Virus record (IMG/VR): IMGVR_UViG_3300033144_005150
Length of the DNA: 64,000 nt
Reading direction: 5' to 3' (one strand)
Source: an uncultured virus (IMG/VR IMGVR_UViG_3300033144_005150)
Lineage: Duplodnaviria > Heunggongvirae > Uroviricota > Caudoviricetes
Shown piece after piece: positions 1 to 64,000 of the stretch. Positions within the stretch are counted from its first letter, which is position 1; each line of letters opens with the position of its first letter. The translations under genes and the position numbers were made by a program. Under the pieces are notes generated by a model that saw only the letters and a list, made by a program, of their open reading frames with translations, was not told the origin of the DNA and ran no database searches.

Positions 1-116
1 GTAGAGGGCAGCGAAGGGGCGGGTCTGGGAAGTGATTTTCATGGTCGGGTTTCTCCGGGCTCGTGGGTATTACACAGGGGCGATAGGTTTCATTCCCCGG
101 TGCGTCGAAAAACTAG

Positions 117-308
117 TTAGTCGAGACGTTCAAGCAGTCGAACGCCTGCGGCTACAGGGTCATCATCCGCCTCCGATTCATGGCGGTCTGTTTTGGACGC
201 CACCGCGACCCAACGCCCCTTAAATCCGTTTGCGCGGTTGATTTGCAAAATCCCGTCGCGCATCGCGTCCATAACGGCCAGTGCTTTTTCTGCTCGTGTT
301 TTTTCCAC
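117..308 (-). CDS. small hypothetical protein (cassette array)
   Basis: 63-aa ORF with GTG start directly after a hairpin-TTTCGGGGT element. Confidence 0.55.
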   Translation of the reverse strand: MEKTRAEKALAVMDAMRDGILQINRANGFKGRWVAVASKTDRHESEADDDPVAAGVRLLERLD

Positions 309-378
309 ACCCCGAAAGCCTCCGCGAATCGAATCGCCGGAGGCTGTTTCGGGGCCGGTGGGGCTAGAACGTGCCCGA

Positions 379-615
379 TTAAAATCCGCTCTCCACTAAC
401 ACGAGGTCGGCCCCGTTCAGGGAGGTATCCTCCGCGCGCAGGCGGGCGATCACGCCTTCGTGGGACTCCCCTGGTCGAAGGGTAATGGACCCGCCGCCTT
501 CCACTCGGTGCCAGCCGATATCCCGGTGCTCCCAGAGTTGAGCCGCGCGCCACATTCCCGTGTCGCCACGTGCCGCTGTTCGTAGGTTCTTCATCGTTTT
601 CGTGGTCTTGCTCAT
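379..615 (-). CDS. small hypothetical protein
   Basis: 78-aa ORF downstream of class A motif at 643-670. Confidence 0.6.
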   Translation of the reverse strand: MSKTTKTMKNLRTAARGDTGMWRAAQLWEHRDIGWHRVEGGGSITLRPGESHEGVIARLRAEDTSLNGADLVLVESGF

Positions 616-642
616 GGTCTTGCTCTTGTGATTCGCTAGGGT

Positions 643-812
643 CTACCGGTATCACCGTTGTGTGATTCCCGGAGTTCGCGTCTTTTCGTGAAAAAGATTT
701 GACCCCTCACAGGCCGCACGGATCCCCACGGTACGGGATGCGGAGGCGCCAAATATGTTTGGCAGGCTGCGAGCGGGCTGCGCACCGGGGCCGCTATGGC
801 TCCCGGGTGATA
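643..812 (-). promoter_or_regulatory. class A regulatory module (28-bp motif, 16-bp palindrome, 18-bp palindrome); copies start at 643, 1311, 1992, 4284, 4814, 5293
   Basis: CTACC(G/A)(G/C)TATCAC-N6-GTGATTCCC, with GCCAAA(T/C)ATGTTTGGC 105-107 bp further right in each copy (4390 copy degenerate). Confidence 0.8.
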
Positions 813-821
813 CCCCAGGGC

Positions 822-1073
822 CTACCAGCGCAGGCCCAATTGGGTGGCCCGGCCCCGGTGGGGTCGGAGATTGCCAGCCACGGCCATGGCGGCCACTACC
901 CACCGTGAGGCCGCATAGCCGGCTTGTGGGGCCCGGCCAGTGCGTTGCATGTGCACCACGCAGGCGGCTTCGAACTCGGCCTGTGTGCCCCCGTGGGTGG
1001 CCCGACACTTGCGATAGGTGTCGCGCGCGATCTCGACGGTGGACTCTTGGAGGCGGCTGCTGTCGGTGCTCAC
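822..1073 (-). CDS. small hypothetical protein
   Basis: GTG at 1073 after the same hairpin element as at 308; 83 aa. Confidence 0.55.
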   Translation of the reverse strand: MSTDSSRLQESTVEIARDTYRKCRATHGGTQAEFEAACVVHMQRTGRAPQAGYAASRWVVAAMAVAGNLRPHRGRATQLGLRW

Positions 1074-1128
1074 ACCCCGAAAGCCTCCGCGAATCGAATC
1101 GCCGGAGGCTGGATCGGGCCGGTGGGGC

Positions 1129-1302
1129 CTAGCGGGCCGCTTGGCGCAGAGCTTGGCGAGCGGCACGGCGGGTGATCCGCGAAACGGTGCGCTTGGCCCA
1201 GCGGCTCTGACGAGCACAGGCGGGGCAGGTCTCCCCCGCGCGCCCCAGGCGGCACTGATCGATCCAATAGACGGCTTGCGCGAGCTTGCGTTCCTTGTTC
1301 AC
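1129..1302 (-). CDS. small basic hypothetical protein (CxxC)
   Basis: GTG 9 nt from class A motif at 1311; MNKERKLAQAVYWIDQC... Confidence 0.55.
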   Translation of the reverse strand: MNKERKLAQAVYWIDQCRLGRAGETCPACARQSRWAKRTVSRITRRAARQALRQAAR

Positions 1303-1490
1303 GTAGGAGACTACCGCTATCACCCCTGTGTCATTCCCACCCCGTGAGTCTTTTTCGAGAAAAGATCGCAGACTCGCAGCGACCGCACGGGCCCCCACGG
1401 CACGGGCTGCGGAGGCGCCAAACATGTTTGGCAGGCGGCGAACCGGCTACGCACCGGGAGCCCTATGGCCCCCAGGTGATACGCCAGCCG

Positions 1491-1703
1491 TTAGGCGGTG
1501 ACGGTCTCGATCGTGACGCGGGTGTAGGGAACCCCGGCGTACCATTCCAGGCGCATGGCCTGGACCCATTCGCGCGGGCCGGAGAATTGGACATTCTCAC
1601 TGCCCGATGCGTCCGTTTCGGTCAGAGCTGCGGTGGGGGTGCCACAGGTCGCGGTGGACAGTTCGAGGGTGAGGGCGTGGACGTTGGTTCGTGGGTGTCT
1701 CAT
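1491..1703 (-). CDS. small hypothetical protein
   Basis: ATG after hairpin-TTTCGGGGTG; MRHPRTNVHALTLEL... Confidence 0.55.
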   Translation of the reverse strand: MRHPRTNVHALTLELSTATCGTPTAALTETDASGSENVQFSGPREWVQAMRLEWYAGVPYTRVTIETVTA

Positions 1704-1773
1704 GGTCTCACCCCGAAACCCCCGTGCTGCGTGGGGCAGCATCCGGGGGTGGGGGTCAAAGGGACGGCGCCGA

Positions 1774-1980
1774 TCAGGCAGCGACGGCCGCCTCCAAAGC
1801 GGGACGCAAGCGATCGTGGGCCATTTTGAGGTGTTTCCCGGTGAGCTGCCCGTAGGTGAGGAAGTGCTCAAAGGTATAGCCCATGTGCTCGAAATCCTTG
1901 GAGGTGGGCCCCGTGGTATCGAGGCGGGTGAGGATATCGGCGGCTTGCGCCGGGGTGGCATTCATTCGGACCTTGCTCAT
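1774..1980 (-). CDS. small hypothetical protein
   Basis: ATG 12 nt from class A motif at 1992. Confidence 0.6.
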   Translation of the reverse strand: MSKVRMNATPAQAADILTRLDTTGPTSKDFEHMGYTFEHFLTYGQLTGKHLKMAHDRLRPALEAAVAA

Positions 1981-2210
1981 CTCGCTAGGGACTACCGGTA
2001 TCACCGTTGTGTGATTCCCACCCTTCGCATCTTTTCGTAAAAAGATTTGACCCCTTCACACGCCGCACGAGCTCCGGTGCGCGGCCGGTTCGCAGCCGGC
2101 CAATCATGTTTGGCGGGTCGCGAACCGGCCGCGCACCGGGGAGACCTCCAGCGTCCGGGGATCGATACCCCGATCCCCGACCCCCAGAGCTCCAGCTCCA
2201 GCTCCAGCTA

Positions 2211-2305
2211 CCCCGATCCCCGATCCCCGATCCCCGATCCCCGATCCCCGATCCCCGATCCCCGATCCCCGATCCCCGCGTCCCCGCGTCCCCGCGTCCC
2301 CGCGT
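2211..2305. repeat. tandem repeats (CCCCGAT)x9 followed by (CCCCGCGT)x4
   Basis: read directly; short CTCCAG repeats just upstream. Confidence 0.95.
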
Positions 2306-2600
2306 CCCCGGATCGCCCCGGCACAGCCACCCCTGCGGGTGAGCCCCATCGCCCCGGGTGAGTGGGATTTCATGTTCACAACCGCCGGCCACGGGCGTGC
2401 CCCCGTGCGTCCAGGGATCGGGCCCCCCATGCACGAAACCACTTTTTTCATCACGGGGCACCAACCACCAACCGGGGCCGGGGCCGTCCTGGGATCGCCA
2501 CACGCCGCAACGGCCTTCACAGCACCCTGCGAGCCGGCCGCTAGACGCTCCAAACCCCCGTGCTCCTGCGAGCTACGGGGGTCGATTGCGCCGCTCGGGC

Positions 2601-2756
2601 CTAGAGGATGCCAAGCAGGTGGCGGGCGTCTCCGAGAAACGAGCGGGTGCCGCGGGGGACAGGCTTGCCGTACTCATCGGTGACGGTCTGGCACGCGGTG
2701 GCCATGACGAAAAGGGCGGGAAGGAGGACGACGAGGGCGGTGAGTAGGTTGGTCAT
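2601..2756 (-). CDS. 51-aa protein with hydrophobic N-terminus and Cys (lipoprotein-like)
   Basis: MTNLLTALVVLLPALFVMATACQTV...; below ORF-track cutoff; follows sigma54-like site at 2781. Confidence 0.6.
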   Translation of the reverse strand: MTNLLTALVVLLPALFVMATACQTVTDEYGKPVPRGTRSFLGDARHLLGIL

Positions 2757-2780
2757 TCTGTCTCTCTGCCCTACTAATGA

Positions 2781-2796
2781 TGCACGGTGCGTGCCA
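2781..2796 (-). promoter_or_regulatory. sigma54-type promoter
   Basis: minus strand TGGCACG-CACC-GTGCA, with GG and GC 12 apart. Confidence 0.7.
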
Positions 2797-2847
2797 AAGT
2801 ATCACACGAGTGCCATACCCAACTTAGGTAGCGTGCACCGGTTTGCC

Positions 2848-3005
2848 TATGACACGCGTGTCATACTTATTCCGAATACGACGTTTTATGGTATGACACA
2901 CGTGTCATACCCAGACGCCTCCCGGAGCCCGTTCCGAGATTCCCCAATGATATTACACAGTTGTGATAGGTCCTCAGACCCTCCAACTATGACACGCGTG
3001 TCATA
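2848..3005. repeat. four-palindrome module, copy 1
   Basis: TAT(G/C/T)AC-N6-GT(C/G)ATA at 2848, 2892, 2951, 2988. Confidence 0.9.
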
Positions 3006-3145
3006 CCCGCCAGGCGCCGCACGAGCCTCCACGCCACGAGCTATCGGCCCGCCAAACATGACCAGCGGGGCCTCGAGCCCTCACACGAGCTCACACGGGA
3101 GCCTCTGACACGAGGCCAGGGCTCCTAGGAATTCGCCCGCGACCG

Positions 3146-3514
3146 TTAGGCCGAGGGGCTCCGGTTCCCCGGCAGGGTGGGGGCTCCCGGGTGGTAGGGG
3201 TCGGGCCGGCGGGGTTGCGCCGATCGAGCGCGGGCAGCATCCCGGGCCGTCTCCAGACGGGCCAGCACGGTCGCCAGCATCTCGTCGCCTGTGGGGTACT
3301 CCACACCCACGACCAGCTTGCGGCAGTGCCACGAGGCCGCCAGGGGGTCGAGGCCCATCTCAGACGCCACGCGCTTGGCCTCGCGGGTGTTGTTGCCTCG
3401 CAGCCCTTGCAACCGATCCCACAGGTCAGCCAGACCGGCGCGCTGGCTCGCAGCCGACCGGCTCATGAAACCAACGTAGGAGGAAACGACGCTCGGGATA
3501 CGACTCATGCTCAT
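3146..3514 (-). CDS. hypothetical protein
   Basis: 122 aa; ATG 13 nt from sigma54-like site. Confidence 0.65.
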   Translation of the reverse strand: MSMSRIPSVVSSYVGFMSRSAASQRAGLADLWDRLQGLRGNNTREAKRVASEMGLDPLAASWHCRKLVVGVEYPTGDEMLATVLARLETARDAARARSAQPRRPDPYHPGAPTLPGNRSPSA

Positions 3515-3520
3515 GCCCTC

Positions 3521-3721
3521 TTAGGATGCACACTCCGTGCCATTTTCACGATCCCGTTCAAAGTTCACGGCCAATTGTAGGGCCGTCGCTCCCCGGAACC
3601 CGAAGCCGGTCAGACCCTCCCCGCACCATTGCAGCGCAAAGCCGGTCAAGCCCACGAGACCCACAAGGGCCGTCGCCACACAGGCCAGGGCCAGGACGCC
3701 GGCCCTACGCATTGGGGCCAC
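3521..3721 (-). CDS. small membrane protein
   Basis: hydrophobic segment; follows 3705-3965 in an apparent operon. Confidence 0.5.
   Translation of the reverse strand: MAPMRRAGVLALACVATALVGLVGLTGFALQWCGEGLTGFGFRGATALQLAVNFERDRENGTECAS
3527..3542 (-). promoter_or_regulatory. sigma54-type promoter
   Basis: TGGCACG-GAGT-GTGCA. Confidence 0.75.
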
Positions 3722-3965
3722 CTCGCAGCACGAGCCTTGCTTCGTTGCCGCTTAGGTCATAGTGGACCGGGGGAGTGTCGGCACCCTCCGGGGTCTCGAC
3801 CATATCAGCCAGCACAGACGCCAGGACCGTCTCAGGCTGGACCGGGACCGTGGGGCCGCTAAGGGTCGCAGCCAACACCGCAACAGTCACACCGGACAGG
3901 CCCAACATGCGGGACGTGTGCAGGAGGTTCAGGACGCGGGATCGAAGGGTCGGAGTCTTGCTCAT
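3705..3965 (-). CDS. small membrane protein
   Basis: MSKTPTLRSR...LGLSGVTVAVLAATL. Confidence 0.55.
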   Translation of the reverse strand: MSKTPTLRSRVLNLLHTSRMLGLSGVTVAVLAATLSGPTVPVQPETVLASVLADMVETPEGADTPPVHYDLSGNEARLVLRGGPNA

Positions 3966-3996
3966 TGTTCTTATCACTTGCACGTAATATGCCAGA

Positions 3997-4272
3997 CTAG
4001 GCGCGGTGCTCTTCGGGGTAGGCCAGCATGGTGCGCAACTCGCCCGCGAGATCCTCACGGTCGGCCCGCAATTCGGGGGTGTCATACCGGCCCGCAGGAC
4101 CCTCCAATTCGTCGGCGGCGGCCTCGACCATCGCCGGGCTCACGTAGTCACCCGCGCCCGTGCTGGACAGGGAGTAGGTGGCCGACCACTGGCCCGAATG
4201 CCACTCACTCACGCGGGTGCACAATTCGGAGGGGAGGATAAGGTCTCGGGTTTCGCTCGGGGTGTTCGCCAT
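3997..4272 (-). CDS. hypothetical protein
   Basis: ATG 12 nt from class A motif at 4284. Confidence 0.65.
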   Translation of the reverse strand: MANTPSETRDLILPSELCTRVSEWHSGQWSATYSLSSTGAGDYVSPAMVEAAADELEGPAGRYDTPELRADREDLAGELRTMLAYPEEHRA

Positions 4273-4489
4273 GCTCGTATGGTCTACCACTATCACCCCT
4301 GTGTGATTCCCGGCTCGTGTCGATTTCTCAAAAGAATCGACCACCCCCACAGGCGGATCTCGAGCCCTCACGCCGCGCCCTAGGGACCCGCCAAATATGA
4401 CCAGCGCCCACAGGCCGGCCGCACCACGGGGCCCCTATGGCGCCCACGTAATAAGGGGCCCGGAAACGGGCCCCCGGGGGTGTGGTGTC

Positions 4490-4783
4490 CTAGCGGACGG
4501 CCACGCGGTATCCCTTGCCGCGTTTCTCGTGGAACTTGTCGAGGCCATCGTACAGGGCGATCGGCTTGCTCGTGCCATTGCGGCCGATGCGACCCCAACG
4601 CCGGGTTACGCTCCCGTTACCGTCTCCCTCAAGCTGCCAGAATTTCTCACTGTGGCGGCTCTCGTTTTCGGCGTTGTAGCCGACGTACACACAGCGCAGG
4701 CGCCAGGGGCGGCCGGCTGTGGAAGCCTCGCGGGCCTCGTTGGGGGAGACGCAGGAATGGACGGGGGTTCGATAGGTGCTCAT
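4490..4783 (-). CDS. stand-alone WGR domain protein
   Basis: SEKFWQL...VTRRWGRIGRNG...EKRGKGY. Confidence 0.8.
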   Translation of the reverse strand: MSTYRTPVHSCVSPNEAREASTAGRPWRLRCVYVGYNAENESRHSEKFWQLEGDGNGSVTRRWGRIGRNGTSKPIALYDGLDKFHEKRGKGYRVAVR

Positions 4784-4995
4784 GTGGTTTTCTCTCTCGC
4801 TCTCTGTAGGGTGATACCGCTATGGGACTGGTGTGATTCCCGGTGTGGGGTGTTTTTCTCGAATCTTTTCGGGGGGTCTCAGGGGCCACAGGGGCCGACT
4901 CGGCACGGCCTAGGACCCTGCCAAATATGTTTGGCAGGCCCCAGATCGACGCCGCAGCGGGGCCGCTATGGCCCCAGTCCCATACGGGGCGCCCC

Positions 4996-5280
4996 CTAGG
5001 CGGCGTCGTATGGGGTCAACCGAATTTGCATCCCCTTGGGGGTGCTCCGGGCTTCAAGGGTGCCCGCAGCGACCGGGAGCATGAGCGCCAGTGCGGCAGC
5101 TTCCTCGCTCACGTCCACAAGGTAGCAGTGGCACAGGGTCTTGACGTAGTACCAGCGGGGGGCCTCCCAGCGGGGCTGAGTGAGGAATTCGCGGGCGAAC
5201 CCGTGAACCTGTCGCAACGTGGCGCCGTCCATGCGACGGGCTCGGGTGAGTTGCTCGGGTGTGGGCTGGTAGGTCTCCAT
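4996..5280 (-). CDS. hypothetical protein, paralogue of 7954-8232
   Basis: YQPTPEQ...QPRWEAPRWY...LCHCY shared between the two. Confidence 0.75.
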   Translation of the reverse strand: METYQPTPEQLTRARRMDGATLRQVHGFAREFLTQPRWEAPRWYYVKTLCHCYLVDVSEEAAALALMLPVAAGTLEARSTPKGMQIRLTPYDAA

Positions 5281-5512
5281 GCTCGTATGCTGCTACCGCT
5301 ATCGCCCTTGTGTGATTCCCGGCCAGGGTCGATTTCTCGAAAGAATCGACCCACCCCACAGGCGAGTCTCGAGCCCCCACGCGACGGTCTAGGGAGGCGC
5401 CAAATATGTTTGGCACCCACAGGCCGGCCCGTACCACGGGGCCCCTATGGCCCCCACGTAATAAGGGGCGACCACATGGCCGCCCCCTCAATGGGACCGA
5501 GGCCCCCGGGCC

Positions 5513-5737
5513 CTAACGCCGGGCTACGGGGTGCTCCCACTGTGAGCGGGCCACCGATTCGACACCCTCACAGATGAGGCCGTAGCCGACACACGCGGCG
5601 AGCATGGTGAGCACAACCGCGCCACCGTTGCCGGGTTGCATCGCGTAGACCAGCGAGCCGACAACCGACGCCAGCACCACGAGAATGAGGGTCGCAAGGG
5701 CCAGGAGGTTCAGGGTGGATCGGGTCTCGTTGCTCAC
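5513..5737 (-). CDS. small two-TM membrane protein
   Basis: GTG 13 nt from sigma54-like site; two hydrophobic stretches. Confidence 0.65.
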   Translation of the reverse strand: MSNETRSTLNLLALATLILVVLASVVGSLVYAMQPGNGGAVVLTMLAACVGYGLICEGVESVARSQWEHPVARR

Positions 5738-5749
5738 ACCCCTATTAGA

Positions 5750-5765
5750 TGCACGCTCCATGCCA
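5750..5765 (-). promoter_or_regulatory. sigma54-type promoter
   Basis: TGGCATG-GAGC-GTGCA. Confidence 0.75.
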
Positions 5766-6000
5766 ACGCTATCACACGCCTGTGATACCCCCACGGCCCC
5801 CGGCCGGCCCCAACTGGCTACTACAGTTGCCTATTACGTGGCTACAATAGCCGCCACGGCTGAGACGCCACAGGGGTCCACACGCCGCAGGCTAGGGAGG
5901 CGCCAAATATGTTTGGCACCTTCCAAAACGACGGCGCCACAGGGCGAGTATGACACGAGAGCCATACCCTAGGGGCTAACCCCGGGAGGGCCCACAGGGG

Positions 6001-6174
6001 CTAGCTCATCCAGCCATTGTCCACAGGGTCTCTGTCGGCCGTCTCCGCGAGGTAGACCACGAAACAGCCCACGGGAAGGAGCAAACAGCCCAACGCATTA
6101 ACCGCGCTCAATCCGAGAAGGGTGAGGCCCCAGGTGAGGACGGCGAGGACGGTGAGAAGCACAACTTCGAGCAT
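6001..6174 (-). CDS. 57-aa membrane protein
   Basis: MLEVVLLTVLAVLTWGLTLLG...; not in ORF track; ATG 13 nt from sigma54-like site. Confidence 0.65.
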   Translation of the reverse strand: MLEVVLLTVLAVLTWGLTLLGLSAVNALGCLLLPVGCFVVYLAETADRDPVDNGWMS

Positions 6175-6186
6175 GCCCCAATTAGA

Positions 6187-6202
6187 TGCACGTCCTATGC
6201 CA
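6187..6202 (-). promoter_or_regulatory. sigma54-type promoter
   Basis: TGGCATA-GGAC-GTGCA. Confidence 0.75.
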
Positions 6203-6252
6203 AGCCTATCACACGCTTGTGATACCCCTCCGGGGTGTGCAGTCTCGTTCGC

Positions 6253-6410
6253 TATGACACCCGTGTCATACTTGTTCCGAATACGACGTTTTACGCTATG
6301 ACACAGATGTCATAGTCCGACGCCTCCCGAGCCGTACCCCGGGATTCCCCAATGATATCACACACTTGTGATAGACCCTCAGACCCTCCAAGTATGACAC
6401 GAGTGTCATA
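6253..6410. repeat. four-palindrome module, copy 2
   Basis: sites at 6253, 6297, 6356, 6393; spacing 44/59/37 as in copy 1. Confidence 0.9.
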
Positions 6411-6562
6411 GCTGTACCACGCCGCGACGAGCCCCACGGTACGGGCTAGCCTCCTGCCAATTATATTTGGCACCTTCAAAATGGACGCCGCCACACGCCG
6501 GCTATGGCACGAGGGCCATACAGGAGCCGGCCCTCGTGGGAGCCGAGCCACACGCCCGGGGG

Positions 6563-6817
6563 CTAGCTCAGCGAAGGCTCTACCGGTTGCGTCTCACGCT
6601 CCCCCTCAGCGGCGTTGCGGGCCTCAACCCGGTTGGCCTTGACCGCATCGGAGAACAGGCCCGCGGCCGTCTCCAGGCTCTCAGTGACCTCGCCGGCTAC
6701 CGTGAACCCCTCGCCGGGCTGGTAGGAGACGCGAACGCCGGAGATCGTGCGCCCCGCTTGGACCCCTTTGGTCTGGGCGTAGGTGCGGAGGATGCGGAGG
6801 AGGTTTGTGCCGTTCAC
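6563..6817 (-). CDS. hypothetical protein
   Basis: GTG 13 nt from sigma54-like site. Confidence 0.6.
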   Translation of the reverse strand: MNGTNLLRILRTYAQTKGVQAGRTISGVRVSYQPGEGFTVAGEVTESLETAAGLFSDAVKANRVEARNAAEGERETQPVEPSLS

Positions 6818-6829
6818 ACCCCTATTCAA

Positions 6830-6845
6830 TGCACGTCCTATGCCA
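6830..6845 (-). promoter_or_regulatory. sigma54-type promoter
   Basis: TGGCATA-GGAC-GTGCA. Confidence 0.75.
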
Positions 6846-6913
6846 AGGGTATCACACGCCCGCCATACCCGCCCCCACACGCCCCAGACGTGAAAAACCC
6901 CGGCCGTGGGGGC

Positions 6914-6998
6914 CAGGGTCTCAGGGTCTCAGGGTCTCAGGGTCTCAGGGTCTCAGGGTCTCAGGGTCTCAGGGTCTCAGGGTCTCAGGGTCTCAGGG
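6914..6998. repeat. tandem repeat (CAGGGTCT)x10
   Basis: read directly. Confidence 0.95.
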
Positions 6999-7000
6999 CC

Positions 7001-7084
7001 CTAGCAGAACATCGCCCCGCCGATGAGGACCGCGAATCCGAGGCAGGGGATGCAGACAGCGACGAGGAGGATGGTTACGAGCAT
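7001..7084 (-). CDS. 27-aa single-TM peptide
   Basis: MLVTILLVAVCIPCLGFAVLIGGAMFC; ATG 13 nt from sigma54-like site. Confidence 0.55.
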   Translation of the reverse strand: MLVTILLVAVCIPCLGFAVLIGGAMFC

Positions 7085-7096
7085 GACCCAACTAGA

Positions 7097-7112
7097 TGCA
7101 CACTCCGTGCCA
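7097..7112 (-). promoter_or_regulatory. sigma54-type promoter
   Basis: TGGCACG-GAGT-GTGCA. Confidence 0.75.
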
Positions 7113-7327
7113 ACCCTATCACACGCCCGCCATACCGGGCCGAATAATCGGCCCCATAGGAGACGCCACAGGGAGGCCCCACGGTACGGGTTGCCTGGGT
7201 GCCAATTATATTTGGCACCCTCCAAAACGGCCCCGCCATACGCCGCCTATGACCCCTGTGTGATACGCAAAAGGAAACCCCCGGAGCCGAAGCTACGGGG
7301 GCCGGTGGGGGCCGGGGCCCCTAGGGG

Positions 7328-7582
7328 CTAGCCCTCGGTGTTCCAACTGTCGCCGTGCAGGCGGGTGTCGGTGGCCCCATCGGCCCAGATGCGGGCGCTG
7401 TACTGGGGGCGCCCGTCACAGGGGGTTACGAGGAAGGACCAGCGGGGACCGAAGGAATCGACCGCGTGGGTCCCACCCACGACCTCACGGGGGAGCAGAT
7501 CAAGCTCAGCCACGAGCGCGCATTTGGCGCCCTCGACGGTGGTGAGAGGGGCAGGAACCGAAACGGTAGCGGTGTTGCTCAT
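7328..7582 (-). CDS. hypothetical protein
   Basis: ATG 13 nt from sigma54-like site. Confidence 0.6.
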   Translation of the reverse strand: MSNTATVSVPAPLTTVEGAKCALVAELDLLPREVVGGTHAVDSFGPRWSFLVTPCDGRPQYSARIWADGATDTRLHGDSWNTEG

Positions 7583-7594
7583 GCCCCTACTCAA

Positions 7595-7610
7595 TGCAAT
7601 TCCCATACCG
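7595..7610 (-). promoter_or_regulatory. sigma54-type promoter
   Basis: CGGTATG-GGAA-TTGCA. Confidence 0.65.
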
Positions 7611-7662
7611 GCCCTATCACACGCCTGTCATAGCGCACTTAGCCACGCCGCGACGCCGGCAC

Positions 7663-7820
7663 TATGACACTGATGTCATACTTTTGCCGAATACGCCGTT
7701 TTACGCTATGACACAAATGTCATACTCAGAGGGCCGCATACGCCGCCTCCCAGAAAACCCTTTGATATCACACACTTGTGATACCCTCCCACACGCCCCA
7801 ACTATGACACTCGTGTCATA
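7663..7820. repeat. four-palindrome module, copy 3
   Basis: sites at 7663, 7707, 7766, 7803; spacing 44/59/37. Confidence 0.9.
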
Positions 7821-7953
7821 CCCTACAGGCACCCTAGGACGCCGCCTCACAGGGGCCGCGGAGGCCGTGGTCATAGTTGGCGCCCAAAATTGGCCCTCCC
7901 CACAGGGGGCCTCTAACGCCGGGGCCCTATATAGGGGCCTCTAACGCCGGGCC

Positions 7954-8232
7954 CTAGTACCGGGGTGCGAGCCTCACTTGGGGCCCCTTGGGGGTGTTGC
8001 GGGCTTGCAGGGTGCCCGCTGCTACGGGGGGCATGAGGGCCAGCAGCATATCGGCCGGGCTCACATCGGCCATGTAGCAGTGGCACAGGGTGCTCACGAG
8101 ATACCAGCGGGGGGCCTCCCACCGGGGCTGGCGTAGGAAGCTCCTAGCGAACCTGTGCACACGCCGGAAGGTCACGCCGTCCATTTGGCTTGCTTGTGCG
8201 ACTTGCTCAGGGGTGGGCTGGTACAGGCTCAT
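7954..8232 (-). CDS. hypothetical protein, paralogue of 4996-5280
   Basis: MSLYQPTPEQ...; ATG 13 nt from sigma54-like site. Confidence 0.75.
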   Translation of the reverse strand: MSLYQPTPEQVAQASQMDGVTFRRVHRFARSFLRQPRWEAPRWYLVSTLCHCYMADVSPADMLLALMPPVAAGTLQARNTPKGPQVRLAPRY

Positions 8233-8244
8233 ACGCCGAACAAA

Positions 8245-8260
8245 TGCACGAACTGTGCCA
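8245..8260 (-). promoter_or_regulatory. sigma54-type promoter
   Basis: TGGCACA-GTTC-GTGCA. Confidence 0.75.
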
Positions 8261-8289
8261 ACCCTATCGCCTGTGTGTGATAGCCCACA

Positions 8290-8760
8290 GGGCACCACCT
8301 AACGCCGGGGCTCTCATCGTCCACCGTGGGGCTGTGCTTTCTGTGGACCACCCCCCACCCCCTCCCCCCCTACCTAACGCCGGGGCCCACAGGGCACCCC
8401 CACAGGGGCCCTACCTAACGCCGGCCCCTACCACCCCACCCACACGCCGCATGCCCACCCCATGCCCACCACACCCCACCCCATGCCCACCACACCCCGG
8501 GGCCCACCATGCACCACCACACGCCGGCACCCACCACCCCCACCCACACGCCGGGGCCTTGCCTGTGGATCGCTACCTCACCCACCACCCACACGCCGGC
8601 CACTTGCTTGGCTCATCCTCACTTGCTTGGCTCACCCTCTCTCGTGTGTGGCTCGCGCATTGTTGACCCTCGGATGCTCACCCCATGACCTCACAATTTT
8701 CTCACCCTCTCTCACCTTAATGCCTTGACTCACCCCCCCTCCCCTGGATCACTCAGAACC
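8290..8760. repeat. C-rich low-complexity tract with CTAACGCCGG/ACACGCCGG repeats
   Basis: strong C/A skew; repeats from 7912 to about 8600; sits at the strand switch. Confidence 0.75.
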
Positions 8761-8983
8761 GTATAGAAAAATTGAGGGCATGGGGGGCCCCCCCAAATTC
8801 ACCGTATCCGACCTGCAGTAATTTCCAAACGATCGATTTCTCTATTGGAGTTCATCCAGGGATGGAATCTCCGTTCCGTCTCAAAAACCGCCGGGTAGGC
8901 GCGTTAAGGGGTTCTGAAACTGGGGATGGAACGGGAACGGGAACGGGACCCTGGTACAGTGACGGGAACGGGACCCTGGTACA

Positions 8984-9259
8984 GTGACGGACATGGAAAC
9001 CGCGAAGGTCATACTCGGAGGGCTGATGTTGCCACCAGCCTTAGCCGGTCACTGGGTAAGGAACAAGTGGCGGACCTCGCTGGGTAAGCCGCCGATCGAT
9101 CTCAAGACGGGAGAGCCGATGGCCCTGGGACCGCGACTGTGCAATGGACGGACGGTGCAACTCGAGGGAGACTTTCGCCGGTGCAAGCGATGCGGACACG
9201 CGGGCCCGTTCATGAAGAGGTGTTGGGAACCGTACGTGCGCGGACTGGGGCCTTTTTGA
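8984..9259 (+). CDS. hypothetical protein with Cys motifs
   Basis: 91-aa ORF. Confidence 0.5.
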   Translation: MTDMETAKVILGGLMLPPALAGHWVRNKWRTSLGKPPIDLKTGEPMALGPRLCNGRTVQLEGDFRRCKRCGHAGPFMKRCWEPYVRGLGPF

Positions 9260-9457
9260 GAGAGCCGGAGTGGGCGCGCGTAGTGGAAAACGAAATTGGG
9301 GTATCGTGTCGGTGTCCAGGATGGGCAACAGGCCGGGGTTGTTTCTGATCCTCGTTAAATCATTTGTCCGTGGCGGGTCCTCTCAGCAGGAGCCGGAATC
9401 ATCTGGTAGGAGCCTTGTCCTCACCGCCGCGCTGGACATTTCAAGGTACAGTGCCCC

Positions 9458-9799
9458 GTGACCTTCCCGCCCTACGACACGTTCACATCGCCGGGCATCT
9501 ACGAATCGGAGCTCGAGCGACTGACCGTGAAAGATTTGCTCGAAGCTCGGGTCATCGCACCGGTTCACGTATCGCAGGTCGAACAGCAGATGGCACGGGC
9601 TTCTTCGAGCGCGTGGCAATCGGTGTGTGACCTCGGACTCAAACCGTCCATCCTCACGGACCTGGAGATCAAGGCACAGATGACCGAGCTCCGACACCGG
9701 CACCCGGAACTGGACGAGGACGGGTTACTTCGTCAGGGGATGCTCTTTTTCAAGGGACATGCGACCCCGACCAGCATCCGCAAAGCTCTTGGAGACTGA
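9458..9799 (+). CDS. hypothetical protein
   Basis: 113-aa ORF with typical codon usage. Confidence 0.6.
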   Translation: MTFPPYDTFTSPGIYESELERLTVKDLLEARVIAPVHVSQVEQQMARASSSAWQSVCDLGLKPSILTDLEIKAQMTELRHRHPELDEDGLLRQGMLFFKGHATPTSIRKALGD

Positions 9800-10188
9800 C
9801 CCCGTACATGCGCGGACCGGAGCCTTTTTGAAATCGCTGGGGTGCGCGCGCGTAGGGGAAAATGGAACTACAGATAGGCCCTGGATTTTTTCAGGACCGC
9901 TCTCCCATACATTTCGCGTACCGGAGTCTTCTTGAAAAAACTGGGGTCCCGCGCCCGTAAGGGAAATGAGACTGGGGTTAGCTATTGACCGCGTCTTTTT
10001 TGGCAGGATTCCTGATGAGACGGTACAAAGTGGTGCCACCAACGAGGCCCCTGGTAGCCCCCAGGAGCTCCGGGCCGGGGATCAGGGGCACTCGGGCCTC
10101 TCGGGGCCGCTGACGGCTCTGGGGAGCGCTCAGGGGCTGGAGTAGCCCTGTCTGGGAAGCCCGTGGGGTAGAACGGTTGAGCCCACAC

Positions 10189-10297
10189 CCAGGGGGGGGG
10201 AACGAGTCGGGGTCATTGAACCCTCGTCAAATCACTACCTCGCAGCGGGTCCTAGGAATCCGGAGCCGTCCGGATAGGCACTCGACCTCACTGCTGC
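10189..10297 (+). ncRNA. candidate structured leader RNA, copy 1
   Basis: conserved blocks shared with 11097-11210. Confidence 0.5.
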
Positions 10298-10317
10298 ACC
10301 GGGCTCAACTTTTCACG

Positions 10318-10698
10318 ATGGCGAAAGAAGCACCAGAATGGCTGAACTTGGCCAACGAGATTCGGCTCTACTGGCTCGAAGAGGGAAACCGGGCGGTGGT
10401 TCATTTCGTGGACACGCCGGGTCCTGTGGTGGAGGGCTGGGTTCGTGACCTGTTGAAGTTCACCCAAGAGCACTGGGAGGGCTGGCGCGAGTCCAACGTG
10501 CTGTTGGATGACGACACCTACGCCTACCAGATCGAGTCGGCTTCCGAGTGGATCTTCTGCAACCACGAGAACCGACCGGACCATGCCAAGGTCGTTGTGA
10601 AAGACCTCTACTTTTCCGTCGAACCCAAGACGGACCCGCTCGAACGTGATGTCAAAGCGGAAGTCACGATTCGACGAAAAGGCTGGGAGAATGGCTGA
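10318..10698 (+). CDS. hypothetical protein
   Basis: MAKEAPEW... Confidence 0.65.
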   Translation: MAKEAPEWLNLANEIRLYWLEEGNRAVVHFVDTPGPVVEGWVRDLLKFTQEHWEGWRESNVLLDDDTYAYQIESASEWIFCNHENRPDHAKVVVKDLYFSVEPKTDPLERDVKAEVTIRRKGWENG

Positions 10699-11050
10699 CT
10701 ACGACAACCCACAAGACCTGGCGCATCTGTTCGTGAACTTCACGGACTTGATGACGGGTCAGGAGACGCCCCCGGAGCAGACGGAGATCGAGGTGGTCTA
10801 CGGCCCGACTCGTGGCGAAGCGGTCCCTGGCAAAGTGACTTTGTTTGGTCGAGCGCGGGAGTCCGCTGTCTGGGTGGAGACGTGGAAGCTGTGGTCGGCG
10901 GGGGGAGAGAACCTGGGCATCTTCCGTTGCTACGACGATCGACGCCGGCAGCACACTCGAAGGGGCGGAGGATTTGGAGCGGTGGAGAAGGACGGGGAGT
11001 CCCTGTTCGTCTGGGATGCGAAGGCTCCTGTTGCGGGGGACGCTGACTGA
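10691..11050 (+). CDS. hypothetical protein
   Basis: start overlaps upstream gene end; GGGAG RBS. Confidence 0.65.
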   Translation: MADYDNPQDLAHLFVNFTDLMTGQETPPEQTEIEVVYGPTRGEAVPGKVTLFGRARESAVWVETWKLWSAGGENLGIFRCYDDRRRQHTRRGGGFGAVEKDGESLFVWDAKAPVAGDAD

Positions 11051-11096
11051 CCGGTACGATGTGTTTGTTCGGTTGGCTAGGGAATGCCTTTTTTAG

Positions 11097-11210
11097 CCAG
11101 GGGGAACGAGCCGGGGGTGGTCGAACAGCCTCGTTATCTCATAGGCCCCGCAGCAGGTCCCTTCACGGGGAGTCGGAATTCTCCGATCAGGCGCTCGTCC
11201 TCACTGCTGC
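11097..11210 (+). ncRNA. candidate structured leader RNA, copy 2
   Basis: see 10189-10297. Confidence 0.5.
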
Positions 11211-11238
11211 TCGAACTTTTTTACGGAATTTTGAGCTG

Positions 11239-11466
11239 ATGGAACTCTTCAAAAACAGGATGACGCCTCGGTTCCGCCGGCTCTTCGTGAAGGTGTCCCT
11301 ACTCAACGTGGCGCTCTTTGGTGCGATGGCGGCGATGGGATGGTGGAGTTGGCCCGCAGTGTTTGGGACGCTCGTGCTCAATGGACTGGTCGTGGCGTTC
11401 TGGCCATCGAACAAAGCATTGGTCGAAGCGGAGAGGATGAAGGAACTCGGAGATGGGAACGACTAG
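11239..11466 (+). CDS. small membrane protein, paralogue of 12116-12325
   Basis: shared M(T/S)P...FWPSNKAL motif. Confidence 0.7.
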   Translation: MELFKNRMTPRFRRLFVKVSLLNVALFGAMAAMGWWSWPAVFGTLVLNGLVVAFWPSNKALVEAERMKELGDGND

Positions 11467-11797
11467 CCCAGTTCCTTTGGTCAACGGTGAGGCGGTTCTT
11501 TTTCGTTTTTTCACGGAAGCGGAGAACGCCAAGATTCGGAAGCAGCAGGCGGAGTTCCTTTCATTTTGGTACGAGCGTGGGAAGCCACGGGGAATCGTGC
11601 CCAACACGGCACGTCAGTATCACGTAGAGATTTTGGTGCCGTGCAAGCCGGGTGACAACCTCACGTTTGACCATCACCCGAAGGAGTACGACCAGCTTTG
11701 GGTTCGTTTCCCTTTGGTCGATGGGGGCTCATCGACCAATAAGGGGAACATGATGGTGAGTGGGAAGAACCCAGGGGATGAGCTTTGCGATGGATAG
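11453..11797 (+). CDS. hypothetical protein
   Basis: overlapping operon arrangement. Confidence 0.6.
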   Translation: MGTTSPVPLVNGEAVLFRFFTEAENAKIRKQQAEFLSFWYERGKPRGIVPNTARQYHVEILVPCKPGDNLTFDHHPKEYDQLWVRFPLVDGGSSTNKGNMMVSGKNPGDELCDG

Positions 11798-12119
11798 TCC
11801 ATGTCCCCTTTGCGCTCGAGAGATGAAGCCAGGGCGCTCCGTGAACCGTCATCATCTTTTGCCGAAGCTCAAGGGTGGGAAGGGAGCGGCTATGTTCGAC
11901 ATGCACACGATCTGCCACTCCAAGGTGCATTCGATCTGGAGCGAGGCGGAACTGGCCAGGATGTACGAGGACTGCGAGACTGTGGCGGAACGAGTGTGGG
12001 CCATGTACTTGGAGAACGAGCACATCGTGAAGTTCGTCAAGTGGATCTCGAAGAAGGACCCCGAGTTCAGGAACTCCAACCGGATGGTCTCGGATCACAA
12101 GAAACGGAGACGTAGATGA
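11790..12119 (+). CDS. HNH-like endonuclease
   Basis: CPLC...HHLLPK..GG...HTICHSKVH. Confidence 0.75.
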   Translation: MDSPCPLCAREMKPGRSVNRHHLLPKLKGGKGAAMFDMHTICHSKVHSIWSEAELARMYEDCETVAERVWAMYLENEHIVKFVKWISKKDPEFRNSNRMVSDHKKRRRR

Positions 12120-12325
12120 TGAAGAATCCCATGAGTCCCGAACGACGACGGTTGCTCCTTTTCTCTACGATCGGAGCGATCGTGACGGCGTGGGCGAGTT
12201 CGCATGCTTGGTGGGCTTTTCTCCCGTTCTTTGGAGTGTACGCTCTCGTCATCGGGTTCTGGCCATCGAACAAGGCGCTCAAGGCGGCAGAAGAACGAAA
12301 AGCGTTGGAGGAAGGAAGCGGATGA
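12116..12325 (+). CDS. small membrane protein
   Basis: paralogue of 11239-11466. Confidence 0.7.
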   Translation: MMKNPMSPERRRLLLFSTIGAIVTAWASSHAWWAFLPFFGVYALVIGFWPSNKALKAAEERKALEEGSG

Positions 12326-12462
12326 CCGACAAGACCCCACCTCCTCAAACTTTGAAGTCGAAGGCCACGGTTTGGGTCGGGAGACATCTCGTTCTGATCG
12401 TTTTCTTTTTCATGATCGCCGGCATCTACATTGCCCTCAACCCACCCCCGTGGGCCCAATGA
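12322..12462 (+). CDS. small single-TM protein
   Basis: ATGA overlap; hydrophobic C-terminal half. Confidence 0.55.
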   Translation: MTDKTPPPQTLKSKATVWVGRHLVLIVFFFMIAGIYIALNPPPWAQ

Positions 12463-12477
12463 GCGCAGACCTACAAC

Positions 12478-13353
12478 GTGAAAAAAGAGATCGAGAAGTT
12501 ACCCCCGCCTGACGTTCGGGTGTCCCTTGGGGCACCTCAGCCAGCTCCTGCGGAGGGGCGTGCGGAGCGAATGGCTCTTCTTCGGAAGGGTCTCGTACCT
12601 CCGAAGAATCTCCAGGCTCTCGATCTGGAGGCGATGCCATTTCCCCAGGAACTCGACCAATTGTCGTTCGAGGGCGATGGCGACCCGCACGGGAAATTCA
12701 AGAAGGGTCAACGGATCAGGGAGATCATGGCGTTCGGGTCCCTTCTCTATCCGAGTCGGATGTGGGACCAGCGCGTCGAACTGCTTCGGGTTTTGACGCT
12801 TCCCCAGTTGGAGCAGCTTCTGGTGAACCTCAAAGCGATGGTCCAAAGGGAGGAAGAAGAGGTGCTCCGAGCCATGCTCAGGAACCAGCAGGCGGAGTGG
12901 GTCCGACGGGAGGCGAAGGCCAGGGAGGCGTGGGTCGAGGGGGAGATGGCGGACATCCAGACGGAACTGGAGTCTCCCATCCGCGACGCGATGTTGACGC
13001 TGTCCCATCCCGAAGAGCCACTACAGTTCTATGTCCTCAAGCACCGGGCCCATCACGAGACGGACCAGACGTACGACCTGACGCATTTCAACGACATGCC
13101 CCAGATGTTGTCGCCCGTGTTCCGGGATGAGGACAAGCCCCCGAAGAAGAGGGGCTCTCGGAAGAAGAGGCGATCGACAAGGCTGGCTACTGGGGCGTGG
13201 ACGAGCCCTGAGTTCTACGAACCGACGGCGGGTGCTTTACCGGTCCCGAGTAGGTGGCCGAGTTCTCGACGACCCATGGGGATTCTCAGGTACTCCGTGA
13301 TGGTTTTCCCGAGTTTTTCCATCTGCGTTTTGAGCCGGTGGAGGGGGATGTAG
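12478..13353 (+). CDS. hypothetical protein (3' end overlaps opposite-strand gene)
   Basis: 291-aa ORF with coiled-coil-like segment. Confidence 0.6.
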   Translation: MKKEIEKLPPPDVRVSLGAPQPAPAEGRAERMALLRKGLVPPKNLQALDLEAMPFPQELDQLSFEGDGDPHGKFKKGQRIREIMAFGSLLYPSRMWDQRVELLRVLTLPQLEQLLVNLKAMVQREEEEVLRAMLRNQQAEWVRREAKAREAWVEGEMADIQTELESPIRDAMLTLSHPEEPLQFYVLKHRAHHETDQTYDLTHFNDMPQMLSPVFRDEDKPPKKRGSRKKRRSTRLATGAWTSPEFYEPTAGALPVPSRWPSSRRPMGILRYSVMVFPSFSICVLSRWRGM

Positions 13354-13634
13354 TAGGAGCCCAGGTCGTCGTTGTGAACGGTGGAAATGTGGAAGCCCAT
13401 GAGGCGCCGGGAAGGATCGTCTCCACTGAGGACGAGGTGGTTTTTCCCGTCTTTTTGGCATCGGGTGTACCACTCGACAACGTCTTTGAAGACCGTGGCG
13501 TTCTCGGGAAGTTCGGAGCCAGGGTCCGGGGGGCCTGAGTTCCGGGCGATATCCACTACGGTGTCCCAGTGGTCCGGGTGGGCAGTGATGTAGTCTTCGA
13601 TCTCTGTCGTGAGCTGGGCGAGTGACAGGGCCAT
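13215..13634 (-). CDS. hypothetical protein
   Basis: GGAGG RBS; 139 aa. Confidence 0.6.
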   Translation of the reverse strand: MALSLAQLTTEIEDYITAHPDHWDTVVDIARNSGPPDPGSELPENATVFKDVVEWYTRCQKDGKNHLVLSGDDPSRRLMGFHISTVHNDDLGSYYIPLHRLKTQMEKLGKTITEYLRIPMGRRELGHLLGTGKAPAVGS

Positions 13635-13664
13635 CCTCCAAGTTACCGGTCGGTATGATGGGTC

Positions 13665-13985
13665 ATGAGGATTTCAACTCAGAGTGCTGGAGCCGTTTGT
13701 AAGATCCTCGCAGCGGGTGAGGCACTGGCGTCACGGAAGAAGGGCGCGAAGGCTCAGTGGGTCAATCTCATGGAGGAGATGGCGGTTCCAATGTCGGACC
13801 CCAAGTACGTGGCGGAGCACAAGGCTCGGGTGTGCCTCGATATTGCGGAACTCGAAGGGATCAAGGGGATGGCTCTAATCGAGGCTCGGGCGTTGACCCT
13901 CATGGATCACAGTTTTCGAAAAGGTCATGGAGATGCGGGACGGACTACAGTCGTGATGCGCCGGGTACGCGCGGGCTTTTGCTAA
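13665..13985 (+). CDS. hypothetical protein
   Basis: 106-aa ORF. Confidence 0.55.
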   Translation: MRISTQSAGAVCKILAAGEALASRKKGAKAQWVNLMEEMAVPMSDPKYVAEHKARVCLDIAELEGIKGMALIEARALTLMDHSFRKGHGDAGRTTVVMRRVRAGFC

Positions 13986-14259
13986 AAATCGCGGTCCCCA
14001 CTGGGGGACTACTCGATGGGGGATCAGCCCTCCAATATGGGGAACGGGATGTTACAGGGAGCAGTGATGCCTTTCGTGCTTTTCACGAAAGGCATTCGTG
14101 AAAATCGGGTAAAAGCCTTGAACCCATGTCCGGGAACCCTACAAACATGACAACTACCGACGAAACAATCGTTCTCCCCTCCAGGCGCAAGAAGCCCGCC
14201 TAGGGCACACTACATCGATCGCAGCCCGCCTAGTTCGTCTAGGCGGGCTTTCGCGGTGA

Positions 14260-14706
14260 ATGTCCGACCAAAGTGAAACCCAAACCACTCAAACCGATGC
14301 GCTTGCCAGCGTTTTCATGCTGCCGCCTGTCTGTGGCCTGATTTGGCTGTACTTCATCGCCCAGAAGCCTCTGATCTTTGCGATGGACGCCATGTCCACT
14401 TGCGGCTTCGTGGTCGTTTTGGCCAGTGCCGTTCTGGTGGGGGTTGATGCTGGTAAACTCGGTTTTGGCGGCACCGATGCCAAGGGGTGGTTGCAGAAGC
14501 AGACCCCGGCAGCGTGGGGGATTGCCTGCGCCCTGCTTTGGTTTCCTATGTACATCGTCTATGGGTTCACCCGTGTTAGTCGGGGAGGGACTAGCCGTGC
14601 CCTCCCTGTGCTGCTGCTGAGCATCCTCTTCGCGCTCGCCTACTTCGGTTTGTACGGCCTGATCGAAGAGAAAATGTCCGGCATCCGTTCGATGTTTGGC
14701 CAGTGA
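14260..14706 (+). CDS. four-TM membrane protein
   Basis: four hydrophobic segments. Confidence 0.65.
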   Translation: MSDQSETQTTQTDALASVFMLPPVCGLIWLYFIAQKPLIFAMDAMSTCGFVVVLASAVLVGVDAGKLGFGGTDAKGWLQKQTPAAWGIACALLWFPMYIVYGFTRVSRGGTSRALPVLLLSILFALAYFGLYGLIEEKMSGIRSMFGQ

Positions 14707-14755
14707 CCCGTAAAAAAGAGGAGACAAGGGGAGGGCCATCGTGGCTCTCCCCTTT

Positions 14756-15394
14756 TTACGTTCCGGCGGTGTCGTGGCCTTCGGTGGCATCCTGGATCGC
14801 CTGGACCGTTTCGAGTTCGTCTTTGTCCGGCTTGCGGAACGGATCTTCGTGACTTCCGAACCCGAGGTTGGCAGCCAGGAGTTCACGTCGTCGCGGGTTG
14901 GCGAACCAGTACTTGATCTCATCGGGCTGTTCGTTGACGGCTTTGATGGTGAGGGTGAAGCCCCGGCCGGTCACGTCGTCTTGGAACCGGAGGCGTCGGT
15001 GGCGGATGTCTTGGACATCGGTGACCTCCTTGATCCACAGGAGTTGCTCTTCGACCCCTTCGGTTTCGTTGGGGTCTTTGACCTCGGTGGCAGGTGCTTC
15101 GGCTCGGGTCTTCTTGATATCGGCCAGGAAGGCGTCGAGGGTTTCGTGGTGGGTGGTGAACCGCTCGTGGAGTTCGGCCTGGGCCCCTTGGAGCTCGTCC
15201 CATTCGTTCTGGGGGTTCTGGAGATCGGCCAGTCCCACGTCGAAGGCAGCGGCCACGGCCATGAGGGTTTCCTTGGCGGGGATCAGTTCGCCCTTCTCGA
15301 GCCGGGTGATGGTTTTGCGGGAGAGGGAACTGGCGTCAGCGAGGTGCTGCTGCGTCCAGCCCCGCTTTTCACGTAGATGGCGGATGCGGTGCAT
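14756..15394 (-). CDS. XRE-family HTH transcriptional regulator
   Basis: IRHLREKRGWTQQHLADASSLSRKTITRLEKG. Confidence 0.85.
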   Translation of the reverse strand: MHRIRHLREKRGWTQQHLADASSLSRKTITRLEKGELIPAKETLMAVAAAFDVGLADLQNPQNEWDELQGAQAELHERFTTHHETLDAFLADIKKTRAEAPATEVKDPNETEGVEEQLLWIKEVTDVQDIRHRRLRFQDDVTGRGFTLTIKAVNEQPDEIKYWFANPRRRELLAANLGFGSHEDPFRKPDKDELETVQAIQDATEGHDTAGT

Positions 15395-15580
15395 GTTTGG
15401 ACCCTACCTCACTGAAAGGGGTGGTCATGGGACATCTGGGGGACTTGGGGTAAAACAGATGCGATGGGCTGGACTACGACAGGGAACGGGATCTTCACGA
15501 TCAACCTCTCGTCTATCACGACCGCTTCGACGGCGACCACCATCACCTTCACTACCTGACTCACCACTGGAACCACTTCT

Positions 15581-15769
15581 GTGCCCGAAGAGAAGCCCAA
15601 GCCGAAGAAGAAGACCTTCGATCAGCTCGTGGCTGGCATGAGGTTTTCGCAGCCGGAGATGCTGCCGCCCAAACGGTACGGCACCTGTATGCGTTGCTCG
15701 ATCAGCGTGGATCTGTCGGCTTTTCGCGGTCGCTGTTCTGTGTGCGGTGGTCCGCTGGGCAGCCGGTAG
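15581..15769 (+). CDS. small zinc-ribbon protein
   Basis: CxxC...CxxC. Confidence 0.55.
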   Translation: MPEEKPKPKKKTFDQLVAGMRFSQPEMLPPKRYGTCMRCSISVDLSAFRGRCSVCGGPLGSR

Positions 15770-15778
15770 AGTTCCTTC

Positions 15779-16210
15779 ATGGAATTCTCGGCGGACTGCT
15801 ACATCAAAAAGCTCTCTTTGTACGAAAAGGACGACCGACGTGAGGAGCGTGGTCGTCTCGAAGTAGAGATCGGTTCCAGGGAGCTCGACTCGGACCGGGT
15901 CGGGAGTTTCTCCACGCAACTGTCTGACGCCGAGTACTTGATCTTGGACCGTCCCTACCGGTTGACGGTGCGCACTGGGGACGACATGACGGGGGGAAGC
16001 AACGACCCCAAGGCCATCGTGAAAACCGGCTACGTGGCGAGCATCCAGGGGATGCACAAGCATGCTCGTGTGGAGCTGACCCCAGAGACGGTGGAGCACG
16101 GTGGGGGGCCGATGTACGACCTCTTCCACCTGCAACTCAGCGTGCCTTCGGAGCTCGTGAAGGGGCTGCCGTTTGGGGACAAATTTGAAATGACGATCGA
16201 GAGACTCTAG
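15779..16210 (+). CDS. hypothetical protein
   Basis: 143-aa ORF. Confidence 0.6.
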   Translation: MEFSADCYIKKLSLYEKDDRREERGRLEVEIGSRELDSDRVGSFSTQLSDAEYLILDRPYRLTVRTGDDMTGGSNDPKAIVKTGYVASIQGMHKHARVELTPETVEHGGGPMYDLFHLQLSVPSELVKGLPFGDKFEMTIERL

Positions 16211-16926
16211 TTCTCGAACTTGCCGTCTTTGACCGCGAAGTGTTCGCTAGATCCTTGCGAGGGGGACACCTTGCATTTGTCCAGAGTCAGGTCGTAGCCG
16301 TTTGCGTTGAGGACCGCCCTGATGCGGAGGGAAGTGTAGTACCTCCAGGCTTTGCCCCCATCGACAGAGAATTCCGACACGGAGCCTTCTGGGGGTTTTC
16401 GCATTTGGCCGAAAGCGATGACCGTGTGTTTTCGGTTGGAGAGCCTTCTTTTGGTCTGGGGAAGGAACGCGCTCCAGAGAGCGTTCGTTTTGGCGATGTC
16501 GTCACCCGTAGCTCCAAGGAGCACATCATCGAGGATGAGGAGGTTCCCTTCTCCTTCGCTTTGGGAGACGGCCACCCAAAGGTCCGCGACGAGTTTGTCA
16601 GCGTCAGTGTGACGGACGATGGCCAGCTCCCCGAGATCGTCCAAGGGGTCCTCCCGCATCGTGAAGAGAGTTGCACTTTGGGGGCATGAGCGGATGACGG
16701 TGCTCCGTAGATCCTCGAACTCATTTTCGGGGGCGTACAGCATCGTGATCTTCCTCTGCGGGTAGCCGTCACAGAGGTGGTCAGGGCCACCGATGAGAGC
16801 ATCGAACTTGGCGGAGCCTGTAGACGTGGCAGACTGTTCGAGTTTTGGAGGAGGGCTACGGTCCCCTTGACCAAGGGCGCCTTCCAGAAGGCCACGAGCT
16901 TTGGAGAGAGGTGTCTCTGTCATCAT
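16207..16926 (-). CDS. degenerate RecA-like protein lacking Walker A
   Basis: STGSAKFDALIGG, GYPQRKITMLYAPE, GQMR, GGKAWRYYTSLRI and KCKVSP parallel RecA motifs. Confidence 0.75.
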   Translation of the reverse strand: MMTETPLSKARGLLEGALGQGDRSPPPKLEQSATSTGSAKFDALIGGPDHLCDGYPQRKITMLYAPENEFEDLRSTVIRSCPQSATLFTMREDPLDDLGELAIVRHTDADKLVADLWVAVSQSEGEGNLLILDDVLLGATGDDIAKTNALWSAFLPQTKRRLSNRKHTVIAFGQMRKPPEGSVSEFSVDGGKAWRYYTSLRIRAVLNANGYDLTLDKCKVSPSQGSSEHFAVKDGKFEN

Positions 16927-17156
16927 GGGTTATACCCACGACCCCGAGCCGTTCGTGAAACTACTCGTCGGAGGTGTCATCCCCGTCCACGTAATCGAGA
17001 ACCTTGTCGAGCAGGCGTTCGGCCTCTTCGACCGCGTTGGGTCCGCTGGCGGACACGGTGACTTTGAGGTCGCCAGTCTCAAACGAGATGCTGGCGCTGC
17101 ACTGAGGTTCTGGATTCTCCGACATGGCTCCCTATTAGGGGAGCGCAATAGGCGAA

Positions 17157-17726
17157 TTAGTCGTGCTCGTACTCGGTGATCTCGACGCCATCGCGGGTGA
17201 CGGTGACTTTGACGTGGTCGCCGAAGACGGTTTCCATCGTGACCTTGTTGGCATCGTGATGGATCCATTCGCCCAGTGCGACCACGGTGTCCCAGCACGC
17301 TCCGTACTTGTCCTTCTTTTTGTTGTTCTTTTTGTTGGCGCTGTAGCTGGACACGTACTCTTCCTCGCATAGGGAGTCGAGGTCGGGCTCGATCCATTCC
17401 TCGAGATCGATGCCCAGTGCCTTGCGCTGTTCGTCGGACAGGTTCTTGGCGGTGGCCTGCTTGTTTTCGTGGGCCCGCTTCTCGGCTTCGTACCTTTTGG
17501 TCTTCTCGGGGTCGCTGATCAGCACGTTGAGTTCGTTGACCGAGAAGTAGCAGGGGTCACCGTCGCAGAAGTACGGGGTGTACTGCGTCCAGTAGAGCTT
17601 CTGGATCTGCGGGTACTGGGCCAGGAGATCCTTGGTCGCTTGGAGGAGCGCCTTCTTTCCACGGTCGCGGATCTGCTTCTGGACTCGTTCGGTTTCTTCG
17701 GTGAGGTCTTGGAGTGCTTGGAACAT
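17157..17726 (-). CDS. hypothetical phage protein
   Basis: WTQYTPYFCDGDPC motif; paralogue of next ORF. Confidence 0.75.
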   Translation of the reverse strand: MFQALQDLTEETERVQKQIRDRGKKALLQATKDLLAQYPQIQKLYWTQYTPYFCDGDPCYFSVNELNVLISDPEKTKRYEAEKRAHENKQATAKNLSDEQRKALGIDLEEWIEPDLDSLCEEEYVSSYSANKKNNKKKDKYGACWDTVVALGEWIHHDANKVTMETVFGDHVKVTVTRDGVEITEYEHD

Positions 17727-17739
17727 GATGTCTGTCTTT

Positions 17740-18195
17740 CTAGTCGTGGCTGTATTCGGAGACGGTCGCCCCGTCTTTGCTGAGCCGGACCAACTGGTGA
17801 TCGTCATACAGAGTGAGCATGAGATCCTTCTGTGATCCGATGAACTTGGTGAGCGCCTTGGCGTCGGCCTTCACGTCGTCGGGGAGTTTTTTCGTCTGAT
17901 CGACTTCGCCGTAGCAGTAGCCCTGGTCTTCCCCATACTCTTCTTCCGCCATCTCCTTGTCGCCCCCCTCCAAGGGAAGGAACCGAACCTCAGTGCCGCC
18001 GACCCGGAAAACACAGGGATCGCCGTCGTTGAAGTACGGCGTGTACTGGCACCATGTGATCGTGGTGCCTTCGGGGGCTTTCTCGAAGAAGGCTTGCGCG
18101 GCGTCGTTGAAAGAAACCTGGAGCTCTTGCTTCATGGCCTTCTGGGCGTCGGCTGCTTTTTTGGTTACGGCTTTGAGTTGGTCTGCGATACTCAT
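17740..18195 (-). CDS. hypothetical phage protein
   Basis: WCQYTPYFNDGDPC motif. Confidence 0.75.
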   Translation of the reverse strand: MSIADQLKAVTKKAADAQKAMKQELQVSFNDAAQAFFEKAPEGTTITWCQYTPYFNDGDPCVFRVGGTEVRFLPLEGGDKEMAEEEYGEDQGYCYGEVDQTKKLPDDVKADAKALTKFIGSQKDLMLTLYDDHQLVRLSKDGATVSEYSHD

Positions 18196-18198
18196 GAT

Positions 18199-18669
18199 CT
18201 AGTCCTCGTTGGCGAAGGGGATGAACGTGGCTTTGGGGGTGCGAGTACGGGGTCCTCCGTACCAAGCCTGCATGGGCATGTTGTCGAGCCAGTTGGACAG
18301 GGACGGGATACGACCGAGGTCTTCGATGACGTGTTGTTCGGCTACATCACGAACCGAGACATGCCTGTCGTCGCTGTTGACCATCGTGCAGGCGCGATCG
18401 GTCTTGGCTTCTTTGAGGAGCTCCAAGACGGCTAGTTTCTCTTCGTCACTCCAGTCGAACTTCTCAGCCGTTTTGTCGAGCATGGTGAGAGGCATTCCGA
18501 AGACACGTTCGACAACGTAGGGTCCGAGGCTGTTGTGGAAGATCGCTCGATGCCGCATATCGGCGTGAGCCGACTTCGAGATGTCCATGAAGTTGTGAAT
18601 GTCGAGGTAGTCCTCGGGCGATCCACCGAACTTTTTGACGCTGTTGCGAGCGTGGCGATGAGGCTTCAT
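18199..18669 (-). CDS. DUF6915-like protein
   Basis: HARNSVKKFGG..EDYLDIHNFMD.SK..HADMRHRA..H; AEQHVIEDLGRIP. Confidence 0.7.
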   Translation of the reverse strand: MKPHRHARNSVKKFGGSPEDYLDIHNFMDISKSAHADMRHRAIFHNSLGPYVVERVFGMPLTMLDKTAEKFDWSDEEKLAVLELLKEAKTDRACTMVNSDDRHVSVRDVAEQHVIEDLGRIPSLSNWLDNMPMQAWYGGPRTRTPKATFIPFANED

Positions 18670-18814
18670 CAAGGGTTCTACGCACCGACTTTTCACGATG
18701 GCCGGTTTACCGGCACAGAGTTGCATCCAAAAGGGGGATCACCCTGGATATGGGGTGCCTACGGCTGTGTGGCTGAAAACGGGGGTTTCGTGAAAATGGG
18801 GTATAACACCTGAC

Positions 18815-18973
18815 ATGGGAAGTGACATCGATCTGTACGCCAAAGGGGAGATGGGTTGGTGGGGCCTCTCGACCGATGAGAAGGACGAGGGCAAATGGTC
18901 CGAGGAGATGACGCGTCTCTACGACGATCTGCCTCCTGACACCATGCTCACCCTGGTGGACTGCCACATCTAG
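18815..18973 (+). CDS. 52-aa stand-alone copy of the C-terminal domain of 19480-20748
   Basis: YAKGEMGWW...LYDDLPPDTMLTLVDCHI; TATAAC 7 nt upstream. Confidence 0.7.
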   Translation: MGSDIDLYAKGEMGWWGLSTDEKDEGKWSEEMTRLYDDLPPDTMLTLVDCHI

Positions 18974-18982
18974 GAGACCGGT

Positions 18983-19483
18983 ATGGGAACTCGATCACTT
19001 ACTGTTTTCAAAGACGCGGCCCAGGAAGAGCACGACAGTGAGATCGCCGTGCTCTACCGTCAGTTCGACGGCCACCTCGACAGTCACGGCGCCGACATCG
19101 TCAAGTGTCTCGGTGATAAGACCGTGGTCAACGGCTACAATGCTGATGACCAGATCAATGGCGCCGGGTGCATGGCGGTGCAGCTCATCGCGTGGCTCAA
19201 ACAGAAGCACGCCCGCGAATTCAACCTGAGCGCCAAGGAGTACGTCAGCAAACCCGTCAACACGCCGGGCCAGTTCGTTCTCCACCCTCCGGGTACGCGC
19301 GACTGCTGTGAGGAGTACATCTACACGCTGACGTGCCCTGCACGCGGTGACTGGACCGCGTCCCCCCGCTGGGAGGACAAGGTCCACCTCAAGGTCGAGA
19401 ACACGTACGGCGAAGGTGAGGTGCTTTACGAGGGGCCTCTCGATGACTTCAATCCGTACATGCTTCGGGAGGACGAAGAATGA
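18983..19483 (+). CDS. hypothetical phage protein
   Basis: AGGAG RBS; MGTRSLT...YRQFDG. Confidence 0.75.
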   Translation: MGTRSLTVFKDAAQEEHDSEIAVLYRQFDGHLDSHGADIVKCLGDKTVVNGYNADDQINGAGCMAVQLIAWLKQKHAREFNLSAKEYVSKPVNTPGQFVLHPPGTRDCCEEYIYTLTCPARGDWTASPRWEDKVHLKVENTYGEGEVLYEGPLDDFNPYMLREDEE

Positions 19484-20748
19484 GTCATTTTCCAGTATTG
19501 GTGATCGGTGAAGAGCCGGTCAAGTTACTCCAGCCGTACCACGAGTTCGAGTGCACGGGCACCGATGATGAGTACGTGCAGGACCTCGACGAAACCCAAA
19601 ACACGCTCCTTGACTACGCGGAGGCGACCACATCGATGTTGATGTCTCCCGAAGGCGAACGGTTCGACTACTACGACAAACGGTTCTACACGGGGATACC
19701 TACGGACTCCGAGCGCGAACGAGGGCTGACGGACACCTACCGGGTGACGCCCGAAGGTTGGGAAACGGTCGAGGTTCCTACGAAAGAACTCAAAACGTTC
19801 ACCGAATATGTGCTCGGCCAACTGGAGGGGGAACAGGGGGAGAGTGCAAAGCACATTCTGCGTCCCGGTCAGGAGAGGGACGAAGGCCACAAATATCGTT
19901 TCATCGAACTGGACGAGAACGACGAAGTCCGTCGGGTGGTCAGGCGCACCAACCCCAACTCCCACTGGGACGGTTGGGTTCTCGGCGGGCGCTGGGGACG
20001 GTTTTTCAAACTCAAACCCGACTCCGAGTTCATCATCGACGACGTGGGCAACGGGGATCTTTATACGAAAGATAGCTGGCTTCAAACCGGCACGGAAGAG
20101 GAACTGGAGGCGTACGCCAACCATCCCGCAACGCGTGAGAGCCGACGCGAGTTGGTAGCCGAACTGACGGCCGCCCACTCCACCGATCACGTTCGGGTCA
20201 AAGACATCGATTTCGAGGCCGGTCGTGACCGTGCTGAGGAACGGGCTCGAACTCAGTTTGCCAAGTGGCGGGTGCTCTTCGTGAAACACGGGAAACCGTT
20301 ACCGTTTTCCCACTTCACCGAAATGCGGGACACGGCGGTTGCGAAGCTCAAGGAGCAGGGCATCGACAAGGAGGAATTGTCCTCTCTCTACGAAAGCGTC
20401 AAATACCTGGTGACGCGGGAGAACCAGGAAGACGAGCGAGCCCGAATGTCTTACAACGCTCAGCCGACCCTCAAGGCTGCGAACAAAATCCACCTGTCTG
20501 GGTTCCGATCCTCCCCGATGGAGATGTTCGGGTACGACGAAGAAGCCTACGTCGCCAAGATGCGCAACAAGGCGATGATTCCCTACGCCGTGATCAAGGA
20601 CGGGAAGTGGTTCGCCAAAGGCAAAATGCACATGTTCGCCCATTCCGACGACAACATGACCGACGAAGAGTGGTGCGCCCAAGTTCACAAGCTCTACGCC
20701 GAGCTTCCCGAGGACGCGTTGCTCACCCTGGTGGACTGTCACGTCTGA
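19480..20748 (+). CDS. hypothetical phage protein
   Basis: 422 aa; NPNSHWDGWVLGGRW; ends LTLVDCHV. Confidence 0.8.
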   Translation: MSHFPVLVIGEEPVKLLQPYHEFECTGTDDEYVQDLDETQNTLLDYAEATTSMLMSPEGERFDYYDKRFYTGIPTDSERERGLTDTYRVTPEGWETVEVPTKELKTFTEYVLGQLEGEQGESAKHILRPGQERDEGHKYRFIELDENDEVRRVVRRTNPNSHWDGWVLGGRWGRFFKLKPDSEFIIDDVGNGDLYTKDSWLQTGTEEELEAYANHPATRESRRELVAELTAAHSTDHVRVKDIDFEAGRDRAEERARTQFAKWRVLFVKHGKPLPFSHFTEMRDTAVAKLKEQGIDKEELSSLYESVKYLVTRENQEDERARMSYNAQPTLKAANKIHLSGFRSSPMEMFGYDEEAYVAKMRNKAMIPYAVIKDGKWFAKGKMHMFAHSDDNMTDEEWCAQVHKLYAELPEDALLTLVDCHV

Positions 20749-20776
20749 GGCTCTCGAAAGCCTCCAGACAGATTTC

Positions 20777-21310
20777 CTAGGACTCGCGCTTAGCCTCTTT
20801 GCGTTCGCCGGGACCGCAGAGGTCCAGGATGAATCGAAGTCCCATAGCGGCGACCTGGACAGCCTCAGCGCGGACGTTTTCGGGGGTGGCATCCTTCGAT
20901 CGGACTTCCTCCCACAGTTCGTCCACTTCCTCAAGCAAAACGGCGTACCCGTGATGCTCGGAAGGGAACGGCTGGAACTTGGCTCGAGCGCGGCCGAGCT
21001 CGGCCAAGACCTCCTGGACCGCCGAGATCACATCGAGTTCGACGTGATGACTTGTGAGGTCAAAGGTCTCCTTGGGCCATGCTTGTTCCCTTTGGTGTTG
21101 GAGGGCTTCGTCCTGACGCTGGAAGTGCTCGTCCAGGAGGTACATGAGCTCCTCCCCGTTGTCTCCGTCGCCTCCTGACTTGAAACAGAACCCATCGTCG
21201 TTCAGATCGAAATCGATCTTGGCGACGTTTTTGTAGATCTCCTCGGAGCGGGGATCGTGAGCGACGCCAGTTTCCCAGCGTTGGTTCGGAGTACGAGCTT
21301 CGGAAGCCAT
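20777..21310 (-). CDS. protein with MazG-like (dimeric NTP pyrophosphatase) C-terminal domain
   Basis: LLEEVDELWEEV...EAVQVAAM. Confidence 0.6.
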   Translation of the reverse strand: MASEARTPNQRWETGVAHDPRSEEIYKNVAKIDFDLNDDGFCFKSGGDGDNGEELMYLLDEHFQRQDEALQHQREQAWPKETFDLTSHHVELDVISAVQEVLAELGRARAKFQPFPSEHHGYAVLLEEVDELWEEVRSKDATPENVRAEAVQVAAMGLRFILDLCGPGERKEAKRES

Positions 21311-21349
21311 CGAGACTTCTACCCCTCGTTTCGTGAAAAGTCGAGACCG

Positions 21350-21886
21350 TCAGCACTGACTTTTGACGTGTCCCCACATCAGCAGGTCGTCGATGGCCGT
21401 GATGACCAATGGGTTCTTTTCGATGTTTTTGTGTTTGCCTTTGACGGCGATATTCTCCGTGGGAGGTCCGATGAGGTACCCCGATCGAAAACCGTACTGA
21501 TGAAAGTTTTTGGCGTAGTTGATCTTGGGAATCGACCGCGTCCTGCGCTGCATCCTCGACAACGTGAAAGCGGGGTCAAGCGTGACCATCGCCACCGCTC
21601 GGAAATTGAACAGGTCCTCTCGATCGGCCAACTTCCATAGGAGCCTGGTGCACCAATGGGCCCCGTAGCTCTTGCCGACCAGGCAGAGAACTTGGTCCTT
21701 TTTGGAGAGTTTGGACAGTTTTTTTCGGATGCGGGTGAATTTGACGATCCCAGCCCCTCCCCGTCCCTGGATCAGGGTGATGTTGTCCGTGGAGGGCAAT
21801 CTGCCTATGGATTTGGCGACGATGTTCGTCACGTCTACACGGTTCTTACGGTCCCCTAGGAACCCGTTTAAGGCAACTACGATCAT
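21350..21886 (-). CDS. alpha/beta hydrolase-fold protein
   Basis: GKSYG nucleophile elbow; TLDP; late His. Confidence 0.6.
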   Translation of the reverse strand: MIVVALNGFLGDRKNRVDVTNIVAKSIGRLPSTDNITLIQGRGGAGIVKFTRIRKKLSKLSKKDQVLCLVGKSYGAHWCTRLLWKLADREDLFNFRAVAMVTLDPAFTLSRMQRRTRSIPKINYAKNFHQYGFRSGYLIGPPTENIAVKGKHKNIEKNPLVITAIDDLLMWGHVKSQC

Positions 21887-21950
21887 GGGTTTCTCTCTAC
21901 CCAAAGGACGGCTATAGGAATGCGATTGGCGCAAAACGGGTATAAGCCTC

Positions 21951-22517
21951 GTGGTGCCGCTGCCCCCGCCAGATGCCGAGATGCTCGAGGACCTTCGAGT
22001 GCGACGGGAGTCCGTGTTCCGAGGAGCCGTGGCGGTCACCGCCAGCGCCTTGGGAGTCTGGGGAATCAACATCGTCGGCGCCATTTACTGGCCAAGCCCA
22101 TGGTTCGGGTTGGGCGTCGTCAGTGCGTTGACATGCGTTCTTGTCACCATCTTCACGATGACCCTATGGCGTCTTCATCGACGGCTGCGCCTCCAGATGA
22201 CGGGTCGCATTTTTATCATCGTGGCTGAACCGTTCGGGGTGTTGATCGTGGAGGGACCTGCGAAAGAGGGGCGCAAATGGAAGGTGACCCAGCAGCGTCC
22301 GCTGAAATGGTGGAACCCCATGGTCACGCTGATGGATCCAACGGGTCGAGGCCCCACGATATCGAAAGCCCTCCTTGATCTGTGGGTTTCCCAGGAGCCC
22401 GACATGAAAGGGATCCCCCAAAAAGCCTTTGATGAACTGACCGACAACCTGGAGGTCGAACTTCAAAAAACTTTCGTACCCTCGGTGGAGGATTCCTCCC
22501 AGGAGCGTGTAGAGTGA
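21951..22517 (+). CDS. membrane protein
   Basis: two TM segments; TATAAG upstream. Confidence 0.6.
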   Translation: MVPLPPPDAEMLEDLRVRRESVFRGAVAVTASALGVWGINIVGAIYWPSPWFGLGVVSALTCVLVTIFTMTLWRLHRRLRLQMTGRIFIIVAEPFGVLIVEGPAKEGRKWKVTQQRPLKWWNPMVTLMDPTGRGPTISKALLDLWVSQEPDMKGIPQKAFDELTDNLEVELQKTFVPSVEDSSQERVE

Positions 22518-22854
22518 ACTCGCGTCCCCCATTCTGGGGATTTCTGCGCATGGTGCCCGGGGAGATCCCGGTGACAAGGTGGACGGTTTTTGAGGGCTTA
22601 CCGGCCGGGTTTCGCGATTGTGACCTTTTGGCCTTCATGAAACACGCGGAATGTCGGCGGTAGGGGGCCTGAGCGCACCCCCTACGCGGCCGACTTTTTG
22701 TGTAAAAAGTTCCCAGGCTCCGTGCAGGGTTTGATCTCCCCCGGATCAACCCTTTGATTTATAGTTTCTCGACTTCGGGTGTCAGCTTTTTCTTTTCACG
22801 GAGTGTCAGAAATAGAGGCCCCCGCCCGTCTACTAAATACAAGGACCAAACCAC

Positions 22855-23436
22855 ATGACCGACAGCAACAGCACCCCCACCTTTGGCATCAACAGTTTCG
22901 TGCTCCGGCAGACCACTAGGAGCGAGTTCACCCACTTTGAGGGTGGCTGGGACCGGCTTCTTGAGCTCGTCGTCGAGAATTTCGACCGGGCTGTGCCTGG
23001 ATACCGGCCCGGGGTATGCCTGGTCCCGGTGCCCGCAGAGGGATTCTTCTGCGGCGTTGTGGAGCTCCAGGAGGGTGACAAGCTCACGGGGGCCTACGAG
23101 GCCCGGCGCGCTGGAGAGGAGCCCAGGAAGACGCTCAGGGCCGTCTCCGAGGGCAAGACCAAAATGCCCTCGGTCAAAGTCGATATCGTGCTCTACAGCC
23201 GGGAGGTCCTGGCTGAGGGGGACGACGACCCAACCGGTCAGGACTGGGACGTGATCAGTGTGAACGGGAACCCCACAGATGGGGAGATGCCGATCGCGCC
23301 GATGACGTTGATCGCCAACCATTTCGAGCTCGATGGTGGGACCGCGACCGGGATGTCTCCGGAAGAGTTCGAGACGGCACTGCGCGAGTCGGTGTTGTTC
23401 TGGAAAAACAAAGCGATGCTTGCGCCGAAGGGCTGA
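22855..23436 (+). CDS. DUF3228-like protein
   Basis: PGYRPGV, YEARRAGE, IVLYSRE, PMTLIAN..GGT motifs. Confidence 0.65.
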   Translation: MTDSNSTPTFGINSFVLRQTTRSEFTHFEGGWDRLLELVVENFDRAVPGYRPGVCLVPVPAEGFFCGVVELQEGDKLTGAYEARRAGEEPRKTLRAVSEGKTKMPSVKVDIVLYSREVLAEGDDDPTGQDWDVISVNGNPTDGEMPIAPMTLIANHFELDGGTATGMSPEEFETALRESVLFWKNKAMLAPKG

Positions 23437-23589
23437 GCGTCACCCTTTTGTCACCCTGTGATCCGGGACACTGCGCGCATCCGGCGGAAAATGAGGCGAT
23501 TGATACGTGCGACCCTGCGATTTTCGTAGGGTCGTGCTTTTCAAATCGCACTAACCTTTGCATGAGACACTGTAGGTGTAGGTGTACTC

Positions 23590-23946
23590 ATGTCGGAGAT
23601 TCAGGTAACCCAGGAAAAGGTTCGCGCCCTGTTGGATGAGCTGCGCACTTGGGATGCGGGCGAAGAGCGTTGCACTCTGCAGGCGCTCATGGAGAGGTTT
23701 GAGCTCGATCGTTTCGTCGTAGAACGTGTCGCTCGCAGTGAGGGGTTTTATTTCAGGGACGACCGGGAACCGCCCCCGAGCACGGACCCCAACGCGTCCA
23801 CGTTGGACCTCGATCCAGACGAGATTCAACGGGCATTGACGCAACCGGAAACGAATCCCGACTACTTGCCCGATCAGGACACCGGACTCTGGCGCAAGAA
23901 CCCTACGGGGGACTGGGAACTCATCCGCAAGAAACCTAGAACCTGA
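23590..23946 (+). CDS. hypothetical protein
   Basis: 118-aa ORF. Confidence 0.6.
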   Translation: MSEIQVTQEKVRALLDELRTWDAGEERCTLQALMERFELDRFVVERVARSEGFYFRDDREPPPSTDPNASTLDLDPDEIQRALTQPETNPDYLPDQDTGLWRKNPTGDWELIRKKPRT

Positions 23947-24766
23947 TCGGTTCTTGGAACGTCGGGAGCCTTCCGTATCGAGCGCTCCCAACACGCACCA
24001 CGAGGTTTTCCCGGGGTTGGTATTCCCGTTTCCCGTGCGTGTGTCCGGCGTAGACTTCGAGGTTCAACTGACGGTGTTCGTCGGCCAGTTCGAGCAGGGC
24101 CTCACCGAGCACCTGGTTGACGTAGAAAGGAGCGGCCTTGGCCTCGGAAGGTTTGCCTCGAAAGTAGCTGGCTTCTCGAAACGGCGGAACGTGGGTGATG
24201 ATCAGGATGCGTCGAGCTCCTTGGTCTCGAGCTTGGACGACCATCTTGCGGATGTGGTCCGCTGATGCGGCGCCTAGTTCCTGGAGTTTGTCGAACAGGG
24301 CGTGCGAGCTTTGGTCGAAAGCGTGGACCAGGTCCAGGATGCCGTTGGGCATGTAGAACTCGCTTAGGGAGAAGGAGAGCCCTGGTTCGCCTGCTTGCCC
24401 GTCGTACCAGCCTTCGTGCCCGATGATGGCTGTGCGGTCGTCGAGCATCAGGACGCCCACGTCGGTCATCCAGTTCAGGATCCCGGGAGGGACGGCGTTG
24501 CAGATGCTGCGGACGCGAGCGTGGGTGTCGGCCATCCAGGCACCGTAGTGATCGTGGTTCCCCAGGATGAAGTAGATGGGACGCCGGTAGCACCCGGAGA
24601 GGATCTCCAGGAACTGGTAGATCGTTTTGGACTCCGCGATGTCACCGGTGATGACGAGGCCGTCGGACTTTCGAGCCGCCAGTTTTTTCACGAAGTTCAA
24701 CAGCATCGTCTCGCCCTTGAGATGATCCAGATGCGGGTCAGTGATCCAGTCGAAATGTTTAGTCAC
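23936..24766 (-). CDS. calcineurin-like metallophosphoesterase (CpdA/Icc-like)
   Basis: DxH, GD, GNHD, HxPP, GHTH motifs. Confidence 0.85.
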   Translation of the reverse strand: MTKHFDWITDPHLDHLKGETMLLNFVKKLAARKSDGLVITGDIAESKTIYQFLEILSGCYRRPIYFILGNHDHYGAWMADTHARVRSICNAVPPGILNWMTDVGVLMLDDRTAIIGHEGWYDGQAGEPGLSFSLSEFYMPNGILDLVHAFDQSSHALFDKLQELGAASADHIRKMVVQARDQGARRILIITHVPPFREASYFRGKPSEAKAAPFYVNQVLGEALLELADEHRQLNLEVYAGHTHGKREYQPRENLVVRVGSARYGRLPTFQEPIRF

Positions 24767-25076
24767 CGCTCTCCTCCATGTTCTCGACCTGGGTGGCCAG
24801 CTCGACCATACTCCGCTCGTACTTCTGGTGCTTCGTCTTCATCTGATCGAGTTCCTGACGCATCTGTTTCTGCTGTTCTCTGACGTGCTCGAATTGATGT
24901 TCGCGGGTGAAAAATGCGGAGCCAATGTACGCGATCCCGATGAGGAGAAAGACGAGGAGACCGGCGACGGCGGCTCCGGTCGTATGGTTGACGAAGAAGA
25001 CTCCGCTGGACGACTCATGGTTCCGTGTCTCGGGGGCCTCCGGTTCTCGATCCGCCTCGGTCACGGTTTGTGGCAC
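24759..25076 (-). CDS. membrane-anchored coiled-coil protein
   Basis: TM segment followed by coiled coil. Confidence 0.55.
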   Translation of the reverse strand: MPQTVTEADREPEAPETRNHESSSGVFFVNHTTGAAVAGLLVFLLIGIAYIGSAFFTREHQFEHVREQQKQMRQELDQMKTKHQKYERSMVELATQVENMEESGD

Positions 25077-25312
25077 GCGCAATCGCGGGGACGCAATACG
25101 TTCCCGTTTCTTGCTGTAGTCTCCTTGGCGATCCACACCCTCAGTGGAGCACAGGCAAATTAGCGATGCCCCACCACCGTGTCGTACCCGCGATCTTCGG
25201 GGGGACACAGTGGCAAAGCACCAGTTGGGACGCGAATTGCGGAGGCTTTACAGGGGCGCGTCTGTCGCGTCACCCTCTCTTAACCCGCGCTTTTACACGC
25301 TTTCAATCGATG

Positions 25313-25696
25313 TCACCAGACGCCGCCGTGGACGCTGATGGATTCGCGCCCATCATGCTCGTTGACCTCGATGTTGACCGTCACTTCGACCACCCTGAGA
25401 TTGGCGGTCATCGTCCGAAGCAGGCTGCTCTGCTCGCGCCATGCCAGCGATTCGTCGGAGTCGATTTTGACTTCGTACTCGGCCAGAAGTTCCTCGACCA
25501 CGGCGACGAGATCGGGGTCATTGCGTAGCCATTCACGGTCGTCGTAGGGCAGGTAGTAGTTCGAGTTCCCGGGACCGGTTTGTCCGCAGCGATCCACCCA
25601 TTTGCAGCCGCGCTTCTTGAGACGTTCGACCATCTCTTTGGTCAGGGAGAATCCACCGTACTCGTCGTGGATGACGGCTTTCACTTTCCAGTTCAT
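25313..25696 (-). CDS. hypothetical phage protein
   Basis: YGGFSL...RNDPDLVAVVEEL...EHDGRE. Confidence 0.7.
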   Translation of the reverse strand: MNWKVKAVIHDEYGGFSLTKEMVERLKKRGCKWVDRCGQTGPGNSNYYLPYDDREWLRNDPDLVAVVEELLAEYEVKIDSDESLAWREQSSLLRTMTANLRVVEVTVNIEVNEHDGRESISVHGGVW

Positions 25697-25710
25697 GGCA
25701 TGTCTCCGTT

Positions 25711-25992
25711 CTAGAATTGAGTCCAACCGGCGCTTTCACACCGGCGCCGCACACCGTCGTCGCCGACGATGACATCTCCTACGGAAGTTGAGCGCGAACC
25801 TTCTGTGAAGGACTTGACCTCGGGGTTTTTCCACCAATCCGCGTCGATGTGGTTGGTGATTCGGAATACGTCACCGTAGTTTTCGGCGGGGCACTCGACC
25901 TCTGCGACGACCGTGAAATTGTCGTCGTTGAACTCGGGTGTTTCGCCGAAACCGAAAGTAGGAGTTTTGTGATGGTAGACTTTGAAAATCAT
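25711..25992 (-). CDS. hypothetical phage protein
   Basis: RSTSVGDVIV motif; GGAGG RBS. Confidence 0.7.
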   Translation of the reverse strand: MIFKVYHHKTPTFGFGETPEFNDDNFTVVAEVECPAENYGDVFRITNHIDADWWKNPEVKSFTEGSRSTSVGDVIVGDDGVRRRCESAGWTQF

Positions 25993-26080
25993 GGCGTTCG
26001 CGCCTCCGCTCTATGCACGGAGCGGGGGAAGAATTTACATTTGCGCGATGGGCGCGAAAATAAAAGTTCGAGAAAGGCCC

Positions 26081-26109
26081 TTGACGAGCCCTGGGAGCGT
26101 CTCTACGAT
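26081..26109 (+). promoter_or_regulatory. sigma70-type promoter
   Basis: TTGACG-N17-TACGAT. Confidence 0.65.
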
Positions 26110-26111
26110 GG

Positions 26112-26630
26112 GTGGCATGCAAGCACGAGCTTGACAGCCTAGGGCGCCCCACCCAGAGTGAGGGGCACAGTGAAGGAACCTGGAGCACGGCCACAGCGGC
26201 CCTGCGAAGGTTCTTCGCAAACATTTGGCCACTCCCCTTTGGAGGGGACCTGAGCGTAAGCACCTCGGGAACAAGCGGGTTCGAGACCCGTAGTGGCTGC
26301 CAGTCTCTTGAGACTGCGACTTCAAGTACGCACTACTGCATTCTGAGGAAAGACCTCCCTCTTGGGGTTCTTGCTGCGCAGCGGATCCATGCTGCGGGTG
26401 AGAGCGCTCCCAAGGGTGGTGTCTCTTCCGGCACGTACGCCGTGGCATTGGCCGCCAAGAGCGAGGAACACCTCGCTTTCTTGGAAGACAACCTGCGGCG
26501 TCTTTCTATTCCTCATGTCGCGATCCGTGAACCGGACCGTGGCGATGAGCTCATGGCCATTGGCATTCGGCCTGTGGCTGACCGTAACCAACTCAAGAAA
26601 GTGACGAGCAGCCTTCCGCTGCTCAAATGA
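26112..26630 (+). CDS. Pth2-like peptidyl-tRNA hydrolase (start uncertain; domain begins about 26330)
   Basis: YCILRKDL..G..AAQ..HA...IREPD...AIGI.P...LPLLK. Confidence 0.7.
   Translation: MACKHELDSLGRPTQSEGHSEGTWSTATAALRRFFANIWPLPFGGDLSVSTSGTSGFETRSGCQSLETATSSTHYCILRKDLPLGVLAAQRIHAAGESAPKGGVSSGTYAVALAAKSEEHLAFLEDNLRRLSIPHVAIREPDRGDELMAIGIRPVADRNQLKKVTSSLPLLK
26227..26302 (+). ncRNA. tRNA-like element inside the 5' part of the Pth2-like ORF
   Basis: GGCCACT/AGTGGCT-G-CCA; T arm GCGGG-TTCGAGA-CCCGT; non-canonical D and anticodon arms. Confidence 0.55.
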
Positions 26631-26644
26631 AAAGGAACAAGACA

Positions 26645-26908
26645 ATGAACATCAACATCTCTCAACTCAAGCAAGATCGTCGTGAACTCGAGGCCCGAAT
26701 ACGGCTCGTGAAGAGGGCGCTCCGTTCTACCTGGACCAAGCCCATGGCCGACACCCAGTACGAACTGATCTCCCTCAAGCGACAGGCTACGGAACTGTGC
26801 ATCCTTCGTGCGTACGCCCGTGGTCGCTGGCATCTCCCCGATGCTGACTACTGCAAGGAAGTCGCCGAGCGCATTGCGCCCCGGTACGCACGAGAGGAAG
26901 CAGCCTAG
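26645..26908 (+). CDS. hypothetical protein
   Basis: basic helical protein; AAGGA RBS. Confidence 0.65.
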   Translation: MNINISQLKQDRRELEARIRLVKRALRSTWTKPMADTQYELISLKRQATELCILRAYARGRWHLPDADYCKEVAERIAPRYAREEAA

Positions 26909-26940
26909 TAGACCCTGTCGCCTTCACCGGCGACACCCAA

Positions 26941-27016
26941 GCCCTCGTAGCTCATTGGTAGAGCGACGGACACTTAATCCGGAGGTAGTGCGGTTCGATT
27001 CCCGCCGAGGGCTCCA
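26941..27016 (+). tRNA. atypical tRNA, loop CACTTAA (Lys CTT with A33)
   Basis: GCCCTCG/CGAGGGC-T-CCA; irregular T stem. Confidence 0.6.
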
Positions 27017-27047
27017 ACGAAACCCATCATGAACACTTCAACCCCAT

Positions 27048-27125
27048 ACCCGCCTAGCTCAGTTGGTAGAGCGTCTCCCATCAAACGGAGAAGGTCGTCT
27101 GGTTCGAATCCGGCGGCGGGTACCA
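27048..27125 (+). tRNA. atypical tRNA, 8-nt loop CATCAAAC (TCA or CAA)
   Basis: ACCCGCC/GGCGGGT-A-CCA; canonical D arm. Confidence 0.6.
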
Positions 27126-27263
27126 TTCTGTGTGGCTGGCTCGGCAGCGGCACACAGAAGCTGAACCTCAAGGTGTGGTTCACCTACCGGTACCGAGTGG
27201 AGCCAACGACCAATGGCGTTAAGAGTAGGTCCAGACTCCGGGGTGAAAGGCCCGGATGCCAAC

Positions 27264-27339
27264 GCGCCCGTAGCTCAGAGGTAGAGCTCCTGTTTAAGCA
27301 ACCAGGTTGTCGCCGGTTCGAGTCCGGTCGGGCGCCCCA
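27264..27339 (+). tRNA. atypical tRNA, expanded loop TTAAGCAA (anticodon undetermined)
   Basis: GCGCCCG/CGGGCGC-C-CCA; canonical D and T arms. Confidence 0.6.
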
Positions 27340-27360
27340 TGAAACGAAAGAACAAGAACA

Positions 27361-27663
27361 ATGAGCTGGGCTGATCGGAATATCGCGGAACTCCGCGAAG
27401 GGAAAACCAGCCAGTGTCGGCCCCATGGGGGGTCGATGAGAGGACGGATCGAGAGCGGCCAGTTGGTCACCCTCGATCCCAACAAGACGCCCGAAGTTGA
27501 CGACGCGGTTCTGTGTCGCTGCAAAGGAAACGTGTACGTCCATCTGGTGAAGGCCGTTCAGGGGCACCGCGAGAAACGCCGCTACCTGATCGGCAACAAC
27601 CGGGGTGGGACGAACGGCTGGACGACCACCATCTACGGGGTCGTCACGGAGGTCACGGACTGA
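27361..27663 (+). CDS. S24/S26 peptidase-like protein
   Basis: GGSMRGRIESG.LV.L.P...D.VLC...VHLVK. Confidence 0.55.
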   Translation: MSWADRNIAELREGKTSQCRPHGGSMRGRIESGQLVTLDPNKTPEVDDAVLCRCKGNVYVHLVKAVQGHREKRRYLIGNNRGGTNGWTTTIYGVVTEVTD

Positions 27664-28097
27664 TGCACGAAGACACACTCACGGAACTCATCGAGTGGAA
27701 AACCACCACGTACACCTGCGACCAGGAGGGGTGCGATTTCACGACCGAGAGCAAGTCCGAATCGGACAACCACTACGGGAAGAAGCACTCCATCGCGGAG
27801 GTGGGGTTCGCCGGGGGCGAGAGCTTCTACCGGTTCGAGTCGAAGGAACACTTCGACGCTTACGTGAAAGGGAACCACATCCAGGATCGCCATCTTCACT
27901 GGGACGAGCCCGGATGGTTCCGATCGTTCTGGAAGGAGGACACGCGTGGGTGCTCGTGTTGCTACGACAACTTCCAGCACCTGCACCCGGCCTGCTGGAT
28001 CGGGTTCGACTGGCAGAAGAAGATCAAGGGCTACACCGAGAAGCTCACTGAGCTCGCGGAGTTCCTCGACGACGAGTTCCTCCTGGAGTTCGACTGA
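27663..28097 (+). CDS. zinc-finger hypothetical protein
   Basis: YTCDQEGC...H...H. Confidence 0.65.
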   Translation: MHEDTLTELIEWKTTTYTCDQEGCDFTTESKSESDNHYGKKHSIAEVGFAGGESFYRFESKEHFDAYVKGNHIQDRHLHWDEPGWFRSFWKEDTRGCSCCYDNFQHLHPACWIGFDWQKKIKGYTEKLTELAEFLDDEFLLEFD

Positions 28098-28306
28098 TGT
28101 TCTGTGCCAAAGACAGGCTCGACGCCATCGATACGACCCTCCGGATCGAACTTCGGAAGAAGGATCGTGAAATTGAGAGCCTCCGACGCCAACTCGAGGA
28201 CGCCCTCATTTGGGCCCGCAAGTGGCGTAAGAAGGCAAAGTACCTCCGAACGGTCCGCAGGGATCTCACTGAAAAACTGACTTTTCACGAAAAGCCCGTT
28301 GCGTAA
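28097..28306 (+). CDS. small coiled-coil protein
   Basis: TGATG overlap. Confidence 0.55.
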   Translation: MFCAKDRLDAIDTTLRIELRKKDREIESLRRQLEDALIWARKWRKKAKYLRTVRRDLTEKLTFHEKPVA

Positions 28307-28369
28307 AAACCCGGGTCGAGTATAAGCCCCGACCCTCAACTTCAAACTCAAACTGAGAGAGACAAGACC

Positions 28370-29104
28370 ATGGCAAAGCTAAACCAAATCCTCGCAATCG
28401 AAAAGGGCAAGAAGACCCAGCTCCACGGCGAGATCACCCAACTCCACAAGGCGACCCAGAAGCCCCAGCTCATGACGGGTCACCACAAGACCTTCGTTCC
28501 GAAGGAAGATGATGGAGAGACTTTTCCTGATGACCAACAGCACGTTCAACACCGTGCTAAAGAGGTCATCGATCAAGTGACCGAACGTCTGACCAAGCTG
28601 ATGGACGTGACCGCCACGAAGGACTGGGCCAACACCAGCGCCCGTGCCGACGTGATGGTGGATAACAAGCCGTTCCTCGAGAACGTGCCCGTCACGTACC
28701 TTCTGTTTCTGGAGAAGGAACTCAACGACCTGCACACGTTTGTGTCCAAGGTCGTCGAACTGGATCCGGCAGAGGTGTGGACTCTGGATCCCAACTCTGG
28801 GCTGTTCCGCAGCGAACCGGTGAAGACCGGCAAGACCAAGAAGACGCAACGGGCAATCGTCAAGTACGACGCCACTGAGCACCACCCCGCTCAGACCGAG
28901 ATGATTACCGATGACGTGGTCATCGGACACTGGACCACCATCAAGTTCTCCGGCGCTCTCCCGCGTCCCGAGAAGAAGATGGTGGAGCGCATTCGCGTTC
29001 TCCAGGATGCGGTGAAGTTCGCACGCGAACACGCCAACTCCATGGAGGCCCCTGATCAAAAAGTCGGACGGAAAGTCCTCGACTTCGTGTTCAAGGACGC
29101 GTAA
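28370..29104 (+). CDS. DUF7873-like protein
   Basis: MAKLNQILAIEKG; VPVTYLLFLEK; YDATEHHPAQ; AVKFARE.AN. Confidence 0.7.
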   Translation: MAKLNQILAIEKGKKTQLHGEITQLHKATQKPQLMTGHHKTFVPKEDDGETFPDDQQHVQHRAKEVIDQVTERLTKLMDVTATKDWANTSARADVMVDNKPFLENVPVTYLLFLEKELNDLHTFVSKVVELDPAEVWTLDPNSGLFRSEPVKTGKTKKTQRAIVKYDATEHHPAQTEMITDDVVIGHWTTIKFSGALPRPEKKMVERIRVLQDAVKFAREHANSMEAPDQKVGRKVLDFVFKDA

Positions 29105-29114
29105 ACAAGACTTC

Positions 29115-29560
29115 TCATTGGAGACAAACTCAAGCTCAAACTCAAGCTAAACGCACGGTCGACCAGGGCACTTTGGAGGTTCGATCCCTTCTCCCCGCAC
29201 CATTCTTATGCGGGGGTGGCGGAACTGGTAGACGCACTCCCCACCGAGGCAATGACGCCCTAGGGGAGAGCCTGCAAATGGTTGACCACCTCAAGCTCAA
29301 GTTATCTCCCAAATTCAACAGCACACTGGACCGTGACATCTCTCTGATCAGCTACAACCCCGTCCGAGATCGTGGTTAGAATCCATGGGCCCTCACCAAT
29401 GGGAAGCGGAGACACGCTCCCGCTCAAGTGCAAGACTTGAGCTTCCCCACTCGCACACACGAGGGCCTGGTAAAACGTCATTACGCGGACTTTCTTTCTA
29501 AGAGCTGAAACCTGCCGTTGTCGCGAAAGCCAGCGCCGGACCCCGAATAAGGGCCGGAAA
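29115..29560 (+). ncRNA. large candidate ncRNA with two permuted tRNA-like modules
   Basis: T arm, then acceptor, then D arm order at 29175-29237 and 29371-29487; CTCAA(G/A) repeats; nested long-range stems. Confidence 0.65.
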
Positions 29561-29564
29561 ATCA

Positions 29565-29607
29565 GAGCCCCCCAAGTGAGGTTATATCTTGGGGGGTTCG
29601 CTTTTTT
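29565..29607 (+). terminator. intrinsic terminator
   Basis: GAGCCCCCCAAG...CTTGGGGGGTTC followed by T run. Confidence 0.85.
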
Positions 29608-29651
29608 AAGCTACGTGAAAATGCGATCCTTGCGATTTGGGTAGAAGACTC

Positions 29652-29966
29652 GTGAGCGACTCATCAAGTTCCAGCACACCCCACCAGCACCTCGTCGGTG
29701 CCAAGGTTTCCATCACCTCTGAGATCCAAGAGAGTCTCGAGATCGACTGGAGCGACGGCCTTGTCGTCACCGCGCTCGACTCCGACCAAGGTGTCTGCGT
29801 ACACGTCTGCAACCCCAAGACCGGGGCCGTCACCGCAGCCGTGACACTGGCCGCCGTGACGCTCCACCCCGACACTGTGAAACTCCTGGTGTCGTCCGGT
29901 GAGATGATCGCCAACGCGATGGAGATGACCAGCAAAATGTTGGCGGATCAGATGGAGAACATGTAG
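29652..29966 (+). CDS. hypothetical protein
   Basis: 104-aa ORF. Confidence 0.55.
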   Translation: MSDSSSSSTPHQHLVGAKVSITSEIQESLEIDWSDGLVVTALDSDQGVCVHVCNPKTGAVTAAVTLAAVTLHPDTVKLLVSSGEMIANAMEMTSKMLADQMENM

Positions 29967-30057
29967 GGATCACCTCGATTTTCACGTTTTCCCCTCCTCG
30001 CCCAAATAGAGGCCCTCCACGGGCACTTTGCTTGGGCGTAGGCGTATAACTCCTGAC

Positions 30058-31968
30058 GTGGCGCTCAACGAAGAACAAAACCGTGCGGTGAAGCATCGAG
30101 GCTCCGGTCTCCTGGTGCTTGCTGGTGCAGGCACAGGCAAGACTCGGGTCATCACCCACCGCATCGCGGACCTCGTGGAAGAGGGTGTGGAGGCGCGTCG
30201 GATCCTGGCCGTCACCTTCACCAACAAGGCTGCCAAGGAAATGCGAGCACGCCTTTCCAAGATGGGGGTCAGCGAGGACGTGTGGATCGGGACCTTCCAC
30301 GCCACCGGTTTGCGGATGCTTCGGATGCACCCCGAGCTCGTCGGCTATGAGAAGAACTTCACGATCTACGATGACAGCTCCCAGAAGGCCCTGGTCAAAG
30401 CTCTCCTCGCCGACGTGGACACGCGCGGCCTGAAAGTCACCGAGAATCTGATCCACTCCCTCATCCAGCAGATGAAGGGGAAGGACAAGGGCCCGAAGGA
30501 AGTCGAGCACGAAGACTCCCCGATCCCCTACGCTTTGCGTCGGATCGTGAGAGAGGTGTTCGATCGCTACGAAGAAGCGTTGCTCCGTAGCAACGCGATG
30601 GACTTCGCCGACCTCCTCATCAACACCACCCGTCTCTTGCGCAACGCGAAAGGCACCAAAGCCGAGTGGCTGATCGGTCGGTTCAAGCACGTCCTGGTGG
30701 ACGAGTTCCAGGACACCAACTCCGTCCAAATGGAGATGGTCGATCTACTTTCCACGAACGGGGAAACCTGCGTGGTCGGTGACGACGACCAATCGATCTA
30801 CGGATGGCGCGGTGCCAACCCCGACGGCATGATGGACTTCAACGCGCGCCCTGGCGTCCAGCTCGTGAAGCTCGAGGAGAACTACCGGTGCACGAAGCCG
30901 ATCCTCGACTGCGCCAACGCGGTCATCGCCAACAACAGTAAGCGCCTGGGCAAGACGCTCCGTCCGAACAAGGACGGGGACCTCGTGCGCGTCACCCTGC
31001 TCTACGATGAGCGCTCCGAGGCCAAGGCCGTCGCTGACAGCATCAAGGCGCCCTGGGAGAACCACGCCATCCTCTACCGCACCCACGTGCAGTCACGGCC
31101 GTTGGAGGAAGCCCTACGGCTCCAGGGCATCCCCTACACCATCGTCGGTGGGCTGCGCTTCTACGACCGCGCTGAGATCAAGGACGTGCTGGCGTACTTC
31201 CGGTTGGCCGTGAACCCCAAGGCCGACATGGACCTCCTGCGCGTGGCCAATGTGCCGAGTCGCGGGATGGGCCCCAAAAAGATGGGGGCGCTCAAGACGG
31301 CTGCGGCCAAGAAGAGGCTCACGATGTTCGAGGCGCTCAAAGAGTCGGATGAGGAGAAATCTATCGCGCTTCGTAAAATCCTGCTCGATCTGGCGAAGGC
31401 CAAGAACACGGCTTTCACGTTGCTCGATTTTTACGATTCGATGATGGTCCTCACCGGCTACAAAGCCGCGTTGCAGAAGACCACCCTGTCCAAGAGCCTC
31501 GCCCAGCGCGATAAGGCTCAGCAGAAACTCGACAACGTCAACGAGTTGGCCAATGACCTGTCCGAGTACACGATGGCGCACCCCGGTGCGACCGTCGAGG
31601 ACTACCTCGAACACGTCGCCCTGGTGTCCAGTTTCGACAAAGAGTCAGGGCCGTCCGTGTGCCTCATGACGATCCACGCGTCGAAGGGGCTCGAATTTCC
31701 CCACATCCATCTGGTGGGGTTCGAGGACAAAATTCTCCCGCACTTCAACAGCATCAAGGCGGCGGACGAGAAGGGGAAGCACCAGGAGATCGAGGAAGAG
31801 CGACGTTTGACCTACGTGGCCATCACGAGGGCGAAGGACCAACTCGATATCACCTTGGCCCAGGTACGGAGCAGGTCGGGCAGCCGCGAAGTTGCGATCC
31901 CGTCACGGTTCTTGAAGGAGCTCCCCGACGGTCGTCACAAACGCATAGGATTTGGACCCGGATTATGA
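30058..31968 (+). CDS. uvrD: UvrD/PcrA-like SF1 DNA helicase
   Basis: AGAGTGKT, VTFTNKAA, DEFQD, VGDDDQSIY, TIHASKGLEF, EEERRLTYVAITRA. Confidence 0.95.
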   Translation: MALNEEQNRAVKHRGSGLLVLAGAGTGKTRVITHRIADLVEEGVEARRILAVTFTNKAAKEMRARLSKMGVSEDVWIGTFHATGLRMLRMHPELVGYEKNFTIYDDSSQKALVKALLADVDTRGLKVTENLIHSLIQQMKGKDKGPKEVEHEDSPIPYALRRIVREVFDRYEEALLRSNAMDFADLLINTTRLLRNAKGTKAEWLIGRFKHVLVDEFQDTNSVQMEMVDLLSTNGETCVVGDDDQSIYGWRGANPDGMMDFNARPGVQLVKLEENYRCTKPILDCANAVIANNSKRLGKTLRPNKDGDLVRVTLLYDERSEAKAVADSIKAPWENHAILYRTHVQSRPLEEALRLQGIPYTIVGGLRFYDRAEIKDVLAYFRLAVNPKADMDLLRVANVPSRGMGPKKMGALKTAAAKKRLTMFEALKESDEEKSIALRKILLDLAKAKNTAFTLLDFYDSMMVLTGYKAALQKTTLSKSLAQRDKAQQKLDNVNELANDLSEYTMAHPGATVEDYLEHVALVSSFDKESGPSVCLMTIHASKGLEFPHIHLVGFEDKILPHFNSIKAADEKGKHQEIEEERRLTYVAITRAKDQLDITLAQVRSRSGSREVAIPSRFLKELPDGRHKRIGFGPGL

Positions 31969-32309
31969 AACTCAGCAGCCTCCTCATCTTTGCCCCTCTC
32001 CTGTTTGCTTGCAAACCTGCTGCCGCTGGCGCTGGCGCCGGGATCTCCGAGGAACATACCGTTTTGATGTGCCGGAACGCGCAAGGTGAGGTCGTCCTCC
32101 ACACCAAGGACATCAAGGGTGGCCACGTCTGGATAAGTGATGCTCGATGGCACTGGGAAACCCCGGACGGTACCGATTTCTGGATTTCGGCACCGCCTTT
32201 CGAGTGCGTGCGAGAAGAGCATGATGCAATGCCGGGCGAAACATGCTCGTGCCCCGAGTCTGATCTGAACGAGTTGCGCCCGCACCCTCTCGGGGAGAAA
32301 CCCGAATGA
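31965..32309 (+). CDS. putative lipoprotein
   Basis: MKLSSLLIFAPLLFAC lipobox. Confidence 0.7.
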   Translation: MKLSSLLIFAPLLFACKPAAAGAGAGISEEHTVLMCRNAQGEVVLHTKDIKGGHVWISDARWHWETPDGTDFWISAPPFECVREEHDAMPGETCSCPESDLNELRPHPLGEKPE

Positions 32310-32506
32310 GCAAGAAACGGAGCACTTCGTATGGCACCCACGCGGGTGATCTGAACCGTGACCTCCGGACTCCGGATGGACCCGTGAGCCATGTCGAGCA
32401 CGACACGGCCCAGCGATGTACCCGTTGCAAAGCGGAGATCCGTTTGGAGCAGGTCGGAAAACGTTGGGTCAAGATGGAAAACGGGAAACGGCACAAATGT
32501 CAATGA
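32306..32506 (+). CDS. small zinc-binding protein
   Basis: CxxC...HxC. Confidence 0.55.
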   Translation: MSKKRSTSYGTHAGDLNRDLRTPDGPVSHVEHDTAQRCTRCKAEIRLEQVGKRWVKMENGKRHKCQ

Positions 32507-32796
32507 ACGAAGCACCTCCCCCGATCACGACCAAGGAGTGGTACTGGATTCACCTCGCCGTGAAACGATTCCACGACGCCATGATGGACCGTCCCCATGC
32601 TGACCCCCACAAGAGCGTGTGGCCTGGGGTCATGGCCGCTGTGGACGCCCACGCCAGGATGGACCCTAAAGTGAAGAACATGCTCGAAGTCGAAGAGCGT
32701 GTCCGTACAGAGATGGCCGAAGAGGACAGCAAGACGTGGTGGGGAAGATTGTTCGGCCGTCGTCGTCCCATCCCGCCCCCTCCTGATCGTCGATAG
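32503..32796 (+). CDS. hypothetical protein
   Basis: ATGA overlap. Confidence 0.6.
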   Translation: MNEAPPPITTKEWYWIHLAVKRFHDAMMDRPHADPHKSVWPGVMAAVDAHARMDPKVKNMLEVEERVRTEMAEEDSKTWWGRLFGRRRPIPPPPDRR

Positions 32797-32810
32797 TTTC
32801 GTGAAAACCC

Positions 32811-32839
32811 TTGACCCGCTATGACGCGGAGGCTATACC
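32811..32839 (+). promoter_or_regulatory. sigma70-type promoter
   Basis: TTGACC-N17-TATACC. Confidence 0.65.
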
Positions 32840-32845
32840 CCGCTT

Positions 32846-33281
32846 GCGAAGCTGATGGGCGGTTGGCTTAGAGGCAGCCATCCATAATGAGTAAGCAAGT
32901 GGAAGGGGCGATGTGACGTTCAGTAGTCCCAAGGCCGATCCTGCTGATCTGGGGATGCGGGGTCCAATCCACAGGGCATGATGAAAGACGAGGTGGCACC
33001 ACGTAAGACGACAGTTCAGAAATGGATTGTTGTTGGTTCAGCGGTTTTTTGGGCTCCGGAGACGGGGTCAAATACGGGTCGGTCAGATCAACCGACCTTC
33101 CTCCCGCGACATGGACTCAGGTGTCCTCGACAGGTCGATTAACCGGCATCGGTTTTGCCCCCACAACTAAGAAGGAATGGGGGTTTGAGGGAGACGAGCC
33201 ACGAACCAGCGGACAAGTTTCCTGATGACCGACAGCAACCCTTTGAGCTTTTCAGCGTAACAGCACACCCTAGGGTTTCGT
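32846..33281 (+). ncRNA. candidate ncRNA mimicking 23S rRNA H43/H44 (L11-binding site)
   Basis: GTTGGCTTAGAGGCAGCCATC at the 5' end; GCGTAACAGCACAC at the 3' end; own promoter and terminator. Confidence 0.7.
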
Positions 33282-33314
33282 ACCCACCTCCTTCACGGGA
33301 GGTGGGTTTTATTT
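33282..33314 (+). terminator. intrinsic terminator
   Basis: ACCCACCTCC...GGAGGTGGGT followed by TTTATTT. Confidence 0.85.
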
Positions 33315-33638
33315 GTCTTCCAAGAGTTCGTCGAGGACGGCCTGTGCCTCATCGATCTCTTGTTCTCGGGACAACAGGAGCTTGTCGATTTCCGCGCTCA
33401 GTTCGGGGATTGCCTTGATCGCCTGGAGCCGAAACACGAGGGGAGCCTGGGACAGTGGGGTCCCCGTTGCGGCGCGATCTTTGTCCGCCACTGCGAATGT
33501 CCATACGTCCCCTTTGTTGCGCCACCAGAGAATAGCCGGCCCGAAGTCCACCGAGGCTTTGACGAGACGCCCGTCGGCGATCCACCGAGCTGCGAGTTCG
33601 TTGATACTCTTTTTCAGCACGTCAAATTTGTCGTTCAA
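33309..33638 (-). CDS. hypothetical protein
   Basis: 109-aa ORF. Confidence 0.6.
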   Translation of the reverse strand: MNDKFDVLKKSINELAARWIADGRLVKASVDFGPAILWWRNKGDVWTFAVADKDRAATGTPLSQAPLVFRLQAIKAIPELSAEIDKLLLSREQEIDEAQAVLDELLEDK

Positions 33639-34237
33639 GGCAGCATCTCCTCACGGCCCAGGTTGTGGGCTTCACCGAGTTGGGCCGACTGGTACATCAC
33701 GTCGGTGCGCATGGTGTAGCGCATCCCTGAGACGAGCGGTGCGGCCCCGTGGAGGATGTAGTGCGGGAACACGATGGCAGTCCCCATCTTGGGTTTGAAC
33801 TTCTCCACGCCGCCGATGAGGGCTTCTCCGCCTTCGTAGTCGTCGTTCAAATAGACCAGCACCGTGTAGAAGCTGATCGTGTCGTCGAGGATGTAAGGCT
33901 GGTCCGCGTGCAGGGTGAACTGGTCCCCAGGCTCCTCGTATTTGTAGACGTGGAGTCGAGGGTTGCAGCCCACGGGGGCGAACCCTTCCTCCGTGTGGAG
34001 CTCCACCGCCTTCTGGACCTGCTTGAAATACCTGGACGCTCGGACATGCTGGCCGAACAGGGTGATGCGCTTGTTGTTGCGGAACCGGTCATCGACACGC
34101 AGGGTTTTGTCGGCGGTGTCGAGACACTCCCGGATCTGTTCGCACCCAACGGCGTCGAAGAAACCATCGATCACGAACACGTCCGTGACGTTCTGACTGG
34201 GGTAGAACCCTTCGACGTTGATCTTGCGGACGTTCAT
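33635..34237 (-). CDS. 2OG-Fe(II) oxygenase, prolyl 4-hydroxylase-like
   Basis: HAD, LVYLNDDYEGGE, H..., RYTMRTDVMY. Confidence 0.85.
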   Translation of the reverse strand: MNVRKINVEGFYPSQNVTDVFVIDGFFDAVGCEQIRECLDTADKTLRVDDRFRNNKRITLFGQHVRASRYFKQVQKAVELHTEEGFAPVGCNPRLHVYKYEEPGDQFTLHADQPYILDDTISFYTVLVYLNDDYEGGEALIGGVEKFKPKMGTAIVFPHYILHGAAPLVSGMRYTMRTDVMYQSAQLGEAHNLGREEMLP

Positions 34238-34527
34238 GCCAAACTCCTCGATAATTCTTTCACTTCGCGTACCAGGGGTTGCCACGAGGTCCCTTGGAAA
34301 ATGCGGGAACTGTGTCCTTCACGTTGGAGGACCACCGAATAGGTGCCGGACCCGGTTGCTTTTGTGCGCTTGTTACGGGTCAGCGTGATGCGGTGGACGC
34401 CTTCGGGGGTTTGCCGTTCCCAGACTTTGCTGTCGAAGGTGTGCCAAGACGGGGCAGCGTGGCCCGTCACGCTGTGCTTGTCAGCGTGGCTTTGTTTGAC
34501 CACCATAAACCGTTTGGTCTCCTCCAT
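34234..34527 (-). CDS. hypothetical protein
   Basis: ATGA overlap with next gene. Confidence 0.55.
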   Translation of the reverse strand: MEETKRFMVVKQSHADKHSVTGHAAPSWHTFDSKVWERQTPEGVHRITLTRNKRTKATGSGTYSVVLQREGHSSRIFQGTSWQPLVREVKELSRSLA

Positions 34528-34706
34528 CTCAAGAGTTCTACCCCCTCGACCCGGTACGCTGGGATATGGCCGGGGATCAGTCCGATTTGGAGCAGCTACG
34601 GGCCTGGAAACGGGCTCGGCTGGCCATGACACTATCTGTGGCCATCCACGGGGTGATCCTCGGACTCTTGACCCTGGCACCTTTTGGACCATAGATTTTG
34701 GCAACG

Positions 34707-34991
34707 ATGAGTGACCCACAGAAAAAGAAGAAGCGCCGCGGCACCTGGGCCGAGGTCGAGACCATCCAAGACCCCGACAGCAACGTCGCGTTGATCCTCT
34801 CGGAACGCATCCGTGGAAAGCCGGAGTACTCGATGCAGCTCGGTCATTTCGATGACATGGGCTTCAACAAGTTCATCCCTCTCGAGCCCGAAGGTGCCAA
34901 GCACCCGGTCGAGTGGATCGTGAAATCCCTGGTCGATCGCGCGAAAGAGATCGTCGCGCAGCGCACGGCCGAGTCAGAAAAGAAGGACTAG
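34707..34991 (+). CDS. hypothetical protein
   Basis: 94-aa ORF. Confidence 0.6.
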   Translation: MSDPQKKKKRRGTWAEVETIQDPDSNVALILSERIRGKPEYSMQLGHFDDMGFNKFIPLEPEGAKHPVEWIVKSLVDRAKEIVAQRTAESEKKD

Positions 34992-35647
34992 CCCTGGGGA
35001 AGCACCGGGACTTGCCCGGCCGAGCAGATCTTGAGCATGTAGGTGATGACGCCGTACTCGCTCTCGGACATGCCGAGTTCCCAGCCCTCTTTCACCTTCA
35101 CCCAGTCCTGGATGTACTGGCACCGGGCGGACTCCAGCGGCGGGAGCCACTCGTCAGGGCCCTTGGCGCCTTTGGAGCGGTTTCCGTACTGGCTGGTGGT
35201 CAGGAGGTGGGTCGGGTCGTCGAGCCCGTTAGCGTACGCCTGACGCTGGTCAGCGGGCCATCCCCACCCTCCGGACTCGTGAGCGTCCTTGAGGGCGACC
35301 ATGTGGTCCACATCGACCTTGCTGGCGTCGGTGATGACCGTCCCGGTGTAGGGGCACGTCCACTGGCCTGTGGCGACCTTGCACTCTTTTTCGTCGTCAC
35401 GGGGCTTGAAGGTCACAGGGACCTCTGAGTCTCGGACCAGGACCTCCTGGCGCGCGTCCTGACAGTCTTTGTCGGCGTCCTTCCAGTGTTTCCAGAGCTT
35501 CCGGTCGTACTCGGGAGGCTCGGGGTCAGGTTCAGGGGCCGTCTCGGGCTCTGGGCAAACCGCTGTCGGGTCTTCGGCAAAAACGGGATCAAGGGTGGTC
35601 GCGCATGCGAAGGCGCCCATGAGTAATACAGTGGTCCAGCGGTGCAT
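34988..35647 (-). CDS. secreted HNH nuclease (DUF1524-like)
   Basis: signal peptide; DVDHMVAL..AHESGG; NRSKG.KGP.EWLP. Confidence 0.8.
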   Translation of the reverse strand: MHRWTTVLLMGAFACATTLDPVFAEDPTAVCPEPETAPEPDPEPPEYDRKLWKHWKDADKDCQDARQEVLVRDSEVPVTFKPRDDEKECKVATGQWTCPYTGTVITDASKVDVDHMVALKDAHESGGWGWPADQRQAYANGLDDPTHLLTTSQYGNRSKGAKGPDEWLPPLESARCQYIQDWVKVKEGWELGMSESEYGVITYMLKICSAGQVPVLPQG

Positions 35648-35686
35648 CTTGTTAATTGTACTCCCGATAGGGGTACAACTCGTGAG

Positions 35687-36532
35687 ATGAGAATTTTCCT
35701 CGTAAGACATGGGATGAGCAGGGCCAACGTGGATTGGTCTGAGAACCGACGGGTCGCGGATCACGCAATCGAATTAACCGAAGAGGGCAAGAAGCAGGCC
35801 CGCGGGGCCGGCGGAGCTCTGGCCAAGTACTTCGAGGACAACGTGGTGGACTACAAGATCGATGGGCTCTTGGGGCCCATCCGGATGGGCCTCCCCAAGA
35901 TCCGGATCTGGAACAGCCCGTACAAGCGCACGCGCCAGACTCGAGACGAGCTGATGTCCGCCTGCGTCCTGCGCGATCTGTCGAAAATTATCAAAGACAC
36001 GGGCACTGGTGCTCACTGGGAGCGTGTCCATGAGGATGGTCAGATCACGTACCCGAAGCCTGGGGAGTCGTGGTTCATGGACCAGCGGGAGGCGGTCATG
36101 TTGCATGAGCAGCAGTTCGGTATTTTCGACGGCCTTTCCGACGAAAAGCGCAAGGAGAAGTACCCGGCTGAGCACGAGTACTACGAGAAATGCAAAAAGT
36201 TCGAGGGCAAAGTCTGGGCTCGACTTCCGATGGGAGAATCGCGGATCGATGTCGTCCAACGCATGCACGGAGTGTCCGGCACCTTCAAACGTGACGAAGA
36301 GAAACACGGGGTCGAGAACCTCGTCGTCATCGGGCACGGCACCACGAACCGCTGTTTCACCATGTCGTGGCTGCACCTCGAACCTGAGTGGCTTGAGAAA
36401 GAGCCCAACCCGAAGAACTGTGCGATCCGCCTCATCGAGGATGGTGACGACAAAGGTTACATCTTCAAAGGCTACGATCACCCCGAGGGATTCATCCACG
36501 ATCACCTCCCCAACAAGGAGTCGGAGGAGTAG
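35687..36532 (+). CDS. histidine phosphatase (phosphoglycerate mutase family)
   Basis: LVRHG, SPYKRTRQT, GES, VIGHG. Confidence 0.9.
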   Translation: MRIFLVRHGMSRANVDWSENRRVADHAIELTEEGKKQARGAGGALAKYFEDNVVDYKIDGLLGPIRMGLPKIRIWNSPYKRTRQTRDELMSACVLRDLSKIIKDTGTGAHWERVHEDGQITYPKPGESWFMDQREAVMLHEQQFGIFDGLSDEKRKEKYPAEHEYYEKCKKFEGKVWARLPMGESRIDVVQRMHGVSGTFKRDEEKHGVENLVVIGHGTTNRCFTMSWLHLEPEWLEKEPNPKNCAIRLIEDGDDKGYIFKGYDHPEGFIHDHLPNKESEE

Positions 36533-36904
36533 ATGAACTGGCTGGATGCGATCTGGTACTCGGGCTACTGTAACGAGATGGTCGAGTTCTCCTCGACTAC
36601 TGCGTTGGATAGCGCGGGTCCCCAGGAGCGTGTGGACTGGTTGAAGGCCCACGCCCCTGATTGTCCCGACTGCCGCAACGCTATCTTCTTCAAAGAGATG
36701 GAAGGGGAGATCGCCAAAGAGCTCGGGTTCTTCGAGGAGTTCCGCAACGGCGGGGATGTGACCGCCCTCCCCGCGTTCCAACCGGCTTTCGGAAAACACC
36801 TTGCCTCTGCGGTCGTGCAGGGTCGGATCGGTTTGGCCGTCATGGGATGGATGGAACAGATGACGAAACGAAGGGTTCGGCCATGGCCCGGAAGAGTTCA
36901 GTGA
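36533..36904 (+). CDS. hypothetical protein
   Basis: GGAGG RBS; HxxxCxxC. Confidence 0.6.
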   Translation: MNWLDAIWYSGYCNEMVEFSSTTALDSAGPQERVDWLKAHAPDCPDCRNAIFFKEMEGEIAKELGFFEEFRNGGDVTALPAFQPAFGKHLASAVVQGRIGLAVMGWMEQMTKRRVRPWPGRVQ

Positions 36905-36923
36905 GAAAACTTGAACAAGGCGC

Positions 36924-36952
36924 TTGACTTCACGTCAGAGCCCGAGTACACC
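36924..36952 (+). promoter_or_regulatory. sigma70-type promoter of Pro/Arg/Leu tRNA operon
   Basis: TTGACT-N17-TACACC. Confidence 0.65.
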
Positions 36953-36972
36953 GAATTCATCGGATTTCAGTC

Positions 36973-37089
36973 ATGAACGTCGCAAGCAACATTCTCGGGT
37001 CGAGCCTCCCCCAACCACTCTGTGGTCTGGTGCTGCTCCCCGTGCGTCTGCGCCGGCTCCCGCGATTGCCCGGTGTCCTCCGAACGTAA
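36973..37089 (+). CDS. leader peptide rich in Leu/Pro/Arg
   Basis: MNVASNILGSSLPQPLCGLVLLPVRLRRLPRLPGVLRT; 10 Leu, 5 Pro, 5 Arg. Confidence 0.65.
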   Translation: MNVASNILGSSLPQPLCGLVLLPVRLRRLPRLPGVLRT

Positions 37090-37167
37090 GTTCAACATAC
37101 GAGGATACTGGGCGAGGGCGGACAAAGGGTTCGCCCTTAGTCGTTTAAGTCCCTAGGAGCCACCTTT

Positions 37168-37244
37168 CGAGGAGTAGCTCAGTTTGGCAGAGCATCCGCT
37201 TTGGGAGCGGAGGGTCGCAGGTTCGAATCCTGTTTCCTCGACCA
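37168..37244 (+). tRNA. tRNA-Pro(TGG)
   Basis: cloverleaf; TCCGC-TTTGGGA-GCGGA; CCA. Confidence 0.95.
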
Positions 37245-37286
37245 CAGGAGAAGTACGTCTACAGATCGATTTTCACGAAACAACAC

Positions 37287-37391
37287 GTCCAAGTATGCCA
37301 AAGAGAAGCACCAACCTAGGCACGGTGTGGATCGCGGAGAGCAGCCCTCGCAAGGGGTGGAGTGAGGGTTCGACTCCCTTCTTGGACACCC
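37287..37391 (+). ncRNA. atypical tRNA-like element
   Basis: GTCCAAG/CTTGGAC; T arm; oversized D region. Confidence 0.45.
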
Positions 37392-37394
37392 CAT

Positions 37395-37469
37395 ACTCTC
37401 GTCGTCCAACGGATAGGGCACTGGTCTACGGAACCAGGAACGAAGGTTCGAATCCTTCCGGGAGTGCCA
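37395..37469 (+). tRNA. tRNA-Arg(ACG)
   Basis: CTGGT-CTACGGA-ACCAG; CCA. Confidence 0.95.
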
Positions 37470-37472
37470 TAT

Positions 37473-37549
37473 CGAGATACAGACTCAAGGAGGGTCACCT
37501 GCCTCGGACGCAGGGCATTGGGTGGGTTCGATTCCCACTATCTCGACCA
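37473..37549 (+). tRNA. tRNA-Pro(CGG), divergent D arm
   Basis: CCTGC-CTCGGAC-GCAGG; C1:G72; CCA. Confidence 0.8.
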
Positions 37550-37593
37550 ACCGGAGAAACCAACAACGATTACCTCAATCACATAAACAGCAT

Positions 37594-37665
37594 GCCTTGT
37601 TAGCTCAGCGGAAGAGCATCGGTCTACGGAACCGAGGGTCAGGAGTTCGAATCTCTTACAGGGTG
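37594..37665 (+). tRNA. tRNA-Arg(ACG)
   Basis: TCGGT-CTACGGA-ACCGA; no encoded CCA. Confidence 0.9.
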
Positions 37666-37668
37666 CTA

Positions 37669-37754
37669 TGCAGGTCGCTTTTAGTGTCAATGGAAACACG
37701 CCTTGCCTTCGGGCTTAGGAAACTCGGGTTCGATTCCGCGATAGGGCGGCTTGC
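37669..37754 (+). ncRNA. tRNA-like element with UUCG in place of anticodon loop
   Basis: D arm GTGT..ACAC; GCC-TTCG-GGC; GGTTCGATTCC. Confidence 0.5.
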
Positions 37755-37759
37755 AACTT

Positions 37760-37834
37760 GTTCTCGTAGTTCAGCGGAAGAGCGTCTCCCTCCGGAGGAG
37801 AATGTCGGGGGTTCGAATCCCTCCGGGAACACCA
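37760..37834 (+). tRNA. tRNA-Arg(CCG)
   Basis: TCTCC-CTCCGGA-GGAGA; CCA. Confidence 0.95.
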
Positions 37835-37871
37835 ACATCGGGATGTGGTCGGGGTATGGTATACTCGTCAT

Positions 37872-38405
37872 GTGTCCGACCAAAAGTTCTGCAACGCCTG
37901 TCGGAAGACTAAACCCACCAAGGAATTTTCGCACAGACCCGTCAATGGCAAGAAGTACTTACGATCAGCATGTCGCAAGTGTGAGAACAAGAAGAGATAC
38001 GCAAGGAGAAAACAATCCGGCACAACCTACGCAGACCCCCAGCGGCGTTACTCGGCCAAAGTTACAGAGATGAGGCGCAGCGGAGAAGATGTTCCTCGGT
38101 GGATCCTCCAGGACTCCAAGGGAACCGATCGAAAGTCTGGTCGCAAGAACGACCTTACTAAGGAATACATCACGGAGCAGATTGCCAAAGGGTGCTCCTA
38201 CTGTGGGGAAACCAAAATTCGCATGACTCTGGATCGGATCGACAATGACAAAGGACATACGCAAGACAACACCGTTCCGGCCTGCATCCGCTGCAACTAC
38301 ATTCGTAGAAGCATGCCTTACGAAGCGTGGCTTTGTTTGAAACCAGGACTACGGCGCGCAAAGAAACAAAATCTCTTCGGGGATTGGGTAGGTCGAGCAA
38401 GATAA
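37872..38405 (+). CDS. HNH/His-Me homing-type endonuclease within tRNA cluster
   Basis: CNAC...CRKC...CSYCG...LDRIDND.GH...N.VPAC..CN. Confidence 0.8.
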
Positions 38406-38479
38406 CGAGGTGTAGCGCAGTCTGGTAGCGCACTTGACTGGGGGTCAAGGGGCCGGAGGTTCGAATCCTCTCACCTCGA
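38406..38479 (+). tRNA. tRNA-Pro(GGG)
   Basis: CTTGA-CTGGGGG-TCAAG. Confidence 0.95.
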
Positions 38480-38481
38480 CT

Positions 38482-38635
38482 AAAAGAGTGAGATCTCAGA
38501 AGAGATCACAAGCAAAGGTATTCGGAACCCGAGGTCGCAGGTTCGACTCCTGCCCCGTTCGCCATTTATGAACGGGTAGCTCAGTCTGGTTAGAGCGCGT
38601 AGCAATTTCCATCTCCTCAACTCTCTCACTCTTTT
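38482..38635 (+). ncRNA. Y RNA (YrlA)-like permuted tRNA mimic
   Basis: outer stem AAAAGAGTGAGA/TCTCACTCTTTT enclosing T arm, loop-closed acceptor stem, then D arm. Confidence 0.7.
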
Positions 38636-38640
38636 TACTT

Positions 38641-38726
38641 GCCGATGTGGCGGAATGGCAGACGCGCTGGTCTAAGGAACCAGTGGGGGAAACCCCGTAG
38701 GAGTTCGACTCTCCTCATCGGCACCA
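38641..38726 (+). tRNA. tRNA-Leu(AAG)
   Basis: CTGGT-CTAAGGA-ACCAG; long V arm; CCA. Confidence 0.9.
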
Positions 38727-38727
38727 T

Positions 38728-38848
38728 GAACAAATGCTGGAAATGGCATACAGGGCGGCTTGGCAATCCGCTGGTTAGGAGCGACCGTGACATACACCTT
38801 TCAACGGTTTAGCAACCTCGCCTCTAGGTTCGAATCCTAGTTTGTTCA
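38728..38848 (+). tRNA. atypical tRNA, GGC anticodon in a Leu-like body with very long V region
   Basis: GAACAAA/TTTGTTC-A; loop TTGGCAA; T arm CTAGG-TTCGAAT-CCTAG. Confidence 0.6.
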
Positions 38849-38855
38849 TGTCTTT

Positions 38856-38940
38856 GCTCGAGTGGTGAAATTGGTAAACGCAGTCGCCTCAGAAGCGGCC
38901 GGAGAAATCCTTGAGGGTTCAAGTCCCTCCTCGAGCACCA
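38856..38940 (+). tRNA. tRNA-Leu(CAG)
   Basis: GTCGC-CTCAGAA-GCGGC; long V arm; CCA. Confidence 0.95.
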
Positions 38941-38983
38941 AACCAAAAGGAGAAAATCCTGATCAACACAAGTTTCACAAAAG

Positions 38984-39324
38984 CTGAGTAGGCAAGACGA
39001 TCGCGGTGGGGCTTGCCCCATCGAGGAAAGTCCGGGCTCCAAAGAGCAGGGTGCTTGGGAAATCCAAGACGGAGTGATCCGCTGGCAAGTGCAGCAGAGA
39101 GAAGACCGCCGATGGCCTTCGGGCACAGGTAAGGGTGAAAGGGTGGTGTAAGAGACCACCGGACCGCTGGTGACAGTCGGTTGCAGGTAAACCCCACTCG
39201 GAGCAAGACGAACAGAGGCGTTACGGGCTGCTCGCCCAGTCTCAGGTAGTTGCACAGATGAATGATCGTTGCCTGGTGAGGGAGACCGACCCAGGAACAG
39301 AACCCGGCTTAACAGCCTACTCAG
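38984..39324 (+). ncRNA. rnpB: RNase P RNA, bacterial type A
   Basis: GAGGAAAGTCCGGGCTCC, GGGTGAAAGGGTGGTGTAAGAGACCACC, GGTAAACCCC..GGAGCAAG, ACAGAACCCGGCTTA; P1 CTGAGTAGGC/GCCTACTCAG. Confidence 0.95.
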
Positions 39325-39337
39325 GAGATGTGTTTTT

Positions 39338-39416
39338 GCGGACGTGGGTAAATTGGTAAAGCCGCTTCGTTGAGGTCGAAGAGAATTTGCGGGTTCGAGT
39401 CCCGCCGTCCGTACCA
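39338..39416 (+). tRNA. tRNA-Leu(GAG), short V region
   Basis: CTTCG-TTGAGGT-CGAAG; CCA. Confidence 0.9.
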
Positions 39417-39442
39417 CAGACAGACCGGAAAGACGGTCACAT

Positions 39443-39516
39443 GCTTCGGTAGCCCAATTGGCAGAGGCGCTCGGTTTAGGTCCGAGAGGTTGAGGGTTCG
39501 AGTCCCTCCCGGAGCA
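39443..39516 (+). tRNA. tRNA-Leu(TAG), short V loop
   Basis: CTCGG-TTTAGGT-CCGAG. Confidence 0.9.
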
Positions 39517-39544
39517 CTACTCCAACTGGAGATTTTGAGCTGTC

Positions 39545-40066
39545 ATGGAACCCTTCTACAAAGACAACGCCTTCGAGGTTTCGGAGGACGACTTATCCTC
39601 GATACCCTGGGTGACGAGGACCAACGCGCGTAAGGAGTGCTTCATGTCTCCCGTGTCGCGGTCGTACACCTATGGATCGGGGAGGGGCATCAGGACCTAC
39701 GACTCCGTCGAAATGTCCGACTGGGTGAAGAAGATCATGGGCGAGCTCAAGGGCGATCCCAACGTCTGCTTCTTCAACGGGTACGAGGACAGAGGCAACT
39801 CCTTGGGGTGGCACTCTGACGATTCCCCCGACACCTCGGATGCGAATCCGATCTCGGTGATCTCCTTTGGAGAGCCTCGGGAAATCTGGTGGAGGGAGAT
39901 CGGCACCAAGGGTGTCGTGCCTTCCGAGAACCGGAGGGTGTTGGAGTCGGGCTCCTTGTTCGTGATGCCTCCTGGTTTCCAGAGCTCGTACGAACACAGG
40001 ATCCCCAAGGGCGACAGAGAGATGGGCCCCAGAGTATCTCTCACATTCAGGACGATGACCGTCTAG
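39545..40066 (+). CDS. alkB: AlkB-family 2OG-Fe(II) dioxygenase
   Basis: NGY...LGWHSD, ISFG..R, HRIPK, RVSLTFR. Confidence 0.9.
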   Translation: MEPFYKDNAFEVSEDDLSSIPWVTRTNARKECFMSPVSRSYTYGSGRGIRTYDSVEMSDWVKKIMGELKGDPNVCFFNGYEDRGNSLGWHSDDSPDTSDANPISVISFGEPREIWWREIGTKGVVPSENRRVLESGSLFVMPPGFQSSYEHRIPKGDREMGPRVSLTFRTMTV

Positions 40067-40080
40067 GAAGGAGCCACGTC

Positions 40081-40377
40081 ATGGCAAAAGTATCAGCTCG
40101 TGACCGTGCTCGAATCGTGCTCTTGGGGCTCGAGGGCTACCCGAATCTCAAGCACGTCTGGGTCGAGTCTTGCCGCAAGAGGCGGAACCTCGACAAGTAC
40201 GACCTGGTCCTCCGAACGGAAGACGAACTTCACAGCGGTGACGTAGAAGCTGCCGAGGAAGTTCTCGGGGGCGACGCCGGGTCTTTGTCCAGCGGCTACG
40301 AGTACGGCTGTGATTGCTGCGGCGGGGGATCAAGCTACATGGAGTTTGATCTGTCCGGATGCACCATTCCGGCCTGA
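40081..40377 (+). CDS. hypothetical protein
   Basis: AGGAG RBS; GCDCCG. Confidence 0.65.
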   Translation: MAKVSARDRARIVLLGLEGYPNLKHVWVESCRKRRNLDKYDLVLRTEDELHSGDVEAAEEVLGGDAGSLSSGYEYGCDCCGGGSSYMEFDLSGCTIPA

Positions 40378-40415
40378 TCTGGACTTTTTCACGAAGTCCT
40401 GGGGTATAACAGCCG

Positions 40416-40751
40416 ATGCCCCTGGACCCTCGTGTCTGCAAGGTTTGCTGTGTCCCCAAACCCCTCAAAGAGTTCTCCCTACGCGACGGCCGAAACTACC
40501 CCTACCGGCTCAAGACTTGTGACCCTTGTCAGAAGGAGAAAGACCGCGCCCGCACTGTTGCGTACATGGAAAAAAACCGGGAGAAAGTCAACGAAAGGGT
40601 GCGCACGGAGCGATACATTCGCTACCACACCGATCCGGAGTTTCGTGAAAAGATCAAAGAGCGCTCGCGGAACACCTCGAAGACGTACTACGAGAAGAAC
40701 CGGGAGCGGATTTTGGCTCGACGGCGAGAACGGCGAGCTGCTAAAGAATGA
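40416..40751 (+). CDS. zinc-finger basic protein (HNH N-terminal-like)
   Basis: CKVC..KPLKEF...CDPC; TATAAC upstream. Confidence 0.65.
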   Translation: MPLDPRVCKVCCVPKPLKEFSLRDGRNYPYRLKTCDPCQKEKDRARTVAYMEKNREKVNERVRTERYIRYHTDPEFREKIKERSRNTSKTYYEKNRERILARRRERRAAKE

Positions 40752-41182
40752 CCATGCGCGTCTTGATCTCGTCCTCCTGCTCTTTTTGGATCTCCCGTGA
40801 GGCCGTTCTCCGGGCTCGAGAGCTGGACGCGTCGTGGGCCTTCCCGGACCACATCCAAATCAAGGGAGAGGAGGGGTGCTGGCTCAACGACCGAGAGCAC
40901 GCTGAGGAGGAGTACTACAGTCTCGATCATCGAGTGCCTCGGCATGACCCGTTGCTGCTCCAGGTGTTCGACGAGCTCGGGCCCAAGATGAACGGGTACG
41001 ACGGCTACGAAATCAACTGCATCGAGGTCCCGGATGATCTGGCGTACTTCGTCGGGAGCTACCTCGGTGAGTGGATCGCCGAGGCCCACCAGACGTGGAG
41101 CGAGCACACCGGGAGTGAAGGTCAGTCCGGAGGAGCACCCGTCTTCACGAAGGACAGCCAGTTTTCTGACTTCGCCTCTTGA
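40748..41182 (+). CDS. hypothetical phage protein (family of 25313-25696)
   Basis: PRHDPLLLQVFDELG...EW.AE.H.TW. Confidence 0.7.
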   Translation: MTMRVLISSSCSFWISREAVLRARELDASWAFPDHIQIKGEEGCWLNDREHAEEEYYSLDHRVPRHDPLLLQVFDELGPKMNGYDGYEINCIEVPDDLAYFVGSYLGEWIAEAHQTWSEHTGSEGQSGGAPVFTKDSQFSDFAS

Positions 41183-41207
41183 CGACGCGTCAAGGTTCGT
41201 CTAAACA
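41179..41207 (+). promoter_or_regulatory. sigma70-type promoter of Tyr tRNA operon
   Basis: TTGACG-N17-TAAACA. Confidence 0.55.
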
Positions 41208-41271
41208 CAAAGGGACTCGCTGCACTGGTGCAGCCTGACGATCAACCCCGACCACGAAAGGAGCCAAGCAG

Positions 41272-41334
41272 ATGAACGCGACGTATCGAACTTATTCTTG
41301 GCTCCGCGGGTCGTGCGGGTTGATTGAGGGCTAA
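41272..41334 (+). CDS. leader peptide with two Tyr codons
   Basis: AAGGAG RBS; MNATYRTYSWLRGSCGLIEG. Confidence 0.6.
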   Translation: MNATYRTYSWLRGSCGLIEG

Positions 41335-41393
41335 CCAAAAGCCGCGACATCACCCACTAGGCACCACCCTCGGAGCGATTCAAGCAATCGCAT

Positions 41394-41467
41394 CCGGTTG
41401 AAGCCTCAGAGGCGAGGCGGCGTGGCTGTAACCCACGTACCAGAGGGTTCGACCCCTTCCAACCGGA
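41394..41467 (+). tRNA. tRNA-Tyr(GTA), C1:G72, short V loop
   Basis: CCGGTTG/CAACCGG-A; CGTGG-CTGTAAC-CCACG. Confidence 0.8.
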
Positions 41468-41492
41468 CTAGACGCATAAGTGCGTCTTCTTT

Positions 41493-41578
41493 GGATGGGT
41501 GTCCGAGTGGTTAAAGGAAGCAGACTGTAAATCTGCCGCGTTCGCGCTACGAAGGTTCAAATCCTTCCCCATCCACCA
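41493..41578 (+). tRNA. tRNA-Tyr(GTA), bacterial type
   Basis: G1:C72; long V arm; CCA. Confidence 0.95.
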
Positions 41579-41974
41579 CAACAGTTTTTGGTCTTGAAAG
41601 TGGGCGCTCCCTGGGGGCTATCGGTTCGATTCCGACTCAAGGCAAGTGGAGGGCCGGCGGAAACAACCGGCAGCGGTTTGGCCACCGAGGCTAATTGAAG
41701 AAACCGGTCCTCTGCGGACGTTTACGAGGAACAAGACCATGGCAGACATCATCACTTTCACCACGCGGAGGCGACTTTATCCGCATCGTTGAGTGGGCTC
41801 GCGAGGGCACCCACGAAGACGAAGTCCAAGACTGGCTCACCAAGCAACATGCTTGGGTGGCTGACTCCATCGACCGATTTCCCCACCTTCAAAAGCGCGT
41901 TACGAAAGAGCGCCAGAAGGAAAAGCGGGAACACAAAGCTGCTCGGAAAGCAGCAGCACAAGAGAAATTCACCA

Positions 41975-42409
41975 ATGTCACATGACGCCAACATCAGCCT
42001 CGCCTGTGTCGAGAGCGATTTCCTCGGACTCCTGTTCAAGGGAGAGACCGAGATCGTGTACTCCAATCAGGTGGGTGGCACCTGTTGCTCCCATCCTTTG
42101 GTTGAAGGTTTCTTCGTGCTCATCAACGGTGGGGGGCCCGAGGGAGAGGCGGACCCTTTCCTTGACGACGGTCCGACCACGTACAACTCGTCCCACAAGG
42201 AGATGGTCACGCGTCTCATCGACGAGTTGGGGTACTCGGAGGTTCTTGAGGCTCCAGAAGCCCACGAGTTGGAAGAAGAATGGTGGGCTGAGGTGTGTGA
42301 GGCGTGGGTTCCGGTGAAAGTCCGGGAAGACGCCAAAGGCTACAACGCCGCTCCGGTCGAGAATCTCAAAGGTCGAGTCGGCATCCTCACCTACCCCAAC
42401 TCCGATTGA
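41975..42409 (+). CDS. hypothetical protein (DUF6210-like)
   Basis: YSNQVGG.CC.HP.VEG; EAWVPV; ILTYPNSD. Confidence 0.6.
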   Translation: MSHDANISLACVESDFLGLLFKGETEIVYSNQVGGTCCSHPLVEGFFVLINGGGPEGEADPFLDDGPTTYNSSHKEMVTRLIDELGYSEVLEAPEAHELEEEWWAEVCEAWVPVKVREDAKGYNAAPVENLKGRVGILTYPNSD

Positions 42410-42477
42410 ACAATTTTCAGGCTGACGGCTCGGAACAATAACGGATTATTGTCCAGCTTTGCGGGTACCATTGGTAG

Positions 42478-43044
42478 GTGGTCCCCACCAGCAAAACTTG
42501 CCGAAAATGCAACGAAGATAAGCCTCTGGAAGAGTTCTATCGCTCTCCCGACTGCCGATTTGGCCGAATGGCTCGTTGTAAAAAATGCGTCTCAAAGAAA
42601 CGTGAGGAGGTCCAAAACAACCCCAAAAGAGTCCCCAAAAAGAAGAAGTGCAATAGTTGCCAACGGGTAAAACCCGCATCCGAGTTTTCCCGTCGTGCTT
42701 CAACCGCTTCTGGACTCAGGGCGTACTGCAAGGTGTGTTGCGATCTAGATCGGAAAACTCCTCGGCAACTTTTCAGGCGCTACAAACAGTCCGCTCGTGA
42801 TCGCAACCTGTCTTTCAAAATTACGTTTGAAAAGTTCCTCTCTTTTCAAAAGCACCCTTGCACTTACTGCGGAGACACTCAGGACGCGATCGCTCTTGAC
42901 CGCATCGATTCAAACGTCGGATACGAAATACACAATCTCACCCGCTGCTGCGGGACCTGTAATTATATGAAACGCCGTCATTCTGTTGAGGAGTGGCTGG
43001 CCCATCTGGAGAAAGTTCTACGGCACATGGGCCGTACAAAATAG
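42478..43044 (+). CDS. HNH/His-Me homing-type endonuclease
   Basis: repeated CxxC; CTYCG...LDRIDSN.GY...N...CC..CN.MK. Confidence 0.8.
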
Positions 43045-43054
43045 GAGAAGCAAC

Positions 43055-44215
<1,161 letters not shown>

Positions 44216-44221
44216 ACACCA

Positions 44222-44256
44222 AAGCCCGAAGGATGCCTGATCCTCCGGGCTTTTTC
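44222..44256 (+). terminator. intrinsic terminator
   Basis: AAGCCCG..GGAT...ATCC..CGGGCTTTTT. Confidence 0.75.
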
Positions 44257-44330
44257 GTGAAGTTGTTGCTTCACCGGGGGTCCTCAGCCGAGGGCTCCCG
44301 GTTTTTGCGTAAAAAGAAGGGAGAAGAACC

Positions 44331-44585
44331 ATGGACGCCAATAAACTCAAAGTGCTGCGGGAGATCGACTACAAGATCCCCACGACGTGCGAGACGTGTG
44401 CCGCTTCGGACATCGGCGCGGACGGGTGGGGCGTCTGCGGTGTCCACGAGTACAAGCACCTCAAGCACAGCGAACTTACGAGCTTTCTCAGCGTCCACCG
44501 TTCGGGGTGTTGCAACAAGCATGAGCTCGATGAGAACAAGGTCGCTGTCCTGGGTCTTCACGCTTTCAAGGAGTTCATCAAATGA
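44331..44585 (+). CDS. small Cys/His-rich protein
   Basis: GGGAG RBS; CETC, CGVH, CCNKH. Confidence 0.65.
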   Translation: MDANKLKVLREIDYKIPTTCETCAASDIGADGWGVCGVHEYKHLKHSELTSFLSVHRSGCCNKHELDENKVAVLGLHAFKEFIK

Positions 44586-45358
44586 CCACAACCGTCGCAA
44601 TTCACTTCGCCGGCCTCACCGGACCCGAGCGTTCGGGCGCAGAGATGGCCATTTCTTTCACTCTTCTCGTGAACGGGAAAATCCACACCACTTCTGCGAA
44701 GTACGTTCCTGCGAATCCAGATGGGTCGTGGCACACCGCCACGTACCTTGCGCTGGATTACGCCGTCGAGGAGTGCCGCCACTACCTTCGGTCGGATCCC
44801 ACGTTCGTCACGGATAACAAGATGGTCGTTCAGCAGATGACGGGGAGGTGGGGTGCCAAGGACGGTCACTATCTGGATGCCAGGAACAAAGCTCTCGCAA
44901 TCCTCGGCGCACAGCAGTTTCGGTTCGTGTGGGTGCCTCAGAAAGAGAACCGCGCCCTCTCGATTTGCAAGAATCTCTTCGAGTCCTTCGGGGTCAAGCT
45001 TTGGTCCTGGAAAGAAGAGAAACAGAAGCAACAGGATGCTGTCCCTGGCGGTCCTCGCAACCCGATCATGAACCTCCGGGACGGGTCGAAACTCCCGTGG
45101 TCGGAGCTCAAGCTCAAAACGAAAGATGGGGACGTGTTTTTCGAGGTCCCCGGTGCCGAAAACGGTATCTCCTTCTGGCTCGGCCCTGATGTTTTTCCCG
45201 ACAGCTACCGGCTCGCCTGGATGACTGCGGCCGAGAAGGAGGGTGGGTCTGATGCCTACCAGGACAATCGTGTACGCTCGAGCGAACCGGACGACTTCCT
45301 GTCCCGTATCGACCACCTGATCTCCGGCTCCGACGAGCCCTTCGTCCCCAAGGATTGA
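44582..45358 (+). CDS. protein with degenerate RNase HI-like N-terminal domain
   Basis: ATYLAL..A, TDNKMVVQQMTGRW..K, FVWVPQKEN. Confidence 0.65.
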   Translation: MTTTVAIHFAGLTGPERSGAEMAISFTLLVNGKIHTTSAKYVPANPDGSWHTATYLALDYAVEECRHYLRSDPTFVTDNKMVVQQMTGRWGAKDGHYLDARNKALAILGAQQFRFVWVPQKENRALSICKNLFESFGVKLWSWKEEKQKQQDAVPGGPRNPIMNLRDGSKLPWSELKLKTKDGDVFFEVPGAENGISFWLGPDVFPDSYRLAWMTAAEKEGGSDAYQDNRVRSSEPDDFLSRIDHLISGSDEPFVPKD

Positions 45359-45384
45359 AATGACGCTCAAGACCTCCACTTCCT

Positions 45385-45678
45385 ATGACGGAAGAACGTG
45401 AATTTCACTGCGACGGATGTCGCAAGGACTGGTCTTTTCACATGCGAGGGTGTCCCTCCGAGGGGTGCCACGGGGTCGTCGATGACGAGCTGCTCGTGCC
45501 CTGGTGCTGCAAATGCAGGCGGGAGTTGCCCGATGGGCCGGACGGGCCATTGGCCCTCCCGGCTCCGGACGGAGCGATTCTCCAGGAGGACGTGCTCGAG
45601 TGCGAGCCGGTGGAGTGTCCACCGGAGATCGCTGAGCGGCTCATCAGGGCGCTCAAGCAGCGCATCGACCCGAACTGA
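45385..45678 (+). CDS. Cys-rich hypothetical protein
   Basis: multiple CxxC motifs. Confidence 0.6.
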   Translation: MTEEREFHCDGCRKDWSFHMRGCPSEGCHGVVDDELLVPWCCKCRRELPDGPDGPLALPAPDGAILQEDVLECEPVECPPEIAERLIRALKQRIDPN

Positions 45679-45912
45679 CACCCAAGACCCCAGAAGAGCT
45701 TGACAGCGCTCCTGGGGTTTCCTACAACCTTCCTTGGCCGAGAGGTCCCGACTCATGTTGGCAAACCCTACAAACACAGCGTCTGAACCTGGAAAGCATT
45801 CAGCTTTTCAGCAACAGAACATGTTTTAGCGTCTGACGGGCCCAACTGATTCCCGCCAGGCGCAGGGAGTCAGTCATGAGCAACACAACAATCGAAGAGT
45901 GGAGCGATCGTC

Positions 45913-47187
45913 ATGCCTAGGGGCATGCAACTCGCAATGCGGCAGGAGCAAGAGCGCCTCCGCGAAGAATCAATCCAAGAGGCGTTCCGCCGATCCAAGG
46001 TCTCGGAGACCCGGTTCAAGGACGTGTTCTTGCTGACCGCGTTTGCGCCTCTCCAGAAGAAATCGCGCAAGCTGGCGGAATCTCCCCAGGCGTGGACCGT
46101 CCTTCACCGGCTGCTCCAGCACAAGGAGAAGTGGGTCAACGACGTGTCCACTTGGAAGCCGCGAGGCAAAGCGGTCACGACCCTCCTGCGGGGTCTGATC
46201 CGTCACCTCATCTGCAAGTACCCGATGCCGGGCTACTGGTTCAGCGTGTGGTTCGAGGGCACCGAGCGTATGCAGAACTACCGGGGCGGAGCTCGGGACG
46301 AGGAGGTGGCCGTGGTCGACACGAGCCTCATCCGCAACTTCGTGAAGCTCGCTCAGGGCACCGGGATGTACAAACTCATCCAGAAGGGCGAGTTTCCCGT
46401 CAGCCTGACCAAGAAGCAGTGCCACGCCTTGATGCAGCAGCGCAAGATCAGCACCGTTCCGCACGCCGTTCGTTGGACGCAGGTTCACAGCTTCGGTGGC
46501 GAGCGTCGTCTGGCCGAAGTCCTGTGTGATTCCAACTGGGGTGACGCGTGCGGTGGTCGTGACTTCGAGGATTTCCAGGCTACGGTGATCCAGTGGTTCT
46601 GTGGCCGTGGCATGTTGGACACGACCCAGGTCGGTCCCATCATCGACTACATCGAGAACTGCCGTCGTGAGAACGAGGAGTGGGCCATCACCGGGCGCAC
46701 CGTCGTCTCGCTCATGCGCGACATGGAAGAGTGGCACCGCAACTTGGTCGTTCAGCGTCGGGGAGCTCGGGCTGCCCTGTACGCCTCGCGGTACAAGCCG
46801 CCACCGGAGAAGTTCGACAAATCCGGGTTCAACGAGTGGTTCGAGTCTCGCAAGACGAAGGATTCTCGGGGTCGTCAGATCCACGAGAACCACCGCGTGG
46901 ATGAACTCCTCACGTACAAAGGGTTGCTCGAGGAAGGACGCGATCTCCATCACTGCATCAGCAGCTATGGCCACAACATCGCGCGTGGGGCTACGTCCAT
47001 TTGGTCGTACTCGAAGGACAAGGAGAAGATCCTCACCATCGAGGTCCACAACCCGACCAAAACCGTTCGTCAAATCCGGGGCTCCCGGAACCGGATGCCG
47101 ACTTCGGGAGAGATGCTCTACGTGCAGAGGTGGGCTCGGGAGGCCCATGTTCTGATCGCCCCTCGAGCTGTCCGACGCGGTTGGTAG
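45913..47187 (+). CDS. PcfJ-like domain protein
   Basis: L.EEGRDLHHCISSY...TIEV...QIRG.RN. Confidence 0.8.
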   Translation: MPRGMQLAMRQEQERLREESIQEAFRRSKVSETRFKDVFLLTAFAPLQKKSRKLAESPQAWTVLHRLLQHKEKWVNDVSTWKPRGKAVTTLLRGLIRHLICKYPMPGYWFSVWFEGTERMQNYRGGARDEEVAVVDTSLIRNFVKLAQGTGMYKLIQKGEFPVSLTKKQCHALMQQRKISTVPHAVRWTQVHSFGGERRLAEVLCDSNWGDACGGRDFEDFQATVIQWFCGRGMLDTTQVGPIIDYIENCRRENEEWAITGRTVVSLMRDMEEWHRNLVVQRRGARAALYASRYKPPPEKFDKSGFNEWFESRKTKDSRGRQIHENHRVDELLTYKGLLEEGRDLHHCISSYGHNIARGATSIWSYSKDKEKILTIEVHNPTKTVRQIRGSRNRMPTSGEMLYVQRWAREAHVLIAPRAVRRGW

Positions 47188-47188
47188 A

Positions 47189-48583
47189 TCAGTCGCCCAG
47201 GAGGGCTTCGTAGGCTTCTTGCTCGGCCTTGGCCATGGCACGGCCCATCTCAGCCCCGGGCTCCATGCCACGGTCGATCAGGTCCTTGCCGGTCAACGCC
47301 GGTGGGGACTCTGCGAAGTTCACGAACGCTTTGACCTCATCGATGGCGGGTTTGCCCAGAGCCCGAGCAGCCCCCATGATGTCCGACGCACCGATGTCGG
47401 CTTTCTCCATCGACTGAAGTTTCTGGTAGACCGCCTTGAGCTTGAGAGCTTCGGCGGGGCTGAGGTCCCGCATCTTGAGCAGGAACAGGACCTTTTGAAT
47501 CTCCGCGTCCGAGTACTTCATCTTGCGCATGACCTTCCCGATCTTTTTCTGTTTGTTGTCGCGCAGGAGACTCACCATCTGGAGGATGGGATCGGGAGTG
47601 TCCAGGTAGGTTTTGCCGACCGTGAGACCAGGGAACATCTGGTCGAACAGGCCCAGCTCCTCCAGCATCTTGAGGTAATGCTTTGGGTCCTTGGCCGATG
47701 CGATGCCACGAACGAACTCGTCCCGAATACGCTCGGGAGAGACTTCGTTTAGATCAGGATCGTCTTTGATGGCCTTGGAGGTCTCGGCATCGATCTCAGC
47801 GCCCAGGCGCCCCGCGAATCGGACGACACGCAGGACTCGGAGCTTGTCTTCGCGGAACCGGTCCTTGGGACGGCCCACGGTTTTGATGACGCCTTCTTTG
47901 GCATCCTTGATGCCGCCGACGTAGTCCACGATTTCTTTCGTGTCCAAGTCGTAGAACAAAGCGTTGATGGTCAGGTCGCGGCGAGCCACGTCCTCGTCGA
48001 TGGTCGTGAACCTCACCTCATCGGGACGACGGCCTTCACCCACGTCTTCGCGGAAGGTGGCGATCTCGTACTCTTCGCCCTCTTGGTCTTTGACCAGGAC
48101 GACACCGAAGGCTTCACCCGCCGTCTCCTTCTGTACGCGGAGTCGTTTGTCTTTGGAGAGCAGTTCGATGACTTTTTCGGGATGGGCCTCGGTCGCTAGA
48201 TCGAAATCCTTGGGCTTCTTGCCCAGGACATGATCTCGCACAGCGCCGCCAACCAGGTAGAGCTCGTGGCCGGCGTCCTTGAGGAGCTGGTGGATGATGT
48301 TGGCGCCTTCGGGCACCGGGATCTTGGCCTTCACCCGAATCGGAGTTCGACGTGTGCCCTTGGCTGCTTGTGCTTTGAGGGCCTGACGCCAACGCCGGTA
48401 TTCGTGGAAAAGCTGAGCTCGGAACCGGTCGTCGGTCTTCATCAACGTGAAGACTCCGACCTTCGGGTACTTATCCCGAGAGTCCAAGTTGGTGTTTGGA
48501 ACCTTGGCGCGGCCTCCGTCCTTCCCGAACTTGTGTTCGAGGAACTTGAGCCAGAGTTCTGGCATGTTCTTTGTGGAAGGCAT
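47189..48583 (-). CDS. cca: class II CCA-adding enzyme / poly(A) polymerase with N-terminal extension
   Basis: LYLVGGAVRD..KDFDLAT, EIATFR, DVARRDLTINAL, RFREDKLRVLR, VSPERI. Confidence 0.9.
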   Translation of the reverse strand: MPSTKNMPELWLKFLEHKFGKDGGRAKVPNTNLDSRDKYPKVGVFTLMKTDDRFRAQLFHEYRRWRQALKAQAAKGTRRTPIRVKAKIPVPEGANIIHQLLKDAGHELYLVGGAVRDHVLGKKPKDFDLATEAHPEKVIELLSKDKRLRVQKETAGEAFGVVLVKDQEGEEYEIATFREDVGEGRRPDEVRFTTIDEDVARRDLTINALFYDLDTKEIVDYVGGIKDAKEGVIKTVGRPKDRFREDKLRVLRVVRFAGRLGAEIDAETSKAIKDDPDLNEVSPERIRDEFVRGIASAKDPKHYLKMLEELGLFDQMFPGLTVGKTYLDTPDPILQMVSLLRDNKQKKIGKVMRKMKYSDAEIQKVLFLLKMRDLSPAEALKLKAVYQKLQSMEKADIGASDIMGAARALGKPAIDEVKAFVNFAESPPALTGKDLIDRGMEPGAEMGRAMAKAEQEAYEALLGD

Positions 48584-48634
48584 CTCTACGAAGGCTTTCT
48601 GATAGCCGCAGTATCGCGGTCGGTAGGATTACCG

Positions 48635-49042
48635 GTGACCTGGTTTTGCCGAAGCTGTCGAACGTCCCAACCGGTGGATCAATTTGACGAAGTACAGCGC
48701 TGTCGTCAATGCGTGAAAAACAAAAGATTCCCACCAACCGTCGGAGTTCAGCTCCCGCCCGGGTGGACCTCTTCCGATCCCGGGCTACCGGACATGAACT
48801 GGCCCGACCCCGACGAGATCAAAAACGGCTACGAAGGACCCCTGTGGACGGCACATCGTGGGGATCAGACGCTCGAGGTTCGGTGGATGGGCAACCACGC
48901 CAAGTATTTCTGCCGTGTGTTCCTGGTTCCAGGCGATCGAGAGAACCCGTCGGACTCTCGAACCTTCGCCTACCCGCATGAGGTGATCGACTGGCTGGCG
49001 ATGTGGTTCCAGAACATGGGGCCGTTCCAGGCTCAGCCTTAG
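48635..49042 (+). CDS. zinc-ribbon hypothetical protein
   Basis: WFCRSC...CRQC. Confidence 0.55.
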   Translation: MTWFCRSCRTSQPVDQFDEVQRCRQCVKNKRFPPTVGVQLPPGWTSSDPGLPDMNWPDPDEIKNGYEGPLWTAHRGDQTLEVRWMGNHAKYFCRVFLVPGDRENPSDSRTFAYPHEVIDWLAMWFQNMGPFQAQP

Positions 49043-49218
49043 TAACCGTCCTCATACCAGCCGCCCCCTTTGAGCTGGAAGCTGGACAACCCCATCGTGC
49101 GTTCGAGGCTCTTTTTGGCCTTGCACTTGGGACACGCTGCGGGTGCCGGATCGTCCATTTTCAGGAGTTCTTCGATTTCGGCCTTGCACTTGAGGCAGCG
49201 AAAGGTATAAATGGGCAT
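49039..49218 (-). CDS. FmdB-family zinc-ribbon protein
   Basis: MPIYTFRCLKC...CPKC...FQLKGGGWY..GY; not in ORF track. Confidence 0.85.
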   Translation of the reverse strand: MPIYTFRCLKCKAEIEELLKMDDPAPAACPKCKAKKSLERTMGLSSFQLKGGGWYEDGY

Positions 49219-49291
49219 CTCGATGGAACTCTACCGGGCATACGACACGCGATTGCATCCCTCCTTATCTTAGGAGCGAGGAAGCACTCGT

Positions 49292-49368
49292 GCGCGCGTA
49301 GCCCAACTGGTAGAGGCACTAGATTCAAACCCTAGGTGTTGTCGGTTCGAGTCCGACCGTGCGTACCA
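49292..49368 (+). tRNA. tRNA-Leu(CAA), short V loop
   Basis: loop TTCAAAC; CCA. Confidence 0.85.
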
Positions 49369-49371
49369 CCT

Positions 49372-49446
49372 GCGCAGGTAGCCCAATTTGGTAGAGGCAG
49401 GAGGTTTAAGCCCTCTTCGTTGTGGGTTCGATTCCCACCCTGCGCA
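49372..49446 (+). tRNA. tRNA-Leu(TAA), short V loop
   Basis: GGAGG-TTTAAGC-CCTCT. Confidence 0.9.
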
Positions 49447-49449
49447 CCT

Positions 49450-49625
49450 GAGACCGATGCGTGACAGAACATTTTTTGGCATCGAGTGGACCCGCGATGG
49501 ATCTGTGTTTTGCAGTCCACACATCTGCGAATTTGACGCCGCCCCTGACGACGGTTCTTGCCCGTGTAGGTGGGGGTCTGGGAGTGACAGTTGGGGCACA
49601 GTAGCCGCAGGTTTTCCAAACGATG
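49450..49625 (-). pseudogene. HNH endonuclease remnant
   Basis: LENLRLLCPNCHSQT..Y.GKN; N-terminal half absent. Confidence 0.6.
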
Positions 49626-49656
49626 ATCGGCGCCCTTTTCGGCTTACTGGGTTCGC

Positions 49657-50325
49657 TTAGGGCTTCTTTGATTTGCGGCTGTCATAGATGGGGAGGGTCC
49701 CCTGGTCGACCGAGCGGGTCCGAACGAGCGCAAGCAGTTGGGCTAGTGAATGAACGCCCAGCTTCTTGTAGACCGACTTGAGGTGGTTCTTGACGGTGTG
49801 AGTGCTTATCGACAGCTCGGCGGCGACCGGAGAGATCCCCCCCCGTCGGGAAGCCGCATCGACCACGTCTTGTTCGCGTGGCGTCAAACTGGGGAATCTT
49901 GGCTCGTTTGGCTCGCTTTGATGGCTGGAGGTCGCAACCAATTCGACGGCGGCTAGAAGTTGTTTGCGACTGACCGGTTTGACGAGGAGGGTGCAAAAAC
50001 GGAGGGCCGATGCGCGCGCGACCACATCGCTAGTGGGTTTGCCGGTCACGACGACGACGCCAAATTGGCCAAAACGCTCGATGGCGTCGCCAGCGAGTTC
50101 AAGACCATCGCGGCCATCGCCCAGGTTGATGTCGACTATCAGCACGGACGGTCGCGCATGGGCGATGGACTCCATCGCCCCATTGTAATCGGGGGCAACC
50201 TGCTGAACGGTATAGCCGTTGATCGTGAGGGTCTGGTGCATCAGGCGCCCCAAGGAGCGGTCGTCTTCGACGATCAGGGCCAAGACCTGCACTCGGGTAT
50301 AATACATGAGTTGCCCCACGTTCAA
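49657..50325 (-). CDS. response regulator, REC plus LuxR HTH
   Basis: IVEDD, VDINL, VTG, KP; LTPREQDV...TVKNHLKSVYKKLGV. Confidence 0.9.
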   Translation of the reverse strand: MNVGQLMYYTRVQVLALIVEDDRSLGRLMHQTLTINGYTVQQVAPDYNGAMESIAHARPSVLIVDINLGDGRDGLELAGDAIERFGQFGVVVVTGKPTSDVVARASALRFCTLLVKPVSRKQLLAAVELVATSSHQSEPNEPRFPSLTPREQDVVDAASRRGGISPVAAELSISTHTVKNHLKSVYKKLGVHSLAQLLALVRTRSVDQGTLPIYDSRKSKKP

Positions 50326-50459
50326 AAAGAGTACCCCTACCTAGTCCCTCTACCCGTTTGGAGGAGCTTTGGTTAATCGAGGGCCGGAAGTTGAGGGTTC
50401 GAGTCCCCCACTACGATGAAATACGCGCTTCTTGGTTTATAGCGCACCACTGAGTAGAG

Positions 50460-52100
50460 ATGGCATTTTCTCGACACGGCGGCCTTTTCCGGTACCCACC
50501 CCGGATGCACGAACAGATCCGCTCCTGGGTGGAGGATGTGATCCGGGCGAATGTGTACGAGCATCTTCAGCAGAAGCTCCAAAAGTTGAAAACGCACCCT
50601 TACCAGGACATCTTTGATGACATCGACGATGTCACGAAAAAGGTCGAATCCTCTCGTGGGAACTCCACAGCTAACGAGGACTCTGAGCACTACCAATACC
50701 TCCTCAACTGGATCGATGAACTCGAAGGCGAAGAGGAAGGCGAAGAGGTATGGGACGAGGACGAAGGCGAATGGGTCAAGAAAGAAAAGGAAAAGAAAAA
50801 AGACGAAGACACCTTTTCCGGTATGCGCCCGCAGAAGTTTAAAGACCTGAACGCGGACGACCGAGACAAGGAACTCACGAACCTTCTCGAGTGGTTTAAA
50901 CGCAAAAAGAAAACGGGGATGAAAAGAGCCTTGGAAGTGCGGGGGCAAGAGATCAGGGACACGAAAAAATCCTTGGCAAAAATCAAACGTCCTGAGAATG
51001 CGAAAGCGGGTTTTCAGACACGGGAATTTGAAATCGATCTCGACGGGTGGGGCTACTTCAACAAGGCGTTCAAATCGCGAGCCCGAAAAAAACTCAACAA
51101 GCAAGTCGATAAAGCGCTCGCCAAGGAGCACAAGGACGGCAAACTTTCGCCTGCGGAGCTCAAGAAGAGGAAGGCGGAACTTCAAAAGGAACTCGTCGAG
51201 GACGCGCTCGACAACCTCCCCAAGGTCACCGTGTCACTGATTGATCCTGCGCGGGCTAAAAACCAAGGCGCATGGTCGGACGAAAAAAACACGCTGTACC
51301 TGCCGATAGACCGAATGCCTGCCAAAGATTGGCGTCGTACTTTGAGCCACGAGTTGCGTCACATGGGTCAGTCGTTGATGCAACGTGCTCTGGGGATTCC
51401 CCATAGAGCGCCTGCAGAAGGTGGGCGTAAAAAAACACCGGCCGGTCCTGGCCTTCCTAGCCGCCGCATGATGGACCCTGAAATACAGCAGCAATACGGC
51501 CACCTTGGGGACACTCCCGCCGAAGCACAGAGACTGGTAAAACGTCTCAAGGAACAAGGGATAACGCAGACGAAATTCCACAGCCTTGATGACATGGAAT
51601 TCTATACGTTGCTCGCGGACGCGGTCGAGACGTTTAAGGATGAGCAGAAAAAAAAGAAGTGGGATGCTCGGGACACGCAGACCGCGTTACGCCTATATTC
51701 CGGAACACTGGAGACCCCCAAAAAGAACGCGGACTGGGACAAGATCGATCCAAATCGGAAAATCCGCCATTCCGAAATGAGGAAAGCGAACGATGCCCTC
51801 CAAACTTGGAAAGACCACAATTCCGAGAAATGGAAAAAAGCGACCAAAGAGCTCGTCAAAGCTGTGCAGTCTTCGGCGTCCTCGTCCGACAAAAAAAGCG
51901 TCCAAGGGCTCTGGAAACAGTTTTTGGAAGAAAAATACGAAGGAGGTAAGGCCAAAGTGGTCAACCCCAACTCGAAAACTCGGGATAGCCACCCGGAGAT
52001 CACGGTCTCGTACCTCATGGCCCAATCGGACCCGGCCTATGGCTCTGCGCGTCAACGAGTACGGAGAGAGTTCGTTACCTGGCAGCAACCCCAGCGATGA
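50460..52100 (+). CDS. Lys/Glu-rich hypothetical protein with HExxH motif
   Basis: 546 aa; HELRH; C-terminal domain shared with CCA enzyme N-terminus. Confidence 0.8.
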   Translation: MAFSRHGGLFRYPPRMHEQIRSWVEDVIRANVYEHLQQKLQKLKTHPYQDIFDDIDDVTKKVESSRGNSTANEDSEHYQYLLNWIDELEGEEEGEEVWDEDEGEWVKKEKEKKKDEDTFSGMRPQKFKDLNADDRDKELTNLLEWFKRKKKTGMKRALEVRGQEIRDTKKSLAKIKRPENAKAGFQTREFEIDLDGWGYFNKAFKSRARKKLNKQVDKALAKEHKDGKLSPAELKKRKAELQKELVEDALDNLPKVTVSLIDPARAKNQGAWSDEKNTLYLPIDRMPAKDWRRTLSHELRHMGQSLMQRALGIPHRAPAEGGRKKTPAGPGLPSRRMMDPEIQQQYGHLGDTPAEAQRLVKRLKEQGITQTKFHSLDDMEFYTLLADAVETFKDEQKKKKWDARDTQTALRLYSGTLETPKKNADWDKIDPNRKIRHSEMRKANDALQTWKDHNSEKWKKATKELVKAVQSSASSSDKKSVQGLWKQFLEEKYEGGKAKVVNPNSKTRDSHPEITVSYLMAQSDPAYGSARQRVRREFVTWQQPQR

Positions 52101-52102
52101 GC

Positions 52103-52324
52103 CTACGGCAGCTCGATCCAATCGAAGGCCAGCAGATCAGCGTGTTTGGGGTTCCAACGTTTGCGCGTGTGGCCCTCGTCGTGCCCTTTGAGGAGCATGA
52201 TGCACATTTCCTCGTCTGCAGGATCTTCCATGAGTTCAAGCCATGTTCGGGTCTTGATCCACGGTTTGCGGCGCACCCTCCCTCGACCGTGAAGGATCTG
52301 AATCGCTTCTGCGAAGGTGCTCAT
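52103..52324 (-). CDS. DUF2829 / Tad2-like protein
   Basis: TFAEAI..L..GRVRRKPW...WNP..ADLLAFDW. Confidence 0.65.
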   Translation of the reverse strand: MSTFAEAIQILHGRGRVRRKPWIKTRTWLELMEDPADEEMCIMLLKGHDEGHTRKRWNPKHADLLAFDWIELP

Positions 52325-52986
52325 CGAGATCCTTTCCTCGTGAAAACCGTAAGACCGTCGTGCAAACCCTCCCAGAAGGGAATGCGCACGTACTCCTCAT
52401 CAAAGTGCTCCCCCATGTGCTCGAAGAAGTAGTCACCGGCGGTGCAGCCACCTTCGCCCTCGCCGATGTAGATCACGGTGTCGCCCGTGTACTTCACGAC
52501 GGCCTCATGGGCCATCGACGACATCGGAGGCCAGCACAGGAAGAGCGTCCGGTCCTGATGCTCCAGAACGCTCTCAGGGCTCCCCAGATTGATTTGGGTG
52601 AAGACCGGTGTGTCGATCCTCGCCACCGTCTCGAAAACCGTCTTGACGCCGTCAGGAGGGCACCAGATGTTTTCCGTGGAGCGGTCTGGCGGGTTCTCGT
52701 CGTAGCAGACCACGTCCCCGCCAGCAGCTTGGACGAGGGATGCCCAGTAGCCCCGACCCGCACCGATTTCCACGATGGGGGAGTGCTTCACCATGAGGTC
52801 AATCGCAGCTTGGTCTGGGATCGCCCAGGCGTACTGATGCTGGAGTTGTTTGTAACGCGAGAAGGTGCCCAGCCATCGCTCCCCCATCTCGCGCGGGGTT
52901 TCCTTGGGGAACACCCACATGCCGTAGTCGGTCAGCTTGGCGTCTTTGTACTGCTCGTGCCAAGCGTCGTAGAGCGGATTGTCCAT
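52321..52986 (-). CDS. SAM-dependent methyltransferase
   Basis: IVEIGAGRGYWA, LFLCWPP, IYIGE..GCT. Confidence 0.8.
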   Translation of the reverse strand: MDNPLYDAWHEQYKDAKLTDYGMWVFPKETPREMGERWLGTFSRYKQLQHQYAWAIPDQAAIDLMVKHSPIVEIGAGRGYWASLVQAAGGDVVCYDENPPDRSTENIWCPPDGVKTVFETVARIDTPVFTQINLGSPESVLEHQDRTLFLCWPPMSSMAHEAVVKYTGDTVIYIGEGEGGCTAGDYFFEHMGEHFDEEYVRIPFWEGLHDGLTVFTRKGSR

Positions 52987-53005
52987 CAACTCTTATACGC
53001 CACGG

Positions 53006-53488
53006 TCAAACAACGATGCCGGCAAACCGGGTCACCCACTTCGTTGGGTGGAACTCGGGGATGGGGAGCGGCTCCAGAAGTTCGGCTCCCTCTTCCCAGA
53101 ATGACTTGAGGACGCGCTTCTCACCAGTCCGGTAGAAGTGCATCAGGTAACGCAGGTCGCAGGCCGAGAAGTCGCACAGCCACTGGTCCAGATCGTGAAC
53201 ACCGGCGTCGTGGAGTAGCTGGAGGCTGTACCGGCACGCGTCGTTCTCGTAGACCATCAGCTCGGCTAGCTGCTCCTCGGTGGGATTCTCGAGGACGCCG
53301 TAGCCGATGTCTCGAGCCTTGGGGCAGCTATTCCACTGCACCGTGTGACCGAACAGGTGCGCGAGAATGAAGACCGCGCTCTCGATATCCTCCGCGTAGT
53401 CAACGTGAATCTCCGAACCGTCGAGATCCCCCACGAAAGGATCCGGTACGTCCCGGATCAGCACCGGGATTTGGTAACGGTCCTCCAC
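53006..53488 (-). CDS. hypothetical protein with HxxxH motif
   Basis: AHLFGHTVQW...YE..A. Confidence 0.65.
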   Translation of the reverse strand: MEDRYQIPVLIRDVPDPFVGDLDGSEIHVDYAEDIESAVFILAHLFGHTVQWNSCPKARDIGYGVLENPTEEQLAELMVYENDACRYSLQLLHDAGVHDLDQWLCDFSACDLRYLMHFYRTGEKRVLKSFWEEGAELLEPLPIPEFHPTKWVTRFAGIVV

Positions 53489-53518
53489 GTAAGGCTCGAC
53501 GGTGTCGAGACTTATACG

Positions 53519-53956
53519 CTACTGGAGCGTGGGGCACAGTAGGAGGGCCACGGAGGGATCTTTCGTTTTCCCCTTGTAGCGCATCTCCAGGTGTACATGC
53601 GGGCCTGTAGCCCGTCCGGTGCTGCCCATGAGACCGATCTGATCCCCACTCCATAGTTGATCCCCCTTGGCCACGGTGGCCTCTTGGAGGTGCAGGAACG
53701 TGAGCTGGATTTCCCCAGATCGGACCACGACATAGCGCCCGCTCCAACGACTCCGAGAGACCCTGACTACGACACCCTGCCAAGGAATGCGGACGGGGGT
53801 TCCGGCCTTGTTGGCGATGTCGATGCCCTGGTGGAATTTGCGTCGGTGCGTCATCGGGTCTTGGCGGTACCCATACTCCGAGGTCACCCACCCCTCAGCG
53901 GGGCAGGCGGGGGTGAGCTGGAGGAGCCAGAGTAAGACAACGATCTCCACGTACAT
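53519..53956 (-). CDS. M23 family peptidase
   Basis: HQGIDIA, G.MGSTGRATGPHVHLE. Confidence 0.9.
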   Translation of the reverse strand: MYVEIVVLLWLLQLTPACPAEGWVTSEYGYRQDPMTHRRKFHQGIDIANKAGTPVRIPWQGVVVRVSRSRWSGRYVVVRSGEIQLTFLHLQEATVAKGDQLWSGDQIGLMGSTGRATGPHVHLEMRYKGKTKDPSVALLLCPTLQ

Positions 53957-53983
53957 GGAAACCCCATCAACGTGAAAGTGAGC

Positions 53984-54178
53984 TCAGGAAGTGCGCTTCC
54001 AGCCTTCAGACTGCATGCGCTTGAAATGGTCGTACAAATTGGACACAGCTTCGGAGTTTTCGTTCCCCGTAGCTGTGATGAAAGCTCGTAGGTTGTCCCG
54101 CTCCATCCACAGGATGGAGGCTTCCCACACTTTGTGGTAGCTGCTGTACTCAATTTTGCACTGCATCCTTGTCATCAT
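53984..54178 (-). CDS. small hypothetical protein
   Basis: 64-aa ORF in minus-strand run. Confidence 0.5.
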   Translation of the reverse strand: MMTRMQCKIEYSSYHKVWEASILWMERDNLRAFITATGNENSEAVSNLYDHFKRMQSEGWKRTS

Positions 54179-54264
54179 CTGATCGGTGGTCAGAGATGGT
54201 GGTGCGGGGGGTGAGTCGTCCACCCCTCGGTAAGGGCCTCCGTCGTGGGCGGTGTGAAGAACCA

Positions 54265-54594
54265 TCAGTGCCAGTACTCGCCCTCATGGAATGAGGGGCC
54301 CGCTACTCCGAGCTCTTCCGCCATGCGCTTGAGGGTGGCGACTTGTTCGGGGTCGGTTTTCGTGTCTCCCGTTTTTGGGTCTGAGGTGCTTGTGGCGTAG
54401 AAGAGATACTCGATCCCCCGTTCGCGGTAAGCCGTCCCCATTCGTCGGGGCTCGGAGAGACCGTAGTGGTCACAGAGTTCGAGGTAGCCTTCGTCGTGAT
54501 CGAAAGTGATCCCGAGCTTTTTGAAAGCGGTTTCGAGCTCGTCCTCTGTGAGGAGGACACCGAAACCGGATACTGCGCTGCAATCAACTCCCAT
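54265..54594 (-). CDS. hypothetical protein
   Basis: MGVDCSAVSGFGV... Confidence 0.65.
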   Translation of the reverse strand: MGVDCSAVSGFGVLLTEDELETAFKKLGITFDHDEGYLELCDHYGLSEPRRMGTAYRERGIEYLFYATSTSDPKTGDTKTDPEQVATLKRMAEELGVAGPSFHEGEYWH

Positions 54595-55120
54595 GTTTTT
54601 TTCTTTCTGCGATGCGTTTGTCGTACTCCGCGGCGGCGCGGCTGTACATAGCGTCACTGAAATAACTCAGTTCTCCAGCGCCGCTGATCGAGTACCCGAT
54701 CAGCATGGCGAACTGCTCACTGTCCTTTTGACAGAACCCTTGCGTGGCGAGGTGGTTCAGACCGTGAGGGCCGTTTTCCACCAGGTAGCGGACGATGCTG
54801 TTGCCTGTCTCTGGGTGTTGGAGCCGTGTGAACTGCTCTTCCATCCAGGGCTCGACTGGGATTTCAGTTCGCCAGTGTGGAAGGAGCTTGGACACCAACA
54901 CGTTTTCACGAAACCGGATAAGGTCGCCTTCTTTCTCTTCGACCCAGACAACTTTTTGGAGCTCACGCTCGGCCGCCTCTTTTTCGGTGACGGCCATGGC
55001 CGGAGTGTACGCCCCTGTGTATGCGGAGAACATCTCCATGAGCACGTACTCGTGGTCGACGAGCCCGACCAGGGCCTCCCGGAGCATGTCCAGCGTGAGT
55101 GTTTGGTGGTCGTCGCTCAT
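54584..55120 (-). CDS. hypothetical phage protein
   Basis: IRFREN; EQFAMLIGYSISG.GELSY. Confidence 0.7.
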   Translation of the reverse strand: MSDDHQTLTLDMLREALVGLVDHEYVLMEMFSAYTGAYTPAMAVTEKEAAERELQKVVWVEEKEGDLIRFRENVLVSKLLPHWRTEIPVEPWMEEQFTRLQHPETGNSIVRYLVENGPHGLNHLATQGFCQKDSEQFAMLIGYSISGAGELSYFSDAMYSRAAAEYDKRIAERKKHGS

Positions 55121-55860
55121 AGGGCGTGGTCGATACCGACGACGAGTTCGTCGTTGTCGATCGTGATGGCGAAGATGTCCCCGTGTTGGAACTGACCGGA
55201 GCCAGCCTTCGGGAACAGGATGCGACCACGGTCCTTGACGATGCCGTAGTTCACCGAGTTGGGGACCTGGTCCAGACTCACGATGGCGCGATCGGGGCCG
55301 TCCTCGAAACGGACCCACGCCTTGTCGCCGGCTTTGAAGCGCCGACCGGTGGCGTGCATGAGCGCCTCGAATGCGATGCGAGGCACGCACAGACGATGGT
55401 CCGCGTGGACCGTGGCTTTCATGTCCACCTTGCTCGGCACCTTGGGCGCCATCGGGACCGCCTGGATCGGATGCTCCGTTGGCATCGCGGTCAGGCCAGC
55501 GCCGTGCTTGGGGATGTCCAGCTCGAACGGGAAGTTGTCCACGTCGTCGTCGTCAGCACCGTAGACGAACACCGTGGTGCCCGAAGGGGTGCGGCCGAGG
55601 CCGGCGCAGACTCGAGGGACCTGCACGGCTGGCTGGCCGCTGTAGTCCACTTCCTGGTTGTAGAACTTGTCCTGGCATCGCTCCCCGATCCAACCGACCT
55701 TGAAGTTCAGCTTGGGACTGTACACCCGAAGGATGGTGGCGATGTGGCCGCTCGTGTACGGCTGGCCGAGTTGGGTCGTGCAGGTGATGAAATCATCGAC
55801 CCCCTCTTCCCAGGTTGCGGATTTCAGGATGGCGGTTTTCAGTGCGTCTTCGTTTTGCAT
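55117..55860 (-). CDS. hypothetical protein
   Basis: 247 aa; AAGGA RBS. Confidence 0.75.
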   Translation of the reverse strand: MQNEDALKTAILKSATWEEGVDDFITCTTQLGQPYTSGHIATILRVYSPKLNFKVGWIGERCQDKFYNQEVDYSGQPAVQVPRVCAGLGRTPSGTTVFVYGADDDDVDNFPFELDIPKHGAGLTAMPTEHPIQAVPMAPKVPSKVDMKATVHADHRLCVPRIAFEALMHATGRRFKAGDKAWVRFEDGPDRAIVSLDQVPNSVNYGIVKDRGRILFPKAGSGQFQHGDIFAITIDNDELVVGIDHAL

Positions 55861-55911
55861 GTGGTTCCTTGGCTCAATGAGTTCCGGTGTTGGTTTGCTT
55901 GGGGTGGGTGA

Positions 55912-56499
55912 TTAGCTCAGGTCGAAATCGAAAAGCGACGGGTCCGGGGTGGTGGACCCCGGGTCGAAGCCGGCTTGGACCAGCGCGTCACGTAAGTCGA
56001 ACAAGAGAGGGTCGTCGGCTCCTCCCAGTGCATTGGCCAAAGCTGCCAGGCCATCTGGGTTGAGTCGCAGTTTGAGTTTTTTCGTACGCTTCTTACCTTC
56101 GGGCGTGAGGACGTTCTCGAACTCAACGTTCGCCCAAATCTCTGACCGGCGACGTTCGAGCTCTTTCATGTAGGCCAGGAACTGGTCCAGCGAAGGCTCC
56201 GGGTTGACTTCCCAAAGAGTGGCGGCTTGACCGCTTGGCGTTTGGGTGATGTGCCCTGAATCGCGAACCAGGCCAGCGTCGGCAAGCTCCCCACGTCGAG
56301 GCCGCACGGTGTTTTCGCTGAGGCCGGTGATCTTGTGAAGTTGAAAATCGGCCGCGCGCCCCTCTGTAAACAGGGCGCCATAGATCCTTTTGCGGCCTTT
56401 GACGATGAACTTCTCGATGAAACGTGCGGCCTCCATGCTCGTCCCGAGGTTCGAGTAGGGCGCCGCCTTCGGGTCGAAATCGAATCGGTCGTCATCCAT
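55912..56499 (-). CDS. winged-helix DNA-binding protein
   Basis: TGLSENTVRPRRGELADAGLVRDSG...TPSG. Confidence 0.7.
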   Translation of the reverse strand: MDDDRFDFDPKAAPYSNLGTSMEAARFIEKFIVKGRKRIYGALFTEGRAADFQLHKITGLSENTVRPRRGELADAGLVRDSGHITQTPSGQAATLWEVNPEPSLDQFLAYMKELERRRSEIWANVEFENVLTPEGKKRTKKLKLRLNPDGLAALANALGGADDPLLFDLRDALVQAGFDPGSTTPDPSLFDFDLS

Positions 56500-56704
56500 T
56501 TTTTCGTGCTCCTCCTAGATCCGCGACGACGCTGATATGGGCTGCCTTTCGACCGCCCTCATCTGAGTCCAAAGGTTGCTGTTGGCCGCGTTCTTTGGCT
56601 CGCTCCAGGCTCTCGAGAATCTCGTCGTACGCCTGATCGTCCGCACCCTCTTTGTAGAGGAGCAACGTCAGGTGTAGTCCGAGAGTCTCGATCGCCCTCT
56701 TCAT
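56492..56704 (-). CDS. small hypothetical protein
   Basis: TAATG overlap with PARP gene stop. Confidence 0.55.
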   Translation of the reverse strand: MKRAIETLGLHLTLLLYKEGADDQAYDEILESLERAKERGQQQPLDSDEGGRKAAHISVVADLGGARKNG

Positions 56705-58368
56705 TACCGCCCCACCCGTGCTTCGATGACGTAGCGGATGAACTGCTGTTTGGGATCGAAGATGACGTGCTCGTCGTTGCCGAGGCTCATGCTGTTGCGA
56801 CGACCGGTGGCAGCGAAGACGGAGTCCGTGCCTCGTGGGCACGTTGTCGTGGTCCACATGGTGTCTGTGGCCATGTGGGCTTTGCCCATGGTCAGGTCGC
56901 ACAGGAACATGAAGAACCCGCGCGACTTGATGCCACCGCCGCCACCGTAGTAGCCGCCTCCTGTGTAGCCGTGCGACTTTTTAATGTCGGTCGCAAAGTA
57001 GATGCCGTGGCCGAAGGCAGCGCCCGTGATGTGGACGCCCTTGAGGCTCTTGGGGAGCCGGAGGTCGGATGACAGGATCGGCTGGACGTTGACGGCACGA
57101 GTGCCGTGGATGCCGATGCAGATGTTGGCGTCTCCGTACCAGTCCGCCATGTCCTGGATGTCGATGCGTTCCTTGGGTTGGTGGCCGGCACGGTTGTGCT
57201 TCGTTCCCTTGCGACTCTTGGCGATGGTCTTCGCGCGGTCCATGAACGCCTTGCGCTTGGCTACGTCCTCGACCGCGAACATATTGAGGACCTTGAACCC
57301 ACCACGGAGGTTGCCGTGACGGTTGTTGGTCATGCCCAGGTAGGTCGCCTCGACGTACTGGCCGAGTTCGGACTTGGGGTCGATCCAGGTGATGTTGCGA
57401 CCCAGGACCTTGTTGGGGTCCACTTGGTTGTCTTCCTGGATCTCGGCCTCGAAGTCCTCGTTGAGCAACGCAGCCTCGAACGCATCGAGGTCCTGCTGCA
57501 CAAGGAGGATGTTGTTTGAACTCAGGATGACCGCGGACGCATCACCGGTTCGAGGGATGGGGCGCGGGACGATTGTGGCGACGAAGGTGGACAGGTCTTG
57601 CAGCTTCTTGTTCTTGAGCTGCTTGGCCAGAAGTTTGTCGGGGTCCGGGTCCGTGCCGATCTTTGCGAGGATTCCGAGCGCGTCGGGGATCAACTCGTCA
57701 CGCACCTTGGCGATCGAATCCATCGTCGGCGTAACACCGGACTTCGCAGCAGCGGCACGAGCGTAGTCGACCGTACCTCCGACGAGCGACTTGGCGAGAG
57801 CGATGACCTGCGGCTGTGCGTCGATCTTCTTCTTGGACTTGGTCTTCTTCTTGGCCGCCTTCTTTTTGGTGCCCTTCTTGGCAACCCCGGAGTCGTCCTT
57901 GATCCCGTAGGCGTCGGGAAGTCCACGCTCACGAGTGGCGAGTTTCTGGACAACATAGCCCGACTTGCCTTTCTTGCCGACCCAGATTTCGCTGCTCCCG
58001 ATCTTCTTCTTCTCGATGACCTTGATGTTCTTCGTGCGACACTGCTTCTCGAAGAACGCACGAGCGTCAGCTTCACCGTTGCACTGCACGAACTGATAAT
58101 CCTGGCTCTGAAAACCCTGGTCCCAGGATTTTCCTCCCACGATGCGTCCCCATTCGAGGTACACGAACCATGATCCATCCGCGTTGACGACCCCCGCGTG
58201 GTAGTACTTGTTCTTGTTGTCGGACCCGAGTTGATCGATGCAGACCATGTCGGCAATGCCGACATCGGGTCCGAAATCATCTTGATCAACGGCGGGGCGA
58301 CCTTGGTACTTGAAGTCGTCCGCACTGAAATTAGAAGGGAACTCTTTCCTGCCGAGTTTCGTTGCCAT
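56704..58368 (-). CDS. WGR-domain PARP-like ADP-ribosyltransferase
   Basis: N-terminal NKYY...EWGRI; HGTR, FGHGIYFA..KSHGY, DEHVIF (H-Y-E triad). Confidence 0.88.
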   Translation of the reverse strand: MATKLGRKEFPSNFSADDFKYQGRPAVDQDDFGPDVGIADMVCIDQLGSDNKNKYYHAGVVNADGSWFVYLEWGRIVGGKSWDQGFQSQDYQFVQCNGEADARAFFEKQCRTKNIKVIEKKKIGSSEIWVGKKGKSGYVVQKLATRERGLPDAYGIKDDSGVAKKGTKKKAAKKKTKSKKKIDAQPQVIALAKSLVGGTVDYARAAAAKSGVTPTMDSIAKVRDELIPDALGILAKIGTDPDPDKLLAKQLKNKKLQDLSTFVATIVPRPIPRTGDASAVILSSNNILLVQQDLDAFEAALLNEDFEAEIQEDNQVDPNKVLGRNITWIDPKSELGQYVEATYLGMTNNRHGNLRGGFKVLNMFAVEDVAKRKAFMDRAKTIAKSRKGTKHNRAGHQPKERIDIQDMADWYGDANICIGIHGTRAVNVQPILSSDLRLPKSLKGVHITGAAFGHGIYFATDIKKSHGYTGGGYYGGGGGIKSRGFFMFLCDLTMGKAHMATDTMWTTTTCPRGTDSVFAATGRRNSMSLGNDEHVIFDPKQQFIRYVIEARVGR

Positions 58369-58524
58369 CTGGTTTTCCTGTTGGTCTTTCGTCCGTTGTC
58401 TGAGACTTGGAGCTGACCGCTCAAACCTTCTACCCCTTGATGGCGGGATCACTTACGCACGGGGCGGGGGAACTTTTTACATACGCCAGGAGGGTTTTTC
58501 ACGAAAAGGCGTATAACCCCTGAG

Positions 58525-58782
58525 ATGAAGTGCCCCTACTGCCCTGCGCAAATCGCGTATCTTGGAGAAAAGCACGACTGCCCCTTCCCGGAGCTATCCA
58601 GCGGTGATCCTCTTGGGCCCGAGGATTTCGGCGGGACCGACGAAGGCTCCCACTACATGTCGTCCAGCCAGGGCATGAAAGGGCTCGGCTACGGGACGAC
58701 CGAGGCCGACACCTGTGTGGTGATCGGCCCCGCGCACCCTTCCCAGGTCAAAGACATCGTAGGCGACCTCAAACTTCTGTAA
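58525..58782 (+). CDS. hypothetical protein
   Basis: MKCPYC...HDC; TATAAC 7 nt upstream. Confidence 0.6.
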   Translation: MKCPYCPAQIAYLGEKHDCPFPELSSGDPLGPEDFGGTDEGSHYMSSSQGMKGLGYGTTEADTCVVIGPAHPSQVKDIVGDLKLL

Positions 58783-58810
58783 CGTTTTTCAGGTTTCTCG
58801 AATAAAGTCC

Positions 58811-58839
58811 TTGACGCCAAGGTCTGAGGCGACTAGAAC
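58811..58839 (+). promoter_or_regulatory. sigma70-type promoter of Glu/Asn tRNA operon
   Basis: TTGACG-N17-TAGAAC. Confidence 0.65.
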
Positions 58840-58869
58840 GGAATTCCACTTCTGAAGTGGAACAGAACC

Positions 58870-58962
58870 ATGGCACTCCTGCTCAATACTTACCCCGTGC
58901 GGCCCGCTCTCGTTGAACGAGAGTGTGAGGGTGAACCATGCCTGCGCGGGGCAAATAGCTAA
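58870..58962 (+). CDS. leader peptide with clustered Glu and two Asn codons
   Basis: MALLLNTYPVRPALVERECEGEPCLRGANS. Confidence 0.6.
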   Translation: MALLLNTYPVRPALVERECEGEPCLRGANS

Positions 58963-59026
58963 GCAGTTCGAGAGCCAAAAGCCAACGAACGACAGCTACC
59001 CCGCGCAGGAAGGTTCATCCCCTCTT

Positions 59027-59103
59027 GCCGGAGTGGTCTAGCGGCTTAGGATGTCCGACTTTCACTCGGAAGATCGCGGGTTCGAATCCCGTCTCCGGTA
59101 CCA
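59027..59103 (+). tRNA. tRNA-Glu(TTC)
   Basis: TCCGA-CTTTCAC-TCGGA; CCA. Confidence 0.95.
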
Positions 59104-59106
59104 CCT

Positions 59107-59183
59107 GTCCCGTTCGTCTAGTTGGCCTAGGATCTTCGCCTCTCACGCGGAAGACACCGGTTCGAATCCGGTACGGTACACCA
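59107..59183 (+). tRNA. tRNA-Glu(CTC)
   Basis: TTCGC-CTCTCAC-GCGGA; CCA. Confidence 0.9.
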
Positions 59184-59186
59184 CAT

Positions 59187-59258
59187 GCTCCATTCGTATA
59201 GTGGTTAATACCGCGGGTTCTCAGTCCGCAAACCGGAGTTCAATTCTCCGATGGAGCA
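59187..59258 (+). tRNA. tRNA-Glu(CTC)
   Basis: GCGGG-TTCTCAG-TCCGC. Confidence 0.9.
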
Positions 59259-59348
59259 CTAAGTGTCGAGGTCGAGGACAGTGGCCGCTGTCATCTCGTG
59301 AAGCATCCTAACCCGATCGGGGTGACCTAAAAGATCGGAACTTTTCAA

Positions 59349-59424
59349 GGGTCGGTAGCTCAGTGGTCAGAGCGGCTGTTTGTTAGTCAGCGGGTCGTGA
59401 GTTCAACTCTCACCCGGCCCTCCA
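59349..59424 (+). tRNA. tRNA-Asn(GTT), divergent
   Basis: loop TTGTTAG; CCA. Confidence 0.8.
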
Positions 59425-59432
59425 AATTTCAT

Positions 59433-59507
59433 TCCGAAATGGTGTCAGCGGTAACACGGCGCACTGTTAATGCGCAATCGGGGGTTCGAATCCCTCTTTC
59501 GGAGCCA
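59433..59507 (+). tRNA. tRNA-Asn(GTT)
   Basis: GCGCA-CTGTTAA-TGCGC; G73-CCA. Confidence 0.92.
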
Positions 59508-59632
59508 TTTTTGAAGAAGCGCAGTGGGAGGACTCGAACCTCCCGGAAGCCCAACCTTACGGAACAGCAACCCCTCCGTCGGCCTGCGCCTGTCCATCGT
59601 ACCCGTTGGTGCGTCTATAGGCGCCCCTTCAT

Positions 59633-59863
59633 GTGACGAAGCTGAGCCTCCTGGATCTCATCGACGAGTATCAAAACTCGACCGGTGGGGCCTTGTCCCG
59701 CGTCGTGCGCTACGACGAAGACGGGGTGACGCCCCTCGTCATCGAGTTTTCACGTACCGACGACGAGGGGACTGTCTGGACTACACAGCGCAATTTGAAG
59801 ACCGGTGACTACCAAGCCCCTACGCGGACTTCGCCGACCGTACCCTTGATGACGAAGACCTGA
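59633..59863 (+). CDS. small hypothetical protein
   Basis: 76-aa ORF. Confidence 0.5.
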   Translation: MTKLSLLDLIDEYQNSTGGALSRVVRYDEDGVTPLVIEFSRTDDEGTVWTTQRNLKTGDYQAPTRTSPTVPLMTKT

Positions 59864-60888
59864 TCGCTCGGGTCCACGGACTCGTTCTCGGGGAGCATGG
59901 GCATCCCCTTCTGGAACCCGAGTTCCATGATGCTCTTGAGGCCCTTGAGCTTGTCGGTGCCTCCCAGAGCTTCCTGGCTCTCGTCGTAGTAGTCGAACCA
60001 CGGGTAGCCCTGGCGCGTGTACACGGAAGCCGTCACCGGGGTTGTGGGCGCCTTCTTCTGGGTGATCGCTTCCCAGGCCATCGAGTTGGCGAGGTGAACG
60101 AAGCACCGAGCCCTCTGGGACCGTTGCCACACTTCCATGCCGTGCGGGTCTTTGAAGATCTCCTGCTTCATCTTGCCGCCAGCACCGATGCCCATCTCGG
60201 CCGAGACACCGCGCTCGTTCTCCATGGAGTCACTCAGGCACAGGGTGCTGGCGTAAACGCCGGGAGCTGCGAAACCGCCGCCACGCGTGACGCCGCCGCT
60301 GGTCTTGACCTCACGCGGTTTGATCTTCGGGAACTTCTTGTCGAAGGTCAGGAAGTCCATCGGGTACACCTCGATCTGGATGCCACCGTGGTCGGCCTTC
60401 CCAGTGAGTTGCTCCTCGGCCGTGAACCCAGCACCGAGCGGGGCTGCCACGAACTGGCGCACTTGATCATCATCGACCGCATACCCATCGATCCAGGGCT
60501 GCTCGGGAACGACACAGTAGTCATCCTCCGTCATCACCTTGACCCACTCGTCACCGGTGATCGCCGAGATCTTGCCGGTGCCGATTTTGACGGCGAACGG
60601 GTAACGGGTACGGCGCTTCGGGATGTTCTTGGAGCTGAACTTGATCCACAGCGCTTCGGCTTGGTACATCGGCAGCATCACGCCACCATGATCGAGCCAC
60701 TTGGCCGGCACACGCTCACGATGGTCATCGACGTGCTGGAGCGGGAACGTGCCGAGCCCAGGAGGGAGCGGGTATGTCTTGTCGTCGTCGGGGATCCGAA
60801 GGGTTCGGACAAAGGTGATGGTGAGTTCCGCATCCGGGTGGATTTCGGGGAACGTGAATTTCAGGGTGTCTCCGTTGAGTTCGAGCAT
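59809..60888 (-). CDS. conserved hypothetical protein
   Basis: RTLRIPDD..YPLPPGLG.FPL, LPMYQAEALW, QPWIDG, RQFVA.PLG.G. Confidence 0.85.
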   Translation of the reverse strand: MLELNGDTLKFTFPEIHPDAELTITFVRTLRIPDDDKTYPLPPGLGTFPLQHVDDHRERVPAKWLDHGGVMLPMYQAEALWIKFSSKNIPKRRTRYPFAVKIGTGKISAITGDEWVKVMTEDDYCVVPEQPWIDGYAVDDDQVRQFVAAPLGAGFTAEEQLTGKADHGGIQIEVYPMDFLTFDKKFPKIKPREVKTSGGVTRGGGFAAPGVYASTLCLSDSMENERGVSAEMGIGAGGKMKQEIFKDPHGMEVWQRSQRARCFVHLANSMAWEAITQKKAPTTPVTASVYTRQGYPWFDYYDESQEALGGTDKLKGLKSIMELGFQKGMPMLPENESVDPSDQVFVIKGTVGEVRVGAW

Positions 60889-60918
60889 CTGTCTTCTCTT
60901 TTCACATTGGGTTGGTGG

Positions 60919-61272
60919 TTACCACTCTCCGTCTCGAACTTCACGAACGACACGAACGATGGCGTGGTCAGCTAGATCGGCAAACTGTTCGATGACCGAG
61001 GCGAACAGCTCTGGGCGCTTGGAAATGATCTCGACGAGTCGAGGGGAGATTTTGCCGGCCAGGGCCATCAGCACGTCGAGGTTCTCCCCAAGCTCGCGTG
61101 CGAGGGCCTCGATGACCTCTTCGGACGGGGGCTTCGTCTTCCCGCTCTCCAGGTGGCTCAGGTACGTCGGAGAGATGCCCGCACGGCTTGCGACCTTGCG
61201 GAGCCCGTACTGAGGGCTCTCGGCTCCCAGAGCCGTCCTGCGGGCTCTGATGTGGTCTCCGAATTTGGACAC
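60919..61272 (-). CDS. XRE-family HTH regulator
   Basis: GLRKVASRAGISPTYLSHLESG..PPSE. Confidence 0.88.
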   Translation of the reverse strand: MSKFGDHIRARRTALGAESPQYGLRKVASRAGISPTYLSHLESGKTKPPSEEVIEALARELGENLDVLMALAGKISPRLVEIISKRPELFASVIEQFADLADHAIVRVVREVRDGEW

Positions 61273-61360
61273 ACAGAGTGTTTAGTCTTTGCAAACGCTC
61301 GTGTCAACCCCTAATCGACAGCGAGATTCTCGCTCAGGTTTCCGGGTAGGTTGAGGGGCC

Positions 61361-61882
61361 ATGCGAAGTTTCATGACTGTCACCCTTCTGGTCGGCCTGG
61401 TTTTCACGATGGGGTGCCCCAAAGCTGAGACGGCTCAGCAGGTGGACAAGATCGAGGATTCGACGAAAAAACCCAAACCCGTTCCCGCAACGGCGATGGT
61501 CCTCATTCGGAACACGCACAAGGCTCTCGAGGCCGACTGCGGAGAGCATTTGCCGGAGGTCAAAAAAGGGGCTGAGCTCGCGAAGCTCGCGGTTTCCGAG
61601 TCAGATCAGAAGGAGGCCGACACTCTCCTAGCCGACATCGGTTTGTTCGCCCAGCAGTGCGCCAGCTACGATGCCCCGGAGCCCAAGACGGAAGGGTGCA
61701 GCCAGGACTGCTCCCGGTGCCCGGTCAAGTGGTACTGGTGCATCGAGAACGCCGGAGCCTGTGCTGGGGGCGACCACAAAGCGTGCTGCAAGCTCGGAGC
61801 CTGCGGGTCCAAACACCACTGCGAAAAGGTGTGCAAGTCGAGCTGTAGCTGCGACGTGTCGCCAGAGCCGGCCGGCGGCTGA
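61361..61882 (+). CDS. Cys-rich putative lipoprotein
   Basis: signal ending TMGC; many C-terminal Cys. Confidence 0.7.
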   Translation: MRSFMTVTLLVGLVFTMGCPKAETAQQVDKIEDSTKKPKPVPATAMVLIRNTHKALEADCGEHLPEVKKGAELAKLAVSESDQKEADTLLADIGLFAQQCASYDAPEPKTEGCSQDCSRCPVKWYWCIENAGACAGGDHKACCKLGACGSKHHCEKVCKSSCSCDVSPEPAGG

Positions 61883-61961
61883 TCGATCTGCGGACATGAA
61901 AAGACCCCCGGCCCGGATCGGGCACGAGGGTCTTCTCAAATCCCTCTCTGACTGACGGGTG

Positions 61962-62426
61962 TTAGGCGGCCCTCCGCTTGGGGGCAGCCTTTTTGCGAGC
62001 GGTGGTGGTTTTCTTGGGTGCCGCCTTCTTGCGAGCGGTCGTTTTCTTCGCGGCTTTCTTCGCGGTCGTCTTCTTGGGGGCTGCCTTCTTGGGGGCTGCC
62101 TTCTTGGGGGCTGCCTTCTTGCGAGACGTGGTTTTCTTGGCTGCCTTCTTCGCCGTCTTTTTCGGCGCAGCCTTCTTGCGAGCCGTCGTCTTCTTGGCGG
62201 ATTTTTTCGCCTTGGGCTTCGCGGTTGCTTTCTTCTTCGGTGTGGTCTTGGCCACCTTGGTCTTGTTCACCTTCTTGCGGGCCGTGGTCTTCTTCGCCGT
62301 CTTCTTGGCCTTGGGCTTGGCTTTCGCTTTTGCCTTCGTGCTCGAAGAGATCTTCTTGACGCGAGGGGTGGTGGCCTTCTTGGCCTTGGATTTCGCCTTC
62401 GCTTTGGTCTTTGTAGCTGTCGTCAT
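61962..62426 (-). CDS. histone H1-like (Hc2/AlgP-type) basic protein
   Basis: KKAAPKK and KKTTARKK repeats; GGAG RBS; terminator-like hairpin at about 61899-61935. Confidence 0.85.
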   Translation of the reverse strand: MTTATKTKAKAKSKAKKATTPRVKKISSSTKAKAKAKPKAKKTAKKTTARKKVNKTKVAKTTPKKKATAKPKAKKSAKKTTARKKAAPKKTAKKAAKKTTSRKKAAPKKAAPKKAAPKKTTAKKAAKKTTARKKAAPKKTTTARKKAAPKRRAA

Positions 62427-62683
62427 GTGTTTCTCCATCTGTCCGTCTGAGAGGGAGCGGCAGTGCCGCATCGTGAAAATAGTACCCGCAGAAAATCAAA
62501 TCGTCTCAACGGTATGATGAGGTCAGCCATGTGTTCCTCCTTTGCAGGAGAGGACGTGCCCCCTTCGGATAAGTAGTGCCATCCGGAGGGGGCTTTTTTG
62601 TAGTGCTTCCACCGCTGTCCAGATCGCGTAGTATGAGGACGCGGGTTCGTACAACACGGACCCATCACACGGAGACACAACAC

Positions 62684-63217
62684 ATGACCGACAGTAAAAA
62701 AGCATCCCAGCTTCCGGGCGATGAGCCTGAAACCACTGAGACTCAAGAAACGGTGGCCACCCTCGTGGAACGCAAGACTCCAGCACCCACCCGAATCAAA
62801 GGCAACAGCGTGGTTCGTGACTCGTTGCGCAGGGCACGACAAAAAGCAGAAGAGGACTCCGAGAGCAGCGTCCAGGAGTACACCCTCGTCCGGGACGACA
62901 ACCGTCCTCTCCGGTTCAACGGCATCCTGGTCGGCTACAACGAAGTGAACATCGAAGAGGATCCTCGTGGGACCCAGGTCCAGATCTTCGTCACAGGCTC
63001 ACGGAAGATCATCACCGCGGTTTACCAGTGGCAGCGCAAAGAAGGGCTCGAGCGTGAACGGCACAAAGCCAAAGTTCACGAAAACCCGGAGGCGGCTGTG
63101 GAGTTCCTCGAAGAGGACGGTGGTGGAAAGCTCGGTCGGGCTTCACGGGAAGCCTGGGACATGGCCTGCCAGGTCGAACCCTCTCTCAAGGGTCACGACG
63201 TGGAAGTGATCGACTAG
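62684..63217 (+). CDS. hypothetical protein
   Basis: GGAG RBS; 177 aa. Confidence 0.7.
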   Translation: MTDSKKASQLPGDEPETTETQETVATLVERKTPAPTRIKGNSVVRDSLRRARQKAEEDSESSVQEYTLVRDDNRPLRFNGILVGYNEVNIEEDPRGTQVQIFVTGSRKIITAVYQWQRKEGLERERHKAKVHENPEAAVEFLEEDGGGKLGRASREAWDMACQVEPSLKGHDVEVID

Positions 63218-63259
63218 GATCTCGGTGTCTTCTCTATCGGTCTCCGTAAGGTAAGACCG

Positions 63260-63571
63260 ATGGCGAAACCTATCCCGATCCCGCAGCTTCTTCTTTTCAC
63301 GCTGCCCGCAGTTTTGACGACTGTGATCTTGGCCCTGACCCCTCTTGGGTGGGACCTCCACACGCAGCTTGAAAATTCACGAGCCGAAGTCTTCGAGCTT
63401 CGTGAAGTTCTGCACACACAAGTGACCTGCACTCCGGTGCAAGTCACTTGTGTGTGTCCCGAGTACGACCAAGGCTGGGACGATGCCGAGTTTGCCGAAG
63501 GGATCGCCATCGAAGACCTCGAACTGATCTGCGCCGAGCTCAACGAGTTCGGGTACCTCCCTCGCTGCTGA
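63260..63571 (+). CDS. membrane-anchored hypothetical protein
   Basis: N-terminal TM segment. Confidence 0.6.
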   Translation: MAKPIPIPQLLLFTLPAVLTTVILALTPLGWDLHTQLENSRAEVFELREVLHTQVTCTPVQVTCVCPEYDQGWDDAEFAEGIAIEDLELICAELNEFGYLPRC

Positions 63572-63576
63572 CCTCT

Positions 63577-63686
63577 GCGCTGGGCGTGTGGTACGCGCAG
63601 AGGAACTCGAAGCGGTAACGTTAGAGCGGGGATCTGCTTTGCCCCGGCCATTCTCTCTGTTCCAGGTTCGACTCCTGGCTGGTGCG
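63577..63686 (+). ncRNA. tRNA-like element
   Basis: GCGCTGG/CTGGTGC with G3:U70; T arm CCAGG-TTCGACT-CCTGG. Confidence 0.4.
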
Positions 63687-63730
63687 CTTTTTCTAAACTC
63701 AGGTCTTCGTCAGAAAAATGAAGAATTCGT

Positions 63731-63759
63731 TTGACTTCGCGTCTGAGCCCCGGTAAGCC
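63731..63759 (+). promoter_or_regulatory. sigma70-type promoter resembling that at 36924
   Basis: TTGACTTCGCGTCTGAGCCC vs TTGACTTCACGTCAGAGCCC; N17-TAAGCC. Confidence 0.65.
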
Positions 63760-63780
63760 TTTTGAACTGAGGTAGTCACC

Positions 63781-63927
63781 ATGACCAACGTCCAGAACAT
63801 CAACTGTCGAGTCTTCCAGTCCGTCGCCGCAGATCCTTCTGCAGCCGCCGCGGCAGGATCGTGCTCCGGTTCGTGCTCAGGATGGCGAGGTATGGAGCCC
63901 AGTAGTTACGTCTCCAGACGTGTCTAG
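63781..63927 (+). CDS. leader peptide rich in Ala/Ser/Gly/Cys
   Basis: GAGG RBS; MTNVQNINCRVFQSVAADPSAAAAAGSCSGSCSGWRGMEPSSYVSRRV. Confidence 0.55.
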   Translation: MTNVQNINCRVFQSVAADPSAAAAAGSCSGSCSGWRGMEPSSYVSRRV

Positions 63928-64000
63928 TCCCCTTCGGGTGTACTAGACAACCCCGGAGGGCTCTACGCCCCCGAGGCCGACTGGAGAGGCAAGAGACTTC

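Follow-up and report, generated by a model that had tools for sequence, protein, structure and literature searches.

Early transcription in phages is carried out by the host sigma-70 polymerase, or by polymerases and sigma factors made by the phage itself. The -35 and -10 elements recognised by factors of the sigma-70 family are separated by about 17 bases and include an A at -11. In the T4-type phages, PeSL cassettes place an early promoter and a stem-loop around small ORFs within variable regions. The open-access literature yielded no description of a phage that naturally bases a regulon on sigma-54 promoters, which does not prove that none exists. Bacterial sigma-54 promoters, such as PkatB and PahpC of Myxococcus xanthus with their activator PexR (PMC12754779) and those described for E. 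coli (PMC4591121), combine TGGCAY and TGC at an exact spacing; TGGCAC and TGC are named as the highly conserved parts (PMC12316311), and the Myxococcus consensus is quoted as yTGGCACGrnnnTTGCw (PMC12754779). Leaderless and near-leaderless mRNAs have been defined by a start site no more than 5 bases from the start codon, and pexR is proposed to be leaderless, from a sigma-A promoter (PMC12754779). All 171 mapped leaderless starts of Sinorhizobium are AUG (PMC3616915).

The window analysed here is the whole 64-kb stretch of DNA, and its source is a huge, uncultured marine phage, probably of myxobacteria. It contains nine real promoter-like cassettes. The YGGYAYRNNNNKTGCA pattern matches at 2781, 3527, 3979, 5750, 6187, 6830, 7097, 7595 and 8245, in every case on the minus strand and all within 5.5 kb (2781 to 8260), where 0.18 matches are expected and none of 100 shuffles reached nine. 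Eight of these sites had been listed in the original prediction, which overlooked the one at 3979–3994. Scanning the window with a weight matrix derived from these matches, as had also been proposed, gave matches of at least 19 bits at only eight places, all between 2780 and 8261 on the minus strand; the 7595 site scores 12.5 bits, and the rest of the window lies at shuffle level (14 matches of at least 10 bits versus a mean of 3.8 over 20 shuffles).

Most of the units share one design. The class I core TGGCAC-N5-GTGCA at 8245–8260, which has an orthologous site at 405265 in a collinear 619-kb phage record (G074), precedes a 92-aa gene (7954–8232) whose start codon has its first letter at base 13 past the core. 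The weak core CGGTAT-N5-TTGCA at 7595–7610, in which GG and GC are retained, is followed by an 84-aa gene (7328–7582), and the cores at 7097–7112 and 6830–6845 by a 27-aa membrane micro-gene (7001–7084) and an 84-aa gene with a GTG start (6563–6817) respectively. Membrane genes also stand behind the cores at 6187–6202 (6001–6174, 57 aa) and 5750–5765 (5513–5737, 74 aa, GTG start), while the core at 3527–3542 lies within the end of ORF 3521–3721 and serves a 122-aa gene (3146–3514). Two sites depart from this arrangement: at 3979–3994 the gap to the 86-aa gene (3705–3965) is 13 bases, although in the related contig L124 the orthologous site reads TTGCA, with a gap of 12 bases, and at 2781–2796 a 24-base purine-rich leader, retained in L124, separates the core from a 51-aa membrane gene (2601–2756). 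The tiny membrane proteins announced in the original prediction are borne out by hydrophobicity, since four of the 13 early products checked (27, 51, 57 and 74 aa) are very hydrophobic, with Kyte–Doolittle 19-residue maxima of 2.4–2.9.

The same design recurs in six related metagenome contigs and in the 619-kb record. Across these relatives TTGGCAY, TGCAT and the 12-base gap are retained while the 5-base spacer changes; among the 21 unique sites of the window and the six contigs the spacer columns hold 0.14–1.07 bits and the small proteins downstream are mostly unrelated. The GG and GC dinucleotides stand ten bases apart, as in TGGCAC-N5-TTGC, in all nine window sites, in all 21 sites (partly forced by the pattern) and in all four matrix-found G074 sites; the invariant GG, A and TGCA of the 21 sites are likewise imposed in part by the search pattern. 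The four sites of the homologous G074 region retain TTGGCAC and TGCAT, with G, C, C and A as the base before TGC.

In seven of the nine window sites 12 bases separate TGCA from ATG or GTG, which places the first letter of the start codon at base 13 (3514, 5737, 6174, 6817, 7084, 7582 and 8232), exactly as had been predicted; the exceptions are the ATG at 3965 behind 3979 and that at 2756 behind 2781. Over the 21 sites the gap is 12 bases in 17, 13 bases in one and 24 or 27 bases, with a conserved purine leader, in two, the remaining one being doubtful. When the rule given for sigma-54 start sites, 19 bp after the motif centre (PMC4591121), is applied, the predicted start falls 2 bases before the start codon, in agreement with the earlier estimate of about 2 nt. 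The 12-base gap fixed in 17 of 21 sites suggests near-leaderless messages; compared with the earlier description as leaderless, a predicted leader of 2–3 bases describes the arrangement better. The sole purine run near the starts is GGGG, which ends 1 base before the start codon and keeps its position even where the start codon lies 24–38 bases further downstream. A role of this run on the RNA is possible, since the GGGG-N-start context also occurs after hairpins that lack a promoter (two in the window, three in G074). AGC is the second codon in 11 of 18 sites despite the unrelated proteins.

Compared with bacterial sigma-54 promoters, the phage sites share TGGCAY and TGC at the exact spacing, as well as Y before TGG, R after CAY, W after TGC and tandem pseudo-palindromes upstream. 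They differ in being phage-borne, in forming an array of nine within 5.5 kb, in mostly carrying a G before TGC, in the palindrome that abuts the -24 block and in the predicted distance from start to start codon, which is 2 bases versus at least 18 for the protein genes of E. coli described in PMC4591121. Like the PeSL cassettes they carry small genes of unknown function with their own promoter and often a hairpin, and these genes are swapped between strains with joints in repeated regulatory DNA; the PeSL promoters are however of the sigma-70 early type with ordinary leaders, in contrast to the sigma-54-like core and fixed 12-base gap seen here. With leaderless mRNAs they have in common a fixed distance from promoter to start and, going by the predicted start site, an apparent lack of space for a Shine–Dalgarno sequence at normal spacing, whereas known leaderless mRNAs arise from sigma-70-family promoters rather than from a sigma-54-like core with a predicted start. 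GTG moreover serves as the start codon in five of 18 phage sites, unlike the AUG-only leaderless set of Sinorhizobium (PMC3616915).

Only the first T of TTGC departs from yTGGCACGrnnnTTGCw; all the other conserved letters fit it. In the lineage of the window, 18 of 20 sites have G immediately before TGC, while the 42 E. coli sites counted from Table 1 of PMC4591121 have T in 29, C in seven, A in five and G in one. A single gene tree points to the host: the phage EF-Tu nests, with support of 95–96, within a clade of third EF-Tu paralogs from one Myxococcota order (that of G001), and is 63–77% identical to these third paralogs versus 56–61% to ordinary tuf copies, suggesting that this order is the host. 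Sigma54_DBD is found in all 41 sampled genomes of the order and Sigma54_activat gives 31–35 matches in each of three genomes, and the sigma-54 system is described as essential in Myxococcus (PMC12316311). A scan of five of its genomes showed enrichment of the canonical YTGGCAYR-N4-TTGCW (26 versus 4 in the control), with TTGCT in 25 of the 26, and none of the GTGCW form (33 versus 55), although one 17-mer of the latter form recurs in four of the five. On either side of TGC, with G ahead and A/T behind, the phage sites differ from those of the probable host order.

On balance we favour, at slightly better than even confidence, the reading that these are promoters read by the host sigma-54 polymerase with an enhancer-binding ATPase, with a predicted start about 2 bases before the ATG or GTG. 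For the phage regulon on host sigma-54 that the original prediction had proposed, the blocks, their spacing and a host lineage with sigma-54 and activators all fit; no activator was found, however, and the host is itself deduced from EF-Tu. The search for RpoN and activator genes that it had called for detected no sigma-54, activator or RNA polymerase gene in the window or in G074. No activator ATPase (PF00158) occurs among the 82 ORFs of the window (best tblastn E 0.35), neither Sigma54_DBD nor Sigma54_activat occurs in four related phage records, and G074 has no RNA_pol_Rpb1_2; given the four records and G074, a host enzyme would be needed.

The sites may instead be promoters for a phage-specific factor, a divergent sigma or a polymerase-retargeting protein encoded outside the window, whose target resembles -24/-12 by chance. 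Such a factor would relieve the early genes of any requirement for a host activator and could account for the bases flanking TGC (G before, A/T after) that differ from host sites; an ORF of 434–447 aa present in both G074 and G075 weakly matches Sigma70_r2, its E of about 1e-3 being below the cut-off, and the large myxophage Mx1 is annotated with a sigma factor of its own. We nevertheless regard this as unlikely: the blocks lie 5 bases apart and, if a -10 hexamer is assumed, one of 20 sites has the A at position -11, which is unlike sigma-70-family targets, no sigma-54-like DNA-binding domain was found in the four related records, and it is itself improbable that both sigma-54 blocks, exactly spaced, would be matched by chance.

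Upstream of three of the nine core sites lie clusters of five 18-bp palindromes, TATSRC-N6-GTSATA, which resemble an enhancer or an operator array: at 2800–3018 (promoter 2781), at 6207–6423 with the same spacing (promoter 6187) and at 7615–7833 (promoter 7595), all on the minus strand. In M. xanthus three tandem repeats are reported to be enough for PexR binding (PMC12754779). Single proximal palindromes are found at 5770–5787, ending 5 bases before the core TGG of promoter 5750, and in the same arrangement at 6850–6867, 7117–7134 and 8265–8282. The nearest palindrome is directly adjacent to the -24 block, where an enhancer would not normally be expected. Palindromes of this type also occur upstream of the class II motifs, GGGAATSACAC-N7-ATASYGGTA, which do not resemble sigma-54 promoters; these lie 8–30 bases before start codons, at 5294–5320 on the minus strand and at 644, 1312, 1993, 4285 and 4815, giving six matches where none is expected. 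A further palindrome, GCCAAAYATRWTTGGC, is present at 7201–7216 and at seven other places within 748–7216, with none expected, in most cases some 100 bases ahead of a class I or class II motif. A quite improbable variant of the sigma-54 reading dispenses with the classical enhancer-binding ATPase, the units being portable sigma-54 cassettes in which the non-canonical nTGCAT -12 block and an abutting repressor-type palindrome would allow the host sigma-54 polymerase to fire alone, or with a small phage helix–turn–helix protein acting as a novel type of activator; transcription would begin 2 bases ahead of the start codon, translation would be leaderless and the promoters would double as recombination points for the exchange of micro-genes between strains.

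Exchange at these sites is evident among the relatives. Strain homology breaks at the 3′ edge of the motif, with a joint from 6522 to 7096 and 486 other letters between; the contigs L168 and L107 cease to match the window at 7096 and 6186 and carry other genes behind regulatory DNA that is shared at 91–98% identity, and a truncated promoter motif marks a deletion joint in L124. Joints and replaced cassettes are present in four runs. Small ORFs are thus flanked by repeated regulatory DNA and their content is shuffled among related phages, as in promoter-bounded mobile cassettes. These breaks right at the motif edge (7096, 6186), the truncated motif in L124 and the GGGG-N-start context without a motif could be taken to indicate that the sites are not promoters at all but boundaries of cassette exchange, or RNA-processing sites that trim one long transcript to its start codons. 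This seems very doubtful, as homologous recombination can readily act on repeated promoters and the joints are consequently no argument against promoter function. The units moreover look separate, since a terminator-like G+C hairpin and a T-rich run follow six of 13 genes, as at 7278–7301 on the minus strand after gene 7328–7582, with similar hairpins at 2555–2581 and 5465–5487; the possible 4-bp hairpin GCAY/GTGC lacks compensating changes, with a mismatch at about every second site, and no Rfam family reaches threshold. Sigma-70-type promoters are just as improbable, in which GTGATA (four of six letters of the -35 consensus) 18 bases before a weak -10, CATnnW, would be aided by an activator on palindromes centred near -40, a role for which the 212-aa HTH protein (14756–15394) with matches to phage repressor families might be considered, and TGGCA would serve another regulator: a consensus scan of 1–10000 found none (2.4 expected), the best-conserved letters, TGGCA and TGCA, would sit in the spacer, and these persist in relatives while the left half of the palindrome decays.

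Under the favoured sigma-54 reading, the nine sites would be core promoters, each belonging to a self-contained unit in which a micro-gene and, in some cases, a hairpin accompany the promoter; the units lie in the variable early region of a huge phage. Host RNA polymerase with sigma-54 would most likely bind TTGGCAY (-24) and nTGCAT (-12), after which an enhancer-binding ATPase, probably from the host because none is seen in the phage, would open the DNA, with the upstream 18-bp palindromes as its candidate binding sites. The conserved G run, about 2 bases ahead of the ATG or GTG, would then be the place where transcription begins, and the messages would thus be nearly leaderless. If this is true, huge marine phages of one family rely on the host sigma-54 system, and each phage must find or bring an activator, which would offer a handle on host range and on sigma-54 switching. 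With its fixed 2-base leader, the arrangement would also be the first case in which sigma-54 initiation is regularly coupled to leaderless translation, and the swapping of cassettes at promoters shows the way in which these phages exchange small genes with a possible role in host takeover.

The minus strand between 2600 and 8300 carries small genes with one and the same sequence block ahead of each, a sigma-54-like motif TGGCAY-N5-(G)TGCA (class I) with TGGCAY as its -24 block and TGC as its -12 block. Nine matches to the pattern occur in the 64-kb window, all on the minus strand from 2781 to 8260, where 0.18 are expected and none of 100 shuffles reaches nine; they comprise the eight sites of the original prediction and a ninth, at 3979-3994, which it had missed. 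When the weight-matrix scan suggested with that prediction is run with a matrix derived from these sites, strong matches are confined to 2780-8261, again on the minus strand. At seven of the nine sites the gap between TGCA and the ATG or GTG of a 27-122-codon frame is 12 bases, which bears out the constant distance of 13 nt from motif edge to start codon described for seven sites; the gap is 13 bases at site 3979, and site 2781 has a purine-rich leader of 24 bases. The description of several products as tiny membrane proteins also stands, with strong hydrophobicity in four of the 13 early products checked. The array is real and conserved, and its sites are best read as promoters.

A metagenome scan with an operator-plus-core pattern returned about 75 loci, among which six short contigs (L106, L107, L117, L124, L127 and L168) are related to the window, the remainder being single chance matches in unrelated DNA. 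The window and these contigs together hold 21 unique sites, with a gap from TGCA to the start codon of 12 bases in 17, of 13 bases in one and of 24 or 27 bases, occupied by a conserved purine-rich leader, in two; one site is doubtful. The five spacer columns hold 0.14-1.07 bits and both blocks are fixed, a fixity partly imposed by the search pattern. The triplets (A/G)TG AGC open 11 of 18 products, though these are mostly unrelated. A less biased test of conservation than such pattern-selected sites is provided by a weight-matrix scan of G074, a collinear 619-kb IMG/VR phage record, which gives seven matches of at least 13 bits, four of them in the homologous early region. All four keep TTGGCAC and TGCAT, with G, C, C and A as the base before TGC; in three a GTG follows at the 12-base gap, and the fourth has a long purine-rich leader. 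This pattern indicates that both blocks, the spacing between them and their distance to the start codon are under selection.

The host is inferred through EF-Tu, for which the window has a full-length gene at 42986-44215 on the plus strand. In G001, a Nannocystaceae genome (Myxococcota) whose order is taken here as the host order, a single EF-Tu-like gene was found, and its product is 77% identical to that of the phage. A third EF-Tu paralog is present in 20 of 41 genomes of this order and shares 63-77% identity with the phage protein, against 56-61% for the ordinary tuf copies. In a FastTree analysis of 58 of 98 rows (40 were left out for lacking the exact G1 motif or for a length below 330 aa), the phage EF-Tu falls within the clade of paralogs (SH-like support 95-96). 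Further large virus records in IMG/VR carry EF-Tu at 60-81% identity. The paralog neighbourhoods in four host-order genomes contain no other window gene, which points to gene exchange with that lineage rather than to a prophage. Each of the 41 genomes sampled from the inferred host order has a Sigma54_DBD match above cut-off, and three of them have 31-35 Sigma54_activat matches apiece; Myxococcota are described as rich in sigma-54 activators, and sigma-54 as essential in M. xanthus (PMC12316311). A 35-base, 97% match in another genome of the order (G002), considered as a CRISPR spacer, proved to lie in coding sequence homologous to the neighbourhood of the DUF6915 gene, and not in a repeat array. 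A 24.8-kb contig of that genome (L224, G002:C6) has homologs of the window DUF6915 gene and two neighbours at 11685-12534 (26-47% identity), as well as one intergenic TGGCAC-N5-GTGCAT site at 3695-3710 with AATCACACA ahead of it.

The consensus quoted for Myxococcus is yTGGCACGrnnnTTGCw (PMC12754779), and TGGCAC and TGC are given as the highly conserved parts of sigma-54 promoters (PMC12316311). The proposed agreement with the sigma-54 consensus holds for the phage form tTGGCAYr-N4-(G)TGCAt at all conserved letters but one, and fails at the first T of TTGC. The position before TGC is variable in E. coli sites, where G is rare: the 42 intergenic sense sites of Table 1 in PMC4591121, counted by eye, have T in 29, C in seven, A in five and G in one. 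Across five host-order genomes the canonical form occurs 26 times versus four in a reversed control, with 25 of the 26 ending in T, and the GTGCW form 33 times versus 55, hence without enrichment; one 17-mer of the GTGCW form recurs in four of the five. By these counts the phage -12 block is a deviant version of that of the host. We lean towards a sigma-54 reading of the array, against which stand this deviant block, the failure to find an activator and a host that is itself inferred. No natural phage regulon on sigma-54 promoters was found in the open-access literature searched. The early promoters of phiC31 were considered as a sigma-54-like parallel and rejected, GGY-N9-TGCW having 12 matches in the phiC31 record versus 51 in the control.

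Sigma-54 transcription is stated to start 19 bp after the motif centre (PMC4591121). Applied to the phage sites, this rule predicts a start at the final base of a conserved run of Gs, two bases before the start codon. The run lies at a constant distance from TGCAT even where the start codon sits 24-38 bases further downstream, which fits a promoter-linked initiating G. The shortest predicted start-to-gene distance tabulated for an E. coli protein gene is 18 bases (PMC4591121), so that a regular leader of two bases, as predicted here, would be unusual. The GGGG-N-start context also follows promoterless hairpins at two window and three G074 genes, and may therefore act on RNA or be a leftover of cassette joints. 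Early genes of this kind, which lack a promoter motif and begin directly behind a G+C hairpin and TTTCGGGGT, lie at 1073 and 308 in the window (minus strand) and at 407906, 410316 and 408640 in G074.

No sigma-54 activator domain is present in the 82 window ORFs, and tblastn of four host activators against the window gives a best E of 0.35. The search for an RpoN or enhancer-binding protein gene envisaged in the original prediction, extended to four related phage records (completeness 90% or more in three), yielded neither Sigma54_activat nor Sigma54_DBD. RNA_pol_Rpb1_2 has no match in G074, and G074 and a second related record, G075, contain only a weak sigma-70 region 2-like ORF, below cut-off; that of G074 is at about 481.4-481.6 kb. 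Given the lack of polymerase, sigma-54 and activator matches, the phage family appears to rely on the host polymerase, and use of sigma-54 would call for an activator from the host or of some unknown kind. Promoters for a phage-specific factor are a less probable but still appreciable alternative, for which the deviant -12 block and the weak ORF in each of these two records speak. That the sites are activated sigma-70-type promoters is improbable: a consensus scan of 1-10000 gives no site, and the would-be -10 hexamer lacks the A at -11. We hold it just as improbable that they are boundary or processing sites and not promoters; in favour of that reading, the GGGG-N-start context does occur apart from the motif, and against it, an Rfam search of 1-12000 gave no family at threshold. 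A DNA or RNA hairpin within the core (GCAY-N5-GTGC) can be dismissed, since it would have only three to four pairs, with mismatches in about half of the sites and no compensating change.

The putative sigma-54 promoters are embedded in further repeated DNA. Some 22 palindromes of the form TATSRC-N6-GTSATA occupy the early region (37 strand matches, all in 795-8282, with 0.01 expected), and one ends five bases ahead of the TGG of most class I cores; at promoters 2781, 6187 and 7595 five palindromes with conserved spacing form a 172-base unit. A second palindrome, GCCAAAYATRWTTGGC (16 bp), has eight copies between 748 and 7216, most of which precede a class I or class II motif by about 100 bases. 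It may serve as a binding site for a protein or fold into a hairpin on the RNA, and its arms include TTGGCA, the letters of the -24 block. A 212-aa HTH protein (14756-15394), a 117-aa HTH protein (60919-61272) and a response regulator (49657-50325) are candidates for binding either kind of palindrome. The class II motif, GGGAATSACAC-N7-ATASYGGTA, occurs at six minus-strand sites where none is expected (644-670, 1312-1338, 1993-2019, 4285-4311, 4815-4841 and 5294-5320), 8-30 bases before start codons and with a TTTTCGAGAAA-type palindrome ahead, and is also found in the relatives L107 and L127. It has the GTGATA half-site in common with the palindromes, bears no resemblance to sigma-54 promoters and may be recognised as a promoter by a different sigma factor. 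A G+C hairpin and then a T-rich run follow six of 13 genes; a simple terminator scan, with nine versus 6.1, was not significant. Perfect tandem repeats lie between early genes, with about 12 copies of an 8-base unit at 6898-7001 after the 27-aa gene; G-rich ones with 7-base and 14-base units, at 2168-2315, give spurious matches to many genomes. The non-coding stretch 8290-8800, where leftward early genes give way to rightward ones, carries CCGGCGTTAGR repeats (six in the window versus 0.06 expected) and C-rich direct repeats, and may be a control region or origin.

A cultured-phage collection has no DNA match to 2400-8500 and none to the 92-aa early protein, and IMG/VR gave nothing by the operator-plus-core pattern or by two window proteins; relatives there were reached only via the EF-Tu gene. 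Among them G074 (618,736 bases, completeness estimate 92%) is collinear at 350-395 kb with window 16-64 kb, so that the window belongs to a huge phage. The early-gene homologs of G074 are at 405-409 kb, with 85% identity to the 92-aa product; the helicase shares 79%. Public metagenomes from marine, sediment, seep and vent sites also have contigs with parts of the region (20 rows in 15 studies), none of these rows being RNA. In the large myxophage Mx1 (169,621 bases) TGGCAY-N5-KTGCW has no match, so the array is not common to large myxophages in general. Besides EF-Tu, the window encodes 22 tRNAs, a CCA-adding enzyme, a PARP-like protein, a UvrD-type helicase and HTH regulators. Two plus-strand tRNA genes (27048-27125 and 27264-27339) were called with four-base anticodons (tcaa and aagc) and were assigned no amino acid; frameshift-type tRNAs, broken genes and artefacts of the caller are all possible explanations. 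A 97-aa WGR-domain protein (4490-4783, minus strand), behind a class II motif, and a 582-aa protein with a PARP catalytic domain (56704-58452, minus strand) hint that the phage may have ADP-ribosylation functions.

On contigs from four runs, the longest observed having 133,280 bases, cassettes are lost or swapped, with joints within the repeated regulatory DNA, for example from 5791 to 6234, or from 6522 to 7096 with 486 intervening letters of other sequence. Over 5700-7100 and in L107, L168 and L124 the micro-gene cassettes vary by strain, with joints at or inside repeated promoters. The regulatory stretches of L168 and L107 are 91-98% identical to those of the window and their micro-genes are different, homology stopping at 7096 (L168) and 6186 (L107), which is the 3′ edge of the core; in L124 one promoter is truncated at a deletion joint. 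To judge from these alignments, one regulatory DNA is predicted to drive different genes in different strains and, with the joints falling in repeated promoters, the promoters would double as recombination points.

Follow-up and report, generated by a model that had tools for sequence, protein, structure and literature searches.

Short open reading frames (ORFs) built from the codons that the downstream tRNAs read stand between promoter and tRNA genes in this phage DNA, and from their sequences these leaders are almost certainly codon-matched sensors that are translated. In the window (the whole stretch of 64,000 nucleotides analysed here), positions 36924-37167 appear on balance to form the leader of a Pro/Arg/Leu tRNA operon, with a promoter, a translated test ORF of 38 codons and a conserved RNA structure into which the ORF extends. 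The arrangement would be of the attenuation type, in which we infer translation, stalling, a termination switch and the sign of that switch. The codon enrichment of this one leader is only modest; what decides for a sensor is the conservation among homologues together with the match between sister leaders and their tRNA sets. Since ORFs of matching codons precede the individual tRNA operons, the phage probably tunes its tRNA sets to the speed at which ribosomes read those codons, each amino-acid-specific operon being gated by its own leader ORF. Coordinates are collected in Table 1.

Table 1. Features of the Pro/Arg/Leu leader and operon, and leader ORFs of other tRNA operons in the window
Feature	Position	Strand	Details
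A-rich element 5' of the -35 box	36903..36922	+	GAGAAAACTTGAACAAGGCG; putative function
Promoter-like site	36924..36952	+	-35 TTGACT 36924-36929, 17-nt spacer, -10 TACACC 36947-36952
Short 5' UTR	36960..36972	+	at best a weak Shine-Dalgarno sequence (TCGGATTTCAGTC)
Leader ORF	36973-37089	+	38 codons and TAA, ATG start: MNVASNILGSSLPQPLCGLVLLPVRLRRLPRLPGVLRT
Hairpin inside ORF	36996..37042	+	CGGG..GAGC..CCAC/GTGG..GCTC..CCCG
Stem A, 5' arm	37068..37080	+	GCCCGGTGTCCTC; last codons of ORF
Inner hairpin	37083..37094	+	GAAC-GTAA-GTTC; stop codon 37087-37089 in loop
Stem A, 3' arm	37101..37113	+	GAGGATACTGGGC; terminal GGGC can instead extend hairpin B
Hairpin B	37114..37138	+	GAGGGCGGAC-AAAGG-GTTCGCCCTT; stable, 10 bp
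Tail motif	37140..37153	+	GTCGTTTAAGTCCC; sole U run past hairpin B (37144-37146)
Regulated operon	37168..39517	+	ten tRNA genes, HNH endonuclease gene, RNase P RNA; order Pro(TGG), Arg(ACG), Pro(CGG), Arg(ACG), Arg(CCG), HNH, Pro(GGG), Leu(AAG), Leu(CAG), RNase P RNA, Leu(GAG), Leu(TAG)
HNH endonuclease gene	37845-38405		within Pro/Arg/Leu tRNA operon
RNase P RNA gene	38985-39327		within Pro/Arg/Leu tRNA operon
Tyr tRNA leader uORF	41272-41334		
Leu CAA/TAA tRNA leader uORF	49223-49273		
Glu/Asn tRNA leader uORF	58870-58962		

A preliminary description of this DNA, made from the sequence alone, had proposed the leader and a promoter at 36924. The promoter motif (CTTGAC/GTTGAC..TAnnnn) is aligned in all nine homologous leaders long enough to include the site, but a sigma-70 consensus scan made no call at 36924-36952. 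CTTGAC-N16-18-TAnnnn also occurs on the + strand at 26080, 32810, 41178, 45699 and 58810. Upstream of CTTGAC, an AAAA..TGAAGAA-like stretch aligns in the homologous leaders, and similar stretches precede the promoters of other tRNA operons. All of the downstream tRNAs that had been listed, Pro(TGG, CGG, GGG), Arg(ACG twice, CCG) and Leu, are present, the Leu anticodons being AAG, CAG, GAG and TAG. The genes share one orientation and no second CTTGAC-type promoter lies inside the operon, so 37168..39517 is presumably a single transcription unit.

The proposed upstream ORF of 38 amino acids, 20 of them Leu, Pro or Arg (L10, P5, R5), was found exactly where it had been placed. Nineteen of its 38 codons are cognate (CTN, CCN or CGN). 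All four CGN codons occur, as had been noted (CGT, CGC, CGG and CGA twice), as do CCC three times, CCA and CCG; Leu is encoded by nine CTN codons and one TTG. An unconserved ORF had been named as an outcome that would speak against the idea; ATG, frame and stop are instead kept in 10/10 unique homologous Pro/Arg/Leu leaders. In every one of them an ATG ORF of 38-41 codons lies between promoter and tRNA genes, with the invariant ATG 19-23 nt past the -10 box and the stop at a constant loop position (TAA in eight, TAG in two). The ORFs measure 114, 117, 120 or 123 nt, every indel thus being a multiple of three. Leu, Pro and Arg together make up 46-55% of each ORF, and frame 0 is the richest in cognate codons in all ten, with 17-22 in frame vs 6-12 and 11-14 in the other frames. 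Summed over the ten homologues, Leu is encoded by 87 CTN vs 3 TTR codons and Arg by 53 CGN vs 2 AGR codons; the tRNAs that read TTR and AGR are encoded in other operons.

The same layout had been said to recur at three or four other loci. Three were found in the window (Tyr, Leu CAA/TAA and Glu/Asn); a Lys tRNA cluster at 26940 has no leader ORF and is preceded by the gene for an 87-aa protein. Adding two related huge phages, both virus records (G001, 618,736 bp, 55 tRNA matches, estimated 92% complete; G002, 230,069 bp, 31 tRNA matches, estimated 90% complete), gave 11 families of leader ORFs. For 11/11 families the best-matching tRNA set was the one downstream of the leader itself, and 0/200,000 label permutations reached the observed score, with the ORFs chosen by eye as the first sensible ATG past the promoter (two leaders have an earlier ATG). 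In a selection-free test, which takes the best ORF for each pair of leader and set, again 0/200,000 permutations reached the observed sum; the own set ranked first in seven and second in three of ten leaders, the Leu(CAA/TAA) leader being left with 0 ORFs because the region cut removed its ORF. The window alone ranks the own set first for 4/4 leaders (1/24 permutations reaches the score), and G002 alone does so for 7/7 (1/5,040 permutations). Across leaders, cognate triplets number 104 in frame vs 29 and 36 out of frame.

These tests drew on 26 tRNA-cluster entries, five of which have no usable leader ORF and were excluded. The Lys cluster of the window and its counterpart in G001 both follow a protein gene, and the Ile/Met cluster of G001 and the Ser/Gly cluster of G002 both follow HNH-type genes; the Asp cluster of G001 has a promoter 310 nt upstream and yielded no ATG ORF. 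Among the leaders included, the Gln leader peptides read MALWLQQQQI and MATRLQQAQT and the Lys leader peptide MFVMKRKHKL, the Thr/Asp/Val leader peptide begins MKRSTTNIATTATSMVVVAVV, and the Leu(CAA,TAA) leader has a single TTG and a single TTA, both of them conserved across three genomes. The split codon boxes TTA/TTG, AGG and ATA each have their own leader. Since the matches include AAA/AAG, CAA/CAG, TAT and TTA, GC content cannot account for them.

The leader RNA is itself conserved as a structure. In our alignment A5, 93% of cells are paired vs 40-46% in slid controls, and 0/500 column shuffles reached the observed covariation; the folding energy of the leader in the window is -82.1 kcal/mol (z = -2.58). 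The pairing proposed for the 3' end of the ORF was confirmed with its 5' arm exactly at 37068-37080; the partner lies at 37101-37113, one base off the approximate 37102-37114 first given. This stem A (helix 5) has 12 pairs, 4 of them compensatory, and 97.5% of its cells are paired, and the second hairpin predicted next to it is hairpin B, at 37114-37138. The inner hairpin (helix 6) has 4 pairs, 3 compensatory, and is 100% paired. The hairpin inside the ORF (helices 2 and 3) has 87.5% and 90.6% of its cells paired and 3 pairs changed on both sides. Hairpin B is identical in the window and in G001, which was found through a protein; in 8/10 homologues the invariance of hairpin B and the tail comes solely from the search pattern, which demanded both. 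The tail motif has one copy in the window and one per homologous leader locus (17/117 loci match). Spacing is also kept: the 3' arm of stem A starts 12 nt past the stop, at about the 3' edge of a stop-bound ribosome, and the distance from stop to hairpin B is 26-29 nt in 10/10 homologues. A candidate helix of start codon and tail (UGAACG with CGUUUA) has 91% pairing but no covariation, and divergent sequences disrupt it. Two further candidates were dropped. An outer helix (GCGAYY with RGTCGT) seen in 3 sequences was lost in the 10-sequence alignment, and a likeness of the 3' arm of stem A to the acceptor strand of tRNA-Pro, found in the window only and not in G001 or G002, was judged a coincidence.

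These elements suggest how an attenuation-type leader could work. A ribosome reading fast would run as far as the stop codon, which lies in the loop of the inner hairpin, and would unwind the 5' arm of stem A. The GGGC freed in the 3' arm could then extend hairpin B until the stem abuts UUUAAG, giving a putative terminator with a weak U tract, and transcription would stop before tRNA-Pro. Under a shortage of charged Leu, Pro or Arg tRNA, the ribosome would stall earlier. The first Leu, Pro and Arg codons are codons 8, 13 and 25, and the footprint of a ribosome stalled there would end before 37068. Stem A would then form, hairpin B would stay short and RNA polymerase would enter the tRNA genes.

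Folding with a ribosome mask (assumed footprint -15 to +12) is consistent with parts of this scheme. With the ribosome on the stop codon, hairpin B extends in the folds to 0-1 nt from UUUAAG, and GTC or TCG of the tail pairs with the final bases of the 3' arm of stem A; stem A and this 3-bp extension compete for the same GGGC. In 7/10 homologues, a stall at about codons 19-29 leaves the 3 nt ahead of UUU paired less often than a ribosome at the stop does. In the other three the switch is unsupported, two (L020 and L034) going in the opposite direction and one (L028) being flat. Of the preliminary interpretation, the conserved, codon-matched leader ORFs before tRNA operons stand; the signal that it proposed, acting through ribosome stalling to switch on the tRNA genes, would be depletion or cleavage of host tRNAs. 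The switch consists of three extra pairs among invariant bases, so covariation cannot support it. Moreover, eight cognate codons (28-37) would give the wrong sign, as a ribosome stalled on them would cover the 5' arm of stem A. Hairpin B is present in every masked fold of five Pro/Arg/Leu leaders, and a search of these folds turned up no classical antiterminator to take it apart.

In its folds, the Gln leader of G002 resembles a classical attenuator. The hairpin ahead of UUUU forms when a ribosome sits on the stop codon and gives way to another fold when the ribosome is stalled at Gln codons 6 or 7, although sigma-70 and terminator consensus scans made no call at the Gln leaders of G001 and G002. 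In other leaders the stop lies 5-103 nt from the tRNA and a U tract is mostly missing, making one shared termination mechanism doubtful.

A translated, codon-matched leader could instead act after transcription, the position of the ribosome controlling cleavage and maturation of the precursor (by RNase E, RNase III or access of RNase P) or the stability of the transcript. This is unlikely in our view. In its favour, a terminator scan of 36000-42500 called none in the Pro/Arg/Leu leader, where AGUCGUUUAAG comes after hairpin B and no more than three U stand in a row, and most sister leaders likewise lack a canonical one. The stop of the Arg/Ser and Leu(CAA/TAA) leaders is only 5-28 nt from the first tRNA, too close for a terminator to fit between. 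The operon itself carries an RNase P RNA gene. Within stem A, an asymmetric internal loop holds a conserved ACAUAC as single strand, and this may resemble phage RNase III processing sites. However, no nuclease site can be identified by sequence in the leader, and the Gln leader of G002 alternates in folding between terminator and antiterminator. More specifically, stalling might open up the final 20 nt in front of the tRNA to RNase P; this was rejected, as their accessibility showed no consistent difference between stalled and stop positions in 19 leaders.

Sensing by a translated leader would be mistaken altogether if the ORF were incidental and the leader an untranslated structured RNA, a stabiliser or processing signal, with Leu, Pro and Arg arising from C-rich, GC-rich DNA. 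Several observations fit this. Over six frames of the 64-kb window (58% GC), 592/56,924 stop-free 38-codon windows (about 1%) have at least 19 cognate codons, 1/127 ATG ORFs of 30-50 codons reaches 50% cognate codons, and 165/20,000 mononucleotide shuffles reach 19. In 9/10 homologues the +2 frame has no stop either, and the Shine-Dalgarno sequence in the window is GGA only, where relatives read by eye have GGAG, GGGAG or GAGAGG 7-13 nt 5' of the ATG. The peptide's conserved stretch, PRLPGVLR, lies over the 5' arm of stem A. Synonymous and non-synonymous differences in the homologue alignment are about equal (ratio near 1), leaving no mark of selection on the peptide itself. The conserved ATG and stop, the indels in multiples of three between them and the excess of frame 0 in all ten homologues nevertheless make an incidental ORF improbable. 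So does the 11/11 match, which controls for composition and includes AT-containing codons: the comparison with a null that had been called for places the single leader in a tail of about 1% and, with its sisters, far above what GC-rich composition gives.

Direct sensing of tRNA by base pairing, as in a T-box, with codon-like triplets binding anticodons in place of translation, is barely credible: the leader does contain cognate triplets and is highly structured, but pairing needs no frame and the triplets keep to that of the conserved ATG and stop, many different codons, for three amino acids, are scattered along 30 positions with no one specifier, and cmscan of 36850-37400 at E up to 10 returned only tRNA matches, with no T-box or other Rfam family. 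It is just as remote that the product of the ORF is a small protein with its own function, such as a hydrophobic or basic micropeptide, for although the ORF is kept in 10/10 homologues, the N-terminal two thirds differ among the window, G001, G002 and L028, synonymous changes are not in excess, and the sister leaders are unrelated peptides, down to 10 residues, with codon match as their sole common trait.

The reading we prefer, a translated attenuation-type leader, has well-known relatives. Leader-peptide attenuation is a textbook device of amino-acid biosynthesis genes, with trpL, hisL, leuL, thrL, ilvL and pheL as enterobacterial examples; pheL is described in PMC3082878. As in attenuators of the trpL type, the phage has a short ORF between promoter and regulated genes that is rich in supply-limited codons, overlaps conserved helices and stops just 5' of the second strand of one of them. 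Like thrL and ilvL, the Pro/Arg/Leu leader is multivalent (three amino acids). However, it regulates tRNAs and RNase P RNA, not biosynthetic enzymes, has neither a hairpin with a long U tract nor an antiterminator that removes the last hairpin, and matches no Rfam leader family; no amino-acid leader family reached its gathering score anywhere in the window. The proposed switch, taken by itself, is also the opposite of trp in that the untranslated RNA would form stem A, the 'on' form; in the naked fold of the window, though, an enclosing helix also reaches GUCG before the U run.

Other systems share parts of the design. In the bacterial pheST attenuator, which has the leader peptide PheM, decoding of the codons of one amino acid is likewise gauged to control a component of its translation apparatus, though pheST/PheM controls a synthetase for a single amino acid and the phage leader controls tRNA genes. 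The leader ORFs mgtL and mgtP contain proline codons, and their translation affects alternative stem-loops. Such proline-codon leader ORFs of Salmonella mgtA and mgtCBR are treated in PMC3641672. Pro codons as sensing codons and alternative stem-loops are common to them and the phage leader, but they control Mg2+ transport and virulence genes and are not matched to downstream tRNAs. A T-box riboswitch binds tRNA directly through one specifier codon, with no need for a ribosome. It resembles the phage leader as a cis-acting RNA that reports the state of specific tRNAs and gates downstream genes, but the phage leader is an ORF with frame-specific codon enrichment. A search at the level of titles and abstracts found no description of leader-peptide attenuation governing tRNA genes.

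Were such control real, the speed at which a codon is decoded would set the synthesis of the tRNA that reads it, a direct feedback loop. It would also explain how tRNAs are regulated in phages that carry dozens of them, an open point for phage tRNAs and for defences that target tRNA. A wider picture, for which we see the case as evenly balanced, is that these huge phages, a clade from marine sediment, run a tRNA supply of their own, nearly complete, as a self-tuning network. At least 11 operons, each with the tRNAs of one to six amino acids, would be gated by their own leader ORFs in exactly the cognate codons. Ribosome speed would then set the output of the matching tRNAs (here also of RNase P RNA) and gauge depletion of host tRNAs, including that by anticodon nucleases. 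Since leaders and amino-acid groups correspond one to one over 11 families, the clade is an unusually clean test bed. Permutation of the labels of leaders and tRNA sets is a purely computational signature that can be searched for across all phage genomes.

The window itself encodes EF-Tu and a CCA-adding enzyme, and 15 of the 24 ORFs scanned have PHROG matches, in keeping with DNA of a huge phage that has its own translation genes and, as judged from relatives, a large tRNA complement. Among GenBank phages, 568 records match by tRNA or RNase P fragments only and none covers 80% or more of the query, and a search for relatives through the 123-aa upstream protein found none. A metagenome-assembled genome titled Nannocystaceae, which has no match to the Pro/Arg/Leu leader, includes the contig with the nearest EF-Tu, at 76% identity; the next-best match is at 64%.

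The short ORF at the head of the Pro/Arg/Leu tRNA operon is real, conserved and codon-matched to the tRNAs that follow it. As the preliminary description had it, 20 residues of its product, MNVASNILGSSLPQPLCGLVLLPVRLRRLPRLPGVLRT, are Leu, Pro or Arg (L10 P5 R5), and its codons (CTN x9, TTG x1, CCN x5 and CGN x5, with all four CGN codons used) match downstream tRNAs for Pro(TGG, CGG, GGG), Arg(ACG x2, CCG) and Leu(AAG, CAG, GAG, TAG). The promoter placed at 36924 (TTGACT, 17-nt spacer, TACACC) was not called in a sigma-70 consensus scan of the leader, but it aligns and is kept in 9/9 homologous leaders long enough to include it. The motif CTTGAC-N16-18-TAnnnn occurs on the + strand of the window at 26080, 32810, 36923, 41178, 45699 and 58810, and three of these six copies precede tRNA leaders (Pro/Arg/Leu, Tyr and Glu/Asn). 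An A-rich stretch frequently lies upstream of the motif.

Homologues were sought with a pattern drawn from hairpin B and the tail behind it, which yielded G002, a related huge-phage record, and 11 metagenome loci; a second such record, G001, was reached through a protein match independent of that pattern. Including the window, 14 copies of the leader were collected, ten of them unique. All ten keep an ATG ORF of 38-41 codons (114, 117, 120 or 123 nt), a stop codon (TAA in eight, TAG in two) inside the loop of one same small hairpin, and an L+P+R share of 46-55%. Cognate codons (CTN, CCN or CGN) are richest in frame 0 in every one, at 17-22 per leader versus 6-12 in +1 and 11-14 in +2. In eight of nine homologues with sufficient downstream sequence, tRNA-Pro(TGG) begins about 20 nt or less 3' of the leader; in the exception, metagenome locus L029, a 228-aa ORF (2589-3275) intervenes. 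Some features count against a coding reading: the +2 frame is free of stops in 9/10 homologues, synonymous and non-synonymous differences among them are about equal, and the Shine-Dalgarno sequence of the window's ORF is weak. In the pattern-found sequences, the search itself fixes hairpin B and the tail, and their identity is independent only between the window and G001.

On its own, this leader is a 1% event. At least 19 cognate codons were found in 592 of 56,924 stop-free 38-codon windows (1.0%; six frames, whole window), and 19 were reached in 165 of 20,000 mononucleotide shuffles; of the window's ATG ORFs spanning 30-50 codons, 1/127 reached 50%. Consequently, the caveat attached to the original proposal, that such codons are common in GC-rich DNA, is fair for a single leader.

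For the set of leaders, the match to tRNA operons is far beyond chance. We retrieved all tRNA clusters of G001 and G002 and inspected their upstream regions; nearly all clusters with a CTTGAC promoter begin with a short ORF in the codons of their downstream tRNAs. The recurrence claimed at other loci held in the window at the Tyr, Leu(CAA/TAA) and Glu/Asn operons, whose leaders are each conserved in G001 and G002, the Tyr leader being nearly the same in the window and G001. With one representative for each of 11 families, each leader's own tRNA set was its best match against the other 10, and the observed score was reached in 0/200,000 label permutations, which bears out the expected enrichment against downstream anticodons in related phages. 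As the 11 ORFs had been chosen by eye, with an earlier ATG present in two leaders, the test was repeated with the best-scoring ORF for each leader/set pair. Again 0/200,000 permutations reached the score, the own set ranking first in seven and second in three of ten usable leaders, the Leu(CAA/TAA) leader being left out as its ORF fell outside the region cut. The cognate triplets concentrate in the reading frame, with 104 there versus 29 and 36 in the other two. Within single genomes, the own set ranked first in 4/4 leaders of the window (1/24 permutations) and 7/7 of G002 (1/5,040). Five of 26 cluster entries had a protein gene upstream or no ATG ORF, and the matching tests cover those with a leader ORF. 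The permutation result controls for composition, and the A/T-rich codons in the set are beyond a GC explanation.

Leader ORFs and other features, with window positions
Feature	Position	Strand	Sequence or remark
Pro/Arg/Leu leader ORF	36973-37089	+	MNVASNILGSSLPQPLCGLVLLPVRLRRLPRLPGVLRT
Tyr leader	41272-41334	+	MNATYRTYSWLRGSCGLIEG; pattern M.ATYR.Y; strong AAGGAG (AAAGGAG in window) upstream
Leu(CAA,TAA) leader	49223-49273	+	MELYRAYDTRLHPSLS; single TTG and single TTA, common to all three genomes
Glu/Asn leader	58870-58962	+	MALLLNTYPVRPALVERECEGEPCLRGANS; pattern MALLLN..PALVERE.E.E
Gln operon leader			MALWLQQQQI and MATRLQQAQT
Lys operon leader			MFVMKRKHKL
Thr/Asp/Val operon leader			MKRSTTNIATTATSMVVVAVVRPIMGDTTPC
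His operon leader			MLTHSHTELPSAGGDHHHL...
Arg/Ser/Gly/Ala/Trp/Cys operon leader			MSPIPNSIRRASSSAAAFVAAAAAGSCSGSWSGW...
Ile(TAT)/Arg(CCT)/Val/Arg(CCG) operon leader			MSPKRLIPGPIEVPASSGADVVRVRESRRRRR
Odd tRNAs after tRNA-Lys(CTT)	27048-27125, 27264-27339	+	52 bits each (Rfam tRNA model)
tRNA-like remnants	37314-37390, 38772-38849	+	'Cys gca', 'SeC tca'
HNH/endonuclease VII-type genes	37845-38405, 42478-43044	+
RNase P RNA, bacterial class A, complete	38985-39327	+	243.8 bits; between tRNA-Leu(CAG) and tRNA-Leu(GAG)
EF-Tu, phage-borne	42986-44215	+
CCA-adding tRNA nucleotidyltransferase, phage-borne	47189-48583	-
Zinc-ribbon-like ORF	~49041-49219	-	two CxxC pairs (by eye)
PARP-domain protein, phage-borne	56704-58452	-

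Both hairpins described for the Pro/Arg/Leu leader are present; 37068-37080 pairs with 37101-37113, which is one base from the original estimate. In an alignment of ten leader sequences (A5), this stem A has 12 bp, with the final ORF codons as its 5' arm, four compensatory pairs and 97.5% of cells paired; the inner hairpin (4 bp, stop codon in the loop) has three compensatory pairs and is 100% paired. Two further helices within the ORF are supported. The observed covariation was reached in 0/500 column shuffles, and sliding the partners left 40-46% of cells paired versus 93% for the true pairing. The window's leader folds at -82.1 kcal/mol (z = -2.58; equalled by 2/200 shuffles). Rfam gave no match at the leader besides tRNA.

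How the structure would act on the operon is a proposal rather than a finding, and we offer a candidate switch only. Hairpin B was present under every ribosome mask. The folds show one alternative pairing at the 3' arm of stem A, in which the GGGC closing that arm joins part of the invariant GTCGTTTAAG, either its GTC or its TCG; in folds with a stop-codon ribosome masking the 5' arm, it lengthens hairpin B to 0-1 nt before UUUAAG, whereas with stem A formed hairpin B stops 5-6 nt short of the U run. A ribosome at the stop codon would thus hide the 5' arm, free the GGGC and extend hairpin B up to UUUAAG. Leu, Pro and Arg codons first appear at positions 8, 13 and 25, and under an assumed footprint of -15 to +12 a ribosome stalled there would leave stem A free to form, so that hairpin B would stay short of the U run. 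The switch remains a proposal because pairing probabilities agree with it in 7/10 homologues but run against it or show no difference in 3/10, and because the extension is not amenable to a covariation test.

The terminator scan called none in this leader, nor either hairpin of the Gln leaders L016 (G001) and L019 (G002), where a hairpin and UUUU lie immediately upstream of tRNA-Gln. The G002 Gln leader folds into hairpin plus UUUU with a ribosome at the stop versus another fold with a stall on the Gln codons; in G001 the hairpin stays in all ribosome states. Both Gln leader ORFs have ten codons with a Gln run, CAA CAG CAA CAG, and may be leaderless mRNAs, since they begin 6-8 nt past the -10 box. 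A serious rival to termination is that the leaders act on processing or stability, because most other sister leaders are without a U tract, with 5-103 nt between their stop codon and the tRNA.

Of the tRNA-operon attenuation originally proposed, the conserved, codon-matched leader set stands, and the output step is a candidate. Its nearest known counterparts are the attenuators of enterobacterial amino-acid operons, the pheST/pheM attenuator and the mgtA/mgtCBR leaders with Pro codons; T-boxes are a more distant likeness. In the portion of the literature searched by full text, no description of leader peptides or attenuators ahead of tRNA genes was found. Judged from sequence, this would be leader-peptide attenuation, a known device, in a new form on phage tRNA genes, with a candidate regulated step for the Pro/Arg/Leu leader.

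The window (G+C about 58%) is interpreted as a segment of a huge-phage genome from the same clade as G001 (618,736 bp, 55 tRNA matches, estimated 92% complete) and G002 (230,069 bp, 31 tRNA matches, estimated 90% complete), both from viral contigs; neighbouring proteins there are about 61-63% identical to their window counterparts. Phage-family matches were found for 15 of 24 window ORFs scanned. The 22 ARAGORN tRNA genes are clustered by amino acid, and the window also codes for EF-Tu, a CCA-adding enzyme, a UvrD helicase, a PARP-like protein and HNH endonucleases. The closest EF-Tu among species genomes (76% identity; second-best 64%) is on a contig of a MAG titled Nannocystaceae.

RNase P RNA was not found in the whole records G001 and G002, and the term 'RNase P RNA' did not occur in the jumbo-phage literature searched; the gene lies inside the Pro/Arg/Leu operon also in metagenome relatives L034 (2438-2785, 241 bits) and L033 (1-331, - strand, 219 bits). 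The HNH-type genes scattered within tRNA operons, with the ORF inserted in L029, are probably mobile endonuclease traffic in the arrays. The remnants in operon gaps appeared only at lowered ARAGORN thresholds; Rfam did not call them, and 37245-37394 had no match at E up to 10. In the ARAGORN reading, each of the odd tRNAs has an 8-nt anticodon loop and a four-base anticodon (tcaa, aagc); suppressor or frameshift tRNAs are possible identities, as are mis-parsed loops. A comparable odd tRNA occupies the syntenic position in G001. The small zinc-ribbon-like ORF is divergent from the Leu(CAA/TAA) leader, and its start overlaps an in-frame ATG upstream in that leader.

Follow-up and report, generated by a model that had tools for sequence, protein, structure and literature searches.

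The stretch of DNA analyzed here (the window) is the first 64 kb (64,000 nucleotides) of a 141,909-base virus record, IMG/VR IMGVR_UViG_3300033144_005150, which is estimated to be 27% complete. It contains 36 tRNA genes, which are grouped into clusters by amino acid. Related records span 141–619 kb, so the record is most likely a megaphage fragment. One cluster, at 59027–59507, comprises three tRNA-Glu genes (TTC, CTC, and CTC) and two tRNA-Asn genes (GTT) and lies 3′ of a short upstream ORF (uORF). A first-pass annotation of the sequence had described this uORF as a leader peptide with a Glu cluster and two AAT codons, and the frame, codons, and tRNA genes were all present when their positions were checked. 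The features of the locus are as follows.

58811–58839, + strand: candidate sigma-70-like promoter (TTGAC at 58811, TAGAAC at 58834–58839) from a loosened pattern scan
58844–58862, + strand: small 5′ hairpin before the start codon (predicted fold)
58870–58962, + strand: leader uORF, 30 codons followed by TAA
58885–58887, + strand: Asn6 (AAT), candidate Asn control codon, invariant in 19/19 leaders
58893–58902, + strand: region 1, predicted partner of region 2 in the absence of a ribosome (−34.4 kcal/mol including an inner hairpin at 58906–58924)
58915–58935, + strand: Glu block, codons 16–22, with Glu conserved in homologues
58941–58951, + strand: region 2, the 5′ arm of the core helix, codons 25–28 (predicted pairing)
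58999–59009, + strand: region 3, with two predicted partners: region 2, or region 4 together with the first tRNA's 5′ strand
59012–59037, + strand: region 4, spanning a pyrimidine tract and the initial 11 nt of tRNA-Glu(TTC), the 3′ arm of the predicted off hairpin
59027–59103, + strand: tRNA-Glu(TTC), the first gene, with an unusual GG at +4/+5 that is complementary to region 3
59107–59183 and 59187–59259, + strand: two tRNA-Glu(CTC) genes
59349–59424 and 59433–59507, + strand: two tRNA-Asn(GTT) genes

The Glu codons of the uORF (GAA, GAG, GAG, and GAA) are codons 16, 18, 20, and 22 (positions 58915, 58921, 58927, and 58933), and AAT occupies codons 6 and 29 (58885 and 58954). A strict promoter scan found no promoter ahead of the uORF; the two boxes of the candidate promoter are also present 5′ of homologous leaders and of the sister leaders described below. 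The small 5′ hairpin is missing from many homologues, which are nearly leaderless. Only tRNA genes are found 3′ of the leader, with no amino acid biosynthesis or synthetase genes, and the spacer between the uORF and the tRNAs is A/C-rich. In the surrounding DNA, a PARP-like gene lies on the opposite strand upstream of the leader (56704–58368), a Lys/Ala-rich histone-H1-like frame lies downstream of the operon (61962–62426), and a weak tRNA-Ser-like sequence just past the Asn genes (minus strand, 59516–59600; called at 59518–59602) was detected at a relaxed threshold only. Contigs of two sequencing runs overlap parts of the stretch and are uninformative on expression.

The region from 58835 to 59030 folds with a predicted free energy of −82.6 kcal/mol (z = −6.21), and none of 200 shuffled sequences folded equally well. 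The long hairpin proposed in the first-pass annotation is therefore real, but it starts at the third Glu codon and not at the beginning of the Glu cluster: it pairs 58927–58960 with 58994–59024 and ends 3 nt ahead of the first tRNA. Two competing helices had been missed, one pairing 58893–58902 with 58941–58951 and the other 58995–59013 with 59020–59037. The predicted off hairpin, in which region 3 pairs with region 4, has an energy of about −21 kcal/mol, and no U-tailed intrinsic terminator was found after it on this strand. On the folding model, the long hairpin is best read as a permissive, antiterminator-like state and not as a terminator. The annotation had also held that the Glu and Asn codons give independent support for attenuation. 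Compared with 21,024 phage codons, the content of the window leader alone is within chance for Glu (4/29, p = 0.18), for Asn (2/29, p = 0.21), and for both jointly (6/29, p = 0.08). Codons 18, 20, and 22 are base-paired in the predicted helices and are therefore subject to structural constraint; codon 16 alone is mostly in a loop. Because the bias is weak in this leader alone and three of its four Glu codons are paired, the independence argument is insufficient. The attenuation-like reading itself is supported by the homologues.

Homologous leaders were collected by pattern searches. A 19-base pattern from codons 22–28 gave 25 metagenome matches, 20 of which were homologous leaders; the five excluded matches were unrelated frames without a tRNA. 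Nineteen of the 20 have a tRNA-Glu behind them, and in one the sequence ends within the first tRNA. With a helix-only pattern, 70 viral matches were obtained, five ahead of Glu/Asn tRNAs and 65 without tRNAs that were excluded, and in another viral pattern set five of six matches were excluded for lack of tRNAs. After removal of seven duplicates from 26 leader loci, 19 distinct leaders remained, including that of the window. All 19 precede Glu tRNAs and retain the reading frame, Asn6, and an E-R-E-x-E-x-E block, which was the conservation check that the annotation had proposed. They are 28–32 codons long, and their internal indels are only −3 or +6 nt. Glu is present at codons 16, 18, 20, and 22 in 18, 19, 18, and 19 of the 19 leaders, respectively, although in most rows the search pattern dictated codons 22–27, codon 22 among them, so that their conservation is no evidence. 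Codon 6 is AAT in 19/19 leaders, and AAT is the rarer Asn codon in the phage (81 versus 533 AAC). Codons 19 and 29 are free to vary, and codon 28 alternates between GAA and GAG (7 and 8 of 19).

Nucleotide conservation among the leaders is very high, synonymous sites included. The core helix is near-invariant in the viral set and region 2 was fixed by both search patterns; for this reason, the viral alignment yields no covariation in the core helix. With regard to a possible nascent-chain arrest peptide, the L-R-G of the leader peptide is also conserved but coincides with the core helix, and locus L227 has the helix in a different frame. Among 46 hand-picked leaders, Glu accounts for 13.6% ahead of Glu tRNAs versus 1.5% ahead of others, and Asn for 8.7% versus 2.1%. 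Asn at codon 6 also occurs in 5/32 leaders without Glu tRNAs, where it is always AAC. No match to the leader was found among cultured phages, and the exact N-terminal leader pattern had no match in genome contigs. Neighbor-protein searches returned no loci with the PARP-like protein and two with a 359-amino-acid protein, one of which has tRNAs.

A cellular counterpart was found in the Nannocystaceae. The small protein of the window's PTH2 operon has five cellular relatives, all labeled Nannocystaceae, Enhygromyxa, or Nannocystis. In one such genome, from which 20 regions were fetched, seven tRNA loci are of accessory type (clusters or genes), lie scattered, and show leader-like features. A clear codon-matched ORF is present at six of the seven (Arg/Leu, Thr/Val/Ile, Ser/Gly/Ala/Trp/Cys, Pro/Tyr, Asn/Glu, and Gln), and the contigs that carry these six measure 7.0 and 2.2 Mb. 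Searching 61 Nannocystaceae genomes at the DNA level, with matches mostly via tRNA genes, gave 30 loci; 16 are Glu/Asn-type clusters, 14 with a full leader, one with a partial leader, and one with none visible. Ten cellular leaders keep the phage core helix, one of them (L232) with a change on both sides. The 14 full leaders (418 codons) contain 57 Glu and 38 Asn codons versus 32 and 12 expected from phage codon usage, and their other two frames contain 15 and 17 Glu and 20 and 0 Asn. Codon 6 is AAT in 9/14. Where a tRNA-Asn lies inside a Thr or Lys cluster, the leader of that cluster has Asn codons (L226 and L228). At 19 loci made up of housekeeping-type Gln-Glu and Lys-Glu clusters or single genes, no ORF exceeded a score of 0.7; the score separates poorly, because true Glu leaders scored 0.4–2.4. 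Across the phylum, the core-helix pattern matched 8/401 genomes, none beside a tRNA and at about the rate of a reversed control, so the Glu/Asn leader looks narrow in range. From the shared protein and leader links, we infer that the phage host is Nannocystaceae-like.

Ribosome positions were modeled by masking everything up to 12 bases past the A site and folding the remainder, a calculation that disregards tRNA tertiary structure and kinetics; 18 leaders were folded, and L052 was excluded because its start is cut off. Mutually exclusive helices chosen by ribosome position were predicted in 18/18 leaders at the Glu block and in 16/18 at the stop codon. With the ribosome at the first Glu position, the 2:3 helix had a probability of at least 0.99 and the first-tRNA acceptor stem at least 0.87 in all 18; with the ribosome at the stop codon, region 3 folded with the pyrimidine tract and the first tRNA bases, and in those 16 the acceptor stem was at most 0.08. 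A ribosome at Asn6 left the 2:3 helix in 17/18 and an acceptor stem of at least 0.8 in 12/18, and in the model an A site anywhere in codons 2–21 leaves the 2:3 helix in place. A stall at Glu22 was intermediate (2:3 approximately 0.55). A stall at Asn29 mimics the off state in the model, although 17/19 leaders retain an Asn within the last two codons; the late Asn codon may be structural. Pairing of regions 1 and 2 was dominant in the free state in 6/18 homologues and not in the window.

The capture of the first tRNA was compared with shuffled controls. Mean acceptor-stem values (n = 19) were 0.11 with the real arm, 0.52 with shuffled arms, and 0.98 for the tRNA alone, and for 11/19 real arms no more than one of 25 shuffles did as well. 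The GG at +4/+5 of the first Glu tRNA is present in 18/18 viral and 9/10 cellular cases; elsewhere, it is found in 0/26 and 4/24 later Glu tRNAs, 0/9 Glu tRNAs of Asn-first clusters, and 0/21 housekeeping-type Glu tRNAs. Capture of the first tRNA as a general output was rejected: among 46 hand-picked other leaders it occurred in the predicted direction in six and in reverse in four, and among nine cellular Glu-first leaders four switch, three misfold the tRNA in both states, one is reversed, and one shows no switch. A helix of at least 6 pairs across the stop-codon footprint was seen in 43/52 leaders, counted without a shuffled control, and a switched U-tailed hairpin in 7/52.

The Glu/Asn leader is accompanied in the window by sister leaders ahead of other tRNA clusters.

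36973–37089, + strand: Pro/Arg/Leu sister leader, with 19/37 codons read by the tRNAs behind it
41272–41334, + strand: Tyr sister leader, with two Tyr codons ahead of two tRNA-Tyr genes
49223–49273, + strand: Leu(UUR) sister uORF, with one TTG and one TTA before tRNA-Leu(CAA) and tRNA-Leu(TAA)
63781–63927, + strand: sister leader rich in Ala/Ser/Gly/Cys/Trp/Arg codons before the Arg/Ser/Gly/Ala/Trp/Cys cluster

The last of these clusters begins at 63967 and extends past the window end. The frame and codons of the Leu(UUR) uORF are identical in two related records, G001 and G006. Beyond the window, at 67226–67291 of the same genome (G000), a Trp/Cys sister leader consists of a 21-codon uORF with two Trp codons and one Cys codon, followed by a GC hairpin with a U-tract just 5′ of tRNA-Trp/Cys/Trp; this arrangement is conserved in G001 and is the most classical member of the leader set. 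Its fold switched with ribosome position in G001 and not in G000. A frame after these tRNAs resembles tryptophanyl-tRNA synthetase by eye. A 619-kb relative adds leaders for Gln (four Gln in nine codons), Lys, Thr/Asp/Val, and His, and also has a cluster of CAT- and CCT-anticodon tRNAs whose leader contains one ATA and three AGG codons. The matches between leader and cluster extend to single rare codons (TTA, TTG, AGG, and ATA). Within one leader type, the codons track the cluster: Thr/Val/Asp in phages, Thr/Met/Asn/Phe in L226, and Lys/Asn in L228.

An initial promoter-based rule for picking leaders was discarded, as it took false promoters and overlooked the window's own leader, and a promoter-free test was substituted in which the best ORF within 220 bases upstream of each cluster was taken and the clusters were permuted; clusters without a matching ORF were retained in the counts. 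The permutation counts were 2/720 for G000, 0/300,000 for G001 (the fullest record), 2/300,000 for G004, 1/5,040 for G006, and 1/6 for G007, in a test devised after the sequences had been seen, in which CAT anticodons were assumed to read ATA and the five phage records are non-independent because they share homologous leaders. An unrelated tRNA-rich phage, G003, which was found with a tRNA-Glu pattern, has mixed tRNA arrays without matching leaders and was used as a control; it gave 52/120. In each of the five phage records, the top match of the Glu/Asn leader is another cluster, and its own comes second.

Other features of these genomes also concern tRNA. The phage has a kit for tRNA maturation and delivery, with RNase P RNA inside the Pro/Arg/Leu cluster (38985–39327), EF-Tu (43058–44215), and a CCA-adding enzyme (47192–48583); it also encodes a PTH2-like hydrolase. 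A five-codon uORF ending in TGA (26117–26134), behind a promoter, heads an operon that contains the PTH2-like gene along with two tRNAs whose anticodon loops are enlarged (27048 and 27264); it is conserved in G001, has a shorter form in Nannocystis loci L164 and L165, and may sense termination or recycling faults. The His leader of G001 and the Ile leader of G004 (loci L037 and L149) have no stop before the first tRNA, and their frames continue into that gene. In G004, structured units with tRNA-like halves are also repeated ahead of odd tRNAs (L149, approximately 2740–3900). Between tRNA genes of the Pro/Arg cluster, a frame at 37872–38402 is HNH endonuclease-like by eye, and in G001 a comparable insertion may occupy the place of the leader ahead of the Ile/Met cluster.

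Sequence comparison indicates that the uORF is a genuine regulatory leader that is conserved and belongs to a codon-matched set common to megaphages and Nannocystaceae. We propose, with a probability of roughly 0.55, that it is a ribosome-sensed attenuator that tunes the Glu/Asn tRNA operon to the supply of those tRNAs by ending transcription without Rho. In this mechanism, the frame of 30 codons would be translated by a host ribosome. With charged tRNA-Glu in short supply (or tRNA-Asn, at codon 6), the ribosome would stall before reaching region 2, allowing the long 2:3 hairpin to form, the first tRNA to fold, and the cluster to be read through. With ample supply, a ribosome at the last codons or the stop would cover region 2, leaving region 3 free to pair with the first tRNA's 5′ strand and the pyrimidine tract; this off hairpin would most likely stop transcription just inside the first tRNA gene, independently of Rho. 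The Glu/Asn unit would belong to a wider set of tRNA clusters whose leaders are enriched in their cognate codons. The sensing logic appears to be well supported by the comparison of leaders, and the output step is a prediction of the folding model. Overall, a codon-specific, ribosome-dependent switch is quite probable, with termination as the somewhat favored main output of such a switch. The wider proposal is evenly balanced: that Rho-less Nannocystaceae and their megaphages run a genome-wide, codon-by-codon feedback on tRNA supply, in which each accessory cluster is gated by a ribosome test track of its own codons and, within the Glu/Asn unit, the tRNA gene forms half of the attenuator hairpin.

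The output step is where the main rival differs. RNase P needs an acceptor stem, and the off hairpin is predicted to destroy that of the first tRNA; the same codon-sensing switch might therefore act post-transcriptionally, with capture of the 5′ strand blocking RNase P cleavage and the precursor decaying without termination. Blocked processing would fit the lack of a U-tract after the off hairpin, the RNase P RNA and CCA-adding enzyme encoded by the phage itself, and the sister frames that enter the first tRNA (His in G001 and Ile in G004). However, it would control only the first tRNA unless decay were polar, yet the leader has GAG and Asn codons for the later tRNAs, and the sister Trp/Cys leader has a classical terminator; we consider it rather unlikely. 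As codons for the later tRNAs are part of the leader, regulation likely applies to the whole cluster, which favors transcription ending at the hairpin, possibly with assistance from NusA or NusG. Rho-dependent attenuation, in which a stalled ribosome or the 2:3 helix would conceal a Rho loading site in the C-rich spacer, would explain an A/C-rich spacer without an intrinsic terminator, and the available extracts of PMC1262725 propose the same idea for terminator-less actinobacterial leaders. Against this, Rho was found in 0/61 Nannocystaceae genomes, where homologous leaders lie on chromosome-sized contigs and NusG was found in 4/5, and in 0/5 phage records versus 42/81 genomes of the class, a possible family-wide loss in these large-genome myxobacteria. 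With the probable host family apparently lacking Rho, the possible outputs are narrowed and this explanation becomes very improbable.

Two further explanations question the sensing of Glu and Asn. The leader could be a generic sensor of translation stress, with any stall before codon 22 (by antibiotic, damaged ribosomes, or cleaved host tRNAs) inducing the cluster and the codon match being minor. Every A-site position in codons 2–21 leaves the 2:3 helix in the model, Glu and Asn together make up just 6/29 codons, and cyanobacterial tRNA arrays answer translational stress generally according to the extracts of PMC8421152. This reading leaves aside the cluster-by-cluster matching to rare isoacceptors and the shift of codon content with tRNA content, which require selection on codon identity, and it is improbable as the main function, although generic induction could coexist as a side effect. 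Alternatively, the leader could be a purely structural 5′ leader or processing stalk whose frame and codons are by-products of RNA pairing, as the high conservation at synonymous sites, the pairing of three of four Glu codons, and the weak bias in this leader alone might suggest. A by-product would not be expected to keep start, stop, and frame or to retain Glu in cellular leaders despite differing surrounding sequence; the Glu enrichment is also frame-specific, and other clusters show other amino acids. A structural role alone is very improbable. The preferred reading remains termination by a ribosome-sensed attenuator.

The usual view is that promoters and growth rate determine the tRNA levels of bacteria in bulk. 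If the proposed attenuator operates as predicted, there would be isoacceptor-specific feedback on tRNA genes, and a phage with a set of such leaders could detect and replace exactly the tRNAs lost to starvation or to host anticodon nucleases. The leaders predict which shortage induces which cluster, so the old question of what large phages carry tRNAs for, and when these are used, becomes testable, and the homologues on chromosome-sized Nannocystaceae contigs are a cellular system for such tests.

Several known systems share parts of this design. T-box riboswitches sense tRNA charging in a 5′ leader, and the NT-box, which controls tRNA-Asn genes and reads Asn and Glu tRNAs, couples the same two amino acids ahead of tRNA genes; unlike the leader described here, a T-box binds the tRNA directly, without translation. 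The available portion of PMC4574755 names this dual-specificity element in Clostridium acetobutylicum. T-box identity was rejected for the window, which had no Rfam T-box match up to E = 10. A T-box-like GGGTGAACC was also dismissed: it lacks UGGN and varies as synonymous Gly codons, with codon 21 being GGT, GGG, GGC, or GCT. The Anabaena trn operon (L-array), under the repressor TrcR, is similarly an accessory tRNA set beside a housekeeping one that is induced when translation is impaired (PMC8421152; see also PMC10272220). It is one long mixed array with a DNA-binding repressor, whereas the clusters here are sorted by amino acid and have putative RNA-level sensors; the words “leader” and “attenuat” do not occur in the available text of PMC8421152.

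Closer parallels are leader-peptide attenuators. Terminator-less actinobacterial leaders, such as the cys leaders and the LEU element (PMC1262725) and polycysteine leaderless ORFs (10.1101/834739), resemble the present leader in having a near-leaderless uORF, cognate codons, and no U-tailed terminator. They precede protein genes and can use the ribosome binding site or Rho as output, whereas the first gene here is untranslated and the likely host family has no detected Rho. The extracts of PMC1262725 also describe trp, trpS, and leuS leader-peptide attenuators in actinobacteria and report that mutations in candidate control codons of the Streptomyces ilvB leader were without effect. One large leader-gene survey covered only regions ahead of protein-coding genes, according to the portion of PMC4833913 available, and no leader peptides before tRNA genes appeared in the titles and abstract openings searched, a set mostly outside subscription papers and without supplements.

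The best-known members of this class are the classical attenuators of E. coli: trpL, hisL, pheL, thrL, ilvL, and pheM before pheST. The Glu/Asn leader shares with them a short uORF, control codons upstream of a helix that overlaps the 3′ end of the uORF, predicted mutually exclusive 1:2, 2:3, and 3:4 helices, and putative multivalent sensing. It differs in that tRNA genes, not an enzyme operon, would be regulated and the codons match isoacceptors, in that the predicted 3:4 helix uses the 5′ strand of the first tRNA and has no U-tract, and in that the system is phage-borne, with one leader per tRNA cluster genome-wide. Such control is known for enzyme genes, and the system described here would be a variant of leader-peptide attenuation aimed at tRNA genes.
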